This document shows positions 1 to 64,000 of a DNA stretch of 64,000 nucleotides, in pieces; position 1 is the stretch's first letter, and each line of letters opens with the position of its first letter. The position numbers and the translations under genes are program-made. The notes under the pieces are model-generated. The model was not told the origin of the DNA and did no database searches. It saw only the letters and a list, made by a program, of their open reading frames with translations. Source of the DNA: an uncultured Candidatus Rokubacteria bacterium (lineage in GTDB: Bacteria; Methylomirabilota; Methylomirabilia; Rokubacteriales; DASRDR01); contig CAWDVE010000013.1 of the NCBI GenBank assembly GCA_963805625.1, positions 224,001-288,000 of the forward strand. The letters are read 5' to 3'.

Positions 1-913
1 GAAGGTCCTCCGCGAGCCGAACGAGCCGCTCGACGCTCTCGAGGGCCGACTTGAGGACGCGCCGGTACTCCTCGGGCGACCGGTCCGCACGGAGGCCCAC
101 CTCGAGCTCCCCGCGGAGAGCCGTCAGAGGCGTGCGGAGCTCGTGCGCCGCGTCGGCGGCGAATCGCCGCACCTGCACGAAGGCCGCCTCGAGCCGGACG
201 AGCATCGCGTTGAGGGTCTCCGCCAGGTGGTCGAGCTCGTCCCCGGCCCCGCGAACGGGGATCCGCTCGGTCAGATCCGCCGCGGTGATGCGCCGGGCGG
301 TCCGGGACATCGTCCCGACCGGGGAGAGGGCCCGGCGCGCCACGAGCGCCCCGCCCGCCGTGGCCAGGCCGAGTCCGAGCGGTATCAGGGCGAGCAGCGT
401 CCGGAGGTACTGGTTCAGCGCCTCGTACGTGCGCCGAAGCGGGATACCGACCTGGATCAGATTGACCAGACGCCCGTTCCGCATCACCGGCATCGTGAGC
501 ACGCGTACCGGCTCGCCCGACTCCGTCTGGACCGTCTCGAATGTCGGGAGTCCCCGCCTGGCGTTGGCCCGGGCCTCCACGGAGAACGGGAGCACCCGGG
601 ATCCGGCCGCGGGGGTCTCGGGATCGGTCACGCCTTCCGGATCGAGGAGCCGCAGGAACCTGTCGAAGAAGTCGGGGCCGAGGAGCGCGCGGAGCCTGGC
701 CTCCGAATCCGTCAACGCCGAGCCCCGAGGGTAGCCCGTGTCCCTCACCACCTGCGCGACGACCAGCAGCGTGCTGTCGACGTCACTCTGAAGCGTCCAG
801 CGAAGCGCGGCATAGGACAGCGCGCCGAACACGAGGAGGATCGCGAGGAGGACGCCGCCATACCAGAGCGTCAGCCGCGCGCGAAGGCCCAGCGCCTTCG
901 CCCGGGGACTCAC
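1..913 (-). CDS. Sensor histidine kinase, heavy-metal (CusS/CzcS-like) type; 3' part runs off the window
   Basis: GTG at 913 overlaps the response-regulator stop. Translation VSPRAKALGLRARLTLWYGGVLLAILLVFG gives a TM helix, then a second TM, a HAMP-like segment and the H-box FAADAAHELRTPLT. Confidence 0.85.
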   Translation of the reverse strand, partial: MSPRAKALGLRARLTLWYGGVLLAILLVFGALSYAALRWTLQSDVDSTLLVVAQVVRDTGYPRGSALTDSEARLRALLGPDFFDRFLRLLDPEGVTDPETPAAGSRVLPFSVEARANARRGLPTFETVQTESGEPVRVLTMPVMRNGRLVNLIQVGIPLRRTYEALNQYLRTLLALIPLGLGLATAGGALVARRALSPVGTMSRTARRITAADLTERIPVRGAGDELDHLAETLNAMLVRLEAAFVQVRRFAADAAHELRTPLTALRGELEVGLRADRSPEEYRRVLKSALESVERLVRLAEDL

Positions 914-1587
914 GGCTCGACCCGCAAGACGTACCCGGCGCCCCTCGTCGTGTGGAGCAGACGCACCTCGCCAGGGAGATCGATCTTCCGTCGGAGATAC
1001 CCGACGTACACGTCGATGACATTGCTCTCCGGATCGAAGTCGATGCCCCACACGTGCTCGGCGAGCAGGGGGCGGGTGAGCACCCGGCCCGCGTTGCGGA
1101 GGAAGTACTCCAGGAGGGCGTATTCCCGCGCAGTCAGCGAGATCGTGCGGTCCCCCCGCGTGACCTGGCGTGTCGCGGGATCCAGCCGGAGATCCAAGAG
1201 CTGGAGAACCGGGGGTCGCTGTGCGGCGCGGCGCCGAAGGAGGGCACGCACGCGCGCGAGGAACTCGTCGAACGCGAACGGCTTCGTGAGGTAGTCGTCC
1301 GCGCCCAGATCGAGGCCCGCGACCTTGTCGGGCACGCTGTCGCGAGCCGTCAGGAGCAGGACGGGCGCGGCCATGCGGTGGTCCCGCAGCGCGCGAAGGA
1401 CGGCGAACCCGTCCCGCTTCGGGAGCATGACGTCGAGCACGATCAAGTCGTAGGACGTGCCCCCGAGGGCCAGGTCGAGGGCCGCCGCCCCGTCCGTCGC
1501 GACGTCCACGGCATACCCTTCCTCTGCCAGCCCCTGGCGTATGAAGCTTGCGACCTTCCGCTCGTCCTCGACGACCAGGATGCGCAT
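910..1587 (-). CDS. OmpR/PhoB-family response regulator (CusR-like)
   Basis: MRILVVEDE, LDVMLP, GADDYLTKPF and the winged-helix end NVIDVYVGYLRRK...TTRGAGY. Confidence 0.95.
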   Translation of the reverse strand: MRILVVEDERKVASFIRQGLAEEGYAVDVATDGAAALDLALGGTSYDLIVLDVMLPKRDGFAVLRALRDHRMAAPVLLLTARDSVPDKVAGLDLGADDYLTKPFAFDEFLARVRALLRRRAAQRPPVLQLLDLRLDPATRQVTRGDRTISLTAREYALLEYFLRNAGRVLTRPLLAEHVWGIDFDPESNVIDVYVGYLRRKIDLPGEVRLLHTTRGAGYVLRVEP

Positions 1588-1763
1588 GGTGTCCGGATGG
1601 CCGGGCACGGCCGACCCCGGTCTCCGCGCTCCATTGTACGCACGGCGTCATGGGCCCCAGACTCCGGGCCACGACCCACGCCTGCCGATACCGAGTCGAG
1701 CGGCGCCCTGCTAGACTGAGGCGCTCGCGTCGACCCCCAGGCCCCACGCCCCGGAGGACACGA

Positions 1764-3215
1764 ATGGCCGGCTTCGCCGAATACGAAGCGTACGACGCCC
1801 TCGGTCTCGCGGACCTCGTCCGCCGCCGGAAGGTCACACCCACGGAGCTGCTGGACGCCGCGATCGCCCGAGTCGAGGCGCGGAACCCGACGGTGAACGC
1901 CGTGGTGTTTCCGCTGTACGACTACGCCCGGAAGGCGATCGCCGACGGCTTGCCCGACGGGCCGTTCCGAGGCGTTCCGTACCTCCTGAAGGACCTCACC
2001 GCGTCTCTGGCCGGGGTGCGGACGATGCGCGGATCGCGTTTCTTCGCGGACACGCCGCCCGCCGCCGCCGACAGCGAGCACGTCGCGCGACTCAAGCGCG
2101 CCGGGCTCGTCGTCTTCGGGCGGACGAGCACGTGCGAGCTCGGGCTCTCGCTGACCTGCGAGCCCCAGCTCTACGGTCCCACGAGGAATCCCTGGGACCC
2201 GACCCGCATCTCCGGCGGCTCGAGCGGCGGCGCCGCTGCGGCCACGGGCGCCCGCATCCTGCCGATGGCGCATGCGAGCGATGGCTTCGGGTCGATCCGC
2301 GCGCCAGCGGCCTGCTGCGGGCTGGTCGGGCTCAAGCCCACGCGCGCCCGGAACACGATGGCGCCCTATATGGGCGAGGGTCTGGGCGGACTCTCGACCG
2401 AGCACGCCGTGACGCTGACCGTCCGCGACTGCGCGGCGCTCCTCGACGCGACCGCGGGCCCGGGGGCGGGCGACCCGTACGCGGCCCCACCCCCCGCCAG
2501 GCCGTTCCTTGCCGAGGTGGGCGCCGCGCCCCGCCGCCTCCGGATCGCGTGGACGCTGCGCACGCCGAACGGCGCGCCCGTCGATCCCGCGTGCACGGCG
2601 CTCGTCCGGGAGATCGCCGCGCTCTGCGCCGACCTCGGCCACCACGTGGCCGAGGCGGATCCCGACATCGACCGCGACGCGGTCGTCCCCACCTTCCTGA
2701 CGATCGCGACCGCCAACTCGGCGGTGAACGTCCGGAGTCACCCGACAGCGGGCCGGCCGCCCCGCCGCGGTGAGGTCGAGAACGTCACCTTCGACACGGC
2801 AGCGCGCGGAGAGCACGTCGCGGCCCAGGACTACGTCCGGGCCACCCAGGCCGCTCACCGGCTCGGCCGCCAGATGGCCGCCTTCCACCAGAGCTACGAC
2901 GTCTTGCTCACCCCGGGGCTCGCGACGCCGGGCGCCGTTAAGCTGGGGTGGATCGACATGATGCTCGAGGAGGTGGACGAGTATTGGCGGCGGGTATTTA
3001 CGTTCTCGCCATTCACCGTGTGGTTCAACATCACGGGCCAGCCCGCGATCATGCTTCCCGTGGGCCAGGTGGAAACGGCCGGTGCGCCGCGCGGCCTGCC
3101 GCTGGCGGTCCAGCTCGCGGCACGCTTCGGCGACGAGGCGACGCTCTTCCGGCTGTCAGCACAGCTCGAAGGCGCGCGCCCCTGGTTCGACCGGAAGCCC
3201 GCCCTGGCTGGCTGA
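1764..3215 (+). CDS. Amidase (amidase-signature family)
   Basis: GGSSGG and [11 protein letters not shown] signature motifs, Lys in LLKDL. ATG at 1764 follows a GGAGG RBS. Confidence 0.93.
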
Positions 3216-3293
3216 GCGAGGGACCTCGGGCACGCTTGGACCCGGGCGCTCCGAGGGCTCCGTCGGTCCTGACCGGACCGGGGTGAGCCAGCC

Positions 3294-4403
3294 CTACCGG
3301 CGCCGGAACAGCAGCACGGTGGCGATGCCTGCCGCTCCGAGCGTGGCGTAGAGGAGTCCCGGCGAGCCGGTCGCGAGCAGTGTGGTGGCGGCCAGCGGAC
3401 CAAGGAAGCCCGACCCCACGCGCGCCGCATTGATGATCCCGATCGCGCTGGCATCGGCGCGCCGCGCGACCTGCGCGACCATCAGCGGGAAGAACGGAGC
3501 GATCGCCAGGGACTGTACCCCGCGCAACACGACGAAGGCCCAGAAGGAACGCGTGCTGCCGAGCAGCACCAGCGCGATCGACGACGCCACCAGCAGTCCC
3601 GCCAGGAGGCGCCGCTCCGAGATCTGCTCGGCGAGGACCGGCGCCGCCAGGCCACCCACGGCCGCCGCCGCGCCGGCGACGAAGATCAGGAGGCCGCTCG
3701 CCTCCACCAGGTCGTCCATGCCCACGCCGAGTCCCGGCAGCACCCTGGGGAGGACCGCCGCCAGGAACGTTTCCTGGGACGAAGCCACGAGGACCAGAGC
3801 CGCCACGAGGGTGATGTCCCGGGTCAGCATCCGCCGGCTCGCGCCGGCCTCGTGCGGCACCGCGGAAGGGCTCGGCATGCCCCATTGGAGGAGCGACGCC
3901 GAGATCACCAGCACCATCGCGCCGATGAGGTAGGTCAGCCGGAACCCGAGCCGCGCGGCCGCGACGGCTCCCGGCAACGGCCCCACGAGGGTACCGAGGA
4001 CCAGGGCCGACTGGATCGCCGCCAGGCGACGTCGCATGACTGTCGGGTCCGACTCCCGGCCGGCGATGACGAAGGCCAGTGTGGAGAACGATCCGACGGT
4101 GCCGAGCAGGAGGCGCGCGATGAGGAGCTCGATGACCGAGTGAGCCATGGCCGTGGCCAAAAAGCCCAGCCCCTGGAGCGTCTGGACGAGGACGCACACG
4201 GCCTTGGGGTCCGTCCGCTCCCCGTAGCGCGCCCAGATCGGCCCCGTCACCACCGCCGCCAGCGACGGGACGCCGAGGATCCAGCCCGTCCAGGCGAGCG
4301 TCCCCGCCGGCCCGGACGTGCTCAGTCGCTCGACCTGGAAGGGCAGCGCCACGAACACGAAGCTCCACGCGAGGGAGCCCAGGAAGGTGACCGCGATCAG
4401 CAC
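3294..4403 (-). CDS. MFS transporter
   Basis: About 11-12 hydrophobic segments, WARYGER loop, ARLLLG and GPLPG motifs. The start abuts an inverted-repeat element. Confidence 0.85.
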   Translation of the reverse strand: MLIAVTFLGSLAWSFVFVALPFQVERLSTSGPAGTLAWTGWILGVPSLAAVVTGPIWARYGERTDPKAVCVLVQTLQGLGFLATAMAHSVIELLIARLLLGTVGSFSTLAFVIAGRESDPTVMRRRLAAIQSALVLGTLVGPLPGAVAAARLGFRLTYLIGAMVLVISASLLQWGMPSPSAVPHEAGASRRMLTRDITLVAALVLVASSQETFLAAVLPRVLPGLGVGMDDLVEASGLLIFVAGAAAAVGGLAAPVLAEQISERRLLAGLLVASSIALVLLGSTRSFWAFVVLRGVQSLAIAPFFPLMVAQVARRADASAIGIINAARVGSGFLGPLAATTLLATGSPGLLYATLGAAGIATVLLFRRR

Positions 4404-4541
4404 GGGGTCAGACTTTGACTTCTAAACAATCAGCGTGGGTCAGGCTTTGACTGCTGGGCAATTCCGGTTCCGACCCGCTCGGGACCCGGGGCCCCGGAGC
4501 ACGCCCAACCAGGAACGTTCAGAAGTCAAAGTCTGACCCCG
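4403..4541. repeat. 139-bp element with perfect 21-bp terminal inverted repeats (MITE/REP-like)
   Basis: CGGGGTCAGACTTTGACTTCT (4403-4423) is the exact reverse complement of 4521-4541. A third, degenerate copy GGGTCAGGCTTTGACTGCT lies at 4437-4455. Confidence 0.75.
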
Positions 4542-5543
4542 CTACGGCCAGAGCGGGAGGCCGGTTAGTCCCGCCGTCTCCGGCTGACCCGTCATGAGGT
4601 TCGCGTTCTGGACGGCCTGGCCCGCAGCGCCCTTGCCGAGGTTGTCCAGGGCGGCGATGGCCAGCGCGAGGCCCGTCTCCCGGTTGACCGCATAGGCCAC
4701 GAAGACCACGTTCGATCCGGTCGTCCACTTGGTCCGGGGACTCCGGCCGCCCTCTATCCGCACCACCCGGACAAACGGCTCGTCGCCGTACACGGCCCGG
4801 GCGGCTTCCTCGAGCCGGGCCGCGGTCACGACGCCCCGCGGCCGCGCGTAGCAGGTCGCGAGGATCCCGCGCGTCATCGGGACCAGGTGCGGGGTAAAGG
4901 CGAGCGTGGCCCGCCGGCCGCCGAGCCGCGTCAGGGCCTCCTGCATCTCCGCCGCGTGGGGATGGTCGGCAAGGCCGTAGGCCAGCACGTCCTCGTTGGT
5001 CTCGGCGTAACCGAACCCGCCCGCCCCACCGCCGCGGCCGGCGCCGCTCACGCCCGTCTTGGCGTCGATCACGAGGCCCTCCGGCTCCACCAGCCCCTCG
5101 GCGACGAGCGGCGCCAGCGCCAGCAGCGCCGCCACCGGATAGCAGCCCGGGTCCGCGACGCGGGATGACCGCGCGACGGCGGCGCGAGTGCCCGGCAGCT
5201 CGGTCAGCCCGTAGGTCCAGCCGTCGACGAAGCGGTGGTCTCCGCCCACGTCGACGACCTTCACGTCCCGCGGAACCCGCGCGAGCGGCTCGCGCGACTT
5301 GCCCGTCGGCAGCGAGGCGAAGAGAACATCGACGCCGTGGAGCTCCTCGGGGACGAACGGCTGAATGACGAGACTGCCCGTCGGGTGCCCGGCCAGAGCC
5401 GGGAACTGCTGAGAGAGCCTCTGGCCCGCCGTGGTCTCACCGCTCGCGTAGACGACCTCGAACGCCGGATGGCCCACGCAGAGTCGCAGGAGCTCGCTCC
5501 CGCCGTACCCGCTCACCCCGACGATGCCGACCCGCGCCCCCAT
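4542..5543 (-). CDS. argC: N-acetyl-gamma-glutamyl-phosphate reductase
   Basis: GVSGYGG, catalytic PGCY, DAKTGVSGAGR, FTPHLVPMTRGI, DNLGKGAAGQAVQN. Confidence 0.95.
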   Translation of the reverse strand: MGARVGIVGVSGYGGSELLRLCVGHPAFEVVYASGETTAGQRLSQQFPALAGHPTGSLVIQPFVPEELHGVDVLFASLPTGKSREPLARVPRDVKVVDVGGDHRFVDGWTYGLTELPGTRAAVARSSRVADPGCYPVAALLALAPLVAEGLVEPEGLVIDAKTGVSGAGRGGGAGGFGYAETNEDVLAYGLADHPHAAEMQEALTRLGGRRATLAFTPHLVPMTRGILATCYARPRGVVTAARLEEAARAVYGDEPFVRVVRIEGGRSPRTKWTTGSNVVFVAYAVNRETGLALAIAALDNLGKGAAGQAVQNANLMTGQPETAGLTGLPLWP

Positions 5544-5678
5544 GGTCCTCTCCTCCTGACGAGCACCCATGGTAACGGCAGCCCCGCGGCGAGGCAATCA
5601 GGAAGCCGCTATACTGGGCGGGCGCGGGCCTGCCGACCCGCCGCGTTCACCGCTCGGCCACCGACACGAGGACACGCC

Positions 5679-6587
5679 ATGCAGATCGGGCTCTGCCTTC
5701 CCCACTTCGGCCGCCCTCTCGAGACGAGCCGCCTCCTCCAGGTGGCGCAGCGGGCGGACGCCCGGGGCCTGGACTCCCTCTGGGTGACCGACCACGTCAT
5801 CGTGCCGAAGGACGTCTACATCATCTACCGAGAGGACATGCTCGACCCCCTCGCGGTGCTGCCGTGGCTCGCGGGCGTCACCGAGCGGATCATGCTGGGG
5901 AGCAGCGTGATCATCCTCCCCTACCGGTCCCCGCTGCCCGTGGCCAAGCTCCTGGCCAGCGTCGACGCGCTCTCGGGCGGCCGCCTGATCTTCGGCGCAG
6001 GCGTCGGCTGGATGGAGGGCGAGTTCGCGGCGCTCGGCGTGCCCTTCAACGAGCGCGGCAGCCGGACCGACGAGGCGCTCGAGCTCTTCCAGAAGGTGTG
6101 GACGGAACGTGAGCCCGAGATCGATACGCGGCGTCACCGGCTCCACGGACTGGTCGCCTCGCCGATGCCGCTCCAGCGCCCGCGGCCCCCGATCTGGATC
6201 GGGGGCGCCAGCGAGGGCGCGTACCGCCGCGTGGCGCGCTTCGGCGAGGGCTGGCACTCGACCGCCGCGACACCGGAGGCGTTCCGCCAGGGTGCCGATG
6301 CCGTCCGGCGCTTCTGGACCGACGCCGGCCGTCAGGGCGCTCCGGTGCTCTCCCTCCGGATCCCCTTCTGGCTCGACGAGATCCACCGGCCCGGATCGGA
6401 CATGGGCTATCTCCGCGGCCGCCCCGCGATCCACGGCACCACGCGGCAGATCGTCGAGGCGCTTCGCGAGTTCGCCGCACTCGGCGTGAGCCACGTGGCC
6501 CTCGACGTGTCGCTGACGACATATCCGGCGATCCTCGAGACGATCGACGTCCTCGCCCGAGAGGTTCGGCCAGCGCTCGGCGGATGA
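5679..6587 (+). CDS. LLM-class (probably F420-dependent) oxidoreductase
   Basis: DSLWVTDH, LPYRSP, SGGRLIFGAGVGW and PPIWIGG motifs. Confidence 0.9.
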   Translation: MQIGLCLPHFGRPLETSRLLQVAQRADARGLDSLWVTDHVIVPKDVYIIYREDMLDPLAVLPWLAGVTERIMLGSSVIILPYRSPLPVAKLLASVDALSGGRLIFGAGVGWMEGEFAALGVPFNERGSRTDEALELFQKVWTEREPEIDTRRHRLHGLVASPMPLQRPRPPIWIGGASEGAYRRVARFGEGWHSTAATPEAFRQGADAVRRFWTDAGRQGAPVLSLRIPFWLDEIHRPGSDMGYLRGRPAIHGTTRQIVEALREFAALGVSHVALDVSLTTYPAILETIDVLAREVRPALGG

Positions 6588-7993
6588 CGACGAATCACCT
6601 GGCGTCCGGACGCGCGCACGTCGTGGGCCGGCTCCTTCCCCACACCCGCATCGCCGCCGCGCAGCTGCTCCTCGTGGTGGCGGTCGCGACCGGCCCCGCG
6701 ACGGCCGGCGCCCAGGTGTTCCTGGCGACCCGCCCGAATCCCGAGTTCGAGGTCGGGCCGCTCTTCATCCGGGCGAGCGTCGGGCCCGCGCTTGGCCCGG
6801 TGACGGTAGACGTGTTGTGGAGCCTCGCGGTGCCGCCCACGCGCAGCGCCCTCGGTCTCGAGCAGGACATCTACCTGCTCTGGCCCGCCGAGCTCCGCGG
6901 GGAGGAGAAGCGTGCTGGCGACGCCGCGCTCGGCGAGTACGTCCGCAGCCGAGGCTTCACGGTGACGGGCGAGGGTCGGCTTCCGCTCTTCGTCGAGGAG
7001 CTCTACCCCGCGCCCGGGGCGACGTCGCCCGCCCGCGAGATCGGCACCGCACCCTTCGTGTCGTTCCGCCAGGTCGGTCTCGAGGCCCTGGGGGTCCAGC
7101 CCACCGCTTCCATGATCCGGATCCCGTGGACACCCGATCTCGTGAACCGCGTCCGCCTCATGAAGCTCCGACTGCGATTCGATGGCGCCATGAGGCACAA
7201 GCCCGCCATCTGGATCGAGGATCTCGTCCGGGGGCCACGCCACGTCCTCGCGCTGAGCTTCAACGACGTCCGGAATCCGGCGCTCTTCCCCCTCTACCTG
7301 GAGAATCGCGCCCGGGCCCTCGAGCTCGCGAGCGAGCCGTCACAGATGCTCGTGCGCTTTGGGGACGCGAAACACCTCCGCATCGACGAGATCTACCCTC
7401 GCGCAGGTACCCACGAGCCGACCGACGGGGCGCCGGGCAGCGAGACCGTCTCCGTCTTCCTGGACACCTCGGAGGGCTCGCTACCTCAGCTGCTCACCAT
7501 CCAGTTCGGATACACCTCGGGACTCCAGGCCTGGATCCCGATCGTCATTCCGCTCGTCTTCTTCCTGCTCGGTCGCTCGGCCGGCCCGATCATCGAGCGG
7601 GTTGTGCGGGCGGTCGGCCACCGCGTGTCCGCCCGCCTGCGTTTCGGGCGCGGCGCCAAGCCCGCCGGTCGGGCGGAGGGCGCGTTCCTCTCGCGCGAGA
7701 CTCTCGCACGGATCGTACCCGGGCGGACCACGCGCGAGGAAGTGCTCGCGCTGTGCGGCCATAAGACCCTCGAGGAGCAGGAACGGCTCGGCGCCCCGGA
7801 CCGGCATACCCTCGTGTACCGAGGCCGCCGGATCGTGCCGAGGCAGGAGCGGCGGCTCCTGTGGTTCGTCTCGAGGGTCGGTGACTGGGAGCTCGAGGAG
7901 CAGCAGGTCGAGATCGCCCTCGAGCAGAACGTGGTGCAGGACGTCCAGGCGCGGGTCCGCCGGGCGCGCCTCCCCCACCCCAACGCGGCTTGA
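6584..7993 (+). CDS. Hypothetical membrane-anchored protein (signal peptide, large exported domain, TM helix, C-terminal SmpA/OmlA-like motif)
   Basis: 469-aa ORF with ATGA overlap to the upstream gene. AGA-QVF cleavage-like site, TM WIPIVIPLVFFLLG, motif IVPGRTTREEVLALCG. Confidence 0.7.
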   Translation: MTTNHLASGRAHVVGRLLPHTRIAAAQLLLVVAVATGPATAGAQVFLATRPNPEFEVGPLFIRASVGPALGPVTVDVLWSLAVPPTRSALGLEQDIYLLWPAELRGEEKRAGDAALGEYVRSRGFTVTGEGRLPLFVEELYPAPGATSPAREIGTAPFVSFRQVGLEALGVQPTASMIRIPWTPDLVNRVRLMKLRLRFDGAMRHKPAIWIEDLVRGPRHVLALSFNDVRNPALFPLYLENRARALELASEPSQMLVRFGDAKHLRIDEIYPRAGTHEPTDGAPGSETVSVFLDTSEGSLPQLLTIQFGYTSGLQAWIPIVIPLVFFLLGRSAGPIIERVVRAVGHRVSARLRFGRGAKPAGRAEGAFLSRETLARIVPGRTTREEVLALCGHKTLEEQERLGAPDRHTLVYRGRRIVPRQERRLLWFVSRVGDWELEEQQVEIALEQNVVQDVQARVRRARLPHPNAA

Positions 7994-8052
7994 CCCGAGC
8001 CGCCGCGGCTGGCCTGCGCCGGACGCGGATCGCTGCCTCTCCGAGCGCTACG

Positions 8053-8634
8053 CTACGCCTTCGGCTTGACCCAGGTCTCCGACCAGGCGAGGCACGCGCT
8101 CGACGACTGCCGGTCGCCTCGAGTCTCGGGCCAGACGCTCCCCGACGCGACCTGCCCGTTGAGCGTCACCTGGGCCGACCGGGCCGGGAAGAACGTGCTG
8201 AACACCCCGATCGGCCGGTTCGCGGACCCGGGTGGCATCGTGAGTACGAACGGGTCGTAGAAGTCGTACCAGGCGAGGACGATCTCGTCGTCGGCCGAGA
8301 CGACGCGCTCGGTCGCCACCCCGCGCGGGTCCCCGTCTCGCTCGAAGGACGCCTCGATCACCGGCAGCGTCGGGTCCGCCGTGGGCGGGAACAGGATCGA
8401 CTCGATCTCGCGCTGGAGCCAGCGCGTCATGGCGATGTTGTCGCTGTAGATCCGCGGCTTGCCCCCGGTCAGCTCCGCCTGGACGAGGAGCACGTGACCC
8501 GGGCCCGCCGGGCACCACAGCACGCGCCAGTGGCTCCAGCGGTCGGCCAGAGTCTTGCCGCCGTCGTGGCTCAGGCGGACGAAGGAGTTCTCACCGGTCA
8601 TCAGGACGTCGTTCGGGTCCACCGGAGTGGTCAT
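8053..8634 (-). CDS. Hypothetical protein (193 aa)
   Basis: ATG after a GAGGAG RBS; protein-like composition (MTTPVDPNDVLMTGENSFVRL...CLAWSETW). Confidence 0.75.
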   Translation of the reverse strand: MTTPVDPNDVLMTGENSFVRLSHDGGKTLADRWSHWRVLWCPAGPGHVLLVQAELTGGKPRIYSDNIAMTRWLQREIESILFPPTADPTLPVIEASFERDGDPRGVATERVVSADDEIVLAWYDFYDPFVLTMPPGSANRPIGVFSTFFPARSAQVTLNGQVASGSVWPETRGDRQSSSACLAWSETWVKPKA

Positions 8635-8731
8635 GTTGCGCTCCTCGTGAGTGAGTCTCGGATGAGAGTGACGGTCTCGTGCCGATCCCGGACGACGACC
8701 GGGACGTATCGTAGCACGGCCCCCGCGCGCG

Positions 8732-9958
8732 TCAGATCGGCCGCCTGGCCGCCGTGCCGGCCAGCGCGGTCGCGACCGCCCCGAGGACGCACGCCCCCGC
8801 GGCGACCGCGAAGACGGCACTCGTCCGGCCCGTGACGTCGATGACCGCGCCCGTGACGACGTCGCCGAGCGCCGCCATCCCGTACCCGACGCCGTTCATG
8901 AACCCGACGCCTGCGCCGACGCTCCGGGGGCCGAGGAGCTCCGCCCCCAGCACGGTGAACGAGGGGAACGGGCCGAACACGAGAAACCCGGCGGCGAAGA
9001 GCAGCACGAGACTGCGGGCATCTGGCGGGACGCCCATGAGCCCGAGCGTCGCCCCCGCCGCGAGGACGAGACACAGCACGATCAGCCGGGAATGGTTGCC
9101 GCCGAGGAAGCGGTCGACGGCGTCTCCCCCGGCGAGGGCCCCGAGGGCCATCCCCACCGGCAGGGCCAGCGGGATCCACGCGACCCCCGGACTCGCCGCA
9201 CTTCCGGTGCCCAGCAGGTGCGACGGCACCCACACGAGGAGACCGAGGCGGGCCCAGTTCGCGAAGCCGAATCCGAGTGACGCGAAGAGGAACGCGCGGT
9301 TCGAGAAGGCGGCGCGGAGACGGGCGCCGAGGGACGCAGTCGCCTCACCGGCCACGCTGGCGGGACGCGGCAGGGGGCCAGACTCGCCATCCTCCGCCCG
9401 CGGCGGGAGGCCGAGATCCTCAGGGCGATCCCGCGCGAACAGCCAGACCACCGCCGCACCCCCGAGGAGCAGGAGGACCGGGAGCCGCAGGACCCAGCGC
9501 CACGAGAGCCACGTGAGGACGAGCGCCGCCGCTCCGAACGTCACCACCGACGAGAAGCCGGCCGCGAAATTGAAGACGCCGAACGCCCAGCCGCGCTCGC
9601 GCGGCGCCCACCAGGCGGCGATGAGGCGGCTTGCCGGCGCGAAGCCCATCGACTGCGCGGGGCCGTTCAGGGCCCAGGGAATCGCGAGGCTCCAGAAGTC
9701 GCCGCCGAAGCTCGTGAGCCAGTTCAGGGCGCACGAGCTCACGGCACCGAGCGCGACCAGGCGCCGGCCGCCCACGCGATCCGCGAAGTGCCCACTCACG
9801 AGCTGTCCGGCCCCATAGAGGATCAGGCCGGCGCCGCTGATCCAGCCGATCTCGGTGGCGCTCAGTCCCAGCTCGGCCCGGAGCCCCGGAATCGCCCAGC
9901 CGAGGTTCTGCCGGCCGGTGTAGTAGACGAGATAGCACACGCTCGTCGCGAGGAGCAC
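8732..9958 (-). CDS. MFS transporter, OPA (GlpT/UhpT-like) family; start may lie further upstream
   Basis: YLVYYTGRQN, GHFADRVGGR and AWWAPRERG motifs. The frame stays open upstream through FRRAQRR. Confidence 0.85.
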   Translation of the reverse strand: MLLATSVCYLVYYTGRQNLGWAIPGLRAELGLSATEIGWISGAGLILYGAGQLVSGHFADRVGGRRLVALGAVSSCALNWLTSFGGDFWSLAIPWALNGPAQSMGFAPASRLIAAWWAPRERGWAFGVFNFAAGFSSVVTFGAAALVLTWLSWRWVLRLPVLLLLGGAAVVWLFARDRPEDLGLPPRAEDGESGPLPRPASVAGEATASLGARLRAAFSNRAFLFASLGFGFANWARLGLLVWVPSHLLGTGSAASPGVAWIPLALPVGMALGALAGGDAVDRFLGGNHSRLIVLCLVLAAGATLGLMGVPPDARSLVLLFAAGFLVFGPFPSFTVLGAELLGPRSVGAGVGFMNGVGYGMAALGDVVTGAVIDVTGRTSAVFAVAAGACVLGAVATALAGTAARRPI

Positions 9959-10031
9959 CCGCCGCTGCGCGCGGCGGAACGCGGGGGACGCCGGCTCGGG
10001 CGAGCCTACGCGGGAGCTCCGGACCGTGGGC

Positions 10032-10604
10032 TCACCGGACGGCGGGCACGGCGGCGAGCGCCTGTCGGAACCGCCGCGCGTATCCGACCACGTCGCGGCC
10101 GAGCCCCCCTTCGGCCCGGCCCTGGCTGACCTTGACGGGCACGACGAACGGACCGTCCTCGGCGAGAATGCGATCGAACGCCTGCTCGAGCTCGGTCTCG
10201 TTCCGAGGCTCCAGTACCTTCTCGATCCCCGCCCCCCGGGCCATCTGGGCGAAGCTCGATCGGTGCGCGGTCGCCGTGGGCTGGCCGCCCGTGGTCATGT
10301 GGACCTCGTTGTCCCAGATGACCAGTGCGAAGTTCGCGGGCTGGAGCGTTGCGATCGTGCAGAGCGACCCCAGGTTCATGAGGAGCGACCCGTCCCCGTC
10401 CAGGCACACGACGCGGACGTCCCGGCGGGCCAGCGCGATCCCCAGCCCGATGGACGAGCACTGGCCCATGGCGCCAAACGTGTAGCAGTTGAGCGGCCGG
10501 TCGCCGAGGCGCTGGAGGTCCATCGTGGCCTGGCCGAGGTTCGAGACGATGACCTCGTCGGTGAGCCGACTCACGAGCAGGCGGGTCGCGGTCGCGCGAT
10601 CCAC
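10032..10604 (-). CDS. TPP-binding decarboxylase beta subunit (sulfopyruvate decarboxylase ComE-like)
   Basis: GAMGQCSSIGLGIALA and the TPP motif DGDGSLLMNLG...WDNE...TGGQPT. Confidence 0.85.
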   Translation of the reverse strand: MDRATATRLLVSRLTDEVIVSNLGQATMDLQRLGDRPLNCYTFGAMGQCSSIGLGIALARRDVRVVCLDGDGSLLMNLGSLCTIATLQPANFALVIWDNEVHMTTGGQPTATAHRSSFAQMARGAGIEKVLEPRNETELEQAFDRILAEDGPFVVPVKVSQGRAEGGLGRDVVGYARRFRQALAAVPAVR

Positions 10605-10612
10605 GTCGCGAC

Positions 10613-11128
10613 TCAGCCGAGCTTCCCGCCGGTGAGCTCGGCGGGCAGGACGAAGGCCACGGGGAGCGACTGCGTGTAGCTCAGCTTGATGAGGCCGTCG
10701 GCCTGGGCCTCGAGGTCCGCGACGGAGCGCGGCATGACGTGCCGGATGCCCATGGCGTCGAGGAGGCGCTCGGTGGCCTGGCCCATGGGCACCTGCGCGG
10801 GATTGAACTCGCCGAGGTCGCCCCGGTGGCTGATCACGAGCACGACCGGGAGCTGGGAGGCGATGTTGAGGGAGCCCAGCGTGTTTATGCAGTTGCCGAG
10901 CCCGCTGTTCTGCATCAGGAGCGCCCCCCGCTGCCCCCCGAGCCAGGCCCCGGACAGGATCCCGAGCGCCTCCTCTTCCCGGGTCGCCGTCACGACGGTG
11001 CACGCGGGATCGGCCCAGAGGTGCTCCAGCACGTGCGAGACGATGTAGTCGGGCACCGTCGCGAAGAGGCGGATGTCATTCCGCCGCAGCACGTCCGCCA
11101 CGTGCTTGGACCAGCTCAGATCGGCCAT
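10613..11128 (-). CDS. TPP-dependent decarboxylase alpha subunit (ComD-like)
   Basis: TREEEALGI, LMQNSGLGN, ISHRGDLGE and AQVPMG motifs. Confidence 0.88.
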   Translation of the reverse strand: MADLSWSKHVADVLRRNDIRLFATVPDYIVSHVLEHLWADPACTVVTATREEEALGILSGAWLGGQRGALLMQNSGLGNCINTLGSLNIASQLPVVLVISHRGDLGEFNPAQVPMGQATERLLDAMGIRHVMPRSVADLEAQADGLIKLSYTQSLPVAFVLPAELTGGKLG

Positions 11129-11183
11129 GCCTCCCCTCCCAGGCGCCGACGATAGCATGGGGCGGGGCCCCGACGGAACTCGC

Positions 11184-11879
11184 TCACACGACCGCGCCGA
11201 ACAGCGCGCCGATCACGGCCGTCACGGCCATCGCGAGAGCGCCCCAGAACACCACGCGGGCCGTGCCCGCCCACGGGCGCGCCCCTCCGACTCGGGCGGC
11301 AAGCCACCCCAGTCCGCCCAGCAACACGAGCGACGTGCTGCCCACCACCGGAGCCAGCACCGTCTCCGGGCTGAGGGCGACGGTCACCAGCGGTGCCGCG
11401 GCGCCCACGGCAAAGCTCGCGGCCGACGCAAGGGCGGCCTGCAAGGGCCGCGCACGGAGCACCTCCGAGATACCCAGCTCGTCACGAGCATGGCTCGCCA
11501 GGGCATCGTGAGCCGTCAGCTGGACAGCCACCGTGTGAGCCAGGTCCGGGTCGAGACCGCGGCCGACGTATATGGCCGCCAGCTCCGCGAGCTCCGCATC
11601 CGGCTCCGAAGCCAGCTCTTTCTCCTCTCGCCTCAGGTCAGCGCGCTCCGTGTCGGCCTGCGAGCTGACCGACACGAACTCCCCGGCGGCCATGGACATC
11701 GCGCCGGCGACGAGGCCGGCCGTGCCCGCGACCAGCACGCTCGAGGTGCCCGCGTGAGCCGCCGCCACACCCAGGACCAGGCTCGCCGTCGACACGATCC
11801 CATCGTTGGCACCGAGGACCGAAGCCCGAAGCCAACCGATGTGTGCCGTGCGATGTGTTTCAGCATGACGAGATCGCAT
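11184..11879 (-). CDS. VIT1/CCC1-family Fe/Mn transporter
   Basis: WLRASVLGANDGIVS, GAMSMAAGEFVSVSSQ, HARDELG. Confidence 0.95.
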   Translation of the reverse strand: MRSRHAETHRTAHIGWLRASVLGANDGIVSTASLVLGVAAAHAGTSSVLVAGTAGLVAGAMSMAAGEFVSVSSQADTERADLRREEKELASEPDAELAELAAIYVGRGLDPDLAHTVAVQLTAHDALASHARDELGISEVLRARPLQAALASAASFAVGAAAPLVTVALSPETVLAPVVGSTSLVLLGGLGWLAARVGGARPWAGTARVVFWGALAMAVTAVIGALFGAVV

Positions 11880-11916
11880 GGCGTTTCCCCTCACTGCCCT
11901 CTTGATGCGACACCCC

Positions 11917-11940
11917 GCACGAGTCACAGCACGAGTCACA
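11917..11940. repeat. Perfect 12-bp tandem repeat GCACGAGTCACA x2 in the VIT1/SDR divergent intergenic region
   Basis: Directly visible at 11917-11928 and 11929-11940. Confidence 0.7.
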
Positions 11941-12110
11941 GAAAGACAACCGCGATTGTCCCGAGTCCCAGCATAGCCGGGCCGGGACCGACGGGACAAC
12001 GGAGGTTACGTGGGTTGCCGGGGCGTCTGTCACGGCTTCTCCGCCGGGTATCCTTGCGGTACTGTACGCGTCGGGCCGCGAGTGGATCCGCTCGCGGGAC
12101 GGAGGGGACC

Positions 12111-12866
12111 ATGCGTCTCGTCGGGAAGGTCGCGCTGGTGACGGGCGCCCAGCAGGGCATCGGCCGCGCCGTCGCGGTGGCGCTCGCGCGCGAGGGCGCC
12201 GCCGTGGGTGTCAACTACCTCGACGATCGCCAGGCCGCCGAGGCGGTCGCCGGCGAGGTCCGCGGCGCGGGTCGCCGCGCGTGTCTCGTCCCGGGCGACG
12301 TCGCCCGGGCGAGCGACGCGGAGGCGATGGTGGGCGCCGTGGCACGGGAACTGGGAACGCCGGCGATCCTGGTCAACAACGCGGGGGTCTTCCCGCGTAT
12401 CGACTTCCTGGCCATGACCGAGGCCGACTGGGACCACGTCCTCGACGTGAACCTCAAGGGCAGCTTCCTCTGCGCCCAGGCCGCGGCGCGGCGGATGGTC
12501 GACGCGGGGCTGAACGGCGCCATCGTGAACCTCTCGTCGGTGGCCATGCGGGGGACGCCGCTCGGAGTCCACTACGCGGCGAGCAAGGCCGGTGTCATGG
12601 GGCTCACCCGCGCCATGGCGCTCGCGCTGGCGCCCCATCGAATCCGCGTCAACGCGATCGCGCCGGGGCTCACGGACACGGCGCAACCCCGCTACGGGAA
12701 CTCGGAGGCGGAGCTCGTGGAGCTCGGCCGCCAGATCCCGCTGGAGGGCCGGATGGCGAGACCGGAGGAGATCGCCCGCGTGGCCGTGTTCCTGGCCGCC
12801 GAGGAGTCGGGCTGGATCACCGGCCAAACCATCCACGTCAACGGCGGCGCCTTCATGGGCGGATAG
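12111..12866 (+). CDS. SDR-family oxidoreductase (FabG-like)
   Basis: TGAQQGIG, NNAG, YAASK, IRVNAIAPG; GGAGG RBS. Confidence 0.95.
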   Translation: MRLVGKVALVTGAQQGIGRAVAVALAREGAAVGVNYLDDRQAAEAVAGEVRGAGRRACLVPGDVARASDAEAMVGAVARELGTPAILVNNAGVFPRIDFLAMTEADWDHVLDVNLKGSFLCAQAAARRMVDAGLNGAIVNLSSVAMRGTPLGVHYAASKAGVMGLTRAMALALAPHRIRVNAIAPGLTDTAQPRYGNSEAELVELGRQIPLEGRMARPEEIARVAVFLAAEESGWITGQTIHVNGGAFMGG

Positions 12867-12875
12867 GAGGCAGCG

Positions 12876-13697
12876 ATGCGATACCGGTGGCCGGACGGTC
12901 AGCAGTGCGCGGTGGTGCTGTCATTCGATTTCGACGCCGAATCCGGGTTCCTCTTCCGGGAGCCGGACAAGGCCAGGCGGAGCCTGGCCGGACTCGAGGA
13001 GCGGCGCTTCGGGCCCCGGGTGGGGGTCGACCGGATCCTCCGGATGCTCGACCAGCTGCGGCTCCCGGCGACGTTCTTCATCCCGGGCTGGACCGTGGAG
13101 AACCACCGTCCGCAGGCGCTCCGGATCAAGGACGCGGGCCACGAGATCGGCGCCCACGGCAACGTCCACGAGGCGGTGGACGGCCTCGACGCGGCGCAGG
13201 AAGAAGCCGTGATGCGCGCGCAGCTCCGGATCCTCGCCGATCAGCTGAGTGTGCGTCCGGCCGGCTACCGGTCGCCTTCCTGGGACGTGAACGTCCGGAC
13301 CCCGGACATCCTGAAGGCCCACGGCTTCCTCTACGACAGCTCCCTCATGGGCGACGACGTCCCGTACCAGCTCGAGACGAGCCACGGCCCGCTGATCGAG
13401 GTCCCGGTGCAGTGGATCCTCGACGACGCGCCGCTCTTCCGCCACGTGTACGGGGCCACCAACGCCATCGCCGACCCAGCGCGGGTCTTCGACCTGTGGA
13501 GCCGTGAGTTCGCGGGAATCTACCGCGAGCAGGGGTGCTTCGTCCTCACGTGCCACCCCTTCGTGATCGGGCGGGCCTCGCGGATCATGCTCCTCGAGGA
13601 GCTGGTGGCGTACATGCGCCGCTTTCCGGGAGTCTGGTTCACGACGGGCGAGGCGATTGCCCGCTGGCACGAGAAGCAAGGGCCGGCCGGGCACTGA
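12876..13697 (+). CDS. Polysaccharide deacetylase-family (PuuE-like) hydrolase
   Basis: FDFDAE, ATFFIPG, HEIGAHGNVH, GYRSPSW, YDSS, HPFVIGR. Confidence 0.9.
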   Translation: MRYRWPDGQQCAVVLSFDFDAESGFLFREPDKARRSLAGLEERRFGPRVGVDRILRMLDQLRLPATFFIPGWTVENHRPQALRIKDAGHEIGAHGNVHEAVDGLDAAQEEAVMRAQLRILADQLSVRPAGYRSPSWDVNVRTPDILKAHGFLYDSSLMGDDVPYQLETSHGPLIEVPVQWILDDAPLFRHVYGATNAIADPARVFDLWSREFAGIYREQGCFVLTCHPFVIGRASRIMLLEELVAYMRRFPGVWFTTGEAIARWHEKQGPAGH

Positions 13698-13734
13698 GTC
13701 TTCCGGCCGTGGCCGGAGCGTGAGTCCGGCCGGC

Positions 13735-15948
13735 TCAGTCCTCGTCGGCCGCCGCGCGCGCGACGGCGCCGCGATATTGGCGGAAGTGCCGCCACGCCTG
13801 ACGGAGACCCCCGACCCCGGGCCCCGGCAAGCCGGTGCGGCCCGGCTTTCGGCCCGGGCGAACCATGGCCCAGCGGCACACCGCGCCGAGATAGCGGGCG
13901 CGGGCGCCGAGTGAGTCGTGCAGGAGGAACAGCACCGCATTCCGGCTGATCGGGTCGAGCTCGTCCACCCGCTCGGCGGCGCGGAACAGGCGGCGCCCCG
14001 CCACCGTCTCGAGGTCCCGCTCGAGCCCGTCCCGCGGCGCACTGCGCAGGAAGTCCGGCGGCATCGGCAGCCCCAGCTCGCGGGACAACACCGCCGCCGG
14101 CACCCAGAATCCCCGCGGCGCCCGCATGGCGACCACCCACCGTGCCAGCCGCTCCCAGTCGAGGTCGGGGCAGCTCCGGAGGATCGCCAGGATGTCCCAG
14201 CCGGCACGGAGTCCGTGCGAGAAGCAGTGCTGCGCGCAGTGGACCACCGAGTGCAGAAGCAGGCCCTCCGGATCGAGCGTGTCGATCTCCTCGGCCGACG
14301 CCAGGGGGCGAGCGCGTCCCAGCATCTCCCCTTCTGGCAGCCCCCAGTGAGGCGCGGAGATCCGGGTGTGGATCTCCACCAGGATGCCCTGGACCGTCAC
14401 CGGGGCGAGGTGGTGCGTCGACGTCGGCCGGGCGTCGGGAACGCCGCGAAATCCGAGCTCGAGCAGCCGCCGGCGGAGGGCCGGCCCGCGGTCGGGGCCG
14501 ACGTAGAGGTCGATGTCACCGGTGGCGCGAGGCGGAACCGGGGTCCCTTCCTCGCGAGCCCGGAGGGTCAGCGCCATCCCCTTCAGCAGGACACCCCGCG
14601 CGCCGATCGAGCGGAGGCCGGCCTCCAACTGCCGGAGCACGTCCCGCTGCACCAGTTCGCGGATCCCCTCGCGCACCGCCGCTGCCCGCAAGGCCTCCGT
14701 GAAGAAGGCGGGCGCCCAGCGCGCGAGTTCCGCATCGCCCAGCGCGGGCGTGAGCGGCCGGGCCAGCCCGCACGCCGCCAGGTACGACGCCCATCGCTTC
14801 CAGTCGACGTCAGGCCGGGAGAGGATCCGCGCGGGCTCCTCCGTCCACCGCGCCCCGGGCTCCGCCGCGGCCCGGAGGAAGACCCGGGCGGCCCCCGGCC
14901 CGTTGATGTACCCGGCGTTAAGCTCGCCCCGCCGCCGGCTGTCCTGGATCACGAGCCACGCGGCCCGCCGCTCCGCGGCGAGCCCCGGGTCCACGAGCCG
15001 CAGTCTCAGCGCCGCGACCGCGCCCGCGTCGGACGTGATGTGGAGGCACAGGTCACAGATGCCGAGATAGCGCGCCCGGAACGGGAAGTGCTCGAAGCCG
15101 GGGAGCGCCCGCAGCTCGTCTCGCAAGCGGGCCGGCCCCGACGTGCGGATCGTGTCGAGGATCGGGTCCTGACGATGACGCTCCAGCAGGGTCCCGAGCG
15201 TCTCGGTCCGGAGCGAGCCGACGATCAGGGGCGACGATTCCGGCGCGAAGTAGGCCGGCCCGTTGCACGCTGTCAGGCGGCCGTCGTCCGTCACCGCCGG
15301 AATCGCGCACGCGGAGCAGAAGCCGTCCACCGCGCCGCCCATCGTCTCGGTCGGCAGGCCACGCGCCCGGCCGACCGCCTGGAGTCCGTAGAATCGCAGA
15401 CGCGTGCCGCGAAGGCCCTCGAACGGCGCGACCAGCGGGGCGAGCCCGTCCTCCCCTGCCGGCCCGGCCGGCACGACCAGGCTGATCCGGACGGGCAGGC
15501 CCACCTTCTCGGCGGCGCGGGCGATGAGGAGCGCCGGGGTCGGGCCCTGGAACTCGTCGTGGTAGCGGTCGACGCTGACGGCCAGCGAACCGAGGCCAGC
15601 CCTCCGGAGCGCCTGGACGCCGTGCCACGCCCGGGCGGCGGTGCGCCCCCAGGATCCGTTCGTCGTCAGCGACGTGGCGACGCCGAGTTGGCGCGCCGTC
15701 CGGACGAGCCGCAGGATGGTCCGAGGGCGGAGCATCGGCTCCCCGCCCGTCAGGTTGATCGCCCGGACGTCGCCTGCGGCCGCCTCACGGACACGGTCGA
15801 GAAGCTCTCGCTCCGTCGGCTCGTCCCGGAGATCGGGGCTGCTCTCCACGCTGCAGTGGCCGCATCGCATGTTGCAGCGGCGCGTCACCATGAGAGCTAT
15901 CGACGTGGCCGGCGGGAGCGTCTTCACTCGCATGCGGGCCGAGCTCAT
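13735..15948 (-). CDS. Radical SAM domain (with Cys-rich SPASM/Twitch-like extension) fused to a nucleotidyltransferase-family domain
   Basis: CNMRCGHC, TGGEP and TNG, then CSAC...ACNG...CDLC. C-terminal VLLKGMAL...TGDIDLYV...VEIH. ATGA overlap with the upstream kinase gene. Confidence 0.88.
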   Translation of the reverse strand: MSSARMRVKTLPPATSIALMVTRRCNMRCGHCSVESSPDLRDEPTERELLDRVREAAAGDVRAINLTGGEPMLRPRTILRLVRTARQLGVATSLTTNGSWGRTAARAWHGVQALRRAGLGSLAVSVDRYHDEFQGPTPALLIARAAEKVGLPVRISLVVPAGPAGEDGLAPLVAPFEGLRGTRLRFYGLQAVGRARGLPTETMGGAVDGFCSACAIPAVTDDGRLTACNGPAYFAPESSPLIVGSLRTETLGTLLERHRQDPILDTIRTSGPARLRDELRALPGFEHFPFRARYLGICDLCLHITSDAGAVAALRLRLVDPGLAAERRAAWLVIQDSRRRGELNAGYINGPGAARVFLRAAAEPGARWTEEPARILSRPDVDWKRWASYLAACGLARPLTPALGDAELARWAPAFFTEALRAAAVREGIRELVQRDVLRQLEAGLRSIGARGVLLKGMALTLRAREEGTPVPPRATGDIDLYVGPDRGPALRRRLLELGFRGVPDARPTSTHHLAPVTVQGILVEIHTRISAPHWGLPEGEMLGRARPLASAEEIDTLDPEGLLLHSVVHCAQHCFSHGLRAGWDILAILRSCPDLDWERLARWVVAMRAPRGFWVPAAVLSRELGLPMPPDFLRSAPRDGLERDLETVAGRRLFRAAERVDELDPISRNAVLFLLHDSLGARARYLGAVCRWAMVRPGRKPGRTGLPGPGVGGLRQAWRHFRQYRGAVARAAADED

Positions 15949-16826
15949 GCCGGGGCGCGAGATCCCACGAGCGCCTCGACGGCCTCGGCCATCCGGGGAA
16001 GCGGTCCGCGACCGAGATCGAAGGCCGGGACGCGGTCGGCGAGGGGCGCGAGGATCCGGATGGCGTCCCCGAGCGTCCGGCGGGACCGCTGGTTCGTGTA
16101 GGGGACGAGCGCCAGCAGGGCATGCGCGGGAGCGATCTGCTGGGGGCGCGCAGGCTCGGCGACGCCACCGCGCCGGGAGAGAAACACGATGGCGGCGAGC
16201 CGCACCGCCGTGGATCGCAGGCACGGCTCGATCTCGTCGGGATGAAACAGTTGCGAGTCGGCGAGCGCGACACTGGACGGGCCGCGCATGACTCGCTCGA
16301 AGAGGTCGTCGCCCAGGAGCGCGCGGCTCGTCGACCTGAGGGACACGCGTCGCGGAGCCGGCCGTGCCTCGGCCGCCGCCGGCTCCACCATGGCAACGTC
16401 ATCGCCGAGCAACGCGGCGCCGCGCGCCCACAGCGCGCAGGCGAGCGTCGACTTGCCAGCCTCGCCACGCCCGGCGAGCAGAATTCCCCGGCCGTTCCAT
16501 GCAACCAGGGCACCGTGCGCGATCACGACGGGCGACTCCACGATCGCCGCGACCGCTCCGTACTCCACGGCGCTGACGGCTCGGGCAGCGCTCGGCACGC
16601 GCAGATCAGCGCCCGCCGAGGACCGGACCCACCACTCCAAGTCTGCCCCGTTGTCATTCAGGCGGTCGACCCGCCAGGCACGGCTCGGCTCACCCTCTTC
16701 GTGGGTCGCCCAGGGGCGGAACACGGTCGCCGCCAGGGTCCGGACGGCGGGGTCGTCGGACGTGAGCTCGAAGCGCAGGGGTCCCGCCGTCCAGCGAATG
16801 GGCGGGCCAGCAGACGCCTGGGTCAC
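15945..16826 (-). CDS. HPr kinase-related P-loop kinase
   Basis: HGALV, Walker A GRGEAGKST and LLGDD motifs of the HprK-related family. Confidence 0.85.
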   Translation of the reverse strand: MTQASAGPPIRWTAGPLRFELTSDDPAVRTLAATVFRPWATHEEGEPSRAWRVDRLNDNGADLEWWVRSSAGADLRVPSAARAVSAVEYGAVAAIVESPVVIAHGALVAWNGRGILLAGRGEAGKSTLACALWARGAALLGDDVAMVEPAAAEARPAPRRVSLRSTSRALLGDDLFERVMRGPSSVALADSQLFHPDEIEPCLRSTAVRLAAIVFLSRRGGVAEPARPQQIAPAHALLALVPYTNQRSRRTLGDAIRILAPLADRVPAFDLGRGPLPRMAEAVEALVGSRAPA

Positions 16827-17110
16827 GAGACCGGCACGATCGCCCCGTGCCGGATCAGCTCGTCGAGGAACGACGAGACGTCTCGGACAGCGGCCTCCGG
16901 GGCCAGCGCCGGGAACCGCTCCCGCAGGGCAGCCGTGAGGTCCTCTGGGCGAGCGGGAGTGGCGAGCCGCTCCCAGAGCCGGCTGCCAGTGGGGTTCAGT
17001 ACGAGGGCACTACGGGACGTCCGGTGATAGAGCACCACCCGATCGCCGACGGGGGAAACCTCGACCTGCTCGGATCGCGCGTAGGCGGGATCCACGGCCT
17101 CGCTCACCAC
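16823..17110 (-). CDS. PqqD-family RiPP recognition element (RRE)
   Basis: 95 aa with LVLNPTGSRLWERL...DVSSFLDELIRHGAI, the PqqD pattern. GTGA overlap with the kinase. Confidence 0.88.
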   Translation of the reverse strand: MVSEAVDPAYARSEQVEVSPVGDRVVLYHRTSRSALVLNPTGSRLWERLATPARPEDLTAALRERFPALAPEAAVRDVSSFLDELIRHGAIVPVS

Positions 17111-17248
17111 GCGAGGCGCCGGCGCATCTGGCGCCCCGCCCTACCCTCCACCGTCCACATCAAGCGAATTATCGACTCCCGCATAGAGGACGTCACAGCA
17201 CCCTAGCATCCGGGACGCGAGGCTCGTCAAACTCGTCAACTCGCCAGC

Positions 17249-18490
17249 TCAGAGGCCCGCGCGGATAGCCTGCCCGAGGCGGCGGATCCCCTCGGCAATC
17301 CGTTCCGGCGGCTGGAGACTGAAGGAAAGGCGCAGGTTGTGGGTGCCACGGCCGTCGGGAAAGCACTCGGTCCCGGCCAGCGCGACGACGCGCTCCTCGA
17401 CCGCGCGCGCCTGCACCTTGGTCATGTCGGCCCTGGACGGCAGGGTCAGCCAGAGGAAGAACCCGCCCTCGGTCCGGGTCCACGTCACACCCGCCGGCAT
17501 CTCACGCGCGAGCGCCTCGTTCATCGCGTCGCGCCGCGCACGGTAGGCAACCCGGAGCGTCTCGATGTGAGCCGCGAGCCCGCCTCCCTTCATGAACGTC
17601 CCCACGACCATCGACGCGAAGCCGTTCGTGCTCCCCTCCGCCTTGAAGGCGAGCACGCGCTCGATCACGGCCGGATCGGCGAGGACGAACCCGAGGCGGA
17701 CGCCGGGCGCGACGATCTTCGAGAAGGTGCCGAGCCGCACGACGAGACCCTCGCGGTCGAGCGCGTGGAGGGTCGGGATCGGCTCTCCCTCGAACCTGAG
17801 GTCCCGGTACGCGTCGTCCTCGATGATGGGCACGCCGTGGCGCGCCGCGATGTCGAGCAGGACGCGGCGCCGGCCGAGCGACATCGTCACCCCGGCCGGG
17901 TTGTTGAACGTCGGAATCGTGTAGATGAACCGCGGCGGAGTCCCCGCCGCCTCGAGCCGCCGCACCTCTCGCTCCAGGCCCTCGACGTCGAGCCCCTCGT
18001 CGTCGAGGGACACCGGCACCGTTCGCACCCCTTGGAACCGGATGTGGTGGATCGTTCCCAGGAAGGTCGGCGCCTCACAGAGACACACGTCGCCGGAACT
18101 CGCCAGCGCCTGCACCACGAGCGCGATCGCCTGGGAGGAGCCGTTGGTCATCACGAGGCTCCCGGCCTCGACGAGCCGCCCCTCCTCGGCCTCGAGCTTC
18201 CGTCCGAGCTCGGCCAGGAGGAGCGGGTTGCCCCCGACGTTGCCGTACTGAAGCGCCACCGCGTACCTCGCCGGGTCGCGAAGCGACTCCTCCGCCGCCG
18301 CGGCAAGACCGGCAGCCGGGAACAGCGACGGGTCGGGCATGCCGTAGGCCAGCGAGATGATGTCGGGCGGGACCGCCCCCGCCCGGGGCATGGGGGTGGC
18401 CGCGCGCACGCGCGCGTTGAAGCGGTCCGGAGTCCAGGCAAACCTGCTCAACTCCGCCGTCGTGCCGTCCTGCCGCGCATCACGAGCCAT
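17249..18490 (-). CDS. PLP-dependent aminotransferase class I/II (LysN/ARO8-like)
   Basis: TNGSSQA, YTIPTFNNPAG, IIEDDAY, GTFSKIVAPGVRLG. Confidence 0.93.
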   Translation of the reverse strand: MARDARQDGTTAELSRFAWTPDRFNARVRAATPMPRAGAVPPDIISLAYGMPDPSLFPAAGLAAAAEESLRDPARYAVALQYGNVGGNPLLLAELGRKLEAEEGRLVEAGSLVMTNGSSQAIALVVQALASSGDVCLCEAPTFLGTIHHIRFQGVRTVPVSLDDEGLDVEGLEREVRRLEAAGTPPRFIYTIPTFNNPAGVTMSLGRRRVLLDIAARHGVPIIEDDAYRDLRFEGEPIPTLHALDREGLVVRLGTFSKIVAPGVRLGFVLADPAVIERVLAFKAEGSTNGFASMVVGTFMKGGGLAAHIETLRVAYRARRDAMNEALAREMPAGVTWTRTEGGFFLWLTLPSRADMTKVQARAVEERVVALAGTECFPDGRGTHNLRLSFSLQPPERIAEGIRRLGQAIRAGL

Positions 18491-18584
18491 CAGATGCTCC
18501 TCTCCGGGAGATCGTCAGCGTCCACCACGGTGTCCCACGGTACCAGACGGAAGGCGCGACCGCACCCATCCGCCGAGCACGCCG

Positions 18585-18950
18585 TCAGAAGCCACGGATC
18601 CTGTCGTGGAGCCGCCGCTCGCGCTTGGTCGGCCGCCCGAGTCCCGGCAGCCGGACCACGGCCTTCGGCGGGCGGACCGCCCGAGGAGGCGGTGGCGGCG
18701 AAAGATCGTCGTAGAGCGCGCGGGCCTCCGGAGCCGGACCGCGCCGCTCCGTCAACAGCTTCACCACCGCCTCACGCCGCCACTCCCCCAGCGTCACCTG
18801 GATCCGATCACCCGGGCGGATCGCACGCGCCGGCTTCGCGGCCTGACCGTTGACGTCGACCTTTCCGCCGTCGCACGCGGTCTGCGCGAGGCTGCGGGTC
18901 TTGTAGAACCGGGCCGCCCACAGCCACTTGTCGAGACGCATCGCGTCCAT
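18585..18950 (-). CDS. hslR: Ribosome-associated heat shock protein Hsp15 (S4 domain)
   Basis: MRLDKWLWAARFYKTRSLA...GRPTKRERR. Confidence 0.93.
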   Translation of the reverse strand: MDAMRLDKWLWAARFYKTRSLAQTACDGGKVDVNGQAAKPARAIRPGDRIQVTLGEWRREAVVKLLTERRGPAPEARALYDDLSPPPPPRAVRPPKAVVRLPGLGRPTKRERRLHDRIRGF

Positions 18951-19609
18951 CAGGCGTCCTGCCGTCGGGAGAGCGTCGATTCGACCGGTGGCGCCCCCGA
19001 CGCCCCCGCGGGCCGCTGGTTCAGGAGGTGCACGACAGCGCTGTCACCACGGTATTCGATCAGACTCCAGGCGGCGTAGTCCTGGGCGAGGCGAAAGATA
19101 TTACCGAGCGGCAATCCCAGAGCTTCCGCGAGGATCACGCGGTTGGTTCCCCCATGGGCGATGACGGCGATGCGCCGACCGGCATGCCGCTCGACGACCC
19201 TCCGAAGAGCGGGCACGGCGCGCGCGCGCAGTTCGGCCAGGCCCTCGCCCTCCGGGAACGGCATCGCGAATGGATCGGCGAGCCACCGGTCGCACAGCTC
19301 CGGCTCCCGTGCGTGGATCTCGGCAAACGTGAGACCCTCCCAGCGCCCCATGGCCATCTCGCGGAGCGTCGGCACCGTGACCACGCTCGTTCCGCGAGCA
19401 GCGGCAAGCGGCGCCGCGGACTGCTGCGCGCGGAGCAGGTCGCTCGCATAGACCGCCTCGATCGGCTCCGCTCTGAGGCGCTCCCCGAGCGCAGCCACCT
19501 GAGCGAGACCGCCGGGCGACAGGCCGATGTCCGTGTGCCCGAAGAAGCGCCCCTCCGCCGCGTGGAGCACCTCGCCGTGGCGGGCAAGGTACACCCACGT
19601 CGACGCCAT
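18950..19609 (-). CDS. cobC: Histidine phosphatase, probable alpha-ribazole phosphatase
   Basis: RHGE, SDLLRA, GRWEG and HGG motifs; coupled to cobS. Confidence 0.8.
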   Translation of the reverse strand: MASTWVYLARHGEVLHAAEGRFFGHTDIGLSPGGLAQVAALGERLRAEPIEAVYASDLLRAQQSAAPLAAARGTSVVTVPTLREMAMGRWEGLTFAEIHAREPELCDRWLADPFAMPFPEGEGLAELRARAVPALRRVVERHAGRRIAVIAHGGTNRVILAEALGLPLGNIFRLAQDYAAWSLIEYRGDSAVVHLLNQRPAGASGAPPVESTLSRRQDA

Positions 19610-20361
19610 CAGATCAGCTCCAGGAAGTCGAGACTCACGCCGAGCGTGAGGACGACGGCCTCGGTCCCCTCGACGACCGCTCCGAGCGTGTCGCCGGTGA
19701 ACCCCCCGAGTCGGTGGCGCAGATAGGCGGCCCAGGCCCATGCCATGCCACCGGTCACCGCGAGCGCGAGCGCGCCCCAAGCTCCGAGCGTCGCGATCGA
19801 GACCAACGCCGCAACCAGCCCACCCGCCACGAGGGTTGGCCACCGGGCACCCGCCGCGAGCGCGTGGCCAGCCCCTTCCGGGCGGGCGGGTCGGCCAAGG
19901 GCCACGAGCAGGAGCGGGCCCGCCCGGCCGAGGACCGGCGCCAGGACGAGCGCTCTCCAGGCGAGGCCTTCCGGCAGGCTCGCCAGTGCTGCCGCCTTGA
20001 GACCGAGCACCAGGACGATCGCGGTCACCCCGTACGGCCCGCTGCGGGCATCCCGCATGATCGAGAGCGTGCGCTCCCGGGACCAGCCCCCGCCGAGGCC
20101 GTCACACGAGTCAGCGAGCCCATCGAGATGGAGGCCACCGGTCAACCCCACCCACAGCGCGACGAGAAGCATCGCGCCGACGCCCGGAGGCACGACGCGA
20201 TCGACCGCGAACGACGCGAGGGCGAGGCACGCACCGACCGCGAGTCCGACCACGGGGAACCAGCCGGCCGCACGGCCGACGTCGCCGGCGACCCGGCTCT
20301 GCGGAAGCGGCAGGACCGTCAGGTAGCGGAAGGCGACGAGGGCACCGCCGAGGGCCGTCAT
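19609..20361 (-). CDS. cobS: Adenosylcobinamide-GDP ribazoletransferase
   Basis: TGGLHLDGLADSCDG, IMRDARSG, LGGFTGDTLGA. Confidence 0.95.
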   Translation of the reverse strand: MTALGGALVAFRYLTVLPLPQSRVAGDVGRAAGWFPVVGLAVGACLALASFAVDRVVPPGVGAMLLVALWVGLTGGLHLDGLADSCDGLGGGWSRERTLSIMRDARSGPYGVTAIVLVLGLKAAALASLPEGLAWRALVLAPVLGRAGPLLLVALGRPARPEGAGHALAAGARWPTLVAGGLVAALVSIATLGAWGALALAVTGGMAWAWAAYLRHRLGGFTGDTLGAVVEGTEAVVLTLGVSLDFLELI

Positions 20362-20425
20362 CGATCCATCGTCAGCGGAGCAATGGCCGGGTGGTCGCGT
20401 GAACCGCCCGGTGGCTCATCGGCGG

Positions 20426-21958
20426 CTAGACGGGGTAGACGCCGTTCCGGCGCGGCGGGAAGCGGTGCCGCTTGGTGCCCGCGTAGCCGAGGCGCTTGGT
20501 CAGCTCGCCGCGAAGCTCCGACGGCGGGACCACGGCGTCGACGAGCATCTCCGAGGCGAGCCGGAAGACGTCGATGTCCTTCTGGAACTCCTCGCGCCGC
20601 TCGCGCACGAACGCGGCACGCGCCTCACCCTCGAGCTCCATGATGCGATTGTAGTAGACGGCGTTGATCGCGGGCTCGGGTCCCATGATCGCGATCTGGG
20701 CCTGGGGCAGCGCCAGCACCGCATCCGGTTCGAACGCCTGGCCGCACATCGCGTAGAGGCCGGCCCCATAGCATTTCCGGACGACGACCAAGATCTTGGG
20801 AACGGTCGACTGCGACGTCGCGAAAATCATCTTGGCGCCGTGCCGGATGATCCCCGCCCGTTCGACCTTCGAGCCGACCATGAATCCCGAGACGTCCGCG
20901 AGGTATACGAGGGGAACGTTGTACGCATTGCAGAGCCAGATGAATCGCGCCGCCTTGTCCGCGGAGTCGACGAAGAGGACCCCGCCCTTGACCTTCGGCT
21001 GGTTCGCGACGATCCCGACCGCCCGTCCCCCGAGCCGCGCGAAACCGGTGATGATCTCCCGAGCAAAGAGCGCCTTCACCTCGAGCCACGAGCCCGCGTC
21101 CACGAGCCCGCGGATCACCTCGTGCATGTCGAAGTACTTCCGCTGATCGTAGGGCACGATCTCGTCGATCGGGCGGCTCGGCTCTGGATCGGCCGGCGCG
21201 ACGTCCGACACCCGGTCGCGGTGACTCTGGGGCATATAGCCGAGATACCGCCGGGCCACGGCGATGGCCTCCTCGTCGGAACCCGCCAGGACGTCCCCGC
21301 ACCCCGACTCCTCGCAGTGCATCCGCGCACCGCCGAGCGCCTCGTGATCGATCTTCTCACCGATGGCCATCTCGACCATGCGGGGTGAGCCCACGTACAT
21401 CGACGCCTTGCCCTCGACCATGATCACGACGTCCGTGAGCGCGGGCAGGTAGGCCGAGCCAGCAGGCGACGGTCCGAAGAGGATGCAGACTTGGGGAACG
21501 ACGCCCGAGAGCTGCACCTCATTGTAGAAGATGCGGCCGGCGTGGTGGCGGCCGGGGAAGATGCGGATCTGCTCGGAGATACGGGCGCCCGCCGCGTCGA
21601 CGAGGTAGATGAGTGGTATCTGGAGGCGCGCCGCCTTCTCCTGGATACGGATGATCTTCTGGACTGTCTTCTCGCCCCAGGAGCCGGCCTTCACCGTGAA
21701 GTCGTTGGCCATGACGCAGACCGGCCGGCCCAGGACCGTGCCCACTCCGGTGACGACGCCGTCGGCGGGCGTCTCGGGCTCGGCGGCGCGGGCGAGGAGC
21801 CAGTCCTCCTGGAACTCGGTGCCGGGGTCGAGGAGGAGGTTGAGGCGGTCGCGGACGAAGAGCTTGCCCTCCGCCCGGAGCTTGTCGCGGTACTTGACGT
21901 GCCCCTGCCGGACGCGCGTGATCTCGTCCCGGAGGCGCCGCTCGCTCACGCCCGGCAT
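20426..21958 (-). CDS. Acyl-CoA carboxylase carboxyltransferase (beta) subunit
   Basis: PADGVVTG, NDFTVKAGSWG, DAAGARI, ANQP, DVSGFMVG, YGAGLYAM. Confidence 0.93.
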   Translation of the reverse strand: MPGVSERRLRDEITRVRQGHVKYRDKLRAEGKLFVRDRLNLLLDPGTEFQEDWLLARAAEPETPADGVVTGVGTVLGRPVCVMANDFTVKAGSWGEKTVQKIIRIQEKAARLQIPLIYLVDAAGARISEQIRIFPGRHHAGRIFYNEVQLSGVVPQVCILFGPSPAGSAYLPALTDVVIMVEGKASMYVGSPRMVEMAIGEKIDHEALGGARMHCEESGCGDVLAGSDEEAIAVARRYLGYMPQSHRDRVSDVAPADPEPSRPIDEIVPYDQRKYFDMHEVIRGLVDAGSWLEVKALFAREIITGFARLGGRAVGIVANQPKVKGGVLFVDSADKAARFIWLCNAYNVPLVYLADVSGFMVGSKVERAGIIRHGAKMIFATSQSTVPKILVVVRKCYGAGLYAMCGQAFEPDAVLALPQAQIAIMGPEPAINAVYYNRIMELEGEARAAFVRERREEFQKDIDVFRLASEMLVDAVVPPSELRGELTKRLGYAGTKRHRFPPRRNGVYPV

Positions 21959-21999
21959 GGTAGCACGGCGGTCGGGCGCGGCCCGGCGTGCGCCGGGAG

Positions 22000-23265
22000 C
22001 TACTCTTCGCGGGAGCGGATCGCGATGATCAGGACGCCGGTCAGGTGCGGCAGGCCACCGATCAGAGCCGGGCGCCGGGGCGGGACGTCCATCACGGTCG
22101 CCAGCTCTCCGACCGGCCCGCGCTTGATGCGCACCAGGATCCGGACGATCGGCCGCCTGATGCCGAGCGGCTGGATCTCCATCTCGCGCCCGCCGGGGAG
22201 CGCGAAGCGCTGCAGCATGCCGACGGGCATCCGCGTCTCGAAGGCGCTCACGGGCTCATAGTGGGAGTACTGAAACACCTCCCGGAGCCGCGGCACCCAG
22301 AGCTGGAGACGGACCGGCTGGCCGCACCCGCTCTGAAGCTCCGCGGGAGGTCCCGTCCCCGGCGACGGAGCGGGGTTCGCGACGTCGGGTGTGGGCGGGA
22401 GCCCGGCCTGGGGCGCGCTACCGGGAGGGCCGCCAGGAGGACCGATCGGCGGCCCCCCCGGCCGCGCGATCCCCGCGGGCGGATTCGATGCGAACATCAC
22501 GAGCGCGTACACGCAAACCTGCTGGGCGGGCGGTCCACCCGGAGCCGCCGTCGGCGGCGGAAGGACCCCCGGTGGCGGCAGCGGGGGAAGCTGGGCACGA
22601 GCGGGCCCGACCGCGACGAGAAGCCCCACGAGGGCTGCGACGAAGAGAGCGAAGCCCGGACCGAGAACCTCGCGAAGACGCTTCCTCGCGTGGTGCAGGC
22701 GGGACATCACGGTCCCCATGGGAATGCCGAGCACCTCCGCGATCTCCCGGTACTGGAGCCCTTCGATGTCGCTGAGGATGATAATGGCTCGGTGGTGCTC
22801 TGACAAGGAATCGAGTCCTTTTCGGATTCGCTCACGGGTCTCCACACCGGTTGCAACGTCCTCAGGATCGGGATCGGTCGACGTCGCCGTGCGCTCCCAC
22901 TCCTCCGGGGGGACGTCCTCGGCGCCGAGCGATTTTGCCCGGGTGGCCCGCTGGCGTTTCCGGTCGAGTGCAACGTTCATCGTGATGCGGAAGAGCCAGG
23001 TGTAGAACGCCGAGTCCCCCTTGAAGGCCGGCAGGGCGCGGAAGGCCTTGACGAAGGCCTCCTGGGCGACATCGAGCGCCTCCTCCTGATCCCGGAGCAC
23101 CTGGTATGCCAACCGGAACACCTTGCGCTTGTACTTCTCGACCAGGGGCTCGAACGCCTCCGTGTCGCCGGCCTGGACCCGCCGGACCGCCTCGCGGTCG
23201 TCTTCGCTCACAAGGCCGACCCGGCGGGGCGCCGGGCCGGAAGGCGTCCCGCCGCCCACCGCCAT
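22000..23265 (-). CDS. ECF sigma factor with C-terminal TM/signal-like helix and Pro-rich extracytoplasmic domain (start may be GTG 23211)
   Basis: Region 2 DVAQEAF...FYTWLFRI, region 4 YREIAEVLGIPMGTVMSRLHHAR, then FALFVAALVGLLVAVGPARA-Q in the same frame. Confidence 0.88.
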   Translation of the reverse strand: MAVGGGTPSGPAPRRVGLVSEDDREAVRRVQAGDTEAFEPLVEKYKRKVFRLAYQVLRDQEEALDVAQEAFVKAFRALPAFKGDSAFYTWLFRITMNVALDRKRQRATRAKSLGAEDVPPEEWERTATSTDPDPEDVATGVETRERIRKGLDSLSEHHRAIIILSDIEGLQYREIAEVLGIPMGTVMSRLHHARKRLREVLGPGFALFVAALVGLLVAVGPARAQLPPLPPPGVLPPPTAAPGGPPAQQVCVYALVMFASNPPAGIARPGGPPIGPPGGPPGSAPQAGLPPTPDVANPAPSPGTGPPAELQSGCGQPVRLQLWVPRLREVFQYSHYEPVSAFETRMPVGMLQRFALPGGREMEIQPLGIRRPIVRILVRIKRGPVGELATVMDVPPRRPALIGGLPHLTGVLIIAIRSREE

Positions 23266-23315
23266 CGAGTCCAGACGCCGGTCACCTTCTCAGACTCCTC
23301 GGGCCGGTCGCGCAT

Positions 23316-23759
23316 TCAGCGCCGAGCGACGCAGGCGAGGGCCGCATCCAGCCCCAGGGTGTAGCTGTGGACCCCGAAACCGGCGATCTGGCCCCGGCAA
23401 GCCCCGGCGGTGACGGAGCGGTGACGAAAGGGCTCTCGCCCGTGGACGTTGGAAAGGTGAACCTCCACGGCAGGCAGCGTCACCGCGGCGAGGGCATCCC
23501 GGATCGCATAGGAGTAGTGCGTGAGTGCGCCCGGATTAATCACGATCGCCGCAAAGCCCTGGTCCGCAGCGCCCTGGATCGCGTCGATCAGCACGCCCTC
23601 GTGATTCGACTGCCGGCACTCCACCCGGACGCCGCGCGACGCCGCGTGGGTCGCGATCGCCGCGTCGACCTCGGCCAGGGTCGTCGTCCCGTACACGCCT
23701 GGCTCGCGCTGGCCGAGCAGGTTCAGGTTCGGGCCGTGGAGCACCAGGATCGCCGTCAT
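23316..23759 (-). CDS. aroQ: Type II 3-dehydroquinate dehydratase
   Basis: [40 protein letters not shown]. Confidence 0.97.
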
Positions 23760-23967
23760 GTCGGGTCCCTCCGAAAGCCGGGTCGCCGCGCTCCCGCTCG
23801 GACAGCTTCAGGCCGCCTGGGCGCGAGCCCGCCCCATCGGAGACTAGCACAGGGGCGATCGCACCCGAGTGCGCGGTCCTATCCCCGCCCCTCTTCATTC
23901 TTCCACGGAGCGAGCCAGGCCTCGAGAGCGCGGAGACCCCAGGTGCTGGCGAGCGCCGGGATCGCCG

Positions 23968-24714
23968 TCAGTGGCCGTGGAGGCCTGTGGCCTCCAGCAC
24001 CGACTCGGCGACGTAATAGAGGAGGACGCCCCCGAAGACGGCCAGGGCGACTCCCCAGCTCCGCTCCTTGTTGACCTCGGGGATGAGGTCCGAGGCCGCG
24101 ACGTAGATCGTTACCCCGGCCGAGAGCGCCAACGCCTGTCCCACGATCCCGCTGAACAGGTTCAGGAACACCACACCGGCGATGGTCGCCAGGCCCAGCA
24201 CTGCGGAGGCCAAGAGCGCGGCCCGCCGGGACGCGCCGGATGCCAGCATGAGGGACCCGACGGCGAACCCCTCCGGGAGCTTGTGGAGCAGCACCGCCCC
24301 GAACAGGATGAATCCGAGCGGCCGGCTCACCAGGAAGCCCGACGCGATCGCCACCCCGTCGAAGAACGTGTGGATGCAGAGCCCGGCCAGGGCCAGGTAT
24401 CCCACCGCCGGGTGGACGAGGGCGTCGTGGTGGATCTCCTCCCCGAAGTGGAAGTGCGGGGTTAGCGTGTGCTCCGTCAGGTGCACCACGAAGTAGCCGA
24501 TCAGGACGTACAGATAGAGGTGGGAGCCCTTCTCCAGGCTTTCGGGCACCATCCGGAGGAACGCTACAGCGAGCATGAAGCCGGCGCCGAGCGCCAGAAA
24601 GTACTGGAGGAACGCCCGGTCCCAGTGGCGGCGCCGGGCCACGAGAGCCCCGCCCACCACGTCGGCGAGCCCCGCGACCGCCCCCAGGATCAGGGACAGC
24701 TCACGCGGGGACAC
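23968..24714 (-). CDS. ZIP-family metal transporter
   Basis: HTFFDG and LHKLPEG metal-site motifs; His-rich loop HFHFGEEIHH. Confidence 0.92.
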   Translation of the reverse strand: MSPRELSLILGAVAGLADVVGGALVARRRHWDRAFLQYFLALGAGFMLAVAFLRMVPESLEKGSHLYLYVLIGYFVVHLTEHTLTPHFHFGEEIHHDALVHPAVGYLALAGLCIHTFFDGVAIASGFLVSRPLGFILFGAVLLHKLPEGFAVGSLMLASGASRRAALLASAVLGLATIAGVVFLNLFSGIVGQALALSAGVTIYVAASDLIPEVNKERSWGVALAVFGGVLLYYVAESVLEATGLHGH

Positions 24715-24851
24715 GCCGGCGACCCTTGGACGCTATCATTGCAAAGACGTTGCAATACAGGCTGTTGGGCTGTCAAGGGAAACATTCCTTGCCGCCCCGT
24801 CCTCAGATCCGGTAAGGTACCGAATTGCCGAAGCGAATTCGGCTCAACCTC

Positions 24852-26558
24852 ATGATCTCCGGCCATTCCCCGTCGTTCGGACGATGGCTGACCGGGACAG
24901 GCCTCCTCTCGGACGCAGAGCTGGCGCGGGCCGAGGCACACCGTCAGTCCACCGGCGAGCATCTGTCCGATGCTCTGGTCCGGCTCGGGCTCTCGAGCGC
25001 GGAGGAGGTGGGCCAAGCCCTGGCCCGTCACCTCGAGATCGCCTACGTCGGGCGTGAAGAGTTCCCCTCGAGCCCGCCATTCCTCCAGCGGCTGTCGCCC
25101 CAGTACATGCGCCAGTACCGCTTCTGCCCCCTCGCCGTCGAGGACGGCGTCCTCGTGGTGGCGTGTGCCGATCCAACCGACCCGACGGTCGTCGACGAGC
25201 TCCGCGGAACGCTGGGAATCGACATCCGCCTGGCCGTGGCGACCGAGACCTCGATCCTCGAGGCGATCGAGCGGTACTTCGGTGCCGGCTCGACGGCGGT
25301 CCAGAAGGTCATCGAGACGATTGGCGACGACGAGCGAGCGGACGAGGTGGGCAGTGAGGATGTCACCTCCCTCCGAGACATGGCATTCGACGCGCCGGTG
25401 GTCCGTCTGGTCAACCTCCTCATCGAGAACGCGATCAAGGCGAACGCCTCCGACGTGCACATCGAGCCGTTCGAGGACAGCCTCCGGGTCCGCTACCGGA
25501 TCGACGGCGTGCTCTTCGACGCCGAGACCCCGCCCAAGCGTCTCCGGGCTGCGATCACCTCGCGGATCAAGATCATGGCGGAGCTGAACATCGCCGAACG
25601 CCGGCTGCCACAGGACGGGCGTATCCGCATGGGCCTGGAGGGACGCCGGCTCGACATCCGCGTTTCGACCATCCCAACCCTCCACGGCGAGAGCGTCGTG
25701 ATGCGCATCCTGGACAGGGCGGCGATCCTCCTCCCCCTCGACCGTCTCGGCTTCGACGACCGCGCCCGCCGGGCGATCGAGCACGTCATCGAGCTTCCGC
25801 ACGGCATGCTGCTGGTCACGGGCCCGACGGGCTCCGGGAAGACCACCACCCTCTATGGCGCGCTCCATAAGATCAACTCACCAGATAAGAAGATCATCAC
25901 CATCGAGGATCCGGTCGAGTACCAGCTCCAGGGCATCAACCAGATCCACGTGAAGCCCAAGATCGGATTGACGTTCGCCGCCGGCCTCAGGCACATCGTC
26001 CGCCAAGACCCCGACGTGATCATGGTCGGGGAGATCCGCGACCTCGAGACGGCCGATATCTCTATCCACGCCGCGCTGACGGGGCACCTGGTCTTTTCGA
26101 CGCTCCACACCAACGACGCGCCCGGCGCACTGACCCGGCTTCTCGACATGGGCGTGGAGCCGTACCTCGTGGCCTCGGTCCTGGAGGGCGTCCTGGCCCA
26201 GCGCCTCGTCCGCCGGGTGTGTGCGGGCTGCCGCAAGCCCTACGAGCCCGACGCGGGCGAGCTCCGGGCGCTGGGCATTGACCGTGTCCCCGCGGGCGCG
26301 CGGCTGTCGCGCGGGACCGGCTGCGGGGATTGTCGCGGCACGGGCTACCGGGGTCGCACCGGGATCTACGAGTTCATGGGGATGAACGAGGAACTCCGCG
26401 GCCTAGCTCTCCGAAAGACCCCGGCACACGAGATCCGCCAGTGGGCGGTCGCTGCCGGCATGACGACGCTCCGTCAGGACGGCTGGCACAAGTGCCGCCT
26501 CGGCGTGACGACCGTGGAGGAGGTCCTCCGCGTGACCCACCAGGACTGGGAGGCGTAG
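24852..26558 (+). CDS. gspE: Type II secretion ATPase
   Basis: ASDVHIEP, ERRLPQDGR, GPTGSGKTTT, RQDPDVIMVGEIRD, tetracysteine motif. Confidence 0.95.
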   Translation: MISGHSPSFGRWLTGTGLLSDAELARAEAHRQSTGEHLSDALVRLGLSSAEEVGQALARHLEIAYVGREEFPSSPPFLQRLSPQYMRQYRFCPLAVEDGVLVVACADPTDPTVVDELRGTLGIDIRLAVATETSILEAIERYFGAGSTAVQKVIETIGDDERADEVGSEDVTSLRDMAFDAPVVRLVNLLIENAIKANASDVHIEPFEDSLRVRYRIDGVLFDAETPPKRLRAAITSRIKIMAELNIAERRLPQDGRIRMGLEGRRLDIRVSTIPTLHGESVVMRILDRAAILLPLDRLGFDDRARRAIEHVIELPHGMLLVTGPTGSGKTTTLYGALHKINSPDKKIITIEDPVEYQLQGINQIHVKPKIGLTFAAGLRHIVRQDPDVIMVGEIRDLETADISIHAALTGHLVFSTLHTNDAPGALTRLLDMGVEPYLVASVLEGVLAQRLVRRVCAGCRKPYEPDAGELRALGIDRVPAGARLSRGTGCGDCRGTGYRGRTGIYEFMGMNEELRGLALRKTPAHEIRQWAVAAGMTTLRQDGWHKCRLGVTTVEEVLRVTHQDWEA

Positions 26559-27772
26559 TGCCAACCTTCGCCTATCGTGCCGCCGACCGGACCGGGCGGA
26601 CCGTCGACGGCATGATGGAGGCCTACGACGCCAACGCGGTCGTCGAGCGCCTCCACCGGGAGCACTATTACCCGCTCCGGGTCGAGGCGACGGCCGAGCA
26701 AGGCCGGCCTGGCTGGCGCCTGCTCGGCGCGCCGCGCGTACCCTCGCGCGACGTCCTCGACTTCACGCAGCAGCTCGCCACCCTGGTGGAGGCGGGCCTG
26801 CCACTCGAGCGGGCCCTGGTCGTGCTCAGCGAGGTGTCCGCCAGCCGGCGGCTCCGGCAGATCGTGCAGGACGTGACGCAGAGCGTCCGGTCGGGATCGA
26901 CGCTCGCCGACGCGCTGGCCCACCACCAGCCACGCCCGTTCTCGCGTCTGTATGTGAATACCGTCCGTGCCGGCGAGCGCGGCGGCGTCCTCGAGATCGC
27001 CCTCCGCCGGCTCGCCGAGCACCTAGAGGGAGCCCGAGAGCTCCGCGAGGCGGTCGTCTCGGCCCTGATCTACCCGGCGCTCCTCCTCGTCGTGGGCACG
27101 GCCGCGGTCATCTTCCTGCTGACCTTCGTCCTGCCGCGCTTCGCGGTCATCCTGGCGGACCTCGGCCAGACGCTCCCTCTGCCCACGCGCCTCGTGATGG
27201 GGGTCAGCGAGGTGTTCGTGACGTACTGGTGGGCGGTCGCGGCGGTGGTGATCGCGGTCGCTGGCTTCTGGCAGGCCATGGCCCGGTCTGAGGCGGGCCG
27301 GCTCCAGCTGGACACGGGGCTTCTCGCGCTCCCGGGCGCGGGCGCGGTGCTGCGAAAGATCGAGGTGGGGCGCGCCATCCGCACGCTCGGCACTCTGCTC
27401 TCGTCCGGAGTGCCCCTGCTCGGCGCGCTCGACGTCGCCCGGGAGGGCGCCGGGAACCGCGTGATCTCGAACGCTCTCGTCGCCGTCCACGGAGGCGTCA
27501 AGCGTGGCGAGGGGCTCGCCCGGCCGATGGCCGAGACGGGCGTCTTCCCGTCCCTGGTCGTCCACATGGTGCGAGTGGGCGAGGAAACCGGTCGGCTCGA
27601 CGACATGCTCGGGCGGGTCGCCGGCACCTACGAGCGCGAGGTTCGCGTCGCGGTCCGCCGGCTGGTGGCGACGCTCGAGCCCGCCATCATCGTCGTGCTG
27701 GGCGCCGTGGTGCTGACGATCGTGCTCGCGATCCTCCTAGCGATCCTGAGCGTGAACGAGCTGCCTCTGTGA
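26558..27772 (+). CDS. gspF: Type II secretion inner-membrane platform protein
   Basis: FTQQLATLVEAGLPL, AGERGG, ALIYP, VGEETGRL, LEP. Confidence 0.93.
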   Translation: MPTFAYRAADRTGRTVDGMMEAYDANAVVERLHREHYYPLRVEATAEQGRPGWRLLGAPRVPSRDVLDFTQQLATLVEAGLPLERALVVLSEVSASRRLRQIVQDVTQSVRSGSTLADALAHHQPRPFSRLYVNTVRAGERGGVLEIALRRLAEHLEGARELREAVVSALIYPALLLVVGTAAVIFLLTFVLPRFAVILADLGQTLPLPTRLVMGVSEVFVTYWWAVAAVVIAVAGFWQAMARSEAGRLQLDTGLLALPGAGAVLRKIEVGRAIRTLGTLLSSGVPLLGALDVAREGAGNRVISNALVAVHGGVKRGEGLARPMAETGVFPSLVVHMVRVGEETGRLDDMLGRVAGTYEREVRVAVRRLVATLEPAIIVVLGAVVLTIVLAILLAILSVNELPL

Positions 27773-27780
27773 GGTCCCTG

Positions 27781-28275
27781 ATGCCCATTCCGCGAAAACC
27801 CGATCGTCCGCCCTCCACCCCGCCAGGTGGACGCCGCCGCCGGCCGAGCACCCTCGATCAAGCTGGGTTCACGCTCATCGAGCTCCTGATCGTCGTCATC
27901 ATCCTGGGCGTCCTCGCCGGCCTCGTGGGCCCGCGACTGTTCGGGCGGGTGGGCCAGTCACGCCAGGCGGCCGCCCGCGTGCAGATCGAGCTGCTCGGGG
28001 CGGCCCTCGACCAGTTCAAGCTCGACGTCGGGCGCTACCCCTCGAGCCAGGAGGGGCTCCAGGCGCTCCAGCAGAGCCCCGGAAACGCGCCCGGCTGGGA
28101 GGGCCCGTACCTCAAGAAGGAGGTTCCCCGGGACCCGTGGGGGAGCCCGTATCAGTACCGGAGTCCCGGCGAGCACGGTGAGTACGACCTCTCCTCGCTG
28201 GGCTCGGACGGCGCCGAGGGAGGGGACGGCGAGGCCACGGACTTGACGAGCTGGAGTGAGGGCAAGACCCGGTGA
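27781..28275 (+). CDS. gspG: Major pseudopilin
   Basis: GFTLIELL, YPSSQEGLQAL, GPYL...DPWG...SLGSDG. Start is either 27769 or 27781. Confidence 0.95.
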   Translation: MPIPRKPDRPPSTPPGGRRRRPSTLDQAGFTLIELLIVVIILGVLAGLVGPRLFGRVGQSRQAAARVQIELLGAALDQFKLDVGRYPSSQEGLQALQQSPGNAPGWEGPYLKKEVPRDPWGSPYQYRSPGEHGEYDLSSLGSDGAEGGDGEATDLTSWSEGKTR

Positions 28276-28733
28276 GCCCGCACGCTCCGGGACGCGACGC
28301 GAGGGGACTCACCCTCATGGAACTCGTCGTCGTCCTCGCGGTGCTGGCCACCGTGACGGCCTTCGCGCTGCCGTCCATCCGTCGCGGCAGCGAGGGTCTC
28401 CAGCTCCGGGCGGGGGCCGGCCGCGTGGCGTCCCTCCTGCGCGAGGCACGCCAGCAGGCCGTCACGCACCGGCGGCCCACGCGGGTCGCCCTCGAGCCGA
28501 ACCACCGCGGCGCCGCCCTGGCGTGGGACGGAAGCAACGAACCCCTGCGCCGCGTCGAGCTGCCGGATCGGTTCCGTCTGGAGGCATCCGCGGGCAGCGA
28601 GACCCTCACGTTCTCCTCGCGCGGACTGGTCCGCGACGCTCGGTGGGTGGTGGCGGGTCCCGGCGGCCGCCGCCTCGTCGTCGAGGTCCACGGCGTGACC
28701 GGGCGGGTGGCGGTCGCGCCCCCCGCGCCCTGA
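28272..28733 (+). CDS. gspH: Minor pseudopilin H
   Basis: Class III signal RG-LTLMELV; operon position. Confidence 0.85.
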   Translation: MSPHAPGRDARGLTLMELVVVLAVLATVTAFALPSIRRGSEGLQLRAGAGRVASLLREARQQAVTHRRPTRVALEPNHRGAALAWDGSNEPLRRVELPDRFRLEASAGSETLTFSSRGLVRDARWVVAGPGGRRLVVEVHGVTGRVAVAPPAP

Positions 28734-28742
28734 GCCCGTCAC

Positions 28743-29150
28743 ATGAGACCATCGGTCGGCGCCCGCAGGCAGGACAAGGGGTTCACGCTCCTCGAGGTTC
28801 TCGTGGCGCTCTTCGTCCTCGCGACCACGGTCGTGGCGGTCCTCCAGCTCTTCGGGGGCGGGCTCCGGTTAGCCCGGGCCGCTGGCGACCACGCCGATGC
28901 CGCGCTCCTCGCGAGCGCAAAGCTCGCCGACCTCGAACCTGGCCCCCTGGCCGAGGGGTCGACCGAAGGTTCGGACGGCCCGTACCGCTGGACTCGTCGG
29001 GTGACGCTCGACCCGGCGCTCCTTCCCGTCCAGCCCGACACTCCGGAGGCGATGCTCATCCGGCTGGCGCGCGTGAGCGTGGAGGTCCAGTGGGGACAGG
29101 GCCGCCGTTTCGAGCTCGCCACGCTCCGCGTCTGGCGGATCGGCTCGTGA
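28743..29150 (+). CDS. gspI: Minor pseudopilin I
   Basis: KG-FTLLEVL; operon position. Confidence 0.85.
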   Translation: MRPSVGARRQDKGFTLLEVLVALFVLATTVVAVLQLFGGGLRLARAAGDHADAALLASAKLADLEPGPLAEGSTEGSDGPYRWTRRVTLDPALLPVQPDTPEAMLIRLARVSVEVQWGQGRRFELATLRVWRIGS

Positions 29151-29782
29151 GCTGGCGGGCGCTCCGGGCGAGTCTCCGCCCCGACGGCCGGGGCTTCACG
29201 CTCGTCGAGGTCATTCTCGCCGTGTCCATCCTTGCGGTCGTCATCCTCCTGGCCACTGCCGCGCTGCGCGTCGGCCTCCGCGCCTGGGAGGCCGGACAGC
29301 GGCGCGCGAACCTCCAGCAGGAGAGCCGCGCGCTCGTCGAGTTGGTCAGCGAGGCACTTGCAGGCGCATCGGCCTACCGCGGGCGCCTGGGCCAGAACCC
29401 CGAGCGTATCGTGCTCTTCGAGGGGGAGCCGGAGGAAGTGCGCTTCGTGACGAGCGCGCCGCCGCTTACGCTGGACAACCCGGTCGCCCCGTTCCATGCG
29501 GTCGTCCTCGGGCGCAAGGGGCAGGACGCGTTGCGGCTCATCGAACGGCTCGTGCCCTCGGACGAGCCATTCGCGCCCGGGCCCGAGCGCGTCCTGTCCC
29601 GGTCCGTCACCCGCTTCAGCCTCGCCTACCGGGACGAGGCCGGGGCGTGGCAGGAGCGGTGGGACGGCCGCGAGGCGGGCGGGCTGCCGACCGCAGTGCG
29701 GCTCGAGCTCTCGGTAGCCGGCCTCGCCCGGGCGACACCCGCGCTCGTCGTCGCGCTGCCGATGGGAAAGCAGGCCCAGTGA
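29147..29782 (+). CDS. gspJ: Minor pseudopilin J
   Basis: RG-FTLVEVI, C-terminal LPTAVRLEL; GTGA overlap. Confidence 0.85.
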   Translation: MSWRALRASLRPDGRGFTLVEVILAVSILAVVILLATAALRVGLRAWEAGQRRANLQQESRALVELVSEALAGASAYRGRLGQNPERIVLFEGEPEEVRFVTSAPPLTLDNPVAPFHAVVLGRKGQDALRLIERLVPSDEPFAPGPERVLSRSVTRFSLAYRDEAGAWQERWDGREAGGLPTAVRLELSVAGLARATPALVVALPMGKQAQ

Positions 29783-30783
29783 CGCCAGCCTCGCCTCCCA
29801 ACCGGACCCGGAGCGACGCGGGGGTCGCGCTGATCGTGGTGCTCCTCCTTCTCGCGCTGCTCCTCACCATCGTCGCGGAGTTCGCCCAGGCGATGCGCCT
29901 CGAGGCGGTGACGGCGACGAACTTCCGCTCCTCGCTGGCCGAGACGTGGCTCGCCGAAGCGGGCTACCAGCGGGCTCTCGCAGAGATCCTGCCCGATGCC
30001 CTGGCGCACGAGCTCGACCCCGGCGGTGCCCTCCTGTTCCGCCGGGCTCGACTCGGCATCCCCACGATGCCCGAGCGTCTCGATCTCCGAATTGACCCGG
30101 GTCGGTTCTCGTACCGGATCACCGACGAAAGCGCGCGGCTCAACCTCAACCGGGTAACCCGCGAGGTCCTGGACCGCCTCCTCCAGGAAGCCGGCGCCGA
30201 GAAGACCGTGCGCGACGAGATCGTCGACTCGATCCAGGACTGGCGCGACCCGAACGAGGAGCACCGCTTGAACGGGGCGGAGAGCGACTACTACCTCGGC
30301 CTCGCCGTCCCTTACCGGTCCAAGAACGCGGACTTCGACAGCGTGGACGAGCTCCTCCAGGTGCGCGGCGTCACGCAAGCGCTCCTCTACGGCCGCCCCG
30401 AGACCCCTGGGCTGGCGGAGCACCTCACCGTCTTCGGCACGCGCGGCGTCAACGTGAACACGGCGAGCCCTGTCGTGCTGCGGGCCCTGGGCTTTGCGCC
30501 CGCCGAAGTAGAGGCTCTGATCGGACGCCGCCCATATGCCGATCTGACCAGCCTTCCGCCGGGGCTCCGGCGCGGCAATCTGCGGACCAACTCCGACACG
30601 TTCCGTATCGAGGCCTGGGCGGGCGGCCCGGCGCCCGCCGGCCGCGTCCTCACAGCAGTCGTCGAGCGCCAGACCGGAACGGGACAGGTCCAGGCGGTGC
30701 CTCGCGCCTGGCGCTGGTCCGAGGTCTCGCGGCTCGCCACGGCGCCTGTAGAACCCGACCCGGGCGACAAGGTGAGCCGGTGA
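29779..30783 (+). CDS. gspK: Minor pseudopilin K
   Basis: GVALIVVL (no E5), DESARLNLN, IQDWRD, GAESDYY, VNVNTA. Confidence 0.92.
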   Translation: MTPASPPNRTRSDAGVALIVVLLLLALLLTIVAEFAQAMRLEAVTATNFRSSLAETWLAEAGYQRALAEILPDALAHELDPGGALLFRRARLGIPTMPERLDLRIDPGRFSYRITDESARLNLNRVTREVLDRLLQEAGAEKTVRDEIVDSIQDWRDPNEEHRLNGAESDYYLGLAVPYRSKNADFDSVDELLQVRGVTQALLYGRPETPGLAEHLTVFGTRGVNVNTASPVVLRALGFAPAEVEALIGRRPYADLTSLPPGLRRGNLRTNSDTFRIEAWAGGPAPAGRVLTAVVERQTGTGQVQAVPRAWRWSEVSRLATAPVEPDPGDKVSR

Positions 30784-32120
30784 GCGACGTCGTCGGTCTC
30801 GCGCTCCGGGACGGACAGGTCGACGTCGTCGCTCTCCGGGAGAGACTGGGCGCGCGACGGCTCGTCACGGCCTTCAGCGTGCCGGCCGAGGAGGACGCCG
30901 CAGGCTCGATCCGGCGTCAGCTCCTGGAGGCCGGCGTCCGCGCCCGGCGCGCGCAGGTGGGTCTCCCTCGGCGCGCGGTGGTCGCGAAGGCAGTGGAGCT
31001 GCCCGCCGTCCCCGGCGTGGACCTCCGGCAGATGGTGGGGTTCGAGCTGGAGCGCCATCTCCCCTTCCCGCCGGCCGAGGCGCTCTTCGACCTCGAGGTC
31101 CTGGCCCGCGAGGCCGGCCGGCCGCTCCGCGTGCTGCTCGTGGCCGTCGAGCGACGAAGCCAGGAGCGGATCCGCGGGCTCCTCCGGGACGCCGGCCTCG
31201 CGCCCCGGTTGGTGGGCGTCGCCATCCACAGCCTGGCCCGTCTGGTGACGGGCGATCCCGCGCGCGGCCGGATCGTGCTCTGGCTGGAAGCGGCCGACGC
31301 GGAGCTCGCCGTCGTCGTCCACGGGCGGGTCGTCGGGAGCCGCGCCTTCCCTGTGCCGGCCGACCCCGAGGCCCGCGGACGCACGCTGGAGGCCGAGCTC
31401 GGGCGAACGCTGGCGACGCTGCCGGAGAGTGACCGGAGCGAGGTCGTGGAAGTCGTCGTCGGCGGGCTCCCTCCGCCGGCATTCGAGATCGAGAGGCTGC
31501 CGATGCGGGTGGGTATCGACGCCCCACCGGGCTTCGCGGCAATCGAGAGCGCGAGCCTGCCCGCTCTGGCCGTCGCGCTCGAGCGCGCGGGCGGGAAGAC
31601 CCCGGTGGCGAACCTCCTGCCCGAAGAGCTTCGCCCGCGCCCGTTCCCCTGGCCGCTCGCCGCCACGGCCGCGCTGGCCCTCCTCGCCTTCGGGATCGGC
31701 GCCGCGATCCCTGCCGTCACGTTCCTGAAGGAGCGGAGAGCCCTCGCGACGCTCGACGCCCGCATCGCCCGTCTCGCGCCCGAGGTCCAGCGGGCCGAGC
31801 GGCTCGCCGCCGACGTGGAGCGCGCGCGGCGCGAGCGGACGACCCTCCGCGGCTTCGAGGAGCAGGGACTCCATCCCCTGCCGGTGCTCCAGGAGCTCAC
31901 GGACACGCTACCCGGCGACGCGTGGCTGACGAATCTGTCCGTCGACCGCAGCGGGCTCGAGCTGGGCGGCTTCGCGAACGCCGCTTCGCAGCTCATTCCG
32001 CTGCTCGAGGCCTCGCCCAGTCTCGAGCGAGTCGAGTTCACCTCGCCGGTGACGAAGGGTCGGGACCGCGAGCAGTTCCGGCTTCGCGCCACCTGGGAGC
32101 GGAGCGGGGGAGGGCGCTAG
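30780..32120 (+). CDS. gspL: GspL/PilM-PilN-like assembly platform protein
   Basis: Actin-like N-terminal region (FELERHLPF), NLLP, TM helix, coiled coil, PilN-like C-terminus (LPGDAWLT). Confidence 0.8.
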   Translation: MSDVVGLALRDGQVDVVALRERLGARRLVTAFSVPAEEDAAGSIRRQLLEAGVRARRAQVGLPRRAVVAKAVELPAVPGVDLRQMVGFELERHLPFPPAEALFDLEVLAREAGRPLRVLLVAVERRSQERIRGLLRDAGLAPRLVGVAIHSLARLVTGDPARGRIVLWLEAADAELAVVVHGRVVGSRAFPVPADPEARGRTLEAELGRTLATLPESDRSEVVEVVVGGLPPPAFEIERLPMRVGIDAPPGFAAIESASLPALAVALERAGGKTPVANLLPEELRPRPFPWPLAATAALALLAFGIGAAIPAVTFLKERRALATLDARIARLAPEVQRAERLAADVERARRERTTLRGFEEQGLHPLPVLQELTDTLPGDAWLTNLSVDRSGLELGGFANAASQLIPLLEASPSLERVEFTSPVTKGRDREQFRLRATWERSGGGR

Positions 32121-32121
32121 G

Positions 32122-32736
32122 GTGCCTGCCCTCCGTCCGCGCGAGCGCCGTCTCCTCGTTGCCGCGGGGCTGATCGGGATCGGGGTAGCGGGCTACGTCT
32201 ACATCGTCGAGCCCCTGATCGAGGCGCACGCCGCGACCCGCGAGCTGGTGGTCGCCCGGCGCGGCCTCCTCGCCCGCCAGGAGCGCCTCGTCGCCCGGTC
32301 GGAGGCATATGACCGGGAACTGGGAGCGCTCCGCACTGAAATCGCCCGCCGCCGAGGCCGACTGCTGGCCGGCGACAAGGCGCCCGTGGCGGCGTCGGAG
32401 GTCCAGAAGCTGGTCAAGACGACAGCGCAGGAGGCTGGCATCGAGGTCCGCAGCGAGCGGATCCTCGCCCCGGTGGATCGCGGGGGGTACGCGGAGGTTC
32501 CAGTCGAGGTCACGCTCTCCGGCCCGATCCGCGGCCTGACGACCTTTCTCTACCGTCTCGAAGAGGCGCCCATCCTCCTGGCGCTGACCGACCTCAAGGT
32601 GCGTGCCCCGGCGACGGGCGCGATGCGCGATCTGTCGGCGACGATCGCGCTCAGCGGATTCATCCCGGCGTTGCCGAGCTCGGGCCCGCCGCCCCGTCCG
32701 GCGACCACCGCGCCAGCCGCGCGACCCGGAGGCTGA
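32122..32736 (+). CDS. gspM: GspM/PilO-like protein
   Basis: LRPRERRLL, TM helix, coiled coil and ferredoxin-like C-terminus. Confidence 0.8.
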   Translation: MPALRPRERRLLVAAGLIGIGVAGYVYIVEPLIEAHAATRELVVARRGLLARQERLVARSEAYDRELGALRTEIARRRGRLLAGDKAPVAASEVQKLVKTTAQEAGIEVRSERILAPVDRGGYAEVPVEVTLSGPIRGLTTFLYRLEEAPILLALTDLKVRAPATGAMRDLSATIALSGFIPALPSSGPPPRPATTAPAARPGG

Positions 32737-32739
32737 GCC

Positions 32740-33414
32740 GTGGCGCGGCGCGTCCTCCTGCTCGTCGACGGTCTCCTGCTCGTGGCCGCGGCATTCCTCG
32801 GAGTTCGCCTCTACGAGGCCTGGGGCGCGCGCACGCCCGCCGCACCGCCGGAGGCGCCGCCGGCGGTGTCAACCGAGGCGGCTCCGCCGCCGGCCGCCAC
32901 CTCGCCCCGGACTCCGCTCACGGCCTTCGCCGTCGTCGCCGAGCGCAACCTCTTCAGTCCGACGCGGACCGAGACCGCCCCGGAGCCGCCCCGCCCCGCG
33001 GCCGGGGCCGGAGCGCAGGCCCCCCCGGCGCCGAAGCCGCGGCTCTACGGGGTCGTGCTCCTCGCGGAGGGACGGGGCCGGGCCTACCTGGAAGACGTGC
33101 AGCGGCGACGGGTCTTCGCCTACTCGGTAGGGGACGTCGTCGGGGATGCCCGCCTCGAGCAGATCAAGCCGGATCGGGTAGTGCTGCGCCGAGGTGGCGA
33201 AACCTTCGAGGTGCTGCTTGCCGATCCTTCGAAACCTCGGCAGTCCAGCGTACAATCGCCAGGGGCTGGAGGAGCGGGCCGTCCGGCAGTGGCGGGGCCA
33301 CCGGTGCCCCAGCCGACCACGGGCATCCGTTCCCCCGGCCGGCCGCGGGTCGCCGTGCCGCCTCCTGCGCCGCCCAGTACGGAAACGCAGGAACAGCCGA
33401 CCGAGGAAGAATGA
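32740..33414 (+). CDS. GspC/PilP-like protein
   Basis: N-terminal TM, ERNLFSPTR, LYGVV...GD...IKPDRVVL HR-like domain. Confidence 0.75.
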   Translation: MARRVLLLVDGLLLVAAAFLGVRLYEAWGARTPAAPPEAPPAVSTEAAPPPAATSPRTPLTAFAVVAERNLFSPTRTETAPEPPRPAAGAGAQAPPAPKPRLYGVVLLAEGRGRAYLEDVQRRRVFAYSVGDVVGDARLEQIKPDRVVLRRGGETFEVLLADPSKPRQSSVQSPGAGGAGRPAVAGPPVPQPTTGIRSPGRPRVAVPPPAPPSTETQEQPTEEE

Positions 33415-35759
33415 TAGAGAAGCTGGCGCGCCGCCGGATCGCGGTCCTCGGCCTCGCCGTCCTCGGCGGATGCGCGGGCCCCGGAGCCAGCGGGCCCAAG
33501 CCCCCGCCCAGCTCCCAGGTCGCTGTGACCGTGACCGCGGAACCGGCGCCTGCCGATCGCCCGGTCGCCTTGCCCAGCGTCCCGCCTCGTCCCGAGACGG
33601 AGAGCGGGGCGACCGTTCCCCCGCCCCTCGGTTCGCCCCCAGCCGCTCCGGAACGGGGAACGACGGCCCAGGCGGCGCCCGGCCGACCCATCACGCCACC
33701 GGCCCGGGCCGGGCGCCAGATCGTCCTCAACTTCGACAACGCCGACATCGAGGCCGTCATCCAGGCGGCGAGCGAGATCGCCGGGTTCAACTACACGATC
33801 GGTCCTGGCGTCGCCGGGAAGAAGGTCACGATCCAGACCTCGGGCCGGATCCCCGAAGAAGAAGTCTTCAACGTCCTCCTGGCTGTGCTCGAGGTCAACG
33901 GCGTCACGGCCGTCCGCTCGGGCAATCTCTACAAGATCCTGCCGACCACCGCGGCCCGAGAGCGGCCGGTGCCCACCGTCATCGGTGCCCAGGCGGACCC
34001 TACTCGGCGCGACGACGAGGTGATCACCCAGATCGTGCCCCTCCAGTACCTCCCGGCTGACCGGGTCGCAGCGACGCTACGGTCATTCGTCCAGGGCGGC
34101 AACCTCGTCGTCCAGGGCAACCTCCTGATCGTCACCGACACCGCCGCCAACGTGGCGCGCATCCTTCAGATCGTGCGCGTGCTCGACGTGGAGGTCGCGA
34201 CCGACGATCTCCGGCTGATCCCCGTCCGGTACGCCGACGCGGTCGAGCTGGCGCGGATGCTGAACGAGTTCTTCAGCGGCCGGCGCGTCCGCACCTCGGT
34301 GGCCGCAGTCCCCGTGCCGGCTCCACCGCGCCCCGGGGCGCCGCCCGCAGCGCCGGGCGTGGCCGGAGCCGCTGGAGATTCCGGGGACCGCTCCCCCCTG
34401 ATCCTCGCCGACAAGCGTACCAACGCGCTGCTCGTGTCCGGCCGGCGGTCCGACGTCGAGCTCGCGTCCAAGCTGACCGGCCAGCTCGACGTGGACACCC
34501 AGGCCAACAAGCGCGTGTTCGTCTACTACGTGGAGAACGTCAAGGCGAAGGAGCTGACCGTGACACTGACGGAGATCTTCGGCAAGCCCGGGGAGGGTGT
34601 GGCGCGGCCCCTGCAGCTGGGAACCGGAGCCAGCCAGGGGACCGGGGGCGCGCCCCAGCCACCTTCTCCTCTCGTGACGGTCGTCGCGACAGGGACCGAC
34701 CTCGAGCCAAGCGTCGTCGAAGGCCAGGTCAAGGTCGTCGCCGACGAGCCCAACAACGCGCTCATCGTCACGACATTCCCACGCAACTGGCCCCTCATCG
34801 AGGACACGATCCGGAAGCTCGACCGGATACCGAAGCAGGTCCTCATCGAGGTGCTGGTCGCCGAGGTGGGGCTGAACGACGAGAACCGCCTCGGTCTCGA
34901 GTGGACACTCCGGACCCAGCGCGACGTCACGATCGGCGGTCAGCCCTACAACGTTGGCTCCGTGTCACGCGTCGACGTTGGGCCGCCGTCTTCGCTCCCC
35001 GGCCAGACGCCGACGGCGACCCTGCCTTTCCCGACGGTAGCCGTGCCACCCGTAGCCGGGCTTACCTTCCTCCTGTTCGAGACCGACCGATTCCTCAGCA
35101 TGCTTAACCTCTACGCCAACTACGGTCAGCTGACCGTGCTCTCGAGTCCGACGATCATGACCTCGGAGAACAAGAAAGCCGTCATCAACGTGTCGAACTC
35201 CGTGCCCATCGTCACGCAGCAAGTCGTGTCCCAGACCGGGATCGCGACCACGTCCCCCACGCCCCAGCAGGCCCCGACGAACGTTCTCACCCAGGCCGTC
35301 GAATACCGGGACGCCGGCATCATCCTCACGGTCACGCCCCGCATCAGCGACAGGCGGGTGGTCGCTCTCGATGTGAAGCAGACCGTCAACGACGTCGGCG
35401 ATCCCCGGCCGCCGAGCGGCTCCCCAGATATCATCAAGCGGGAGGCTGAGACGTCCGTGGTCCTGCGGGACAACCAGACGCTGGTATTGGGAGGACTCAT
35501 CCGAAGCCGGCGAGCCAGCACGAAACAGGGTATCCCATGGCTGTCCAAGATCCCGGTCATCGGCTTCCTGTTCGGCGCCACCGTCGATCGAATGGAGCGG
35601 ACCGAGCTCCTGATACTGATTACCCCTCGCGTGATCGGGGACCCCAGCGAGGGCCAGGAGATCCTCAAGCAGGTGCGCGAGCAGCGCCCGGGCTTGGAGA
35701 AGGACCTGCGTCTTCACCCGAACATCCTCCGGCCGGAGGCGGAGCCGGCGACGCCATGA
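33411..35759 (+). CDS. gspD: Type II secretion secretin with lipoprotein signal
   Basis: LNFDNADI, N-domains, QVLIEVLVAEV, GIPWLSKIPVIGFLFG, RTELLILITPRV; lipobox LGGC. Confidence 0.95.
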   Translation: MIEKLARRRIAVLGLAVLGGCAGPGASGPKPPPSSQVAVTVTAEPAPADRPVALPSVPPRPETESGATVPPPLGSPPAAPERGTTAQAAPGRPITPPARAGRQIVLNFDNADIEAVIQAASEIAGFNYTIGPGVAGKKVTIQTSGRIPEEEVFNVLLAVLEVNGVTAVRSGNLYKILPTTAARERPVPTVIGAQADPTRRDDEVITQIVPLQYLPADRVAATLRSFVQGGNLVVQGNLLIVTDTAANVARILQIVRVLDVEVATDDLRLIPVRYADAVELARMLNEFFSGRRVRTSVAAVPVPAPPRPGAPPAAPGVAGAAGDSGDRSPLILADKRTNALLVSGRRSDVELASKLTGQLDVDTQANKRVFVYYVENVKAKELTVTLTEIFGKPGEGVARPLQLGTGASQGTGGAPQPPSPLVTVVATGTDLEPSVVEGQVKVVADEPNNALIVTTFPRNWPLIEDTIRKLDRIPKQVLIEVLVAEVGLNDENRLGLEWTLRTQRDVTIGGQPYNVGSVSRVDVGPPSSLPGQTPTATLPFPTVAVPPVAGLTFLLFETDRFLSMLNLYANYGQLTVLSSPTIMTSENKKAVINVSNSVPIVTQQVVSQTGIATTSPTPQQAPTNVLTQAVEYRDAGIILTVTPRISDRRVVALDVKQTVNDVGDPRPPSGSPDIIKREAETSVVLRDNQTLVLGGLIRSRRASTKQGIPWLSKIPVIGFLFGATVDRMERTELLILITPRVIGDPSEGQEILKQVREQRPGLEKDLRLHPNILRPEAEPATP

Positions 35760-36400
35760 ACGAGGCCCTGGTCGCACGGGCTGCCCGCCGCCGCTGGTCG
35801 GCCCGCGTCCGTCACAGCGTCACGGCCCTGGTCATCGCGACCCTCCTGGGAGCCTGCGAGGGGGGCTCCGGCCAGAGCGGGAGCGCGTTCGTCTTCCTGA
35901 CCGTCGACAGCTTCTCGCTCAGCGTGGGTGGAACGCCCATCTCGAGCGTCCCCTCCTCCACCGCCACGGGGACGACGACGATGGCCTGCGTCACCCTCCG
36001 CAATAATCTCAAGAACCCGACGGTCACCGCGGGCACCGCCCTGGATAACGTGACCGTCCGGTCGTACACGGTGACGATCACGCCGCTGACGGGTGGAAGT
36101 CTCGGGGGTCCGTTCACTTTCGGGACCGCCGTGCTCGTTCCCGCGGGCACAGTTGCCACGGGCGTTGTCAGCAACAACACGGCAACGTTCGCCGTCGTGC
36201 TGGTTCCGTCGGGGTCGAAGGGCAGCCCCGGGACGGCAGCCACGGTGGAGATCACGTTCCGCGGACGCGACGGACGCGGGCAGGCCGTCGAGGCCGACGG
36301 CGCCGTCACGGTCCTGTTCACGAGCGGGCTCGAAACGGACTCGACCTGCTCGGGCACGACGGGCGGCACCGGAGGAACCGGCGGCACCACCACGTCCTGA
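35756..36400 (+). CDS. Thr/Gly/Ser-rich beta-rich lipoprotein coupled to gspD
   Basis: ATGA overlap with the gspD stop; lipobox LLGA-C; C-terminal TGGTGGTGGTTTS. Confidence 0.75.
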   Translation: MNEALVARAARRRWSARVRHSVTALVIATLLGACEGGSGQSGSAFVFLTVDSFSLSVGGTPISSVPSSTATGTTTMACVTLRNNLKNPTVTAGTALDNVTVRSYTVTITPLTGGSLGGPFTFGTAVLVPAGTVATGVVSNNTATFAVVLVPSGSKGSPGTAATVEITFRGRDGRGQAVEADGAVTVLFTSGLETDSTCSGTTGGTGGTGGTTTS

Positions 36401-36438
36401 CCGGCTCCGAGTGGACGCCGCCGCCAGGCGGCGCCGGA

Positions 36439-37533
36439 CTACCAGCGGAAGAGCGAGGCCCCCCAGGCGAAGCCTGCCCCGAAGGCGGCGGTGAGGACTA
36501 GGTCGCCCTCCCGGATCCGCCCCGCGGTGAAGGCCTCGTGGATGCAGATCGGCACCGAGGCCGCCGACGTGTTCCCGTACTTGTGCACGTTGTTGAACAG
36601 CTTGTGCTCCGGGATCTTGGCGTGCTCGGCGATCGCGTCGAGGATCCGCTGGTTTGCCTGGTGGAACAGGAAGAAGTCGATGTCCTCCGGCGTCAGGTCG
36701 TTGGCTTCCAGCGCCTCCCGCAAGACCTCCTTGAAGCGCCGCACGGCGTGGGTGAACACGGCTCGCCCGTTCATCGAGGGCCTCGCCCGCCCGTCGTCGA
36801 TCTTCTTCTTCGACACGATCGGGTAGGTCGACGAGCCGTAGATCTCGCCGAAGAGCTTGTCGAGGATCGTGCCGTCCTGGTGGAGGTGGTGCGAGATGAA
36901 CCCGCTCCGCGAGCTGGCGTCGACGGATTGGAGCACGACGGCCCCGGCACCGTCCGCGAAGAGCACGGCCATGTCGCGGCCCCGATCCGAGTACTCGAGC
37001 ATCGTCGACAGCCCCTCGGCGCCGACCACGAGCACCTTCCAGTAGCTGCCGATTCGGATGAACGCGTCGGCCACCGCCAGCGCGTACACGAATCCGGAGC
37101 ATCCTTGCTGGAGGTTCAGCACCGGCGTCGATGAGAGGCCGAACTTCGCCGACATGACGGCGCCGGTGTGCGGGTACGCGTACTCGGGGATGGTCGTGGT
37201 GACGATGATGAAGTCGATGTCGTCGATCTGGAGCCCGGCGTTCTTGAGGGCCATCTCGGCCGCCTCGCGGCCGAGGTCGGCGGGCGTGAGGTCCGCGTCG
37301 ATCTTCCCGTCGACACCGTGATCGTAGACCTCGCGAACGTACGCGGCCTTGTCGGGCGCCTCGGCGAGTCTCTGCAGGAATCGGAACGTGCTCGGCAGCA
37401 CGCGGCGTTCCTTGATCCCGGTGCGCTGGGTGATCCACTCGTCGGAGGTGGTAAAGCAGCGCGCGAGCAGGTGGTTGTCCACCACGCAGTCGGGCAGCGC
37501 CATACCCGTCCCGATGATCTTCGCCTTGCGCAT
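36439..37533 (-). CDS. fabH: 3-oxoacyl-ACP synthase III
   Basis: TSDEWITQRTGIKERR, QGCSGF, FADGAGA, FHQAN, YGNTSAAS. Confidence 0.92.
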   Translation of the reverse strand: MRKAKIIGTGMALPDCVVDNHLLARCFTTSDEWITQRTGIKERRVLPSTFRFLQRLAEAPDKAAYVREVYDHGVDGKIDADLTPADLGREAAEMALKNAGLQIDDIDFIIVTTTIPEYAYPHTGAVMSAKFGLSSTPVLNLQQGCSGFVYALAVADAFIRIGSYWKVLVVGAEGLSTMLEYSDRGRDMAVLFADGAGAVVLQSVDASSRSGFISHHLHQDGTILDKLFGEIYGSSTYPIVSKKKIDDGRARPSMNGRAVFTHAVRRFKEVLREALEANDLTPEDIDFFLFHQANQRILDAIAEHAKIPEHKLFNNVHKYGNTSAASVPICIHEAFTAGRIREGDLVLTAAFGAGFAWGASLFRW

Positions 37534-37644
37534 GGCTACCTTTCGCGATCGGAAGGTTACAGGCGCCGCCAGCCTACTACCCCCTCTCGAAAGCTGTCAA
37601 GGATTGGGAATCTCTTCCGCGGCGGGAGCTTGCGTCTGGTCGTC

Positions 37645-38436
37645 CTACCCGCCCGTGAACCGCGGCGGCCGCTTCTCGAAGAAGGCGCGGACCCCTTCTC
37701 GATGGTCGGCGCTCGCGATCATTGACCCCTGCGTGAGCGCCTCCCAGTGGAGCGCCGACTCGAGGTCGAGGCCCGGGGCGCGGTCGAGGAGCGCCTTCGC
37801 CGCGGCCAGCACCTGGGGTGGGCCGTCCGCAATCCGCCGCGCCAGCGCGTAGGTCTCCGACTCGAGGTTGCCCGCGGGCACGACCCGGTTGATCAGCCCG
37901 ATTCGCTCCGCCTCCCGCGCGTCGATGATGTCGGCGGTGAAGACCAGCTCCTTGGCTCGCGCGAGGCCGACCCGGCGCGGAAGGAAGTAGGTCCCCCCGG
38001 CGTCCGGGATCAGGCCGATCCGGGCGAACACTTCCCCGAAGCGCGCCCGGTCGGACGCCACCACGAGGTCGCATGCCAGCGCGAGGTTACAGCCGGCTCC
38101 CGCCGCCGCCCCATCGACCATGGCGATCGTCGGGGTCCGGAACCGCCCCAGAGCCAGGATCACACGGTTGATGGCCTCGACCCGGGACTGGCCTTCCGCG
38201 GCCGTCATCGGATTGTCGCGCATGAACTTGACGTCACCGCCCGCGCAGAAGTGGTCGCCGGCGCCGCGAACCAGCAGCACTCGAACGCCGGCGTCTTGAT
38301 CGAGCTGCGCGAGTGCGGCCTCGAGGTCCCGGCGCATCGTCATGTCGAGCGCGTTGCGGACCTCCGGCCGGTTCAACGTGAGCGTGGCCACGCCGTCGGC
38401 GCACGCGGTCAGGATCGTTCGCGTCTCCGGGACCAT
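37645..38436 (-). CDS. Enoyl-CoA hydratase/isomerase family (PaaG-like)
   Basis: LNRPEVRNA, FCAGGD, AGAGCNLALACD, IGLIPDAG. Confidence 0.92.
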   Translation of the reverse strand: MVPETRTILTACADGVATLTLNRPEVRNALDMTMRRDLEAALAQLDQDAGVRVLLVRGAGDHFCAGGDVKFMRDNPMTAAEGQSRVEAINRVILALGRFRTPTIAMVDGAAAGAGCNLALACDLVVASDRARFGEVFARIGLIPDAGGTYFLPRRVGLARAKELVFTADIIDAREAERIGLINRVVPAGNLESETYALARRIADGPPQVLAAAKALLDRAPGLDLESALHWEALTQGSMIASADHREGVRAFFEKRPPRFTGG

Positions 38437-38457
38437 CCGAGCCCTCCTCTACCCCGG

Positions 38458-38853
38458 TCAGACGCCGGGCGCCGAGACCGCGACGACCATCGCGGGCGGC
38501 CGCCGAGAGACCGGACGCTCGCGAATCACCAGAACCATCAGCGTGGCGGCGAACGCGACCAGCGCCGCGCCCAGCGAGCCGACGCCGAGGAGAATGCCGA
38601 AGCACGCCAGGACCACGCGAGGGCCCCACCGATCGGCGAGCCGACCGACGATCGGCCCCCTGGCCCCGTTGAAGAGAAACGACAGCGAGGCCACGAGGGA
38701 GAGCGCGGTCCGGTCCCAGCCGAACTTCGTCTCCATCGGCTTGATGAAGACGCCGAAGGCGCTTCGCACCCAGGAGGCGGCCAGGAGCGCGAGCGCGGTG
38801 CCTCCGATGATGACCCACGCGTAGTGCACGCGACCGGCGCCCCGCGTCGTCAT
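38458..38853 (-). pseudogene. Internally deleted MFS transporter (131 aa)
   Basis: First three MFS helices (HYAWVI, FGVFIKPM, GRLADRWGPR) are joined directly to a terminal-like helix and tail. Confidence 0.65.
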
Positions 38854-39815
38854 CGGCTCCACTCCCGGAGCCAGGCCGTCTTCGACCCTCGGTCGTGCCG
38901 CCTCATCAGCGCGACGACCTCCTCGCGCGTGGGCATGGCATCCACCGCGCCCCGGCGCGTGCACGTCAGGCCTCCCGTCGCGCTGGCGACGAGGAGCGCG
39001 TCCTCGATGGGCGCCCCGGCGGCCAGGGAGGCCGCGAGCGCGCCGCTGAAGGCGTCGCCGGCGCCCACCGTGTCGATCGCCTCGACCGGGAAGGCCGGCA
39101 CCCGGACGGTTCCGCCCGCCCCGACGGCGATCGCTCCCGCCTCGCCGAGCGTCACGACCACGGTGGACACTCCGCGGGCGACGAGCGCGCGACCCGCGGC
39201 CTCCGCGTCGGCCGGGCTCCGGACCTCGCGATCCGTGAGCAGCCCGGCCTCGATCTCGTTGGGCGTGAGGTAGTCTACCAGCGCCAGCAGATCGGCAGGA
39301 AGCGGAAGAACGCGTGCCGGCGCGGGATTGAGCATCGTCCGCTTCCCGAGACGCCGCGCCTCGCCGAGCGCCCAGCGCACCGTGTCGATCGGCGTCTCGA
39401 GCTGCAGAAGCACGACGTCGGCGCTCCGGAGGAGATCCACGTGGCTTCGGGCCCGATCGGGCGTGAGCAGGTGGTTCGCCCCCGGCGCGACCGCGATCTG
39501 GTTGCGCCCCTCCGGGTCGACCGCGATGAGCGCGACGCCCGTGGGCGCCTCGGTCGTGCGCCCGATCGGTCCGGGCGGAAGGCGAGCCTCCGCCAGGGCC
39601 GATGCGAGGCGGTCTCCCATCGGATCGGATCCGAGCAGGGTGACGAACGCCACGTCAACCCCGAGGCGGCGGGCCGCCACCGCCTGGTTCGCGCCCTTCC
39701 CTCCGGGCGACGTAACCAGGGTGCCGCCCGACACCGTCTCCCCGACACCCGGGAGCCGCGGGACGGTTACCGTGAAGTCGAGGTTGGAGCTTCCGATCAC
39801 GCAGACGGTGGCCAC
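38850..39815 (-). CDS. rbsK: Ribokinase
   Basis: GSSNLD, PGGKGANQAVAA, LQLE, TPNEIEA, DTVGAGDAF; GTG after GGAGGT. Confidence 0.95.
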   Translation of the reverse strand: MATVCVIGSSNLDFTVTVPRLPGVGETVSGGTLVTSPGGKGANQAVAARRLGVDVAFVTLLGSDPMGDRLASALAEARLPPGPIGRTTEAPTGVALIAVDPEGRNQIAVAPGANHLLTPDRARSHVDLLRSADVVLLQLETPIDTVRWALGEARRLGKRTMLNPAPARVLPLPADLLALVDYLTPNEIEAGLLTDREVRSPADAEAAGRALVARGVSTVVVTLGEAGAIAVGAGGTVRVPAFPVEAIDTVGAGDAFSGALAASLAAGAPIEDALLVASATGGLTCTRRGAVDAMPTREEVVALMRRHDRGSKTAWLREWSR

Positions 39816-40069
39816 GACACCTCCCCCTGCTGGGCGAGCGACAGGACATTGAACGGCATACAGTGCGGGTGGCGCGGCCTGGACCCTCCGCGCACCCAGC
39901 ATCGCTCCGTTGCGTCGTCCTCCCATGATCTCGGCCCGGAGACGGCTGGGGCACCCGGCCACCCATGCTCCTGGCGTCTCGCGCCACCCCGATTGACGCC
40001 CGAGCAGCGGCGTCTGATATCATCGAGACGGCTCGGGACCGGACGACGGGCCGGAAAGGAGAAACAAGG

Positions 40070-40300
40070 ATGAACATCCAGATCACCTACTGCACCGAAT
40101 GAGACTACTACCCACAGGCCTCCAGTTTGCAGGCCGCCATCAAGAAGGAATTCGGAGTCACCGCTAGCCTCCAGGGCGGACACGCCGGGGTGTTCGACGT
40201 GACGCTCGACGGCAAGCGTATCTACTCGAAGGACGAGACCTACCGCTTCCCCACGAACGAGGAGGTCTTCGCCGGCATCCGAGCGCATCAGAAGGCCTAA
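40070..40300 (+). CDS. Rdx-family (SelW/SelT/SelH) selenoprotein, 76 aa, in-frame UGA at 40100-40102
   Basis: MNIQITYCTE-U-DYYPQASSLQAAIKKEFG...GVFDVTLDGKRIYSK...RFP shows CxxU plus G-x-F-(D/E)-V and SK...RFP Rdx motifs. AGGAG RBS and a downstream hairpin are present. Confidence 0.9.
40117..40135 (+). promoter_or_regulatory. Candidate bacterial SECIS hairpin
   Basis: GGCCT-CCA-GTT-TGC-AGGCC stem-loop. The apical loop starts with G about 22 nt after the UGA. Confidence 0.6.
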
Positions 40301-41562
40301 CGGCCAGCCTGCCACTCACGCTCGAGACCCTCGCGGAATCGAGGGTGAGCGATGCGGGTGAGTTCGCGGGCGCGCTGGCCGACGCTCAGGCCCCGCAGCT
40401 CGGCGCGTCCGAACTCGGTCACGACGCAGTCGACGAGGTGGCGCGGCGTCGTGACCGGCGTCCCGGCCGCGAGTTGGGTCACGATCCGCGAGACCTCCCC
40501 GCGCCGTCCGGTTGACGGCAGCGCGATCACCGACCGGTTCCCGCCGAGGGCCGCTCCCGCCACGAAGTCGAACTGGCCCCCGATCCCCGCCACCTGGCGT
40601 GCGCCGAGCGCCTCTGCATTCACCTGCCCCGTCAGATCGAGCTCGATCGCCGAGTTGATCGAGACGAATCGCTCGAGGGCGGCCACCGCCCGCGGATCGT
40701 GGATCGTCGTCGAGGGCTCCATGTACACGCGAGGGTTCTCGTGGACCCAGCGGAACAGCGGTTCGGTGCCCATGATCTCGCCGAGGTCGAGACACCCCGG
40801 ATGGCGGCGATTCCGCGCCCCGGTGATGACGCCGCGCTCCAGGAGCGGCAGCATGGCGTCGAACAGCGCCGAATGGACGCCGAGGTCCCGGTGGCCGCCC
40901 AGCCCCGAGACGATCGCCTCGGGCGTCGCGCCGATGCCCACCTGGATGGTCGCGCCGTCGGGCACGATCTCGGAAACGTGGGCGGCGATCCGCCGCTCCA
41001 CCTCCCCAATCGAGGGCGATGCGTATGGGACCAGCGGACGGTCGGTCTCGACCCAGGCTCCGACCCGGTCGAGGGCGATCGTGCTGTCCCCCAGGGTCCT
41101 CGGCATCCGCTGGTTGACCTCGGCGATCACGAACGGCGCCGTGCGCGCCACCGGCAGCAGGTAGCTCGTCGACACGCCGAGGGAGAGCCGGCCCGCGCCG
41201 TCGGGCGGCGCCGTCTGCAACAGGACCGCGTCGGCCGCCCAGGGCCCCGACGGCCCGAACGCCCACGGGGCGTCGAAGTAGCGGAGTGGGACGAACTCCG
41301 CCTGGTCCCGTGCAAGAGCGTCGCGGAGGGCGGGCATCGCGTGGAAGGTCACCCAGCGGAGGCGCCCATGGTGCTCCGGGGCGCAGAACGGATGCCCGCC
41401 CAGGTGGAGACCGCCCATGAGCGTCAGCGGCCGGAGGCGCTCCGCTTGACGCAAGATCTCGTCGATCAGCGGCGTCGGCTCCCCGCAGCCGGGTGGAACC
41501 AGGACACGCATGCCCGGACGCAGGCGCCCAATGGCCTCCTCGACGGTGACGGAGCCGGCCAC
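40297..41562 (-). CDS. Acetyl-CoA hydrolase/transferase (4-hydroxybutyrate CoA-transferase-like)
   Basis: IAEVNQRMPRT, DGATIQVGIG, INSAIELDLTGQVNAE, GGQFDF, VVTEFGRAELRG. Confidence 0.92.
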   Translation of the reverse strand: MAGSVTVEEAIGRLRPGMRVLVPPGCGEPTPLIDEILRQAERLRPLTLMGGLHLGGHPFCAPEHHGRLRWVTFHAMPALRDALARDQAEFVPLRYFDAPWAFGPSGPWAADAVLLQTAPPDGAGRLSLGVSTSYLLPVARTAPFVIAEVNQRMPRTLGDSTIALDRVGAWVETDRPLVPYASPSIGEVERRIAAHVSEIVPDGATIQVGIGATPEAIVSGLGGHRDLGVHSALFDAMLPLLERGVITGARNRRHPGCLDLGEIMGTEPLFRWVHENPRVYMEPSTTIHDPRAVAALERFVSINSAIELDLTGQVNAEALGARQVAGIGGQFDFVAGAALGGNRSVIALPSTGRRGEVSRIVTQLAAGTPVTTPRHLVDCVVTEFGRAELRGLSVGQRARELTRIAHPRFREGLEREWQAGR

Positions 41563-41579
41563 GCGACGCGAGGGCTGGC

Positions 41580-42779
41580 TCAGGCCGGCCCGGCCAGCGC
41601 TCGACGAAGACCGTCGAGCGTCAGGACGAGCGCGCGGAGACGCACCTGATGGAGATCGCCGCCGGGACGGTGCTGCGCTTCGCTGACGCGCTCGACCGTC
41701 GCCACCCCGATTCGGGTGGGATAGACGGGGTTCGGTCCCTCTCCCTCGGCATTCGCCATCACGAGCGCCGCGCCGACGTCGGTCCCTGCCCAGAGCCGGA
41801 CCGCGCGGGCCAGGTCAGCGGCTGACTCCGATGGCACGCCGAGCCGTCGTCGGGCCCCCTCCAGGGTGGTCACCAGGGTCTCGAGCCGGCTTGCCATCCC
41901 AGACACGCTCGTGAGCCGCTCCGACACGAGGCCGCCCGTTCCAACCTCGACCAGCCCGAGCGTCCGGCCCTGGTCGGCAAGCCGGGTCGCGACGGCGCCC
42001 TCCAGGCTCTCCCCGTCGGTGCCGAACACGGTATCTCCGAGCCGAGCGCAGATCTCGGCCTCTACCGGCGCAATCAAGGCGCGCGCCGCCGCTTCGTCCG
42101 ATCCCTTGGCCGCGATGCGGACGTCGACCTGGCCCGGATGGGCCATGGTCCCGACCGTGGGATTCGCGCCCTTGGTCATGAGGTCCGCCAGGAGCTCACC
42201 CACTCGGCTCTCGCCGAGCCCCGCCACACGCACCAGCCGCGACACGATCGCCGCCTGGAGCCCGTAGCGGGCTCGGACGTGCGGGAGGGCGCCGGTGCGC
42301 AACAGGTACTCCATCTCGCGGGGCACCCCCGGAAGAACGATGAGAGTGCGCTCCCCCTCCTCGAGGATGAAACAGGGAGCGGTACCCACCGGATTCGGCA
42401 GCGGGATGGCCCCGCGAGGGATGTAGGCCTGCTTCCGGTTCGAGGGCGACAGTGGCAGGCCCCGGACCTGGAAGAAGGCCTCGATCTGGCCCAGAAGCTC
42501 GGGGTGGAACTCCAGATCCCGGCCGGTGGCCCGCGCGACCGCCTCCCGGGTGATGTCGTCCTCGGTCGGCCCCAGTCCCCCGGTGGTGATCACGACGTCG
42601 GCTCGCCCGAGGGCTGTCTCCAGGGCGGCAGCCACCCGGCCGAGGTTGTCACCGACGGTGGTCTTCTGAAAGAGGTCGAGCCCGAGGGCGGCCAGCTGGC
42701 GAGCGATGAACGCGGCGTTGGTGTCGACGATCTGACCCAGGAGGAGTTCCGAGCCGACGCTGACGATCTCTGCGCGCAT
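41580..42779 (-). CDS. cinA: Competence/damage-inducible protein A
   Basis: VGSELLLGQIVDTNA, GGLGPTEDDIT, NPVGTAP, LPGVPREM. The C-terminal PncC domain is degenerate. Confidence 0.9.
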   Translation of the reverse strand: MRAEIVSVGSELLLGQIVDTNAAFIARQLAALGLDLFQKTTVGDNLGRVAAALETALGRADVVITTGGLGPTEDDITREAVARATGRDLEFHPELLGQIEAFFQVRGLPLSPSNRKQAYIPRGAIPLPNPVGTAPCFILEEGERTLIVLPGVPREMEYLLRTGALPHVRARYGLQAAIVSRLVRVAGLGESRVGELLADLMTKGANPTVGTMAHPGQVDVRIAAKGSDEAAARALIAPVEAEICARLGDTVFGTDGESLEGAVATRLADQGRTLGLVEVGTGGLVSERLTSVSGMASRLETLVTTLEGARRRLGVPSESAADLARAVRLWAGTDVGAALVMANAEGEGPNPVYPTRIGVATVERVSEAQHRPGGDLHQVRLRALVLTLDGLRRALAGPA

Positions 42780-42993
42780 GGGGTCGCGCCGGCATGGTAG
42801 CACACCCCTTGTCCAGGGCCGGGGGGCCGCAGAAACCGGCTGGATGTTTGCACTTGGACGGTCTGACCGGGCTTCAGACTTACCGGGCTCCGAGGTCTTC
42901 TCGCGGGCCAGTCAGAATATTCGGTTGAATCCATACAGGGTTCCGGACCGTCACATAAACGAAGATGCGAAGCCTCGAAAAAGATGGCTCCGT

Positions 42994-43023
42994 GGAAACT
43001 TTCCGGGCACCTCATCCGTCTCA
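42994..43023 (+). promoter_or_regulatory. Putative ECF-sigma promoter upstream of the RpoD-like gene
   Basis: GAAACTT-N16-GTCTCA matches the sigmaE-type GGAACTT-N16-GTCnnA consensus. Confidence 0.55.
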
Positions 43024-43076
43024 TAGTGAGCACACGAGGGGAACCAGTCCGTACAGGGACCAGAGGAAGGTGAGCG

Positions 43077-44669
<1,593 letters not shown>

Positions 44670-44700
44670 ACGGGGGCCTGGCCCTCGCCCGGACCGTACC

Positions 44701-44734
44701 ACCGGCCGGCCAGTCCTCGGACTGGCCGGCCGGT
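44701..44734. terminator. Perfect 15-bp hairpin between convergent genes (probable bidirectional terminator)
   Basis: ACCGGCCGGCCAGTC-CTCG-GACTGGCCGGCCGGT. Confidence 0.7.
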
Positions 44735-44740
44735 TCATTC

Positions 44741-44956
44741 TCAGCCCAGTGTCGCGACGACCTCCCCCTCCTGGACCGTCTGGCCCTCGCTCACTCGAAG
44801 CTCCTCCACGACGCCTGCGCGCGGTGCCTCGACGGGTATCTCCATCTTCATCGATTCCAGGATCAGGATCGGGTCGCCGGCCGCGACCGTGCTGCCCGCG
44901 CCGGCGACGATCTGAAACACCACGCCCGTGATGTGGGCGCACACGTCCTCTGCCAT
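44741..44956 (-). CDS. Biotin/lipoyl carrier protein (BCCP)
   Basis: 71 aa with the biotinylation motif ILESMKME. Confidence 0.92.
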
Positions 44957-44960
44957 CGTC

Positions 44961-46295
44961 CTAAAGCCCTCCCTCGAGAAACCGCGTGTGCACCGCGCCC
45001 GCCCGGAACGCCGGATTGGACAGGATCCGCCGATGGAGGGGAAGGGTGGTCTTGACCCCTTCGACCCGGTAACGCTCGAGGGCATCCGTCATCCGGTCCA
45101 GCGCGTCGTCCCGATCCCGGCCTGCCCCGATGATCTTCGCGAGCAGCGGATCGTAGTGGACCGTGACCACGCTCCCCGGCTCCACTCCGCATTCGTGGCG
45201 AAGCCCGGGCCCTTCGGGGAGCTCGAGCGCCGTGACGGTTCCCGGGGATGGCAGGAAGCCTCGGTCCGGGTCCTCGGCATAGATCCGACACTCGACGGCC
45301 GCACCCCGCACCTGGATGTCCTCCTGAGCCCAGCCTAGGCGATCCCCCGCGGCGATCCGGAACTGGGCCTCGACGAGATCCCGCCCGACGACCTCCTCCG
45401 TCACGGGATGCTCCACCTGGAGCCGGGTGTTCATCTCGAGAAAGTAGAAGTGGTCCCCCTCGACCAGAAACTCGACGGTCCCGGCGTTCCGGTACCCGGC
45501 CGCGGCCGCCACGCGCACGCCCGCCACGTGAACCCGCGCCCGGAGGCCGGCGTCGAGCCGGGGCGCAGGCGACTCCTCGATGAGCTTCTGGTGCCGCCGC
45601 TGGATCGAGCAGTCACGCTCGAAGAGGTGGATCAGTGCGCCGTGCTCGTCACCGAGCACCTGGACCTCGACGTGCCGGGGCCGCTCGACGGCCCGCTCGA
45701 CGTAGACTGCCGCGTCCCCGAAGGCGGACCCGGCGCGCCGCTCTGCGGCGGCGAACGCCGCGTCGAGCCGTTCCGGGCCGGGAACGAGCGCCATACCGAT
45801 CCCGCCTCCGCCGGCGGCGGCCTTCAGCATGACCGGATAGCCGATCGCATCGGCGATCTCGCGGGCCGCCCCCGCGCTCGCGACAGGACCGTCCGATCCG
45901 GGCAGTACCGCAACGCCCGCCCGGGCGACGAGGCGACGCGCCTCCGTCTTCTGGCCCATCATCCTGAGCACGTCGGGAGGCGGACCCACGAAGGTGAGGC
46001 CGACTTTCAGGCAGGCCTCGGCGAACCGCCAGTTCTCCGACAGGAATCCGTACCCCGGATGGACGGCGTCCGCCCCAGCGTCCCGAGCCGCCCCCACCAC
46101 GCGCTCGATCGAGAGGTAGCTCTCGCGTGCGGGCGCCGGGCCGATCGGGAACGCCTGGTCGGCCGCCCGGACGTGGGGCGCACGGGCGTCCGCCTCCGAG
46201 TACACCGCGACCGGACGGATCCCGAGCTTTCGGCAGGCCCGGATGATCCGGAGCGCGATCTCGCCACGATTGGCCACCAGCACGGTGCCGAACAG
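44961..46295 (-). CDS. Biotin carboxylase subunit (probable CTG start)
   Basis: [45 protein letters not shown]. Confidence 0.93.
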
Positions 46296-46297
46296 GA

Positions 46298-46666
46298 TCA
46301 GACCTCCCCGGGCCGGGACGCGGGCCTTGGCGCGCCGGCGGGCTCGCCCTCCACCCGGGTGACCTCCGCCTCGCGGATGCGCCAACGCCCGCCGGCCCCG
46401 GCGGCCCATCGGGCCTGCACTACCAGGGTCGTCGGCCCCACAAACTTGGTCTTGAAGATGTGGTGGGCTCCGATCCGGGCGTGAGCAACCAGCTCGAACC
46501 CCTTGAACGGGTGCCCCAGCAGCCACTCGACGAGATGCGGCGGCGTGACATCAGCTCCGGGGGCGAGGTCCTCGCGTGCCTGCAGGTCACGGCGGACGAC
46601 ATGCTCGGCGTGGCTCCGGGCCGCCTGCTCCGGCCCGGTTCCCTCGCCCAGCCGGCTCTCGCTCAC
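46298..46666 (-). CDS. Hypothetical protein (possibly NTF2/SnoaL-like)
   Basis: Coupled to both neighbours; alpha-then-beta pattern ending WRIREAEV. Confidence 0.65.
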   Translation of the reverse strand: MSESRLGEGTGPEQAARSHAEHVVRRDLQAREDLAPGADVTPPHLVEWLLGHPFKGFELVAHARIGAHHIFKTKFVGPTTLVVQARWAAGAGGRWRIREAEVTRVEGEPAGAPRPASRPGEV

Positions 46667-47268
46667 GCCAGGCTCCCAGTCACCCCGCCGGAGGCGTCCA
46701 GCTTGTCGCGCAGCTCGCGCTCCCAGGCCGCGATCCGCGCGCGCGCGCCTGGTGTCTGTGCGAGCGCATCCAGCACGGCCTCTCCGTCACTCATATGGCG
46801 ACGCTCGTCGGCGAGGCACCGCTCCAGGATCCGTCGCGTGGGAGGCTCGTACACGGGGTTGACCCGGTCGAGGTGGGCGGCGTAGACGGCGACCAGGTGC
46901 GGCTTCAGGACCCGATACACCCCGGTCAGCCGCTCGATCGTCTCCGCCCAAGCCTCGGGTCCCTCGAGCGCGTCCAGGAAGCGCACGAACTCAGGACCCG
47001 GCGGCTCGGACACCTGCGCCGGAGCTCGCAGCTCGGGCAGCCGTTTCCCCCACTGGTCCGCGTGCTGGGCACAGTCCCACACCTGGCGGCCGAACAGCAG
47101 CTTCGCGGGAACCTCTGGCGTGAGGGCGATCCAGCCGGCCATCACGCGCATCATCCGCTCTTCGGCGTAGCGGTAGCGGCGGACGCGGCGGGCAGTGGCT
47201 TCGACGCCCAGGTGGCCGGCCAGCTCCCGGCCGGGCTGGTCCGCGGGCGAGGGCGTGACCCCGGTCAC
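46663..47268 (-). CDS. Ferritin-like protein with degenerate diiron ligands
   Basis: YAEE...WDCAQH...LADERRH four-helix pattern. Confidence 0.7.
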   Translation of the reverse strand: MTGVTPSPADQPGRELAGHLGVEATARRVRRYRYAEERMMRVMAGWIALTPEVPAKLLFGRQVWDCAQHADQWGKRLPELRAPAQVSEPPGPEFVRFLDALEGPEAWAETIERLTGVYRVLKPHLVAVYAAHLDRVNPVYEPPTRRILERCLADERRHMSDGEAVLDALAQTPGARARIAAWERELRDKLDASGGVTGSLA

Positions 47269-47271
47269 GGG

Positions 47272-48027
47272 CTAGTAGACGGGACTGCGTTGCGTGCTCT
47301 TGACGAGCCGATCGATCTCCTCGTCGGTGAAGCCGGCGAGCCTCCGGTACTCGGTCGCGATCGCGATCGGCACCTGGTCGGCCGGTCCCTCCCGGCGCAT
47401 GCCGCCGAGGTTGAACCGGTCGTCGATTGACTCCTGGAACTCGACAGCCCGCCGACGGCGCTCCGGATCGCCCTCGGTCAGCTTGTTCAGCCAGTAGGAG
47501 CCCATCCGCACGTGGGTGATCTCGTCGGCCAGCACGTAGTCCACCGACTGGGCGATCGTCGGATCCGGCAGGCGGCGGGCGATCTCGACCAGCTGGACGA
47601 ACACGTCACAGGCGAGCCCCTCGAGCCCCCGGTTGACGCCCGCCACGCGCGCCGCGGCGTCCTCCGCGCAGGCGCACCGCCAGAGAATCGTCGTCTCGGG
47701 GAACTCGCCGATGTAGCCGCCCAGGTGCTCCAGCAAGCGGCTGAACACCTCGACGTGGCGCGACTCGTCCCAGGTCTGGCGCGCCATGTCCATCGTGAAC
47801 TCCCACGGCGCATCGGGAAAGTCGTAGACCGTGCGGCCCGCGCCCTCCATCGCCTGGAGCTCGCCGACGAGGATCCCGTGGATGCGCTCCCGGATCGACT
47901 CCACCGACGACAGATCCGGCATGCGTGGCAGACCCTGCTCGGCCCGGATCTCCCCGACCCTGCGCGCGCGCATCCGGACGAATCGGTCCTCCCGCGCCAG
48001 CTTGTCGTAGGCGATCGGCCGCTCCAT
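47272..48027 (-). CDS. Ferritin-like diiron protein (DUF455-like)
   Basis: GELQA...WDESRH...LEG...ADEITH diiron-carboxylate ligand set. Confidence 0.82.
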   Translation of the reverse strand: MERPIAYDKLAREDRFVRMRARRVGEIRAEQGLPRMPDLSSVESIRERIHGILVGELQAMEGAGRTVYDFPDAPWEFTMDMARQTWDESRHVEVFSRLLEHLGGYIGEFPETTILWRCACAEDAAARVAGVNRGLEGLACDVFVQLVEIARRLPDPTIAQSVDYVLADEITHVRMGSYWLNKLTEGDPERRRRAVEFQESIDDRFNLGGMRREGPADQVPIAIATEYRRLAGFTDEEIDRLVKSTQRSPVY

Positions 48028-48092
48028 GCCGGGGATTCTACCCCACGGGCCCGGTGGCGCCTAGGTCGGCCAGGACAGGACGTCCTCGCCCG

Positions 48093-49358
48093 TCACCGGC
48101 TCTCTCGTGACCGGGCTCGCCGCCGCGCCGCCTCGAGAAGGGTGCCCCGGACGAGGGCCTGCGGCCCGAAGCGCGTGCGGACCTCGTCGGTGACGCGACC
48201 CAGCCGATCCGTGCGGTCCGGCTGGCCGAGCAGGGGGAGCTGCTGCGGGTCGGCGGCGCTCGCGAAGCCCGACACGGACAGGCCGATCAGCCGGATGGCC
48301 TGGGGTCGAGGAACCTTGGAAAACGCAGCCCAGACCCGCCGGAAGATCTCCCCGCCGTCCGAGGTGGGTGCCTCCCCGGTCCCCCGACGGGTGAGCGTGT
48401 GGAAGTCCGCGAACCGGAGCTTGAGCGTGACGGTGCGACCGCGAAGCCCGGCCGCGCGCAGCTCGGCCGCCACCCGGTCCGCCTGGGCCAGGAGAGTCGC
48501 CCGGAGGAGTCCGACGTCCCGCGTGTCGCGCCCGAACGTCTCCTCCGCACCGACGGACTTCGGATCGTGCCACGGGACCACGGGGCGCTCGTCGATCCCC
48601 TGGGCCAGCTCGAAGAGGTGCGCGCCGGAGGCGCCCAGCCGGGCCTCGAGCCGCCCCCGACCCAGGCGGACCAGATCCCCGATCGTGCGAACTCCGAGGG
48701 CGGCAAGCTCCTGCTCCGCCGCCGGGCCCACGCCCCAGAGCCGGCGCAGCGGCAGATCGCGCAGGAAGGCCGCCTCCTGGCCCGGCTCAACCACGACCAA
48801 GCCGTCCGGCTTCTCCAGGTCGGAGGCGATCTTCGCGACGAACTTGTTCGGGGCGACGCCCGCCGACGCGGTCAGTCCCACTTCGTCCCGGATCCGCGCC
48901 TTGATCCGGCGCGCGATCTCCACGCCGGTGCCGTGGAGTGCTCGCGAGCCGGTGACGTCCAGGAATGCCTCGTCCAGGGACAGGGGCTCGACCAGAGGGG
49001 TGAAGTCCCCGAGGATCGCCATGATCCGCTCGGACTCCCGCGCGTACTTGTCCATGTCCACCGGCAGGAAGGCAGCCGTCGGGCACAGGCGGTAGGCGCG
49101 CCCGATGGGCATCGCCGAGTGGATCCCGAACCGGCGCGCCTCGTAGGACGCCGCGGAGACCACGCCCCGTCCGCGGGGGTCGGCGCCCACCACGACCGGC
49201 CGCCCGCGAACCTCGGGCCGGTCGCGCTGCTCCACGGACGCGTAGAAGGCGTCCATGTCGACGTGGAGGATCACCCGCGAGGCGCGCGCCTCGCGCCCGG
49301 CCCCCGCGCGGCCGGTGGTCAGTGACCGGCGGGACGGCGCGCCCGAAGCCCCCGCCAC
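48093..49358 (-). CDS. dinB: DNA polymerase IV (start uncertain: 49358 or 49274)
   Basis: ILHVDMDAFYASVE, ASYEAR, SLDEAFLD, AKIASD..KPDG. Confidence 0.95.
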   Translation of the reverse strand: MAGASGAPSRRSLTTGRAGAGREARASRVILHVDMDAFYASVEQRDRPEVRGRPVVVGADPRGRGVVSAASYEARRFGIHSAMPIGRAYRLCPTAAFLPVDMDKYARESERIMAILGDFTPLVEPLSLDEAFLDVTGSRALHGTGVEIARRIKARIRDEVGLTASAGVAPNKFVAKIASDLEKPDGLVVVEPGQEAAFLRDLPLRRLWGVGPAAEQELAALGVRTIGDLVRLGRGRLEARLGASGAHLFELAQGIDERPVVPWHDPKSVGAEETFGRDTRDVGLLRATLLAQADRVAAELRAAGLRGRTVTLKLRFADFHTLTRRGTGEAPTSDGGEIFRRVWAAFSKVPRPQAIRLIGLSVSGFASAADPQQLPLLGQPDRTDRLGRVTDEVRTRFGPQALVRGTLLEAARRRARSRESR

Positions 49359-49413
49359 AGCGACAGAAACCTCGCGGACGACACCTTCGCGGCAGGTCGT
49401 GGGATTGCCCGGA

Positions 49414-50083
<670 letters not shown>

Positions 50084-50091
<8 letters not shown>

Positions 50092-50470
50092 GCTTCGCCT
50101 CCCGGAGCCCGCCCGTCCGGTAGTGCCGGAGGGCGCTCCTGAGCGCGTCCACGACCATGGTAGCCGCGTGACGCCGATCCTCCGGCAGCCCCCCGAGCGC
50201 CGATTCGACGGCCTCGGGTGTCAGCTCGCCCAGCGCCTCGATGGGCCGATCGCGCACCAGCTCGGTCGCGATGCTCGAGGCCGCGATCGACGGACCGCAG
50301 CCGTAGGTCTGGAACCGCGCTTCCCGGATCCGGTCACCCTCGATGCGAAGGTAGAAGCGCGCCAGGTCTCCGCAGCTCGGATCCTCGCTCTCTCCCACCG
50401 CATCCGGGCTCCGCATCATCCCGACGTTCCGGGGCGCGCGGAAGTGGTCCAGGAGCGTCTCGCTGTACAT
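50084..50470 (-). CDS. IscU/NifU-N-like scaffold protein (second copy, third Cys absent)
   Basis: [13 protein letters not shown] and YGCG are present, but the usual HC reads RHA. Confidence 0.85.
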
Positions 50471-50506
50471 CGTACCGTGGACGGCCGGCTACACCGTCTC
50501 TCTCCG

Positions 50507-51661
50507 TCAGGCCGCCCCGGCGGGCGACATGGCCCGGATCCGCTGAACAAGAGCCGGCAGGACGTCGAGGACGTAGTCGATCTCCTCGGCCGTCGTGCCC
50601 GCCCCAAGCGAGGTCCTGACGGCGCCGAGCGCCCAGTCGACGGGGATGCCCATGGCGGTGATCACGTACGAGGGCTCGAGGCTCCCGGAGGTGCACGCCG
50701 AGCCCGCGGAGACCCCGATGCCCTTGAGGTCGAGCCCCAGGATGAGCGACTCCGCCTCGAGGCCGCGGAAGCTCATGTTCAGTGTGCCAGGTAGGCGACG
50801 CGTAGGATGACCGTTGAGCCGCACGTCCGGCACGGCTTGCCGCACCCCGTCCCACAGCCGATCGCGCAGGTCGGTCACGCGGAGAGCCTCCTCGGCCATG
50901 TAGCGCGCCCGGAGCTCGACCGCCTTGCCAAACCCCACGATGCCGGGCACGTGCTCGGTCCCGGCCCGCCGCCGCCGCTCGTGGTCGCCGCCGTGCTGGA
51001 CGGACACCATGCGGGTGCCCTTGCCGATGTAGAGCGCGCCGATGCCCTTCGGCCCGTAGATCTTGTGCGCCGACATCGACATGAGGGTGATCCCGGATTC
51101 CCGTGGAAACAGGGGCAGCTTCCCAAACGTCTGGACCCCGTCGGAGTGGAGCGGGATGCTTCGCTCCGCCGCGATTCGCCCGATCGCCTCGATCGGCATC
51201 AGCGTTCCAGTCTCGCTGTTCGCCGTCTGGATCGAGATCAGGATCGTGTCCGGACGGAGCGCGCGCCGCACGTCGTCCGGATCCACCAGACCCTCGCCGT
51301 CGACGGGCAGGTACGTCACGGCGTGGCCGACCTGCTCCAGCGCCTGACAGGTACGCAAGAGGGCATGATGCTCGACCACGGTCGTGACGATGTGGCCCCC
51401 CGGACGGGCGCCCGCAACACCCTTGACCGCCAGGTTGTCTGATTCGGTGCCGCCGGACGTGAACACGATCTCCTCCGGCGTGACCCCGAGGAAGCCTGCG
51501 ATGCTCTCGCGCGCGGCGTCGATGCCGTCACGAGCCTCCCGCCCGAAGCTGTGGATGCTCGAGGCATTGCCGAAGCGCTGCGAGAAGTAGGGCAGCATCG
51601 CCGTCAGGACGTCGGGGTGGACGGGGGTCGAGGCGTTGTGATCGAGATAGACGCGTCGCAT
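50507..51661 (-). CDS. Cysteine desulfurase (NifS/IscS-like, second copy)
   Basis: YLDHNAST, FTSGGTESDN, SAHKIYGPKG, SAGSACTS. Confidence 0.95.
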   Translation of the reverse strand: MRRVYLDHNASTPVHPDVLTAMLPYFSQRFGNASSIHSFGREARDGIDAARESIAGFLGVTPEEIVFTSGGTESDNLAVKGVAGARPGGHIVTTVVEHHALLRTCQALEQVGHAVTYLPVDGEGLVDPDDVRRALRPDTILISIQTANSETGTLMPIEAIGRIAAERSIPLHSDGVQTFGKLPLFPRESGITLMSMSAHKIYGPKGIGALYIGKGTRMVSVQHGGDHERRRRAGTEHVPGIVGFGKAVELRARYMAEEALRVTDLRDRLWDGVRQAVPDVRLNGHPTRRLPGTLNMSFRGLEAESLILGLDLKGIGVSAGSACTSGSLEPSYVITAMGIPVDWALGAVRTSLGAGTTAEEIDYVLDVLPALVQRIRAMSPAGAA

Positions 51662-51727
51662 GACGTTCCTCACCTCGTGACGCGGCTGGCCCGCTGCCGC
51701 GCAAGCGCCCGCGGAGGGCTCGGCGCG

Positions 51728-51756
51728 TTGACAGCGTACCGACCGGATGCTAGCGT
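51728..51756 (+). promoter_or_regulatory. Sigma-70 promoter for the DsrE/F/H-like trio (near-leaderless)
   Basis: TTGACA-N17-TAGCGT with extended -10 TG. The ATG lies 9 nt downstream with no RBS. Confidence 0.65.
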
Positions 51757-51765
51757 TAGCGCGCA

Positions 51766-52104
51766 ATGAGCGGCGAGGTCGCGAGCCAGGATCTGCGCGG
51801 CCGCAAGCTCGGGATGCTCCTCTCCACCGACCCGCGGCACCCCAACCTCGAGACCGGTCTCGGCCTCGCCCGGGCGGCGCTGGATCGCGGCGTGGATCTC
51901 TACCTCTACATGGTCGACGACGGTGTCCGCAACATCGACGACGAGCGCGTGCTCGAGCTCGGCCGCCGTGGCGCGAAGCTCTTCGTATGCGCCTACGGCT
52001 GCCAGCGACGGCGCCTGCCCATCACGGACAAGGCGACGTACTGCGGTCTCGTCGTCCTCACCGATCTCATCAATGGCACCGAGCGCTTCGTCGCGCTCAA
52101 CTGA
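51766..52104 (+). CDS. DsrE/TusD-family sulfur relay protein
   Basis: LYMVDDGV, FVCAYGC, GLVVLTDLI. Confidence 0.8.
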   Translation: MSGEVASQDLRGRKLGMLLSTDPRHPNLETGLGLARAALDRGVDLYLYMVDDGVRNIDDERVLELGRRGAKLFVCAYGCQRRRLPITDKATYCGLVVLTDLINGTERFVALN

Positions 52105-52134
52105 CCCGGCCCGCAAGACCGTCGACGTCACGTG

Positions 52135-52494
52135 ATGCCCGAAACCGAGATCCCCGTTCTCGTCGCCGTGTCGGTGGACCCGGAGACGTCGCACCGCGCG
52201 AACGAGGCCGTGCGTATCGCGCTCGGTATCCTCGCGGGGGAGAACGCCGTCACGATCGTCCTCCTGGGCGCAGGCGCCAAGGTGCTCGACGCGGACGTCG
52301 AGGACTACGTGGACGGGGAGGATCTCATGAGGCACCTGGGCACGCTCAAGAAGCTCGGCCAAGCGTTTCACGTCGAGCGAAGCGCCATGCGGTCCAACGG
52401 GGGCTGGAATCCGCTCGGCCTCGAGCTGCTGCCGATCGACCGGGCGGAGCTCGCGGGCCTTCTCGCGGGAAGCCGCCGGGCGCTTCTCTTCTAG
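52135..52494 (+). CDS. DsrF/TusC-like protein
   Basis: EAVRIALG, VTIVLLGAG and the C-terminal ELAGLLA..RALLF pattern; middle gene of the trio. Confidence 0.65.
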   Translation: MPETEIPVLVAVSVDPETSHRANEAVRIALGILAGENAVTIVLLGAGAKVLDADVEDYVDGEDLMRHLGTLKKLGQAFHVERSAMRSNGGWNPLGLELLPIDRAELAGLLAGSRRALLF

Positions 52495-52500
52495 ACCGCC

Positions 52501-52764
52501 GTGCCGCACGTCCTGCACCTGGTCAAGGACCCCGGGAACTCGACGGCGCTCGAGGTGATCGGCACCCAGGCAGCGGACCCGAGCGTCCGGCTCTCGGTCG
52601 TGCTGATGCACGACGCCGTCCGCCTCACCGAGCCGCTGCCCGGCCGGATCTACCGCCTGCGCGACGGGCATCCCGACCTCCCTCCGCAATCCGGCTCGGA
52701 TGCGATCGGTCCCAGCGAGCTTCTCGACCTGATCTTCACGGCCGATTCCATCGTGACCTGGTAG
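52501..52764 (+). CDS. DsrH/TusB-like protein
   Basis: VLHLVK...VLMHDAV...LDLIFTADSIVTW. Confidence 0.7.
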   Translation: MPHVLHLVKDPGNSTALEVIGTQAADPSVRLSVVLMHDAVRLTEPLPGRIYRLRDGHPDLPPQSGSDAIGPSELLDLIFTADSIVTW

Positions 52765-52776
52765 CGCTCCCGTCCC

Positions 52777-52986
52777 TCACGGATTCGCGCGGAACTCCTC
52801 GAGCCACGCCATCTGGATCGCCTCGAGCTTGCCTTCGGTCGACGCCTTCGGGTCGTCGGCGAACCCGGGCAGCTCGGTGACCCACCGATGGAGGTCGGTG
52901 AACCTCACCGTGAGGGGATCGGTGTCCGGATAGCGCTCCACGAGTGCGAGCGCGATGTCCTCGGTGTCCTGCCAGCCGATGCTCAT
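52777..52986 (-). CDS. iscX: Fe-S assembly protein IscX
   Basis: WQDTEDIA, DPLTVRFTDL, LEAIQMAW. Confidence 0.93.
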   Translation of the reverse strand: MSIGWQDTEDIALALVERYPDTDPLTVRFTDLHRWVTELPGFADDPKASTEGKLEAIQMAWLEEFRANP

Positions 52987-52999
52987 GGTCCCCGGCCCG

Positions 53000-53323
53000 T
53001 CACTCCACGATGTCGACGACCACGTCACCCTGCACGATCGCCTGGCAACCGAGCCTCGAGTGGAGGGTCAGACCCGTAGCCGTGTCGAGGCGATCCTCCT
53101 CGTCCGGCTCCATGGGCGAGAGGTTCTCCTCGCCCTGGCGGACGACGACGTGGCAGGTGGTGCAGGCGCAGTTGCCCCCGCAGTTGTGGTCCATCCGGAC
53201 CCCGTGGTGGAGTGCAATGTCGAGGAGCGATCCGGGCTTCCCGTGATCGCCATACGGGAAGTCCTTGTCGTCGACCTCCACGGTAACGTCGGCTGGCTTG
53301 AAGGTGACCCGGTACCGGGCCAT
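53000..53323 (-). CDS. fdx: ISC-system 2Fe-2S ferredoxin
   Basis: HNCGGNCACTTCHV...SRLGCQ. Confidence 0.93.
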   Translation of the reverse strand: MARYRVTFKPADVTVEVDDKDFPYGDHGKPGSLLDIALHHGVRMDHNCGGNCACTTCHVVVRQGEENLSPMEPDEEDRLDTATGLTLHSRLGCQAIVQGDVVVDIVE

Positions 53324-53325
53324 CG

Positions 53326-55221
53326 TCAGCGCGCCTCCCCCGCCGGCACGTCGGCGATCCGTCGCTCCTTGAGCGTGTCCCGGAGCACAGAATCCATCAG
53401 CCTCTCGGCCAGTTGCTGGGTTTCCCGATTCACGCGTTCCGTCGCCTCGCGGATCGCGCCAGCATCCTCTTCGTGACGCGCGCCCGCGAGCGCCGCCACG
53501 GCTTCGCGGATCCGCGCGGCCTCCTCGGCCCCGAGGAAATCCGCCCCCTGGACCAGCGCCTTCTCGGTCGCGCGCAGCACCGTGTCGGCCTCGTTCCGGG
53601 CGTCGATCAGTCCGCGGGCGCGGACGTCGGCCTCCGCGTGCTCGAGCGACTCGTCGATCATCCGCTCGACTTCGGCGTCGCTCAGCCCGTAGGTCGGGCG
53701 GACCTCGACGGAGGCCTGGGTGCCGCTGCGGACCTCCTTCGCCGTCACGCTCAGGATGCCGTTCGCATCGATCAGGAAGGTCACCTCGATGCGCGGCAAG
53801 CCCGCCGCCATGGGCGGGATCCCCCTGAGGTCGAATCGCGCGAGGCTCCGGTTGTCCGTCGCCAGGTCCCGCTCCCCCTGGACCACGTGCATGTCCACGA
53901 CGGACTGGCCGTCGACCGAGGTGGTGAACCCCTCGTGGGCGGACGTCGGGATTGTGGTGTTCCGGGGGATCAGCACGCTCACGGCGCCGCCCAGCGTCTC
54001 GATCCCGAGCGAGAGCGGCGTGACGTCGAGGAGGAGCATGTGGGTCGTCCCGCCGGCGAGGATGTCAGCCTGAACGGCTGCTCCGAGGGCCACCACCTCG
54101 TCGGGGTTCAGCTCGGAGTGGGGCACCCGCCCGAACAGCTCCTGCACCCGCCGCCGCACGAGGGGCGTCCGCGTCGCCCCGCCCACGAGGACGACCTCGT
54201 CGATTCCCTCGAGAGCCAGGCCCGAGTCGGCGATGGCGACCCGGCAGGGACCTAGGGTCCGCGCCACGATGGGGCCGATGACCGACTCCAGCTCGGCCCG
54301 AGTCAGCTCCCGCCGGTAGGTGAGGCCGTGCTGCGGCAGCGGCAGGGTGAAGACCGTCCGCTCCTCGCTGGACAGGAGGATGCGGGCCGCCTCGATGCCC
54401 AGGCGGATCTCCTGGAGCGTGTCCGCCTCGCCGGCGACGTCGACGCGGTGGCGGGCCCGGAGCTCGTCCACCACCAGATCGACCAGGGCGCGGTCGAAGT
54501 CGTCCCCGCCCAGGTGGGTGTCACCGTTGGTCGCGAGCACCTCGAAGATGCCGTCCTTGACCTTCAGGATCGAGACGTCGAACGTCCCGCCCCCGAGGTC
54601 GTAGACCGCGATCACGCCTTCCTTCCGCCGTTGGAGCCCGTACGCGAGGCACGCCGCTGTCGGCTCGTTGACGATCCTGAGCACGTCCAGGCCGGCAATA
54701 CGGCCCGCGTCCTTCGTCGCCTGTCGCTGGGCGTCGTTGAAGTAGGCCGGGACCGTGATGACTGCCTTCTCCACCGGGCGGCCGAGATGCCGCTCCGCGC
54801 GCGTCCGGAGGTCGCGGAGGATGAGGGCCGAGACCTCGGGCGGAGTGAGCTCGCGGTCACCGATCCGGATACGGACGATTTCCTGGCTCGGCGTGATGTG
54901 GAAGGGGAAGTAACGTAGCTCCTCACGGACGTCCTCGAAGCCCTTCCCCATGAAGCGCTTGATGGAGTACACCGCACGCTCAGCGTGGCGCACGAGCATC
55001 CGCCGCGCCGCATCGCCGACAACGGGACCCGCGGGCCCGAACGCGACGACCGAGGGTACGAGCCCACGGCCATCCGCGTCGCGAATCACCTGGGGCACGC
55101 CCCGGTCCATGTAGGCGACCAGGCTGTTCGTGGTCCCGAGGTCGATCCCGACCACCAGCTCCTTGACGCCTGGTGGGTCGGGCCGGGCTCCCGGGGCCAC
55201 GCCGATCGTCAGGTCCGTCAT
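53326..55221 (-). CDS. hscA: Fe-S assembly chaperone HscA
   Basis: [25 protein letters not shown]; isc operon context. Confidence 0.92.
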
Positions 55222-55973
55222 CGGTCCGTCTGTCCTCCATCCATTTGGACGGTGAGCGTGACCCCCAGGTCGCGGAGGACCGTCCGCAGATACGCGCGGG
55301 TCGCGAGAATGTCACGCATCCGGCCGAGCACCCGACGGCGCGTCGCGGCGTCGCCTGCATCCCATTCCGGGAAACATGCGGTCAGCTCCGTCTCCGCGCC
55401 GACGCGCCGAGCCGCGAGCTCCGCCTGCGCCCCTTCCAGGCGGGCGCGGAGCGCGGGCGCCTCGTCGGCGTCAGCCGTCTGGAGCTCCATCCGCGCCTCC
55501 TGCACTTCCAGGATCTCCTCGAAGAGATCGGCCGGCGGCTTCGCCTGCCCCGCCGTGCCGAGCGCCATGCCCTCGAGCTCCAGGAGGTAGTCCACGCGAG
55601 TCACCGGATCCCGGAGCGCGCGGTACGCGGCGTTCACGGCCGCGGAGGCCTCGAGACTGATGGCCTGCTCCTCCGGAGACCGCAGGCGGAAGTAGTCCGG
55701 ATGGAGGCGCCGATTCAACCCGTGGAAGCGCTGCTCGAGGTCGGCCCGATCGAGGGCGAGCCGGCGTTCGAGCCCGAGCACGGTCCAGTGGTCGCTCCCC
55801 GCCGGAAATGGCTGGAGCCGGCCGCACTCGGAACAGACCTGCCCGTCGGCCGCGACCGCGCCGCAGCTCCAGCATTTCGATCCGTTCCGCTCGTCCGCTC
55901 CTACCACCACACTCGCCCCCAAACACCGACCGGGCCTCGGAGGAGGCCCGGTCAGATCGCTGTCCCGCTCCAC
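55218..55973 (-). CDS. hscB: Co-chaperone HscB with N-terminal tetracysteine motif (start uncertain)
   Basis: CWSC...CSEC, J-domain [13 protein letters not shown]. Confidence 0.9.
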
Positions 55974-56022
55974 CTCGAGTCAGGTCGGGATGCCGCTCGC
56001 CCCGCCCCCCGTCGTCAGAGAC

Positions 56023-56349
56023 TCAGGCCGTGAACGACGTGCCGCAGCCGCAGCTCGACTTCGCGTTGGGGTTGACGAAGGTGAAGCCACCGGTCAGACC
56101 CTGGGTGACGTAGTCCAGCGTCGTCCCGTTCAGGTAGAGGTAGCTCTTGACATCCACGACGACCTTCACCCCATCGACCTCGAACTCCTTGTCGTGCTTC
56201 CTGAGCTCGCTGTCGAACTGAAGATCGTAGGTCATGCCCGAGCACCCGCCCCCGCGCACACCCATACGGAGGAACGCGTGGTCGAGGCTCTGGGCCTTCA
56301 TGAGCTCCTTGACCCGGTTGACCGCCACCGGCGTCATCGAGACCGCCAT
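56023..56349 (-). CDS. iscA: A-type Fe-S carrier
   Basis: GGCSG...CGCGTSF. Confidence 0.95.
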   Translation of the reverse strand: MAVSMTPVAVNRVKELMKAQSLDHAFLRMGVRGGGCSGMTYDLQFDSELRKHDKEFEVDGVKVVVDVKSYLYLNGTTLDYVTQGLTGGFTFVNPNAKSSCGCGTSFTA

Positions 56350-56374
56350 GGTCGTCCGTCCTCCCCTCGCTCCG

Positions 56375-56791
56375 CTATTCCTGGCCCTGGGCCGTCACCG
56401 CCTGCCGCTCGGCCCACTTCTCCTGGAAGTCGCGGATCGCCGCCTTGATCGCGTCCTCGGCCAGGACCGAGCAATGGATCTTGACGGGCGGCAGCTTCAG
56501 CTCGTTCACGATGTCCGTGTTCTTGATCTTCAGGGCATCGTCGACGCTCTTGCCCTTGAGCCATTCGGTGGCAAGGCTCGAGCTGGCGATGGCGGAGCCG
56601 CAGCCGAAGGTCTTGAACTTGGCGTCCTCGATGACGCCGGTGTCCAGGTTGACCTTGATCTGGAGCTTCATCACGTCGCCGCACTCGGGGGCGCCGACGA
56701 GCCCCGTCCCCAGCCCCGGAGTGTCCTTGCCGAAGGACCCGACATTCCGGGGGTTGCTGTAGTGGTCGATCACCTTGTCGCTATAGGGCAT
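56375..56791 (-). CDS. iscU: Fe-S scaffold IscU
   Basis: PRNVG, CGD, FGCGSA, LPPVKIHCS. Confidence 0.97.
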   Translation of the reverse strand: MPYSDKVIDHYSNPRNVGSFGKDTPGLGTGLVGAPECGDVMKLQIKVNLDTGVIEDAKFKTFGCGSAIASSSLATEWLKGKSVDDALKIKNTDIVNELKLPPVKIHCSVLAEDAIKAAIRDFQEKWAERQAVTAQGQE

Positions 56792-56805
56792 GGGCGCCGT
56801 CTCCT

Positions 56806-58035
56806 TTACTCAGCCTTCCACTGGATGGACTTGATGTCCACGCCTTCCTTCGCCAGTTCGTAGAGCGGCGACATCTCGCGGAGCCGCTTCACGACGTCGA
56901 TCGTCCGATCGGCCACGACATCAACCTCCTCGCCGGTGGTGAACCGATGCAGCCCGTACCGGATCGAGGAGTGCGCGAGATCGGCTCCCACGCCGAGCGC
57001 CTGGATGACGTACGACGGCTCCAGGGTGGACGACGTGCAGGCTGACCCAGACGACAGCGCGACTTCCTTGTTGAGTCCCATGAGGATCGATTCACCCTCG
57101 ACGTAGGCGAACGAGATGTTGAGGGTGTGGGGCAGCCGGCGCTCCGGGTGGCCGTTCAGGTACGACTCGTCCACGGACGAGAGGATGCGATCCTGCAGCC
57201 GGTCCCTGAGCTGGGCCAGCCGCGCCCCCTCCTCGGACATGACCTCGCGGCAGATCTCGGCCGCGAGGCCAAAGCCCACCGCTAGCGCCACCGGCACCGT
57301 CCCGGAGCGGGCGCCGCGCTCGTGGCCGCCACCGTCGATCATGGGGGCGAGACGGACGCGCGGGTTGCGCCGGCGCACGTACAGGGCGCCAATGCCCTTG
57401 GGCCCGTAGAGCTTGTGCGCGGTGCAGGACAAGAGGTCGATGCCCATCTTCTCGACGTCGACCGGAATCTTGCCCACGGCTTCGGTCGCGTCCGTGTGGA
57501 AGAGGACACCCCGCTCCTTCGCGACCCGGCTCAGCTCCTGGACCGCCTGGATGGTCCCGATCTCGTTGTTAGCGAGCATGATCGAGACGAGGATGGTCCG
57601 GTCGGTGATGGCCTTGCGGAGCGCGTCGGGATCGACCACGCCCATCGCATCGACCGGCAGGTAGGTCACCCGGGCGAGTCCCTGCTTCTCCAGTCGCCGG
57701 CAGGGATCGAGGACCGCGCGCTGCTCCGTCACCGTCGTGACGATGTGGTCGCCCTTCTCCCGGTACATCTCCACGACGCCCTTGATGGCCAGGTTGTCGG
57801 CCTCGGTTCCCCCGGATGTCCAGACCAGCTCCTTGGGGTCGCGCGCGCCGATCAGCCGGGCCAGCTGCTCGCGAGCCCGCTCCATGCCTCCTTCCGCCTC
57901 CCAGCCGAAGGAGTGGTTGCGGCTGCCGGGATGCCCGAACTTCTCGGTGAAGTACGGGATCATCGCCTCGAGCACCCGGGGGTCAACGGGCGTCGTCGAG
58001 TTGCTGTCCATGAAGATCGGGAACTTCACCGCCAT
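56806..58035 (-). CDS. iscS: Cysteine desulfurase IscS
   Basis: TAHKLYGPKG, SSGSACTS, LREMSPLY...SIQW. Confidence 0.96.
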   Translation of the reverse strand: MAVKFPIFMDSNSTTPVDPRVLEAMIPYFTEKFGHPGSRNHSFGWEAEGGMERAREQLARLIGARDPKELVWTSGGTEADNLAIKGVVEMYREKGDHIVTTVTEQRAVLDPCRRLEKQGLARVTYLPVDAMGVVDPDALRKAITDRTILVSIMLANNEIGTIQAVQELSRVAKERGVLFHTDATEAVGKIPVDVEKMGIDLLSCTAHKLYGPKGIGALYVRRRNPRVRLAPMIDGGGHERGARSGTVPVALAVGFGLAAEICREVMSEEGARLAQLRDRLQDRILSSVDESYLNGHPERRLPHTLNISFAYVEGESILMGLNKEVALSSGSACTSSTLEPSYVIQALGVGADLAHSSIRYGLHRFTTGEEVDVVADRTIDVVKRLREMSPLYELAKEGVDIKSIQWKAE

Positions 58036-58058
58036 GCGCCGTCTCCTCAGTGCTGCGT

Positions 58059-58505
58059 TCAGTGCCGCGTTGCGACGAGCCCCGCTGCGACGGTCGGCGG
58101 CTCGTTCAGGGTATTCATCGTCTCTAGGGTCATGGTCTCCAGGAATCGCTCGATACCGCTCTGGATCGCCAGCACCGGACGCCGGATGTTGCAACGCTCG
58201 AGCTGCGGACACTTCATCGTCCGGTAGCAGTTCACCAGACCGAGGGGACCCTCGATCGCCTGGAGCACCTCGCTCACCCGAATCTGGCTCGGGTCCCGGG
58301 CGAGGACGTAGCCCCCCTTGGGCCCGTTGACGCTCGCGATCAGCTTCCCCTTGGCGAGGCGCTGAAGGATCTTCGCGAGGAGCTCCGATGGGATCCCGAG
58401 GTCTTCCGCGATCCGCTTGGTATTGACCACGCCGCCGTGCTGGTGGAACGCGATATAGTGAACCGCCATCAGCCCGTAGTCAGCCTTCCTGCTGAACCTT
58501 AACAC
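58059..58505 (-). CDS. iscR: Rrf2-family regulator (IscR-like, three Cys)
   Basis: KADYGL, GPKGGYVLAR, C-x5-C-x5-C; first gene of the isc operon. Confidence 0.82.
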   Translation of the reverse strand: MLRFSRKADYGLMAVHYIAFHQHGGVVNTKRIAEDLGIPSELLAKILQRLAKGKLIASVNGPKGGYVLARDPSQIRVSEVLQAIEGPLGLVNCYRTMKCPQLERCNIRRPVLAIQSGIERFLETMTLETMNTLNEPPTVAAGLVATRH

Positions 58506-58520
58506 CGACCCTCCTGATCG

Positions 58521-58571
58521 CCGACCTAATTGGTCGGAGTTAAAGATGACATGCGGCCAGGATCCTGTCAA
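58521..58571 (-). promoter_or_regulatory. isc promoter with a palindromic IscR-type operator
   Basis: TTGACA (58571-58566)-N17-CATCTT. The palindrome CCGACC-N5-GGTCGG at 58521-58537 resembles the IscR type-1 site. Confidence 0.7.
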
Positions 58572-58769
58572 GGCGTCAACAGCCTGGAATCGCTGCCGAT
58601 TTGGCGACGGGGGACGGCTCCTGGCGGGGAACGGCAATCAACGTAGGATAGTGTCAATCAGCGGACGGAGGACGCCCGCACAGACGGCGACCCATCGCCG
58701 CCGGTGCCCATCGCCGAAGGCCCCGGGTGATGCCCCGCGGCAAGGACCCGGGCGAACGGGAGCCGCCGG

Positions 58770-59780
58770 TCAGCCCCGGGGCTGGTCCAGCGAACCCGCC
58801 TCCCGAAGGATGCGGGCTGCCTCCTCCGGGAGCATGTCGGTCACGGCGATGCCCGACACATCAGTTGCGTGCTCCGGCTCGACCAGGATCTCGAGGTGCC
58901 AGTGGTAGTCGCGCTCGATCGTGTCCCATTCCCCCTGCACGATCTTGACGGCGAGATTCGGCGCGGTGTGGAGCGTGATCTCGTAAGAAGGATCCCCGAT
59001 TCCCTTGGCCAGGAGCCCGCACAGGCTCTTGAGCAGGCGGGCGAGGTCTGCCACCTCGTCGGGCGAGACCGCCTCGAAAGCGCTCGCGTGCCGGCGTGGC
59101 AGGATCCGCAGCTCGAACGGCACCCGCGCCGCATACGGCACGAAGGCCGCGAAGTGGGGCGTCATCTGGATCAGCCGCTCCCCGGTAGCGGCCTCCTCCC
59201 GGATCGTGTCGCAGAACACGCAGCGCCGCTTGTAGGCGTAGTACTCGCGAGCCTGGGTCAACTCGGTCCGAAGGTCGTCGAAGACGATCGGCGCCGCAAG
59301 GATCCGCGAGTAGGGATGCCGGATCCGGGAGCCGGGTTTCCCGTGCCGGCGCGTCACGACGACGTTCCGGATCTTCAGGTCCCGCTTGAGGTCCTTCACG
59401 CGATCCCTGTACATCCACAAGACGCGCTCGATCTGGATCTCGTCGGCGCTCTGGAGCGTCATCCCATGGTCCGGGCTCTCCACCACGATCTCGCTGGCCC
59501 CACGTGTCGAGATCCGGTCGAACATCCCGATGCCCTCGCGGACCATTTCCTCCTCGATGACGAAGTAGGGGTCCCGCTCCGGAATGACCCGCACCTCCCA
59601 GCCGGCCTTGTGGGACCCCTCCGCCAGCGGACGGTAGGAGGCGATCTCGGGAGGTGTCAGGTGCTCGTTCCCCGGACAAAATGGACAAGCACCGTCGTCA
59701 GAATCCCCGTTGTTACGTACCCGGGGCCGGACGAGTACCCACTTCCCGGTCGCCGGATCCTTCCTCAGTTCACCCCGCAT
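58770..59780 (-). CDS. GalT-like (galactose-1-phosphate uridylyltransferase family) protein with HPY in place of HPH
   Basis: ELRKDP, CPFCPGNE..TPPE, RCVFCD, PYA...PFE, YHWHLEI. Start is 59780 or 59792. Confidence 0.85.
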   Translation of the reverse strand: MRGELRKDPATGKWVLVRPRVRNNGDSDDGACPFCPGNEHLTPPEIASYRPLAEGSHKAGWEVRVIPERDPYFVIEEEMVREGIGMFDRISTRGASEIVVESPDHGMTLQSADEIQIERVLWMYRDRVKDLKRDLKIRNVVVTRRHGKPGSRIRHPYSRILAAPIVFDDLRTELTQAREYYAYKRRCVFCDTIREEAATGERLIQMTPHFAAFVPYAARVPFELRILPRRHASAFEAVSPDEVADLARLLKSLCGLLAKGIGDPSYEITLHTAPNLAVKIVQGEWDTIERDYHWHLEILVEPEHATDVSGIAVTDMLPEEAARILREAGSLDQPRG

Positions 59781-60003
59781 CTCACCCCGCATCGACGCCA
59801 GACCCTCCACTTCGAATCAAAAAGGCCAACGGTGACGACAGGATATGTAGTCACGCTCGACATTGTCAAGGAATGCGACCCCTCGAGTTCGTGTGACCGC
59901 GTCGCGTCGGCAGCCACCGCTCAGTAGAACATACGTGCAGAAGCTATGCCGGTCGGTCTGTCTTGACCGTGACGGAAGACGAGGGTGGGTGCCGGCGATC
60001 GGC

Positions 60004-60078
60004 TCAGGTCGACCGCCTCGCGTCCTGGATCGCGCGCCAGACGCGCTCCGGAGTCGCCGGCATGTCCAGGTGCCGAAT
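60004..60078 (-). pseudogene. C-terminal remnant of a xanthine dehydrogenase/CoxL-type molybdopterin subunit
   Basis: IRHLDMPATPERVWRAIQDARRST* with no recognisable upstream coding region. Confidence 0.6.
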
Positions 60079-60203
60079 CGCTTGACGGCCTGCCCGACGC
60101 CGAACGGCCCCATCACAGGTTTCCCGTGGAGGACGCGAGATCAGCAGACACCGCGGACTGGCCCGTCACTGCGGGACGCTGGACGATCAGCCGTGTGGCC
60201 GCT

Positions 60204-60395
60204 CTAGCGCGGCTCCAGCGCTGCGACGGCACAGCCGGTGGACCAGGCCGGAACCGGCTGATAGGCCAGCAGCGTGCCCCGCGCGTCACCCGCTGCGGCG
60301 GCGACGGTGATCCACGTGCGGATCTCGTGGCCGCCCGGCCCGGCCTCCGCCTCGAGCGCCTCCCGCGGATAGCGCAGGAACGTGTCGATGCGGCC
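60204..60395 (-). pseudogene. C-terminal remnant of a LigB/MhpB-type extradiol dioxygenase
   Basis: EAGPGGHEIRTWITV...YQPVPAWSTG. There is an in-frame stop a short way upstream and no start codon. Confidence 0.6.
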
Positions 60396-60598
60396 ACCGA
60401 TGCCTGATAGAGGCTCACACCCACGCGAACCTGCCCCGGATGCACACCCTTGTCAAGCCGGGCGCGCTGGGCCAGCTCTTCCGCGAGAATGTCGACCGGC
60501 GCTCCCCCTTCGGTTGCGGGTCATCCGGCGCTCGTCTATGATCGGCGCGCGATGACACCGGCGGGGCGCGAGCACGATCGCCGGGCCGGCGGGCAGAC

Positions 60599-61729
60599 AT
60601 GCTGATCCGGGGCGGCACCGTCGTCGACCCCGGCCAGGGGGTCCACGCCCGCCGGGACGTGAGGCTTGACGTCGAGCGCATCATCGAGCTGGGCGACGGG
60701 CTCACGCCCCGACCGGGCGAGGAAGTGGTCGACGCCCGTGATCGGCTGGTGCTCCCCGGACTCATCGACCTTCACGTCCACGTCTTCTGGGGTGCCACCC
60801 ACTACGGGATCGAGCCGGACCCGCACTGTCTTGGCACCGGGACGACCACGGTGGTCGATGCGGGCTCGGCCGGAGCGCACACGTTCGCCGCGTTTCGCCG
60901 CTACGTTATCGACGTGGCGGCCACGCGCATCGTCCCCTTCCTCAACATCGGAGCGACCGGAATGGTGTCGCCGGCCGTCGGAGAGCTCGAGGAGGTTCGC
61001 CACATCGACCGGGCGGCCGCGCTTCGGACGATCGAGGCCCACCGCGATCTGATCCGCGGGATCAAGGTCCGGTTGTCCCGTGATCTGGTGGGATCCAACG
61101 CCCGGATCGCGCTGAAGACGGCCCGCGAGACCGGCGAGGCGGCGAGCCTTCCGATCATGGTCCACGTCGGGGACACCCCGATCCCCCTGGCGGAGATCCT
61201 GAGCGAGCTGCGGCCGGGCGACGTGATCACTCACTGCTACCACGGGCGCGAGGAGGGGATCCTCGACGATCGGGGCGCGGTGACCCAGGCGGCTCGCCGG
61301 GCAGCGGCCCGCGGGGTACTGTTCGACGTGGGACACGGGAAGGGCTCGTTCAGTTTCCAGGTCGCGCGGCGAGCCATGGCTCAGGGGTTCCGGCCAGGGA
61401 CGATCTCCAGCGATCTCCACGTCTACAATCTCGATGGCCCCGTGTTCGATCTGGCCACGACCATGTCGAAGTTCTTGCACCTCGGCCTCTCCCTCGACGA
61501 GGTGGTGGCCATGACGACGGACGCCCCCGCCCAGGTGATCGGGCACGACGGTGCGCTGGGCACGCTGCGCCCGGGGGCGGCAGGAGACGTGACGCTGCTG
61601 GCGGTCCGGGAGGGACCGGTGACGTTCGAGGACACGGTGGGTGAGCGTTTGGAAGGCACCCGGCGACTGGTCCCATCCGGAGCGGTGCGAGCCGGCCGGT
61701 GGGTGCCCCCGAAGGCAGCCGAGCAGTAG
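60599..61729 (+). CDS. Amidohydrolase/deacetylase-family metallohydrolase (dihydroorotase-like)
   Basis: PGLIDLHVH, DAGSAG, GIKVR, MVHVG, THCYHG, DVGHG, ISSDLH. Confidence 0.92.
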   Translation: MLIRGGTVVDPGQGVHARRDVRLDVERIIELGDGLTPRPGEEVVDARDRLVLPGLIDLHVHVFWGATHYGIEPDPHCLGTGTTTVVDAGSAGAHTFAAFRRYVIDVAATRIVPFLNIGATGMVSPAVGELEEVRHIDRAAALRTIEAHRDLIRGIKVRLSRDLVGSNARIALKTARETGEAASLPIMVHVGDTPIPLAEILSELRPGDVITHCYHGREEGILDDRGAVTQAARRAAARGVLFDVGHGKGSFSFQVARRAMAQGFRPGTISSDLHVYNLDGPVFDLATTMSKFLHLGLSLDEVVAMTTDAPAQVIGHDGALGTLRPGAAGDVTLLAVREGPVTFEDTVGERLEGTRRLVPSGAVRAGRWVPPKAAEQ

Positions 61730-61744
61730 GCGGCGAGCTACAGG

Positions 61745-62193
61745 TGATCGATCGCGTGGGAACCCAGGCGGTCCTGCGCCCGAACCACCTCAACCCGCCG
61801 TTCAACAATCCGAAGAACCGGCAGGCCCTTCTCTACGCGGTGGGCGACCAGAAGGATTACCTCGCCGCCATCATCGGCAACCCCGAGTACGAGAAGTCCT
61901 GCTGGCAGATCTTCATGTGCGGGACACCCCTCGGGAGCGACGCGGGAATCGGGGCGTGGACCACCAACTCCCGCGAGAAGAACATCGAAACAGCGAAACA
62001 GCTCCTCAAGGAGGGCGGCTACAAAGGCGAGACGGTCGTTCTCCTGGATCCCGCCGACACGCCTATTGCCCATGACGGCCCCTGGATGATCCTGTTCCCC
62101 GGCACGTTTCTGGCCGTCGTCGTGCTCGCCGTGAACCTGGTAGGGGACGGCTTTCGCGACCTGCTCGACCCCCGCTTCGCCCGCCGGCTCTGA
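61745..62193 (+). pseudogene. Chimeric remnant: family-5 ABC substrate-binding protein fragment fused to the C-terminus of a DppC-type permease
   Basis: LRPNHLNPPFNNPKNRQAL...AKQLLKEGGYKGE is followed in frame by PWMILFPG...NLVGDGFRDLLDPR. Confidence 0.75.
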
Positions 62194-62326
62194 CGGCGGC
62201 GACGCCGCGCACGCGAGGCCGTACGAAATCGCTCGTCGATCCCCCGTTGTCGGGGCGACGGCCTGGCGGCTCCCCTGCCCCGGGCTGGGTTATCCTGGCA
62301 GCATTCCGACCTCAAGGGAGGGCCAC

Positions 62327-63352
62327 ATGCACAGTTGGCTGCTCGCACTGTCGACGACCTTCATCGTGCTCGCCTCCCTCGGCGGCCGGCCCGCGGAGGC
62401 TCAGTCCTTCTTCGAAGGCAAGACCGTGCGGGTCATCGTGGGTCTCGCTCCCGGGGGCGGCTTCGACACGTACGCCCGGGTGATCGCGCGGCACATGGGC
62501 AAGCACGTTCCGGGCAACCCGACCTTCGTCGTGGAGAACATGACTGGGGCCGGGAGCCTCATCGCGGCCAATCACGTCTACAAGGTGGCCAAGCCGGACG
62601 GCCTCACGATCGGCAAGTTCAACGGATCTCTCATGCTGGGTCAGGTCTTGGGGCAGGCCGGAGTCGAATTCGACGCCAGGCGGTTCGAGTTCATCGGCGC
62701 GGCGGTGAAGGAAGACGTGGTGTGCTCGCTCACCAAGACCAGCGGTGTCACGAGCCTGGAGAAGTGGATCGCCGCGAAGACCCCCGTCAAGCTGGGCGGC
62801 CTGGCGCCTCTCGCTTCGCCCGACAACTCCGCCCGAGTCCTGAAGACCGTCCTCGGGCTACCCGTCCAGGTCGTCTCCGGATACCGGGGCACCGCGGAGA
62901 TCCGCCTCGCGGCGGACTCGGGCGAGCTGGCCGGGGCGTGCTGGTCCTGGGAGTCGATGCGGTCGACCTGGCGCAACGGACTCGACTCGGGTGACGTGGT
63001 CGCGGTGCTGCAGATGACCGGCAAGCCGTTCCCGGACCTGCCGAACGTTCCCCTGGCGATCAATCTGGCCAAGACGGACGAAGCGCGCCGGCTCGTCCAG
63101 GTCGGGATCCAGAACAGCGGCGCCTTCGCCCGCCCCTTCGTCCTGCCGCCTGGAACGCCGAAGGAGCGCGTTCAGCTCCTGCGCCGCGCCTTCCATGAGA
63201 CGCTGAAGGACGCGGCGTTCCTCGCGGAGGCGGAGAAGGCCAAGCTCACCCTCGACCCCGTGACGGGGGACGAGCTGGAGAAGATGGTCGGCGACCTCTT
63301 CGTGCTGGACGCCGCGCTCCTCGCCAAGCTGAAGGACATTCTCTACAACTAG
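62327..63352 (+). CDS. Tripartite tricarboxylate transporter substrate-binding protein (Bug/TctC family)
   Basis: Signal peptide AEA-Q, PGGGFDTYAR, VENMTGAGS, AKPDGLT, YRG, PPGTP. Confidence 0.92.
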   Translation: MHSWLLALSTTFIVLASLGGRPAEAQSFFEGKTVRVIVGLAPGGGFDTYARVIARHMGKHVPGNPTFVVENMTGAGSLIAANHVYKVAKPDGLTIGKFNGSLMLGQVLGQAGVEFDARRFEFIGAAVKEDVVCSLTKTSGVTSLEKWIAAKTPVKLGGLAPLASPDNSARVLKTVLGLPVQVVSGYRGTAEIRLAADSGELAGACWSWESMRSTWRNGLDSGDVVAVLQMTGKPFPDLPNVPLAINLAKTDEARRLVQVGIQNSGAFARPFVLPPGTPKERVQLLRRAFHETLKDAAFLAEAEKAKLTLDPVTGDELEKMVGDLFVLDAALLAKLKDILYN

Positions 63353-63452
63353 AGTCCCGGGGCGCGCGCTCGTGGTATTGCCGGCCGTACCGGCGAGCGC
63401 CTGACTCCTGGACCGGCGGGCTCGGCCCGGCGAAGACGGTCGTCGGAAGCCG

Positions 63453-64000
63453 TCAATCGTTGACGGTGGTGGTGAACCCCGCGCGCCGGGCCCAGTACTC
63501 CCACGCGCGGTTCTGGGACCGCGCCCGGAAGTTCATCTGCTCGGTGAGCCGGACCTCGCCCTCGGTCAGATAGGTCACCTCGCCGAGATCGCGCGCCTCC
63601 TTGACCAGCGCCGCGTTGACCATGAGGTAGATCGAGACGAACACCGTCGCCTTCAGGTCGTGCGCGGCCACCACGGCGCCGTGGCCGCGCATCAGGCATA
63701 CGCGGTGCGGCCCGAGGGTCCGAGCAAGGGAGTCGCCCATCGCGGTGGTAGTCACCAGGAGGTCGGTGTCACCGAACTCGTCCCGGACGTCCCAGACCGG
63801 CACTTCTTGGCCGATGCTGCCCGCCACGTGCAAGACCGGTCTGATCGCGGTGCCGGTGATGCCGAACGGGATGAGCGAGCGTGCGTGGTTGTGGCATACC
63901 GCCATCACGTCGGGCCGCGCTCTGTAGGCCGACCCGTGGATGGGCCGCTCCGAGTACATCGTCCGCCCCCGGGGATCGATCGGCCGGTTCTCGAGGTCGA
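63453..64000 (-). CDS. Class II aldolase/adducin-family protein (5' end outside the window)
   Basis: SERPIH...RPDVMAVCHNH...LMRGHG. Confidence 0.88.
   Translation of the reverse strand, partial: DLENRPIDPRGRTMYSERPIHGSAYRARPDVMAVCHNHARSLIPFGITGTAIRPVLHVAGSIGQEVPVWDVRDEFGDTDLLVTTTAMGDSLARTLGPHRVCLMRGHGAVVAAHDLKATVFVSIYLMVNAALVKEARDLGEVTYLTEGEVRLTEQMNFRARSQNRAWEYWARRAGFTTTVND

Follow-up and report, generated by a model that had tools for sequence, protein, structure and literature searches.

A cassette of a lasso-type RRE, an HprK-type kinase and a radical SAM-nucleotidyltransferase fusion in an uncultured Rokubacteria bacterium as candidate maturation machinery of a RiPP family

The window analyzed here is a stretch of 64,000 nucleotides from an uncultured Candidatus Rokubacteria bacterium (contig CAWDVE010000013.1). 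The original prediction had proposed a cassette of three translationally coupled genes, and the open reading frames, the GTGA and ATGA stop/start overlaps that join them (read in the sequence) and the expected Pfam domains were all found. The features of the locus are as follows.

16823-17110, minus strand: RRE gene, 95 aa, stand-alone, of the PqqD / lasso-B1 type
15945-16826, minus strand: HprK-type peptide kinase gene, 293 aa
13735-15948, minus strand: fusion gene, 737 aa, with an EpeE-like radical SAM domain, a helical linker and an NTP_transf_5 nucleotidyltransferase
15013-15903, minus strand: predicted radical SAM plus one-cluster (twitch/T-SPASM) domain, fusion residues 16-312
14122-14811, minus strand: Pol-beta-type nucleotidyltransferase domain, fusion residues 380-609, with K456-G457, D478-x-D480 and E525
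17141-17194, minus strand: remnant of a precursor gene, 17 codons and a stop, where a sister genome has an array
17168-17231, minus strand: promoter-like region upstream of the former array, in a stretch common to relatives (blastn)

Judged by sequence, all three cassette genes are intact; in comparisons with three relatives their dN/dS was 0.20-0.35, and they deviate at just two of the strongly conserved alignment columns. The cassette is flanked in the window by an aminotransferase and a deacetylase. Rfam gave no match in the window, and one RNA run (X20) covered only scattered pieces of it, which are no sign of expression.

The RRE matched Pfam PqqD with 50.5 bits (cut-off 23.4), and the best solved relatives of its family profile were the lasso RREs TbiB1 (E 1.7e-10) and TfuB1. 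Its gene was detected in 28 of the 30 loci with enough upstream DNA, and the protein is predicted with high confidence to bind the precursors described below through their YxxPx[VI] leader motif; it was missing between peptide and kinase in loci L132, L144 and L150, which counts against our preferred explanation. The kinase was found in all 49 loci for which 1 kb or more of upstream sequence was available. It matched Hpr_kinase_C with 30.3 bits, slightly below the cut-off of 33.3, and among 42 sequences H104, G119, K125, D142 and D143 were invariant and S126 nearly so, with the spacing of the BsfK catalytic residues H148/G163/K169/S170/D186/D187 (PMC10368454). A search for longer kinase forms, a weak test, found one match. 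The best NCBIfam matches were to HPr-rel-A (42/42 family members) and SynChlorMet (32/42), systems that likewise place an HprK-related kinase beside a PqqD-family protein (TIGR04352/TIGR04353 and ScmC/ScmD, respectively). These scores lay far below the cut-offs, both for the kinase (59 bits vs. 200 for TIGR04352 and 23.7 vs. 125) and for the RRE (26.4 vs. 35 for TIGR04353 and 25.3 vs. 100), and the two model sets cover neither the precursor nor the fusion.

All of the motifs named in the original prediction (CxxxCxxC, CSAC, CDLC, LKG and DIDL) are present in the single 737-aa chain of the fusion. Residues 380-609 matched NTP_transf_5 (PF14907) with 92.2 bits (gathering score 31.2), LKG lying at 455-457 and DIDL at 478-481, and the acidic triad was kept in nearly all aligned sequences (D478 in 117/121, D480 in 120/121 and E525 in 118/121). 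A sequence search gave no solved structure for this part and Foldseek no match at E<=0.001. By fold comparison the best match was MenT1 (Z 12.7, rmsd 3.2, 174 aligned), followed by ANT(2'')-Ia (Z 12.1, rmsd 3.2, 165 aligned). In every locus with 900 bp or more downstream (39/39), the nucleotidyltransferase part followed the radical part. Matches to the fusion comprised 209 proteins of 405-1290 aa, and the 120 matches listed came from several phyla with 44-95% identity, most of them over 88-100% of the length. Since homologs from several phyla have the same architecture, the fusion is neither a chance product nor an assembly chimera, the latter having been named as one of the outcomes that would overturn the prediction.

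A comparison of neighborhoods for co-occurring short peptides, as the original prediction had suggested, uncovered a precursor family with the motif YxxPx[VI]ExV[LM][TS]xx[DE]LxRE[VI]xYAG followed by a variable tail (YAG peptides). One to five such peptides of 40-55 aa were present in all 30 loci whose upstream sequence reaches 1.6 kb or more (30/30); 24 of these loci were outside the set used for profile building. Sixty loci were examined for linkage; as they are relatives of one another and include near-duplicates (L040/L139; L142/L143/L145), locus counts overstate independence. Among 61 related genomes, the fusion was intact in eight, our own included, and in pieces in one more; all nine had precursors and 50 genomes had neither. 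Of the remaining two, G006 (68% complete) had the precursor only and G008 had weak remnants of both. As far as sequence can tell, a short precursor with a conserved leader and a variable core thus lies beside an RRE and modifying enzymes, as in RiPP clusters. The family is large, its precursor profile matching 663 clusters at 50% identity; the precursors fell only in unnamed clusters of the Atlas, NCBIfam gave no match for the 10 submitted and Pfam no credible match for 41. No description of the family was found in the literature covered, which included few subscription journals and, for linear polyphosphorylated peptides (LPP), the main text only, and the supplements of PMC10288494 and PMC10036551 (one picture file excepted) held nothing on PF14907, the precursor motif or Rokubacteria. 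The family is undescribed and is unnamed in Pfam and NCBIfam.

The tails, mostly 3-12 aa long (76/149 under 10 aa and 73/149 reaching 10 aa), have nothing in common but a Ser/Thr at varying position, and Thr makes up roughly half of their hydroxyl residues. When nine tails longer than 15 aa were set aside, 138 of the remaining 140 contained Ser/Thr, compared with a mean of 120.3 and a maximum of 133 in 10,000 shuffles. The tails are selected for Ser/Thr. The first such residue was most often the third after Gly (40/138), and it was C-terminal in only 27/140 tails. The two tails that lack Ser/Thr count against our preferred explanation. Phosphorylation of the tail Ser/Thr by the kinase is a step in which we place considerable confidence.

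The dedicated precursor family and the Ser/Thr selection support the RiPP-like, peptide-modifying reading of the original prediction. The likeness of the nucleotidyltransferase fold to MenT1, together with glycosyltransferase-type genes near four loci (L036, L157, L161 and L163), would allow a cassette that does not act on peptides; kinase and transferase would then constitute a toxin-antitoxin system of the MenA/MenT kind or serve in cell-surface tailoring, and the small open reading frames would be incidental. Given the complete precursor linkage, which also disposes of the concern that homologous cassettes might sit in polysaccharide loci with no peptide substrate, the lasso-type RRE and the selection in the tails, we regard this as highly improbable. 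Moreover, the genes flanking the cassette vary between loci, and the neighboring deacetylase was kept in G008 when the cassette was lost.

In this strain the array at the cassette has been lost. The remnant at 17141-17194 reads DVLYAG, an 11-residue Ser-bearing tail and a stop, and is what is left of the last precursor gene, with its leader and the other copies deleted. It had been missed in the original prediction, lying just beyond the stretch that was described there. A sister genome (G013) whose fusion is 95% identical has five tandem precursor genes at this place (L117:7928-8763), and contigs of two public runs spanned the deletion junction without mismatch (X9, 17123-17332; X11, 17126-17276). 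A first read mapping did not bridge this junction. Five precursor family members were detected dispersed elsewhere in the genome of the strain. The promoter-like stretch TTGACG...TAGGGT is common to G013, G014 and G001 (blastn), and a putative sigma-70-like site, GTGACG-17-GATAAT, lies across the junction; a consensus scan gave one site in 3.8 kb (shuffles mean 0.0). We did not accept the 22-codon open reading frame that begins with the ATG at 17209 as a precursor gene, since it has no YxxP leader and starts within the promoter-like stretch.

The radical part of the fusion matched Pfam Radical_SAM at residues 21-137 (62.9 bits), with the CxxxCxxC cysteines at C25/C29/C32. The additional cysteines that were pointed out in the original prediction are present (CSAC, C211/C214; C228; CDLC, C298/C301), but their assignment to SPASM did not hold, as the SPASM Pfam model gave no match to the fusion at E<=1. 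The radical domain has five cysteines after the SAM motif, one of them replaceable, compared with the two-auxiliary-cluster SPASM of PqqE and the sacti/ranthi synthases, and only 8/149 precursor tails contain Cys. The best NCBIfam match was TIGR04078 (YydG), over the full model at 74.9 bits (cut-off 300), and the top Foldseek matches of the predicted AlphaFold2 model (pLDDT 86, pTM 0.85) were EpeE, with a TM of 0.79 by target vs. 0.59 to PqqE in the full-length match. On this model the domain has an EpeE/YydG-type fold with one auxiliary cluster, whose ligands are likely C211, C228, C298 and C301. The fusion shares four matching auxiliary cysteines and the NGxWG and SxDxYH motifs with EpeE but is only 18% identical to it, carries a fused transferase, and is partnered with an RRE, a kinase and acidic precursors with a YxxP leader. 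Thirty-two shorter matches to the radical domain were found, the close ones resembling fragments or frameshifts; the next relatives were about 26-31% identical, plasmid relatives (25-28% identity) lay in unrelated gene contexts, and the Atlas gave generic clusters only.

EpeE abstracts a C-alpha hydrogen from its substrate and quenches the radical with Cys223 (PDB 8ai1-8ai6; PMC13012085). Aligned with the wild-type and C223A chains of EpeE, the fusion has Asn229 in place of this donor, directly after the second auxiliary ligand; of 121 aligned sequences, 110 have Asn at this position and none has Cys. In SPASM/twitch enzymes the residues that directly follow an auxiliary-cluster cysteine are part of the active-site lining (PMC10288494). 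An EpeE-like epimerase that installs D-residues in the tail with Cys214 or another donor, to give a phosphorylated or nucleotidylated epipeptide-like product, is nevertheless suggested by the best family, sequence and structure matches, all of which are EpeE, and by the retention of Cys214 in 105/121 sequences. Epimerases also tolerate variable substrates. The missing donor, the 13 sequences in which Cys214 is replaced by Ala without a nearby substitute, and a family score far below its cut-off make this reading unlikely.

The conservation of the leader end brings up an alternative role for the radical domain within the same pathway. Among 149 representatives, Glu(-6) was found in 100%, Tyr(-3) in 98% (Phe in 2%), Ala in 99% and Gly in 100%, all of which are upper bounds, these positions having belonged to the matching pattern. 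The domain could make a fixed cross-link within the near-invariant E-x-x-Y-A-G, for example from Glu to Tyr as in PqqE or from Tyr to a nearby backbone carbon, independently of tail modification, and the motif would then be part of the product. PqqE, which forms a Glu-Tyr link, was the top PDB sequence match for the first 200 residues of the fusion, and the lack of a donor cysteine at 229 is consistent with such chemistry. In contrast, the full-length structure is nearer to EpeE, the aromatic residue is in register with Phe(-3) of LPP, a leader residue, and the constant fusion to a transferase would be left unexplained. We consider a fixed cross-link somewhat less improbable than epimerization, but still doubtful.

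Cyclases, proteases and exporters did not recur among the 61 neighbors scanned (52 of the 105 called in metagenome loci and nine from genome loci), which included no SpI-type peptidase and no MsbA-like exporter family; a released product is therefore a conjecture. The absence of lasso cyclase and B2 protease noted in the original prediction was confirmed for the window, and B2 was absent from all loci scanned. The radical domain might itself remove the leader by oxidizing the invariant Gly at its C-alpha and thereby cleaving the backbone, which would account for the missing protease and would require only EpeE-type abstraction without a donor; G063 and G064, both incomplete genomes, likewise had no B2 or C39 matches. 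This has no precedent in the literature searched, housekeeping proteases commonly perform leader removal according to a preprint on fosfazinomycin, and a lasso-cyclase-like gene at two loci would need a free N-terminal amine; we view it as improbable.

These two loci, L036 and L159, have the lasso-cyclase-like gene upstream and co-directional (L036, 489.8 bits vs. a cut-off of 525), and four of their five tails have Asp/Glu at positions 7-9 from Gly compared with 19/61 elsewhere. With a B1-B2-C set on contig C16 of the strain's own genome, this could point to a split pathway, in which lasso B2/C encoded elsewhere cyclize the YAG peptides and the cassette only tailors them. However, Asp/Glu occurs at positions 7-9 in only 39/149 tails, 76/149 tails are under 10 aa, a penultimate Thr is lacking, the C16 cluster has precursors of its own, and the incomplete genomes G062 and G063/G064 gave no match to cyclase and B2, respectively. 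A split lasso pathway is thus very unlikely.

Among the closest known systems is LPP, encoded by lppA-K-B-S-D-N (Popov et al., 2026; PMC13381572). As described there, LPP clusters share with the YAG cassette a YxxP leader, a variable C-terminus, a stand-alone RRE, a kinase resembling HprK, an uncharacterized NTP transferase, the lack of a cyclase and several precursors per cluster (1-3 in LPP vs. 1-5 here). LPP clusters also have a SpI-type peptidase and an MsbA-like exporter, both of which the YAG cassette lacks, whereas the YAG transferase is fused to a radical SAM domain, an enzyme type that LPP clusters do not have ("radical" occurs 0 times in the main text). The leaders, with consensus YxxPxVLxHQxIxFETxxS in LPP and YxxPxVExVLTxxDLxREVxYAG here, have only YxxP and the [VI]-x-aromatic...S register in common; we infer that the leader end [VI]-x-Y-A-G-x-x-S aligns with I-x-F-E-T-x-x-S of LPP, in which Ser3 is phosphorylated by LppK (PMC13381572). 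A further difference from LPP is the Thr of the YAG tails, which LppK did not accept in the work reported; BsfK acts on Ser3 and accepts Thr (PMC10368454). The phosphorylated lasso peptides paeninodin (PadeK), pseudomycoidin (PsmK/PsmN) and Bradymonas bsf (BsfK/BsfN) have a lasso-type RRE, a kinase with equal catalytic spacing and a nucleotidyltransferase that acts on phospho-Ser, for which the YAG cassette has an NTP_transf_5 counterpart (PMC9266682, PMC10368454). It differs from them by its added radical SAM domain, by the lack of B2 protease and cyclase in the core cassette, and by tails that are too short, mostly without a ring acid, and with internal Ser/Thr of variable position. By analogy, the cassette is best read as an LPP/paeninodin-like pathway of phosphorylation and then nucleotidylation with an added, probably oxidative, radical step.

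We therefore favor, by a modest balance of probability, maturation machinery of an undescribed RiPP family that would combine phosphorylation, nucleotide or sugar transfer and an oxidative radical step. The RRE would hold the 40-55-aa precursor by its YxxP leader while the kinase phosphorylates a Ser/Thr of the short segment that follows the invariant Y-A-G. To this phosphate the nucleotidyltransferase domain at the C-terminus of the fusion would then attach a nucleotide or sugar group, and transfer of NMP or hexose at this site is probable. PsmN, annotated as a nucleotidyltransferase, adds a hexose to phospho-Ser or nucleotidylates it according to a review, and LppN gave no change in heterologous expression (PMC13381572), so the chemistry of NTP_transf_5 is unsettled even in characterized relatives. 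The EpeE-like radical domain would next abstract a hydrogen at the modified site, and the radical, in the absence of the EpeE donor cysteine, would be resolved oxidatively into a new bond. An oxidative step of this kind, acting either on the residue just modified or on the group added to it, is the best single option for the radical domain, and a tentative one; we infer which of the nucleotidyl and radical steps comes first, and the chemistry of each. The constancy of the fusion and the fact that only a Ser/Thr of variable position recurs in the tails fit radical action on the appended group. Against this stand the closest solved relative of the domain, a peptide epimerase, the spare Cys214, which could serve as hydrogen donor, and the invariant Glu and Tyr of ExxYAG, for which a fixed cross-link is an equally good account. 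The five dispersed family members would supply this strain with substrates in trans, and a host protease would remove the leader.

A bolder and rather unlikely form of this proposal is a class of peptide-nucleotide hybrid RiPPs, in which a hypervariable tail of 3-12 residues is phosphorylated and nucleotidylated and the fused, EpeE-derived, donor-less radical domain joins or rearranges the peptide-bound nucleotidyl group, a type of reaction that was not found in the literature searched. Precursor genes would also move apart from the enzymes, beside integrase remnants, as a dispersed combinatorial library in Rokubacteria.

The role of NTP_transf_5 in peptide pathways is ambiguous for PsmN, and LppN was silent on expression. 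Here such a transferase shares one chain with a radical SAM domain, the system is minimal with its four parts, and the substrate is identified, which makes the question directly testable; three genes and a 45-aa peptide suffice. The fusion may represent the kind of "missing partner" whose existence was suspected for LppN by Popov et al., and, with the donor cysteine gone, an enzyme of the EpeE fold should reveal what this fold does beyond epimerization.

A first genome scan was dominated by generic radical SAM motifs, with true members at 7/80 loci; in metagenomes, the radical-domain segment yielded 54 loci, with L178 left out as distant. Among viral contigs there was one weak match and no family member. 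Sampling around two seed genomes recovered only the seeds themselves, with the precursor profile in 1/401 genomes around G061 and with the radical segment in 1/301 around G064. The distribution of the cassette is patchy, and the family occurs in uncultured soil and sediment lineages.

The three genes of the original prediction were borne out in the sequence, with both the GTGA and the ATGA overlaps present:

16823-17110, minus strand, RRE gene (95 aa)
15945-16826, minus strand, HPr-kinase-like gene (293 aa)
13735-15948, minus strand, radical SAM-nucleotidyltransferase fusion (737 aa)

The first has a Pfam PqqD match and the last matches Radical_SAM and NTP_transf_5 in a single chain, as proposed. 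The HPr kinase domain claimed for the middle gene was detected by Pfam, but at a sub-threshold score. The cassette has the GC content of its flanks, a PLP aminotransferase gene and a convergent gene of the polysaccharide-deacetylase family (Pfam). Flanking genes identical in kind accompany the best named match, from a Candidatus Rokubacteria genome (79% identity). The general gene order is peptide(s), RRE, kinase and fusion, and the surroundings change between loci.

Sequence conservation indicates that the fusion is real and old. It matches 209 proteins of similar length, at least 120 of them at 44-95% identity, and in a set of 61 related genomes it is intact in eight, counting its own, which rules out a chimera unique to this assembly. 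It is broken into four pieces in one relative (G001), and in another (G008) remnants are all that is left between the same flanking genes. The transferase lies 3' of the radical part in all 39 loci with enough downstream DNA, and shorter close matches to the radical part look like fragments. The few named homologues among the matches listed are from Binatia, Vicinamibacterales, Gemmatimonadales, Abditibacteriaceae and Sumerlaeaceae. The distribution is patchy: within its order the fusion was seen in the host genus alone, and in two other phylum samples, scanned with the precursor profile (1/401 genomes positive) and with a radical-domain segment (1/301), the one positive was the seed genome. 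The window cassette genes are intact, with dN/dS of 0.20-0.35 against three relatives.

The co-occurring short peptides that had been anticipated were found. One to five short genes lie immediately upstream of the RRE gene in related loci and encode the pattern YxxPx[VI]ExV[LM][TS]xx[DE]LxRE[VI]x[YF]AG followed by a variable tail. A profile built from 34 such peptides detected precursors in all 30 loci whose sequence extends 1.6 kb or more upstream of the fusion (60 loci examined); 24 of the 30 took no part in building it. The RRE was found in 28 of these 30 loci, and the kinase in 49/49 loci that reach 1 kb upstream. These linkage counts are not independent, since some loci are near-duplicates. 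The homologous cassettes thus carry a dedicated precursor family, against the alternative of polysaccharide loci devoid of a peptide substrate. Among the neighbors scanned, glycosyltransferase-type genes occur near four loci. Among 61 relatives, from which the profile was partly derived, all nine genomes with the fusion have precursors and 50 have neither; one 68%-complete relative has a precursor without the fusion, and in G008 the traces are weak. At 50% identity, 663 clusters match the profile, and the precursors have no family in NCBIfam or Pfam and no named Atlas family. Nor did searches of the open literature bring up a description of the YAG-peptide family. The cassette and the YAG peptides probably represent a well-defined, testable new RiPP family.

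Of the top 150 representatives, 149 fitted the pattern. Most of their tails run for 3-12 residues beyond YAG, and the sole feature in common is Ser/Thr, found in 138/140 tails of up to 15 residues (10,000 shuffles: mean 120.3, maximum 133) and in 65/66 peptides from loci. The first Ser/Thr is most often at the third position after Gly.

In this strain 138 bp separate the aminotransferase gene from the RRE gene, and within them a promoter-like stretch abuts the final 17 codons of a precursor gene. At the corresponding site, sister genome G013 carries a tandem array of five precursor genes. Contigs of two public sequencing runs from different studies (X9 and X11; depth 3-5) cross the junction without mismatch, so deletion of the array exists in nature; one run could be the source sample. 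Elsewhere the genome (G000) encodes five more members of the family, all intact and preceded by ribosome-binding sites, four on contig C10 and one on C25, and dispersed copies also occur in sister genomes.

Dispersed YAG precursor genes
G000 (orphan genes; shared flanks): C10:524203-524331 (= L116:10204-10332); C25:13330-13473; C10:366087-366432; C10:237461-237592
Sister genomes G009 and G013: L236:3994-4278, one beside a smpB-like gene; L238:5087-6055, tandem of four; L239, two beside integrase fragments

An intact phage integrase gene (Pfam, 60.9 bits) stands back to back with one orphan precursor and integrase remnants adjoin the C25 and C10:366k copies, which suggests that the peptide genes may spread on integrative elements. 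With the integrase query used, such remnants were found in one of the 11 sister regions examined (L239, two copies). Because the leader is shared and the enzymes stay intact, we infer that the window cassette would use the dispersed peptides.

The proposed absence of a lasso cyclase and B2 protease held for the core gene order, but a co-directional lasso-cyclase-like gene was found in two loci. This asparagine synthetase lies upstream of the array (L036:6166-8046 and L159:4166-6043), and Asp/Glu at positions 7-9 in 4/5 of the tails there hints at a possible macrolactam sub-branch. Two peptides follow the RRE in L036. The kinase directly follows the peptide, with no RRE gene, in L132, L144 and L150 (also L134); L133, L150 and L162 each have an AAA_28 gene nearby, and cytochrome P450 genes lie either side of one cassette (L135, 4275-5540 and 9679-10857). 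G000 also carries lasso B1-B2-C genes in a cluster apart, which has precursors of its own. Neither a B2 nor a C39 protease was detected in G063 and G064, nor a cyclase in G062, although absence from such incomplete genomes is weak evidence.

The closest characterized system is that of linear polyphosphorylated peptides (LPP), which comprises a YxxP leader, an RRE, an HprK kinase acting on Ser3 and an NTP transferase, with no cyclase (PMC13381572). In contrast to LPP, its SpI peptidase and exporter are absent here, as are the cyclase and B2 of paeninodin-type lasso systems; the leader differs from that of LPP. The cassette probably works like LPP and paeninodin tailoring. The LPP leader end I-x-F-E-T-x-x-S is in register with [VI]-x-Y-A-G-x-x-S, which suggests that YAG ends the leader and that the tail would be the core. 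The RRE, closest among known structures to lasso B1 proteins, would guide the kinase, and tail Ser/Thr would be phosphorylated. The kinase keeps His104, Gly119, Lys125, Ser126, Asp142 and Asp143, spaced as in the lasso-peptide kinase BsfK, whose residues were shown to be important (PMC10368454). The transferase domain may then put a nucleotide or sugar on the phosphate, as a review describes for PsmN of phosphorylated lasso peptides. It keeps K456-G457, D478-x-D480 and E525, and its model (pLDDT 94) matches MenT1 (Z 12.7) and aminoglycoside adenylyltransferase ANT(2'')-Ia (Z 12.1), a predicted likeness of fold only and no proof of function. LPP's transferase LppN was silent when expressed (PMC13381572), which counts against the proposed pathway.

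The YydG/EpeE model aligns end to end with the radical domain, with a score far below cut-off, and the epipeptide epimerase EpeE is the domain's top structural match (TM 0.79, rmsd 3.7; predicted model). C211, C228, C298 and C301 are kept in 118-121/121 sequences. Despite the common fold, the position aligned with the EpeE donor Cys223, located through the C223A chain in the alignment, is Asn in 110/121 and Cys in 0/121. Because the C-alpha radical of EpeE is quenched by Cys223 (PMC13012085), plain epimerization appears doubtful; epimerization might instead proceed through Cys214, a residue replaced by Ala in 13/121. The radical domain could also form a cross-link within the ExxYAG stretch of the precursor pattern, or cleave the leader at Gly by radical chemistry; no peptidase or exporter family recurred among the 61 neighbors scanned (52 of 105 called in metagenome loci and nine at genome loci). 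Because the tails have no chemical feature in common other than Ser/Thr, and because the radical and transferase domains are never found apart, we tentatively place an oxidative radical step at the modified tail site, the likeliest single option although held at well under even likelihood.

Other RiPP-like loci were observed in G000. A cluster at C12:71538-77999 (L217) has an RRE and a 48-aa YxxP peptide with a Cys/Trp-rich tail end, for which Pfam gave no match. It also encodes a DUF455 ferritin-like enzyme, more ORFs of similar kind, and ORFs that look like a kinase and a transferase. At 46663-48027 of the window, a DUF455 ferritin-like gene and a small unassigned partner resemble the enzyme ORFs of that cluster, with no peptide visible. 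The lasso B1-B2-C cluster of G000 mentioned above (C16:411482-416230; L215, L225) includes a kinase-looking gene, and its two precursor-like ORFs of 162-177 aa combine a YxxPxL leader with a long C-terminal extension. HPr-rel-like cassettes at C17:258386-262998 and C24:97478-100291, in which no peptide was seen, have PqqD-family genes beside kinase-/transferase-looking ORFs and glycosyltransferases. An ECF sigma factor in the window (22000-23211), kept in sister genomes, ends in a long Pro-rich C-terminal extension without any match in Pfam. An isc-type iron-sulfur assembly operon (52777-58505; IscS, IscU and HscA by Pfam) and a type II secretion operon (24825-35759; ATPase and secretin confirmed by Pfam) are ordinary.

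Follow-up and report, generated by a model that had tools for sequence, protein, structure and literature searches.

The known ECF sigma factors with a membrane-spanning C-terminal extension carry their own anti-sigma factor in the same polypeptide. IutY from Pseudomonas putida (ECF243) and members of the groups ECF48, ECF52 and ECF53 are sigma/anti-sigma fusions of this kind (PMC8999054). Like the protein described here, they consist of an ECF sigma factor, a C-terminal membrane helix and an outer domain; they are freed by site-1 and then RseP cleavage, and their extension is an anti-sigma factor, with a zinc-finger domain in ECF48, ECF52 and ECF53 (PMC8999054). C-terminal extensions of ECF sigma factors usually accompany the lack of an anti-sigma factor (PMC7826278). 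Cleavage by signal peptidase followed by site-2 proteolysis is, in turn, known for anti-sigma factors (PMC6066255; PMC9044953; PMC10202637). In the SigV-RsiV and SigP-RsiP systems, in which RasP serves as the site-2 protease, the anti-sigma substrate has its N-terminus in the cytoplasm (PMC6066255; PMC9044953). In RsiV, a conserved amphipathic helix behind the site prevents the cut as long as lysozyme is not bound (PMC6066255). Remnant signal peptides are cleared by site-2 proteases (PMC9044953).

The fused sigma factor of the Rokubacteriales described here differs from these systems in several respects. In contrast to IutY, ECF48/52/53 and ECF270s2, its extension lacks an anti-sigma domain and corresponds to the third gene of an operon, complete with a type I signal peptide, while the anti-sigma factor is encoded separately at a relocated position. 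The protease order that we propose is that of the RsiV and RsiP systems, but the substrate would be the sigma factor itself, and no conserved element such as the RsiV helix lies behind the site. The closest relative in terms of protein families and promoter type is a three-gene operon of sister orders; here, gene 1 is fused to gene 3, and gene 2 is found elsewhere. By layout this operon resembles rpoE-rseA-rseB (ECF02), but its anti-sigma factor is of the ZAS type and not of the RseA type, and its exported protein has no RseB match. The fused sigma factor is likewise not a member of ECF02/RpoE, since it scores 154 bits against TIGR02939 (cut-off 236) and the gene that follows encodes a carboxyl transferase, not an RseA-like protein. 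Some viral polyproteins, among them hepatitis C core-E1, contain an internal signal sequence: they join a cytoplasmic protein to the signal peptide of the next protein and are processed by signal peptidase and then by an intramembrane cut; as a eukaryotic, viral system, this is an analogy of layout only.

At the level of titles and abstracts, in a coverage that excludes most subscription journals, we found no description of a sigma factor joined to an exported passenger via an internal type I signal peptide and accompanied by a relocated anti-sigma factor, and nothing on this fusion among papers on sigma factors of Rokubacteria. The name Rokubacteria was not found in the main text, or in the part of the supplement examined, of Casas-Pastor 2021.

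Results

A fused ECF sigma factor gene between aroQ and a carboxyl transferase gene

The window, the stretch of 64,000 nucleotides of an uncultured Rokubacteria genome analysed here, carries the gene as one open frame (Table 1), and the same two neighbours flank the fusion in most of the loci of the order that were examined. The initial annotation had read from the sequence a succession of regions 2 and 4, a basic stretch, a helix, an AxA-Q site, Pro-rich linkers, two Cys residues and a beta-rich domain; Pfam, the sequence and an AlphaFold model located every one of these elements in a single frame.

Table 1. Features of the fused sigma factor gene and its surroundings (positions in the window; residues of the 421-aa frame).
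Feature	Position	Strand	Basis and remarks
Whole fused ORF	22000..23265	(-)	One open frame of 421 codons; 421 aa from ATG 23265, a start present only in part of the genus; 403 aa from GTG 23211, the conserved start common to relatives
Sigma-70 region 2, residues 41-107	22945..23145	(-)	Pfam Sigma70_r2 PF04542, E 1.3e-18
Sigma-70 region 4, residues 145-197	22675..22833	(-)	Pfam Sigma70_r4_2 PF08281, E 3.4e-16
Basic end of region 4, residues 194-199; would double as signal peptide n-region	22669..22686	(-)	Alignment
Apolar helix, residues 205-219 (15 residues); signal-peptide h-region or membrane anchor	22609..22653	(-)	Sequence; AlphaFold helix; layout as in signal peptides of stand-alone homologues
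c-region: Gly-Pro turn and predicted signal peptidase I site Ala222-x-Ala224/Gln225 (cut between 224 and 225)	22594..22608	(-)	Motif kept in 54/55 distinct fusions
Pro-rich linker 1	22522..22593	(-)	pLDDT under 50; long in this genome's family; in the rest of the order, short or missing
Exported beta-rich domain: first strand, Pro-rich insertion, helix and strands; Cys251/Cys314 pair; unnamed family, weak secretin-like fold	22003..22521	(-)	
Predicted ECF promoter, likely autoregulatory: -35 GAAT 23317-23314, -10 GTCTGA 23295-23290	23290..23317	(-)	Motif upstream of 28/28 fused genes
aroQ (type II dehydroquinase), conserved upstream neighbour	23316..23759	(-)	Pfam; synteny
Carboxyl transferase gene, conserved downstream neighbour	20426..21958	(-)	Pfam; synteny

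The sigma part belongs to the ECF type (group 4): both Pfam regions score above their cut-offs, TIGR02937 gives 115.7 bits (cut-off 42.9), and Pfam found neither region 1.2 nor region 3 in the fused ORF. In the sigma tree, the fused protein falls outside the proteobacterial clade. Its C-terminal extension contains no ZAS or FecR-like domain detectable with Pfam, and no Cys/His motif is present between region 4 and the helix. In the AlphaFold model, the last helix of region 4 is continuous with the apolar helix, with no domain in between; the linkers are disordered and the C-terminal strands reach a pLDDT of about 90. Cys251 and Cys314 occur together, flanking the Pro-rich insertion (window 22315-22521, (-) strand), in 16 of 55 distinct fusions; in the alignment, the pair is confined to the family of this genome, and it may plausibly form a periplasmic disulfide.

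RNA contigs from two studies span the junction between the sigma part and the helix. Two RNA contigs stop at 23272, which is 18 bases past the -10 element. Contigs cannot mark a transcription start, and neither observation is counted as evidence. Apart from the fusion, the window contains at 13735-17110 ((-) strand) what looks like a peptide-modification cassette: a PqqD-like gene, an HPr-kinase-like gene and an 829-aa frame in which a radical SAM enzyme is joined to an NTP_transf_5 nucleotidyltransferase. Elsewhere in this genome, for which contamination is given as 6.26%, archaeal-looking genes recognized by eye (CDC48-like, Sm-like, FBP aldolase/phosphatase-like) occupy approximately positions 105000-118000 of the high-GC bacterial contig C10, possibly a misassembly.

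The fusion is conserved throughout the Rokubacteriales

A profile of the outer domain found matches in 165 of the 183 genomes of the order and in 194 of the 251 genomes of the phylum, and the C-terminal 197 residues have matches in 57 of 61 relative genomes. When loci were fetched, 28 of 30 proved to be intact fusions and two were frameshifted. Of the 150 order matches listed, 141 are located in open frames that measure 337-573 codons (counted by eye; 51 more matches fall outside that list), and seven of nine full-length relatives in a named genome collection are labelled Rokubacteria or Methylomirabilota. Short or low-scoring cases were contig ends, scattered frameshifts, or four unfused three-gene paralogues (genomes G137, G228, G054 and G182). 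The 22 fused sigma factors included in the tree, a chosen subset of rows, form one clade with a support of 100/99; this midpoint-rooted tree leaves open which unfused group is sister to it. The fusion thus has a single origin, and it carries a conserved site that is described below. Three of the four genomes with an unfused paralogue also carry the fusion, and the paralogue of G182 has the same promoter motif as the fused genes.

The fused ORF is real and is not the product of a lost stop codon. Separate genes for the sigma factor and the exported protein in close homologues, which the initial annotation had named as the finding that would point to such a loss, were not found: the close homologues are fused. 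An artefact or a neutral read-through, be it through a lost stop codon or with an internal start from which the exported protein is made separately, is a very improbable explanation. A few assemblies have frameshifts near the junction (e.g., G157 and G001) that, without reads, are indistinguishable from real changes. However, the fusion is conserved across the order and the breaks in the frame are scattered; in none of the short or low-scoring loci fetched do a stop codon and a new start separate a close sigma factor from its domain, and what is absent between the two parts is a whole anti-sigma gene, not merely a stop codon. A conserved internal start was rejected as well, since start-type codons in the junction are shared by at most seven of the 55 fusions at any position.

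Sister orders encode the same proteins in three genes

In the sister orders of the same class, 30 loci from 29 genomes included no fusion, and 27 of them have a separate sigma gene upstream of the domain gene. All 26 loci that were checked also carry a ZAS anti-sigma gene, placed between the genes for the sigma factor and the exported protein where the order was read; this anti-sigma factor spans the membrane with a single helix and has a short beta-tail in the periplasm. The stand-alone exported protein possesses an ordinary N-terminal signal peptide, usually ending in small-x-Ala/Gln just before the first strand. As sister orders encode the sigma factor, the anti-sigma factor and the exported protein as three genes, it was gene 1 and gene 3 that the fusion brought together. 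The fusion retained gene 3's own signal peptide, and the outer domain is the formerly separate exported protein, captured by the sigma factor. The three-gene state is probably older than the fusion because it is more widely spread, a polarity to be read with trees that are midpoint-rooted only.

A homologous anti-sigma gene and a promoter motif shared by two loci

The initial annotation had stated that no anti-sigma gene is adjacent to the fused gene, which is true at the locus itself, where aroQ lies upstream and the carboxyl transferase gene downstream; a homologous anti-sigma gene exists, however, on another contig of this genome. A profile search detected a full-length homologue of the sister-order anti-sigma factors at C16:395376-395945 (+) with an E-value of 8e-31, whereas the other zinc-finger proteins of this genome reach about 1e-6 at best with the same profile. 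It is of the ZAS type (zf-HC2, E 1.3e-8) with one membrane helix, and the motif HxxxCxxC is invariant in 27 aligned rows. At E <= 1e-16, the relocated gene was found in 148 of 183 genomes of the order (by eye), and eight more came from a second search of the remaining 35, giving 156 of 183 with 27 genomes in which it was not found. In 30 of 31 loci, it adjoins cpoB where the tol-pal genes end (tolQRAB-pal-cpoB in this genome) and is read from the opposite strand, and the DNA fetched around these 31 loci contained no sigma match. The relocated anti-sigma factors form one group nested among those of the sister-order operons (SH-aLRT 92 and 88, a moderate support from a quick search with a midpoint root). 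Both the outer domain and the periplasmic tail of the anti-sigma factor are conserved despite the separation of their genes.

We considered and rejected a true loss of the anti-sigma gene in ten genomes without a match: in three, the contig ends in or just after cpoB, and in seven no Pal gene flanked by tolB or cpoB was among the loci fetched. None of the ten combines an intact flank with a missing gene, and the misses that were checked look like assembly gaps. It is also unlikely that the relocated gene is a relic of an unfused paralogue, given that in G054 the fusion and the relocated gene coexist with a complete three-gene paralogue.

All 28 fused genes for which the upstream region was inspected are preceded by GAAT, a spacer of 18 bases (19 in one case) and GTC-[T/C/A]-[A/G/C]-A. 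The -35 element partly overlaps the aroQ stop codon, an overlap present in nine of 14 loci checked. Among 16 sister-order operons, ten match the same pattern, four more have a variant recognized by eye, and one lacks upstream DNA. A matrix derived from 27 sites upstream of sigma genes in other genomes was run over the 7.27 Mb genome; the site in front of the anti-sigma gene (C16:395346) ranked first with 21.5 bits and the site of the sigma gene itself was tied second. At >= 12 bits, the matrix recognizes 30 of 30 upstream regions of anti-sigma genes versus four of 2652 control windows, and none of nine other ECF-like genes checked in this genome has the motif. From the position of the promoter, we infer that the fused sigma factor reads it, and the simplest reading is that it would drive both genes, as it presumably did when they formed a single operon. 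Because of its homology to the operon anti-sigma factors and the shared promoter motif, the relocated protein is the likely partner and inhibitor of the fused sigma factor. Its tol-pal neighbourhood hints, by association, at envelope stress. A wider regulon is not claimed, since most of the top sites beyond the two system genes lie inside or against genes; at >= 16 bits, the scan found 38 sites in the genome where about 22 would be expected. One match of 16.4 bits, at C21:148885 (-), is situated just upstream of a cysS-like gene that follows an ispD-like gene (names assigned by eye).

The predicted signal peptidase I site

The segment behind region 4 has the attributes of a type I signal peptide, with a basic n-region, an apolar h-region, a turn and small residues at -3 and -1, although it occupies an internal position in the protein. 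The initial annotation had made conservation of the AxA site a test of its proposal, and the site is indeed kept: the motif small-x-[AGS]/[QE] occurs in the expected interval of 54 of 55 distinct fusions, compared with 14.6 +/- 3.2 in 2000 shuffles (maximum 25), a motif count on related, non-independent sequences at a site that was itself picked by motif. As a rough control, the same loose motif follows 16 of 51 anti-sigma helices (two rows were anchored wrongly). Among the 55 fusions, position -1 is Ala in 49, Gly in three and Ser in three; position -3 is small or aliphatic, and position -2 takes 15 kinds of residues. A working signal peptidase I site is expected to show this pattern. Furthermore, the position of the site before the first strand is identical in the fusions and the stand-alone homologues. 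Since the sigma factor is joined through the intact secretion signal of the exported protein, it is likely freed by signal peptidase.

This genome encodes a single signal peptidase I, together with a protease of the RseP type that has two PDZ matches. The conserved cleavage motif and the presence of both proteases make a route of signal peptidase cleavage followed by RseP cleavage plausible. An amphipathic shield resembling that of RsiV was not found: in the alignment, the residues behind the site range from none to a long, variable Pro-rich linker, which is disordered in the AlphaFold model. The lack of a conserved element behind the site argues for ungated cleavage.

An exported domain with a weak likeness to secretins

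The outer domain folds confidently (pLDDT 89), and 11 of its 12 best structural matches are secretin cores (GspD, XcpQ, InvG, PilQ) with Z-scores of 6.0-7.8 over approximately 100 aligned residues at an rmsd of 3.9-4.7 A. The best of these (Z 7.8, rmsd 4.0, 100 residues aligned) stays below a Z of 8, where a match may be a mere common arrangement of elements. Foldseek gave no match at E <= 0.001. The Pfam Secretin model remains below its cut-off (12.7 versus 27.5 bits in the first member), with weak matches in three of 21 members and a best E-value of 0.013. The likeness to the secretin core is weak, and the matched chains have several hundred residues, whereas the outer domain is single and comprises about 130. 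A match to sorting nexin 27 from a sequence search of the PDB (E 2.8e-4) was set aside, as it is absent from the listed matches of both fold searches. The window also carries a type II secretion-like run at 24825-32120 (+), in which Pfam identifies gspE and gspG. The run is oriented divergently to the aroQ-sigma genes, and gspE is located near the fusion in four of nine long loci.

The exported protein has no Pfam family and hence no RseB match. Because the outer domain always accompanies an anti-sigma factor with a conserved periplasmic tail, its distribution suggests an RseB-like guard. Beyond the phylum, 700 clusters match at E <= 0.001, and the nearest atlas clusters are unnamed. Among the best 150 of these 700, 13 match the sigma profile; a crude hydropathy test detects a hydrophobic stretch at the N-terminus of 87, a few of which are fragments of fusions.

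Discussion

The data reported here lend themselves to a model that we regard as probable, if only by a modest measure: the fused protein would be a polyprotein that is cut constitutively by signal peptidase I, its stub would be cleared by RseP, and the sigma factor would be controlled by the relocated anti-sigma factor. The apolar helix would insert with the sigma factor inside and the beta-domain outside. Signal peptidase I would then cut behind Ala224 without needing a signal, an activity assumed to be possible after a cytoplasmic domain of 180 residues, and the cut would release a mature protein equivalent to the one exported in sister orders, where it has a gene of its own. The sigma factor would be left on a signal-peptide stub, the usual type of RseP substrate, from which RseP would free it. 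As its homology and the shared promoter suggest, the relocated anti-sigma factor would bind the sigma factor, and its destruction under envelope stress would activate the system. Active sigma factor would in turn direct transcription of its own gene as well as of the anti-sigma gene, so that the feedback loop of the three-gene operon may persist in two places. The weakness of this model is that, if both cuts are constitutive, it leaves the fixation of the fusion unexplained.

A fuller version of this model is, in our judgement, possible but doubtful. Here, the sigma polyprotein would carry its own periplasmic co-regulator, and signal peptidase would yield one exported secretin-like protein per sigma factor; the stub-bound sigma factor would sit beside the relocated anti-sigma factor, whose tail would be guarded by the released domain. 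Activation would then integrate export capacity, loss of the guard and two RseP cuts.

Other arrangements of the same components have to be weighed against constitutive processing. An order-wide retention of both a tether and an anti-sigma factor would find a reason in a mechanism in which signal peptidase I cuts, the anti-sigma-bound sigma factor stays on its stub, and RseP reaches this stub only once the anti-sigma factor has been cut, so that two intramembrane cuts are required. Sigma and anti-sigma factor each have one helix, and the sigma factor enters its helix without a linker in the AlphaFold model, which means that a bound anti-sigma factor would be situated beside the stub. RseP, however, normally clears stubs that lack a large outer domain (PMC10202637; PMC9044953), and we consider this mechanism unlikely. 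Still less probable, in our view, is a tether that is never cut by signal peptidase, with the helix as a permanent anchor and the attached outer domain perhaps holding the short beta-tail of the anti-sigma factor as RseB holds RseA, while another site-1 protease begins the release. The anchored fusion IutY, released by Prc and RseP, sets a precedent (PMC8999054), and the joint conservation of outer domain and anti-sigma tail after the separation of their genes fits such contacts. Yet a relic site should decay, and position -1 is A, G or S in all 55 fusions while -2 varies freely; moreover, the apolar stretch, which a Gly-Pro turn terminates, is just 15 residues long.

The initial annotation had favoured a one-component sensor. 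Such a sensor would bind a ligand through its outer domain, thereby exposing the signal peptidase site, and would involve no anti-sigma factor. Ligand-gated cleavage by signal peptidase is known for RsiV (PMC6066255) and also for RsiP, and the fixation of the fusion in the order would accord with such a device. On the other hand, the residues behind the site are unconserved, the domain is widespread as a free exported protein, and a homologous anti-sigma factor has been kept behind the same promoter motif. We therefore rate a one-component sensor as the least probable of the three alternatives considered in these paragraphs. The sensing part of the earlier proposal is not supported, given a captured exported protein of free-standing origin, the lack of a conserved gate and a ZAS anti-sigma factor retained elsewhere with the same promoter; its proteolytic part, signal peptidase cleavage followed by intramembrane proteolysis, stays plausible and is taken up in the constitutive processing that we prefer.

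Whereas the known membrane-tethered ECF sigma factors are fused to their own anti-sigma factor, the sigma factor studied here bypasses its anti-sigma factor and is joined to an exported passenger, and this fusion with its conserved signal peptidase site is now a fixed feature of a large order of uncultured soil bacteria. The absence of a neighbouring anti-sigma gene can mislead the classification of ECF sigma factors; in this case, a shared promoter motif located the likely partner on another contig. A sigma gene, an anti-sigma gene and two short promoters constitute a system testable in E. coli, and they provide a handle on an unnamed family of exported proteins with approximately 700 clusters. 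If constitutive processing is correct, signal peptidase would process a transcription factor itself, and if the fuller version were true, an envelope-stress sigma factor would be coupled directly to the Sec/signal peptidase pathway.

Follow-up and report, generated by a model that had tools for sequence, protein, structure and literature searches.

The gene at positions 40070..40300 (forward strand) of the window, the whole 64,000-nucleotide stretch of DNA that was analysed, is highly likely to encode a 76-residue protein of the SelW/Rdx family in which a conserved in-frame UGA most likely specifies selenocysteine (Sec), with a predicted role of the resulting CxxU centre as a small thiol-disulfide redox catalyst. 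The gene is absent from the standard list of open reading frames (ORFs), in agreement with an earlier note on this DNA, which described it as missed by the ORF track and proposed that the organism decodes Sec.

The Rdx gene and its predicted protein

All elements of the reading frame named in the earlier note are present as it described them. A ribosome-binding site, AGGAG (40057..40061), lies 8 nt upstream of the ATG at 40070, and the frame then runs through YCTE to the TGA. The C8-T-E-U11 motif occupies 40091..40102, with the predicted Sec codon at 40100-40102, and is followed by 65 sense codons (40103-40297) that contain the GVFDV, IYSK and RFP motifs and by a TAA stop (40298-40300).

The Rdx profile search and the residue check at position 11 that had been proposed both gave results that agree with this assignment. 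The read-through product matches the Pfam family PF10262 with 62.5 bits (cut-off 22.6, E 4e-17, model positions 1-73 of 74) and TIGR02174 with 53.8 bits (cut-off 34.2); the score against the SelTWH_Campy equivalog NF041051, 75.7 bits, is below its cut-off of 88. In four alignments, Cys8 and the TGA at codon 11 align with the CxxC of the solved structures 2oka, 3dex, 2fa8 and 2ljk, and position 11 is Cys in the solved homologues and TGA in the relatives.

An AlphaFold2 single-sequence model, in which U was folded as C, has a pLDDT of 85.8 and adopts a reduced thioredoxin-like fold with the order strand, helix, three strands, helix. The C8-T-E-U11 motif follows the first predicted strand (residues 3-8). 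The ten best Foldseek hits are bacterial SelW-related structures with TM scores of 0.80-0.85, and mouse SelW follows at 0.67. PDB entries 2fa8, 2oka, 2ojl, 3dex, 2obk and 2p0g share the fold (TM 0.80-0.85, 20-29% identity) and the position of the motif. These Cys-type bacterial Rdx proteins differ from the present one in carrying CxxC rather than CxxU, without recoding, and in their longer chains (103-107 residues where sequence matches were listed). The fold is also shared with mouse SelW (PDB 2npb, TM 0.67) and with human MIEN1/C17orf37 (PDB 2ljk, TM 0.74); the alignment places a CxxC at the motif position of MIEN1, and mouse SelW is a CxxU protein. Both of these proteins are eukaryotic, and the SECIS of SelW is a different element that resides in the 3' UTR, as stated in the available text of PMC13188914.

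The fold and the motif, together with the chemistry of CxxU proteins, suggest how the protein would work. The folded chain would expose C8-x-x-U11 where helix 1 begins, and there Sec11 may attack a target disulfide or an oxidised thiol and Cys8 would resolve the resulting selenenylsulfide; regeneration would presumably be carried out by reductants of the thioredoxin or glutaredoxin type.

Public gene calls start the protein at a TTG, codon 20, and the resulting alternative, in which the real product is a 57-residue protein and the UGA a true stop, is highly improbable. In its favour, the top 17 of 53 protein matches are forms of 55-57 residues that begin at codon 20, and the N-terminus is covered by only three of the 53. 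In the 30 orthologous loci that were fetched, however, codon 20 is TTG in 20, CTG in nine and CTC in one, and a Shine-Dalgarno-like 4-mer precedes codon 1 in all 30 and codon 20 in none. The short form would also be devoid of strand 1 and of the redox motif, residues 1-19 match the remainder in conservation, and addition of the N-terminal part raises the PF10262 score from the 39.8 bits obtained with the 65 residues after the TGA (35.4 bits against TIGR02174) to 62.5 bits.

The sequence upstream of the gene contains the promoter-like elements that had been pointed out, a -35-like hexamer TTGACG (39993..39998) and an extended -10-like element of the form TG-n-TATCAT (TGATATCAT, 40015..40023), with a spacing of 19 nt. 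A consensus promoter scanner reported no site because its rule requires a spacing of 16-18 nt. The -10 hexamer is conserved beyond chance: of the 29 loci whose upstream DNA is long enough, every one has a hexamer of the TAnnAT type 20-65 nt ahead of the start, and none of 29 control windows has it; this pattern was picked after the sequences had been viewed. The TG extension is found in 19 of those 29 loci, and the TTGAC hexamer is visible in some relatives only. The element at 40015..40023 is likely the gene's own promoter.

Both neighbours are encoded on the opposite strand. The convergent neighbour (40297..41562, minus strand) belongs to the acetyl-CoA hydrolase/CoA-transferase family (PF13336), and its stop codon overlaps that of the Rdx gene; the divergent neighbour (38850..39962, minus strand, with the ORF taken from the first possible start) is a ribokinase (TIGR02152, 305.6 bits, cut-off 299.65). 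Across the 30 loci the CoA-transferase-family gene is the downstream neighbour in 29, and the gene on the 5' side differs among relatives. Because of its strand, the CoA-transferase-family gene is not co-transcribed with the Rdx gene, and the neighbourhood, with both genes on the opposite strand, offers no functional lead. The retention of the -10 hexamer and the orientation of the neighbours indicate that the Rdx gene is likely monocistronic and transcribed from a promoter of its own; this arrangement suggests that the protein has a housekeeping function in redox chemistry. One RNA run yielded a contig over 40202-40456 and another a contig over 40210-40344, contigs of this kind being unable to show strand or expression; in two RNA runs, contigs of relatives match just the hairpin stretch of about 30 nt.

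Conservation of the in-frame UGA and of the downstream hairpin

The TGA at codon 11 is present in all 30 fetched orthologous loci, which are 55-97% identical, as is Cys8. In a set of 41 genomes (this one and 40 relatives), 37 were matched, and all 37 strong matches, from 36 genomes, hold one TGA. A GTDB scan gave the TGA in 21 of 21 loci, from genomes partly shared with the 30-locus set. Titled records at 79-97% identity are Rokubacteria or Methylomirabilota, apart from one titled just "uncultured bacterium", a placement that extends to the organism of the window. In the phylum as a whole, Rdx was found in 85 of 121 genomes; it occurs in 81 of 86 genomes of the order's two main families and in three of 34 elsewhere. 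Among the matches listed with E values of 1e-10 to 1e-15, each has one TGA, with the exception of one 30-position fragment at a contig end.

This distribution leaves next to no probability for a nonsense mutation or a sequencing error in a CxxC gene. In favour of such an explanation, stop-free Rdx matches do occur in part of the phylum's genomes and form a separate, higher-scoring group; the same TGA in 30 of 30 loci, with a frozen hairpin downstream, nevertheless refutes the explanation by conservation.

Two further observations concern the spread of the family. In at least four other genomes, weak second Rdx matches begin at model positions 13-16 in open frames of 62-68 codons, and these are possibly further UGA-containing paralogues. 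A record titled Candidatus Nitrosocosmicus sp. (DASRWT010000018.1) contains a Rokubacteria-type copy of the gene with the same hairpin, which probably reflects a labelling or binning issue.

The stem-loop with a G-initiated apical loop that the earlier note placed about 22 nt after the UGA is found where it was reported. The hairpin (40117..40135, forward strand) consists of a 5-bp lower stem, a 1x1 internal loop, a 2-bp upper stem and a three-nucleotide loop of the form G-U-Y at 40125-40127, here G-U-U. It starts its loop 22 nt after the UGA and has a folding energy of -8.5 kcal/mol, with pair probabilities of 0.95-1.0 in the lower stem and 0.82 and 0.54 in the upper. The bacterial SECIS (bSECIS) consensus given in the available text of PMC13188914 specifies a loop of 3-9 nt, a stem of 4-16 bp, a G in the first two loop positions, a spacing of 16-37 nt and an energy of -7.5 kcal/mol or lower. 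The hairpin agrees with it in every respect (loop of 3 nt, stem of 7 bp, G first, 22 nt, -8.5 kcal/mol), a result that is weak on its own; a loose version of the consensus did not discriminate, as 196 of the 308 TGA sites screened conformed to it and the majority of these look like ordinary stops. The stability of the hairpin also does not exceed that of shuffled sequence in any of five windows (z -0.29 to +1.19).

The support for the hairpin as a putative SECIS comes instead from silent sites, which are conserved beyond chance. The codons are frozen as GCC for Ala17 (30/30), TCC for Ser18 (30/30), AGT for Ser19 (28/28) and GCC for Ala22 (27/27), and AGT makes up 3.6% of Ser codons genome-wide; for the invariant residues Pro15, Gly37, Gly40, Val44, Thr57 and Pro61, the commonest codon reaches just 43-63%. 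In an alignment of 36 sequences (31 distinct) drawn from 51 loci, with duplicates and the two most divergent loci (L106 and L107) left out, the hairpin pairs can form in 96.8% of the cells, compared with 16-52% in slid controls. Covariation is thin, with one compensatory change from G-C to A-U in two sequences. The relatives are not independent, and these conservation counts are not to be taken as probabilities. In three relatives (L049, L052 and L056), Ala22 is replaced by Glu and the hairpin forms in another register, with its loop enlarged.

The RNAalifold consensus favours another hairpin, without the loop G, in which 40115-40119 pair with 40125-40129. This alternative is pairable in 99.4% of the cells, with no compensatory change. 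In the present sequence its energy is -2.1 kcal/mol compared with -8.5 kcal/mol, a fold weaker by 6.4 kcal/mol, and it is the less probable of the two in 33 of the 36 rows; in the remaining three, neither of the listed pairs is formed. It was rejected as the main fold on account of its weakness, of the missing compensatory change and of the frozen codons 18 and 22, which it leaves unexplained. The fixed U of the loop would likewise not be accounted for, since AGC would strengthen the alternative fold. A more ambitious proposal, which we regard as unlikely, takes Rdx to be a core Sec-only redox carrier of Rokubacteria and the near-frozen 21-nt SECIS stretch to be a two-state element; the alternative hairpin, stronger with CTG at codon 20, would bury the G-U loop that SelB needs and would in this way tune Sec insertion.

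Selenocysteine machinery and other selenoprotein candidates

The absence of selA, selB and selC from the genome had been named as the finding that would speak against a selenoprotein, and all three genes were found, selB as a frameshifted copy. The selA (576 bits) and selD (395 bits) matches are above cut-off, and selD has an in-frame TGA of its own. The tRNA-Sec (76.9 bits) is above cut-off as well, carries a TCA anticodon and is the only tRNA with this anticodon among the 63 called. A single cluster on contig C21 (223591-228224, minus strand) groups selC, two unrelated-looking ORFs, selA and selB; selD is located on C10, and the Rdx gene on C13. The first codon of selB appears to be GTG. The proposal that the organism decodes Sec is supported by this inventory, in which selB is present and frameshifted in the assembly. 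The genome corresponds to the bacterial SelA/SelB/SelC/SelD system with an intragenic SECIS, with all four components and a hairpin that fits the published consensus, and departs from it in the frameshift of the assembled selB. By the established bacterial pathway, SelB would bind the hairpin loop and place Sec-tRNA(Sec) at the UGA before release factor 2.

The selB gene, 3' of selA, is split into two frames by a one-base deletion at C21:224982, within a C7-G5 run. The deletion could signify that the gene is a selenoprotein gene of the lineage whereas this strain truly lost SelB by a recent frameshift, so that translation stops at the UGA. We consider this very unlikely. In a comparison with the closest relative over 122 kb, with 53 isolated indels, the deletion is the sole one to disrupt a frame just in this genome, compared with 13 that do so just in the relative; the comparison gives no indication of a high assembly error rate in this genome and, to that extent, fits a true loss. 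Conversely, the break falls in a homopolymeric run, the missing base is present in the 98%-identical relative, and selB matches are above cut-off in 14 of 14 same-genus genomes, two of them partial. Of four DNA runs, which may stem from samples other than the source, three gave a contig bridging the site, all with the extra base, and the fourth had no coverage; one bridging short-read contig is otherwise identical to selB over 143 nt. About 36 TGA-containing genes, selD among them, have been kept, and the assembly has several frameshifts elsewhere, in a formate-dehydrogenase-like gene on C11. Judged from these sequence comparisons, the selB deletion is most likely an assembly error.

It is extremely unlikely that a reassigned code or a suppressor tRNA inserts a different amino acid (Trp, Cys or Gly) at the UGA. 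At position 11, two database proteins from small contigs do have W and a third has L. Against this reading, TGA is the main stop codon and terminates 1347 of the 2050 long coding-like ORFs, release factor 2 (RF2) is present above cut-off, the sole TCA-anticodon tRNA of the 63 is tRNA-Sec, and position 11 aligns with Cys in solved homologues. With UGA as the main stop and RF2 present, the sequence data indicate that UGA is not reassigned in this genome.

Further candidates were sought in the same genome, with 40 TGA sites hand-picked from screens. A Pfam domain extends across the TGA in 32, and NCBIfam, applied to five, added three; five candidates (L142, L147, L150, L151 and L152) have no domain across the TGA. 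One site, L141 at C1:7168 (forward strand), lies in a glycosyl hydrolase 20 domain that is not redox-like and was left out of the count; its TGA is probably a nonsense change or an error. The remainder gives about 36 likely selenoprotein genes (35, minus the glycosyl hydrolase, plus SelD and the Rdx gene), a count that is neither exhaustive nor strict, as two of the 40 were conservation-tested, one looks frameshifted and the assembly contamination is 6.3%. The set contains many AhpC/Prx- and TlpA-like proteins, four UGSC proteins, four rhodaneses and two CMD proteins, together with MoeB, DsrE, GrdA, GrdB, a PrdB-like protein and a CUAEP radical SAM protein.

Two other TGA-containing genes were observed. 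At C14:196684-198021 (forward strand), a class I flavoprotein disulfide reductase, similar to lipoamide dehydrogenase and MerA, has a CxxxxU active site and scores below all NCBIfam cut-offs shown. All 20 loci examined have the TGA and, after it, an invariant hairpin whose loop reads G-G-U-C; in one of them (L169), both positions are TGA. The protein was not found in Table 1 of PMC13188914 or in the available text of PMC12013277; the supplements of the surveys may list the family. At C19:55211-55942 (forward strand), an MBL-fold, persulfide-dioxygenase-like protein has a TGA at codon 20; the residue is U in 17 and Cys in two of the 19 loci covering the site, with the hairpin conserved in the U forms. 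This protein, too, was not found in Table 1 of PMC13188914, and the survey supplements may list its family.

The assembly shows some irregularities. The formate-dehydrogenase-like gene at C11:74900-77200 is broken by several frameshifts and has Cys at the visible active-site motif. C5 has a near-copy of the adjoining C11 sequence and also the best molybdopterin match, which is intact there, and the C11 region probably represents a duplicate that was poorly polished. The TGA matches of the molybdopterin gene on C11 were left out of the count, given the frameshift-ridden region and the Cys at the visible motif. An Arg-Ser-Ser tRNA cluster was called twice, at C15:2-348 and C21:395236-395581, which is consistent with duplicated sequence in the assembly.

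Relation to known SelW-like selenoproteins

Table 1 of PMC13188914 includes the SelW-like CxxU selenoproteins, which are also found in cultured bacteria (PMC1794560, available text) and, in the available texts of the surveys, are the most abundant selenoprotein family of the Sargasso Sea (PMC1088965, which also describes their mis-annotation) and of the GOS samples (PMC2398784). The family was catalogued by 2005, and the gene described here belongs to it. The present gene resembles the known bacterial SelW-like genes in its CxxU near the N-terminus, in its in-gene hairpin with a loop G after the UGA and in its habitual mis-annotation. It differs from them in origin: the available survey texts report the family as most abundant in marine samples, whereas this gene represents a soil/sediment branch from Rokubacteria. 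It also stands alone, unlike the family members in ten GOS reads that lie beside a peroxiredoxin gene (PMC2398784, available text). No paper that treats this gene emerged from a literature search on selenocysteine and selenoproteins in Rokubacteria; survey supplements may list the protein.

Rich use of selenoproteins by Methylomirabilota is already in print, with 63 predicted selenoprotein genes in one genome of the phylum according to the available text of a 2026 review (PMC13188914). The present gene adds a soil branch to the SelW-like family and is near-universal in its order (81/86 genomes of the two main families). Public collections hold its product almost only as the 57-residue fragment without the active site, an annotation that calls for correction, and the gene provides a compact, well-conserved test case for the bacterial SECIS.

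Follow-up and report, generated by a model that had tools for sequence, protein, structure and literature searches.

A Ferritin-Like Protein Pair Adjoining Biotin Carboxylase Genes in Rokubacteriales: A Candidate Diiron Oxygenase for Acyl-CoA Catabolism

The operon at positions 44741..48027 of the window (i.e., the whole stretch of 64,000 nucleotides of Rokubacteria DNA analysed here) is best explained by two enzymes: (i) a putative alpha/beta ferritin-like diiron oxygenase for acyl-CoA catabolism, formed by proteins A and B with a small tail protein, C; and (ii) a separate, co-regulated acyl-CoA carboxylase of the Yng type, to which a stand-alone biotin carboxylase (BC) and a biotin carrier would belong. 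This explanation, drawn from sequences and predicted structures, is given about an even chance of being correct. According to it, A-B(C) would use O2 to oxidize fatty acyl-CoAs that are intractable to ordinary beta-oxidation, with acyl-CoA as the presumed substrate of A-B and electrons probably supplied by a reductase encoded elsewhere. BC and carrier, for their part, would pair with the carboxyltransferase (CT) at 20426-21958 and carboxylate short branched acyl-CoAs coming from degradation.

Gene Organization and Conservation

Five open reading frames were confirmed on the minus strand, in the order A-B-C-BC-carrier, and the tight packing described in a first-pass annotation of this DNA was borne out: A and B are separated by 3 nt, B and C overlap by 4 nt (GTGA), and gaps of 2 and 4 nt are found at the C/BC and BC/carrier junctions, respectively. 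Gene order was identical in the 40 Rokubacteriales loci fetched (A identity 76-100%), which is more than chance; in any case, locus counts overstate conservation, as related genomes are not independent. By gene, A, B and the carrier are present in 40/40 of these loci, BC in 35/40 and a CT in 17/40. The constant presence of the carrier counts against mere passenger status. B was detected in 14/14 and 106/108 genomes of the two main Rokubacteriales families (E<=1e-8, some matches being weak). No mention of this operon was found in the titles and abstract openings of the literature on Rokubacteria carboxylases and fatty acids.

The Ferritin-Like Proteins

Protein A (47272..48027, minus strand; 251 aa) is a member of DUF455 (PF04305, COG2833; E 1.7e-28, 100.3 bits vs. 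a cut-off of 34.3) with the full ligand set initially ascribed to it: E56, E88-x-x-H91, E136 and E169-x-x-H172 are invariant in 55/55 aligned homologues. Its predicted structure (pLDDT 86) is a four-helix bundle carrying the E, ExxH, E, ExxH ligands by which ferritin-like diiron oxidases/oxygenases (FDO) are recognized. A is the predicted catalytic diiron subunit, and would bind iron and activate O2. The nearest fold is that of aldehyde-deformylating oxygenase (cADO; Z 17.7, rmsd 2.8, 188 aligned residues), and PaaC and R2lox are also among the matches; all fold matches are generic, with 12-21% identity, a Foldseek E > 1e-3 for A, and Z values crowded with those of Dps and bacterioferritin. 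Sequence searches of the PDB with A and B yielded weak R2lox/Dps matches only. The weak paralogues of A that relatives encode (30% over 150 aa) are distinct proteins and lie in unrelated contexts. As regards function, none was given for DUF455 in the titles of the literature matches listed (open-access), and no described function was found in the COG2833 literature.

Protein B (46663..47268, minus strand; 201 aa) has no Pfam match at E<=0.01. By hhalign it is a homologue of A (probability 97.4, E 1.3e-11), and its model (pLDDT 92.5) is a ferritin-like bundle whose top Foldseek match is chain B of toluene 4-monooxygenase (TM 0.74). The degenerate site initially reported for B stands, but the loss is larger: two bridging/terminal glutamates, not one carboxylate, have been replaced (E88->C66, E136->K122), leaving four of the six ligands (the site now reads E36, C66, H69, K122, E155, H158). 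B is best described as a predicted non-catalytic partner, probably in contact with A. Both proteins are adjacent or fused across phyla: DUF455 was found at the C-terminus of 20/40 longer B homologues scanned (16 over the cut-off), and 17/19 fusion halves have the complete set of six ligands. The B family comprises 1261 representatives at E<=0.001, without annotation. Three B homologues joined to pieces of BC (P0154, P0156, P0195) are probable frameshift artefacts. The name that JGI gives to B homologues, "phenylacetyl-CoA epoxidase catalytic subunit," was not borne out (PF05138 appeared, weakly, in 1/59 of them).

Protein C (46298..46666, minus strand; 122 aa) is the small alpha+beta domain previously described, but it is not independent: it represents a detached C-terminal domain of B, to which it is fused in 25/40 loci. 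Neither Pfam nor PDB profiles gave a match for C, its Atlas look-alikes are unnamed, and the closest family, DUF4864 (0.90), offers no more than a hint. C may have an NTF2-like fold. The C alignment (A6) contains invariant G/W/W and basic residues and no conserved Asp/Glu; the latter argues against C acting as a limonene-epoxide hydrolase.

An alpha/beta layout is typical of PaaA/PaaC and multicomponent monooxygenases. Similarly to PaaA/PaaC (3PVR, 4IIT) and the toluene monooxygenase alpha/beta subunits (3DHG, 1T0Q), A and B are adjacent catalytic and degenerate ferritin-like paralogues, and PaaC is among the fold matches of both models. The likeness to PaaA/PaaC proposed in the first-pass annotation is therefore supported by ligand pattern, Foldseek matches and natural B-A fusions. 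Nevertheless, A and B share only 12-16% identity with those proteins, have no PF05138 match (the sole over-cut-off match in this genome lies on another contig), and belong to a family which, unlike PaaA/PaaC, has natural B-A fusions and a FadR-type regulon. PaaB, PaaD, PaaE or a reductase were found neither among recurrent operon neighbours nor by a crude motif scan of the 40 loci, which likewise detected no reductase or ferredoxin in the operon. Within DUF455, A is here accompanied by the unannotated B family. No literature since 2018 was found on a ferritin-like diiron heterodimer with a non-catalytic subunit acting on acyl-CoA.

Genomic Context

The A/B pair is common in Acidimicrobiia, whose A/B proteins are the sister clade of those of Rokubacteriales (support 100/99). 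The linkage of A/B to carboxylase genes is kept across Rokubacteriales, but such genes lie beside A/B in 0/80 Acidimicrobiia loci and 0/20 further Actinomycetota loci, i.e., their linkage to A/B was observed only in Rokubacteriales. On the other hand, an epoxide hydrolase (best PDB match EphA, E 1.2e-87) is present in 60/80 Acidimicrobiia A/B loci (52/58 of the loci long enough) vs. 0/40 Rokubacteria loci. A DinB-family protein, presumably a thiol-transferase, occurs in Rokubacteriales; it has no PDB sequence match and is absent from the genus of this genome. C=C epoxidation is the leading, still tentative, candidate for the chemistry of A-B. In Acidimicrobiia the EphA-type hydrolase would then remove the epoxide, a task that the DinB-family protein might perform in Rokubacteriales. 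More distant B-A modules occur with nucleoside-catabolism genes or in a kinase/AsnB/2OG cluster, contexts which suggest that the DUF455/B family takes other substrates.

Regulation

An operator, TGAA-N6-TTCA, lies ahead of A in 22/26 loci of family f2. In 5/5 genomes (control 0), the same motif is found at an operon encoding TetR and an enoyl-CoA hydratase; further sites lie at pairs of acyl-CoA dehydrogenase genes, at a thiolase gene and at that of an AAA ATPase. The TetR protein has B. subtilis FadR as its best PDB match (3WHB, E 1.2e-41), and the B. subtilis FadR box also has a TGAA core (PMC5397183). This repressor is encoded in 35/37 f2 genomes and 0/21 genomes of family f1, the family of this genome, which matches the distribution of the operator (0/15 f1 loci). 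In this genome, no TetR/FadR orthologue and no operator at the A promoter were found; since family f1 lacks both, the case for this regulon comes from relatives. A -10-like hexamer, TAGAAT (48035..48040, minus strand), lies 7 nt ahead of the ATG of A and is a likely leaderless promoter, as it recurs 6-8 nt ahead of the A start in 14/15 f1 loci. A sigma-70 scan returned no site at threshold.

In Acidimicrobiia, TGACC-N4-GGTCA was found upstream of B in 11/80 loci vs. 0.06% of shuffles, the exact palindrome being missing in 69/80. One Acidimicrobiia genome (G178) has 13 such sites (control 1), including those at an acyl-CoA synthetase/thiolase, two acyl-CoA dehydrogenases, SCP2 + TetR, and an AAA ATPase which shares 55% identity with that of Rokubacteria; 5/13 are inside genes or away from evident fatty-acid genes. 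Judging from these motifs, the A/B pair of both phyla (most Rokubacteriales, some Acidimicrobiia) carries the predicted operator of a fatty-acid-degradation TetR regulon, which supports the earlier proposal of an acyl-CoA-type substrate.

Regarding RNA data, eight runs contain 5-11% of the sequence words. In 4/8 runs, contigs of relatives span the greater part of the operon, with individual contigs running across A/B, B/C/BC and BC/carrier; such contigs cannot show transcription and were given no weight.

The Biotin-Dependent Module

The stand-alone BC (44961..46295, minus strand; 444 aa) has three BC Pfam domains and intact catalytic motifs. An ATG/GTG/TTG start is lacking; the probable start is a CTG, 7 nt past GGAGG, at the codon where most relatives have GTG/TTG/ATG. 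The stand-alone carrier (44741..44956, minus strand; 71 aa) contains ESMKM, scores 84.4 bits for NCBIfam NF004547 (cut-off 75), and has the B. subtilis biotin/lipoyl attachment protein (BLAP; 1Z6H, E 1.7e-11) as its best stand-alone carrier match. Hence, two components of a three-part acyl-CoA carboxylase are present, namely a BC that is intact and a carrier containing the MKM lysine. The operon of this genome has no CT.

The CT beta subunit at 20426..21958 (minus strand; PF01039), which may resemble YngE, does lie about 23 kb away, as indicated in the first-pass annotation, but it is not the CT that lies downstream of the operon in relatives: the latter is a paralogue sharing 43-49% identity with it. 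The operon-associated CT has been lost in the genus of this genome; an orthologue of the window CT (76-98%) is found elsewhere in the genome of most relatives. The genome inventory comprises three BC, three biotin domains and three CT systems and, by elimination, the window CT probably serves the operon BC and carrier in trans here, without being the ancestral CT of the operon. The B. subtilis Yng carboxylase (stand-alone BC, the 73-aa YngHB/BLAP and a separate CT) is similar to the operon in having a stand-alone BC and a minimal carrier, whereas here the CT is unlinked and other leucine-pathway genes are outside the operon. The genes next to yngHB have been proposed to encode a methylcrotonyl-CoA carboxylase (PMC4016012).

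Alternative Explanations

A direct coupling of both enzymes, in which the oxidized acyl-CoA is carboxylated by the operon BC/carrier/CT, or the carrier itself is a partner or substrate of A-B, appears rather unlikely. It would account for the tight gene junctions, the dedicated CT next to the operon in 17/40 loci, and a carrier that persists even in the five loci with no BC or only a remnant of it. But BC and CT have been repeatedly lost, the carrier can be explained as the third biotin carrier of the genome, serving the unlinked CT, and the sister-clade and further Actinomycetota loci have no carboxylase genes at all. Of the mechanistic tie to carboxylation put forward initially, the linkage across Rokubacteriales remains, and the tie itself is weakened: the biotin-carboxylase genes are probably a lineage-specific companion, part of neither the diiron enzyme nor biotin synthesis, and their coupling to A-B is probably only co-regulation. 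Regarding biotin synthesis, the proposed supply of a precursor was not supported: this 99.9% complete genome has no BioB match over the cut-off and no match to the BioD family, and a role of the operon in biotin supply is unlikely because of this; furthermore, no bio genes are among the recurrent neighbours in the 40 Rokubacteriales loci. By its published description (PMC12704756), BioE of Elizabethkingia shares the ligand order of A and is a ferritin-like diiron enzyme that works on acyl-CoA, but it is a homodimer which adjoins bioF/D/B/A under BioL, and a BioE-like supply of pimeloyl-CoA to the adjacent biotin enzyme is highly improbable.

The remaining alternatives concern A-B itself. That it is a soluble acyl-CoA desaturase or an in-chain cleaving enzyme, acting for instance on the diol released by the epoxide hydrolase from epoxy fatty acids, is unlikely, even if its six-ligand pattern is that of BioE, an in-chain cleaver of long acyl-CoA/ACP (PMC12704756), its nearest fold is that of cADO, both of which have fatty-acyl substrates as A would have, and acyl-CoA induction fits equally. 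BioE and cADO are homodimers (PMC12704756). A has a paralogous partner, B, and this alpha/beta layout is the one seen in PaaA/PaaC and in multicomponent monooxygenases. It is improbable that A-B is a hetero-oligomeric ferroxidase/peroxidase of the bacterioferritin or Dps kind which protects the cell during fatty-acid oxidation. Among the PDB profile matches of alignment A5, only those to bacterioferritins (E 4e-4) and to aldehyde decarbonylase (E 6e-3) reach significance, and Dps-like chains hold ranks 2-3 by Z; against this, A and B reach 60-90 residues past the four-helix core, 175-200 residues align with oxygenases vs. about 140 with Dps/Bfr, and the linked enzymes are catabolic. An alpha/beta diiron oxygenase, accompanied by a separate carboxylase, is the preferred reading.

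Biological Meaning

DUF455 is widespread, with no function assigned in the literature searched; B is outside any Pfam family; and nearly all genomes of the two main Rokubacteriales families encode both proteins. An open-ended question is narrowed by B as the partner subunit that was missing for DUF455, by a regulon in two phyla that would respond to acyl-CoA, and by the epoxide hydrolase linked to A/B; this analysis added the link to the hydrolase and the inventory of carboxylases. On a broader and speculative reading, which we consider doubtful, DUF455 + B would be a class of alpha/beta diiron oxygenases that is widespread but not yet described, and whose Rokubacteriales/Acidimicrobiia clade would be a fatty acyl-CoA epoxidase providing a new O2-dependent route past the double bonds or branches that block beta-oxidation. 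The epoxide would pass to the hydrolase (Acidimicrobiia) or to a DinB-type thiol enzyme (Rokubacteriales), the co-regulated AAA ATPase might act as a maturation factor, and the biotin module would clear branched products. If true, this would add a new class of diiron oxygenase and a step in aerobic fatty-acid catabolism.

The Ferritin-Like Pair

Protein A (47272-48027, minus strand) matches DUF455 in the Pfam search (E 1.7e-28), and its residues E56, E88, H91, E136, E169 and H172 are invariant in 55/55 aligned homologues, which cover two phyla plus three paralogues; the full E/ExxH/E/ExxH ligand set reported in the first-pass annotation is therefore upheld. Protein B (46663-47268, minus strand) matches no Pfam family in that search but aligns with A in a profile-profile alignment (probability 97.4). 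At A's six ligand positions it has E36, C66, H69, K122, E155 and H158, and these positions vary freely among 59 B homologues. The site is thus degenerate, as had been proposed, but two carboxylates are lost (C66 and K122) instead of the one originally counted. Named B homologues belong to Methylomirabilota/Rokubacteria.

The model of B (pLDDT 92.5) has as best matches the toluene 4-monooxygenase B chain in Foldseek (E 8.7e-4, TM 0.74) and an aldehyde-deformylating-oxidase-like chain in VIA (Z 18.4, rmsd 2.5, 174 aligned). For A (pLDDT 86), the best Foldseek matches are aldehyde-deformylating oxygenase and PaaC, none below E 1e-3, and the best VIA match has Z 17.7 (rmsd 2.8, 188 aligned). Such matches of predicted folds are indicative of the superfamily, not of the reaction. 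A profile search with B yielded 1261 representatives; when 40 of 150 listed B homologues, picked by length, were scanned for fusions, 20 had a C-terminal DUF455 domain (16 above cut-off), and 17 of 19 DUF455 halves of B-A fusions hold all six ligands. Because such natural fusions exist, A and B are read as one enzyme.

Gene C (46298-46666, minus strand) is a split-off C-terminal domain of B: among 40 relatives, (i) B runs in frame into a C-homologous domain in 25; (ii) the two are split as in the window in 12, all from this genome's family; and (iii) they are frameshifted in three. C has no family or PDB match, and the alignment of its homologues contains no conserved acidic residue.

This genome (G000) also has a second B/DUF455 system on contig C12 (locus L071, G000:C12:73503-81475), comprising a DUF455 gene, an HPr-kinase-like gene, a B homologue (33%), two more DUF455 genes with complete ligand sets, a 2OG-Fe(II) oxygenase, an asparagine-synthetase-like protein and a PhyH dioxygenase. 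The set resembles a biosynthetic cluster.

Operon Layout and Conservation

Five closely packed genes had been claimed, and all were found on the minus strand: A, B and C are followed by the open reading frames of biotin carboxylase (BC; 44961-46295, without a standard start codon) and a 71-aa biotin carrier (44741-44956), at intergenic distances of 3, -4, 2 and 4 nt. BC probably starts with CTG in the window and in 8/9 same-genus loci, 7 nt past a GGAGG (46293-46307, minus strand), and with GTG, TTG or ATG at that position in most relatives; annotation tools will overlook or misplace this genus-wide CTG start. The operon is flanked by dinB (DNA polymerase IV, named from its sequence) on one side and a convergent sigma factor gene on the other.

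Upstream of the operon and on its strand is an isc-type Fe-S region (49414-58637), which about half of the relatives have there too; it comprises two cysteine desulfurases, two IscU-like proteins, HscA/B, a ferredoxin, an IscR-like protein and cysE. The ferredoxin might supply A-B with electrons. A type II secretion system cluster (24825-36400) sits between the operon region and the window's carboxyltransferase (CT; 20426-21958, minus strand).

An A orthologue (at least 75% identity) is present in 49 of 61 genomes searched, and 40 of the 48 other positive genomes were compared, the eight omitted being mostly close to contig ends. Synteny proved complete for A, B and the carrier (40/40 each) but not for BC (35/40, with two partial and three missing). 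A DinB-family gene occurs in 27/40 loci and an operon CT in 17/40 (two partial); both are absent from 9/9 loci of this genus. In two loci of one genus (L047, L049), a block encoding an acyl-CoA ligase, an SDR, (an enoyl-CoA hydratase) and an acyl-CoA dehydrogenase is inserted between BC and carrier. In other families of the phylum, B is weakly found or not found.

The operon CT of relatives shares 43-49% identity with the window CT, whose orthologue (76-98%) occurs in most relatives away from the operon. In this genome, BCs, biotin-type carriers and CT systems number three each. Since two of the three carboxylase sets are explained by their neighbour genes, the operon BC and carrier likely serve the window CT about 23 kb away, a partnership already suggested at first pass and assigned here by genome-wide elimination. 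The BC-carrier layout resembles that of Bacillus subtilis YngHA/YngHB (PMC4016012). An HMG-CoA-lyase-like gene lies on another contig.

Regulation

In the other main family of Rokubacteriales, the palindrome TGAA-N6-TTCA directly follows the -10 box before A in 22/26 loci; it precedes A in 0/15 loci of this genome's family, the window included. It also stands before an operon of TetR + enoyl-CoA hydratase in 5/5 genomes (reverse control 0) and, in three genomes, before pairs of acyl-CoA dehydrogenases and before an AAA ATPase; 2/10 sites fall at unrelated genes. That TetR is an orthologue of YsiA/FadR (3WHB, E 1.2e-41), whose operator box is described in PMC5397183, and it occurs in 35/37 genomes of the other family and 0/21 of this one. 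In the window, TAGAAT lies 7 nt before A's ATG, as in 14/15 loci of its family, which suggests a leaderless A transcript.

Upstream of B, 11/80 Acidimicrobiia loci have TGACC-N4-GGTCA (0.06% in shuffles). One genome (G178) has 13 such sites (control 1), including acyl-CoA synthetase/thiolase, two acyl-CoA dehydrogenases, SCP2 + TetR and an AAA ATPase; about five of the 13 lie at other genes or within genes. We infer that the repressors of both phyla bind their respective palindromes. The MoxR/CoxD-like AAA ATPases of one Rokubacteria and one Acidimicrobiia genome (L280:566-1564, L221:620-1573) are 55% identical, both with the operator; a homologue (73%) lies in this genome at C16:420214, and this ATPase is a possible maturation factor.

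Relatives Outside Rokubacteriales

The nearest outside clade is Acidimicrobiia, whose A proteins are sister to those of Rokubacteria (support 100/99; 35-row, midpoint-rooted tree of a sequence subset). In 80 loci retained out of 568, the order is B-A-(183-aa protein)-hydrolase, with A in 74, the 183-aa protein in 72 and the hydrolase in 60 (52/58 where at least 3 kb downstream is available); the best PDB match of the hydrolase is epoxide hydrolase EphA (E 1.2e-87). The 183-aa protein (L161:8511-9065) has no Pfam family, was not found in this genome, and is a candidate third subunit of A-B. In 48/80 loci, B is preceded by the gene of an ABC1/UbiB-type atypical kinase (e.g., L141:5471-6919). In six Acidimicrobiia loci from the further Actinomycetota sample described next (L253, L254, L258, L259, L262, L264), A is missing and a shortened B occupies the usual site before the sigma factor gene; some of them retain the epoxide hydrolase.

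Twenty additional Actinomycetota loci were sampled from 24 positives in 401 genomes. Five (L255, L260, L261, L263, L265) have B-DUF455 fusions amid genes that read from sequence as nucleoside hydrolase, ribokinase, nucleoside phosphorylase and ABC transporter, which may point to a different substrate class.

Proposed Function

The literature searches, which covered listings and passages of PMC9988556 and PMC4520260, gave no account of DUF455 function or of the operon. We give roughly even odds to the reading that A carries a two-iron site where O2 is activated, that B(C) partners it without being catalytic, and that they act on a fatty acyl-CoA encountered in degradation. That A-B is directly coupled to the carboxylase or carrier is unlikely: the carrier accompanies the pair throughout the Rokubacteriales loci, but the expected linkage fails outside them, BC, carrier and CT being found in 0/80 Acidimicrobiia loci (44 of which reach 5 kb downstream) and 0/20 other Actinomycetota loci. 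A ferroxidase/peroxidase role is quite improbable.

BioE, a ferritin-like diiron homodimer that shares the ligand order of A (PMC12704756), cuts long acyl-CoA/ACP to a pimeloyl thioester, and its gene adjoins bio genes (PMC12704756; PMC12915131). The proposed supply of biotin precursors by A-B is nevertheless rejected as very improbable, since in this 99.9% complete genome BioB has no match above cut-off and the BioD family none. Desaturation or in-chain cleavage by A-B is unlikely.

For the acyl-CoA oxygenase reading, the leading candidate chemistry would be epoxidation, because the PaaA/PaaC precedent is an alpha/beta epoxidase acting on acyl-CoA and because an epoxide hydrolase gene accompanies the pair in the sister clade; the likeness to PaaA/PaaC is one of predicted mode of action, not of family. 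DinB-family proteins include thiol transferases, and in Rokubacteriales such a protein could take the role of the epoxide hydrolase, but DinB is lost in this genus.
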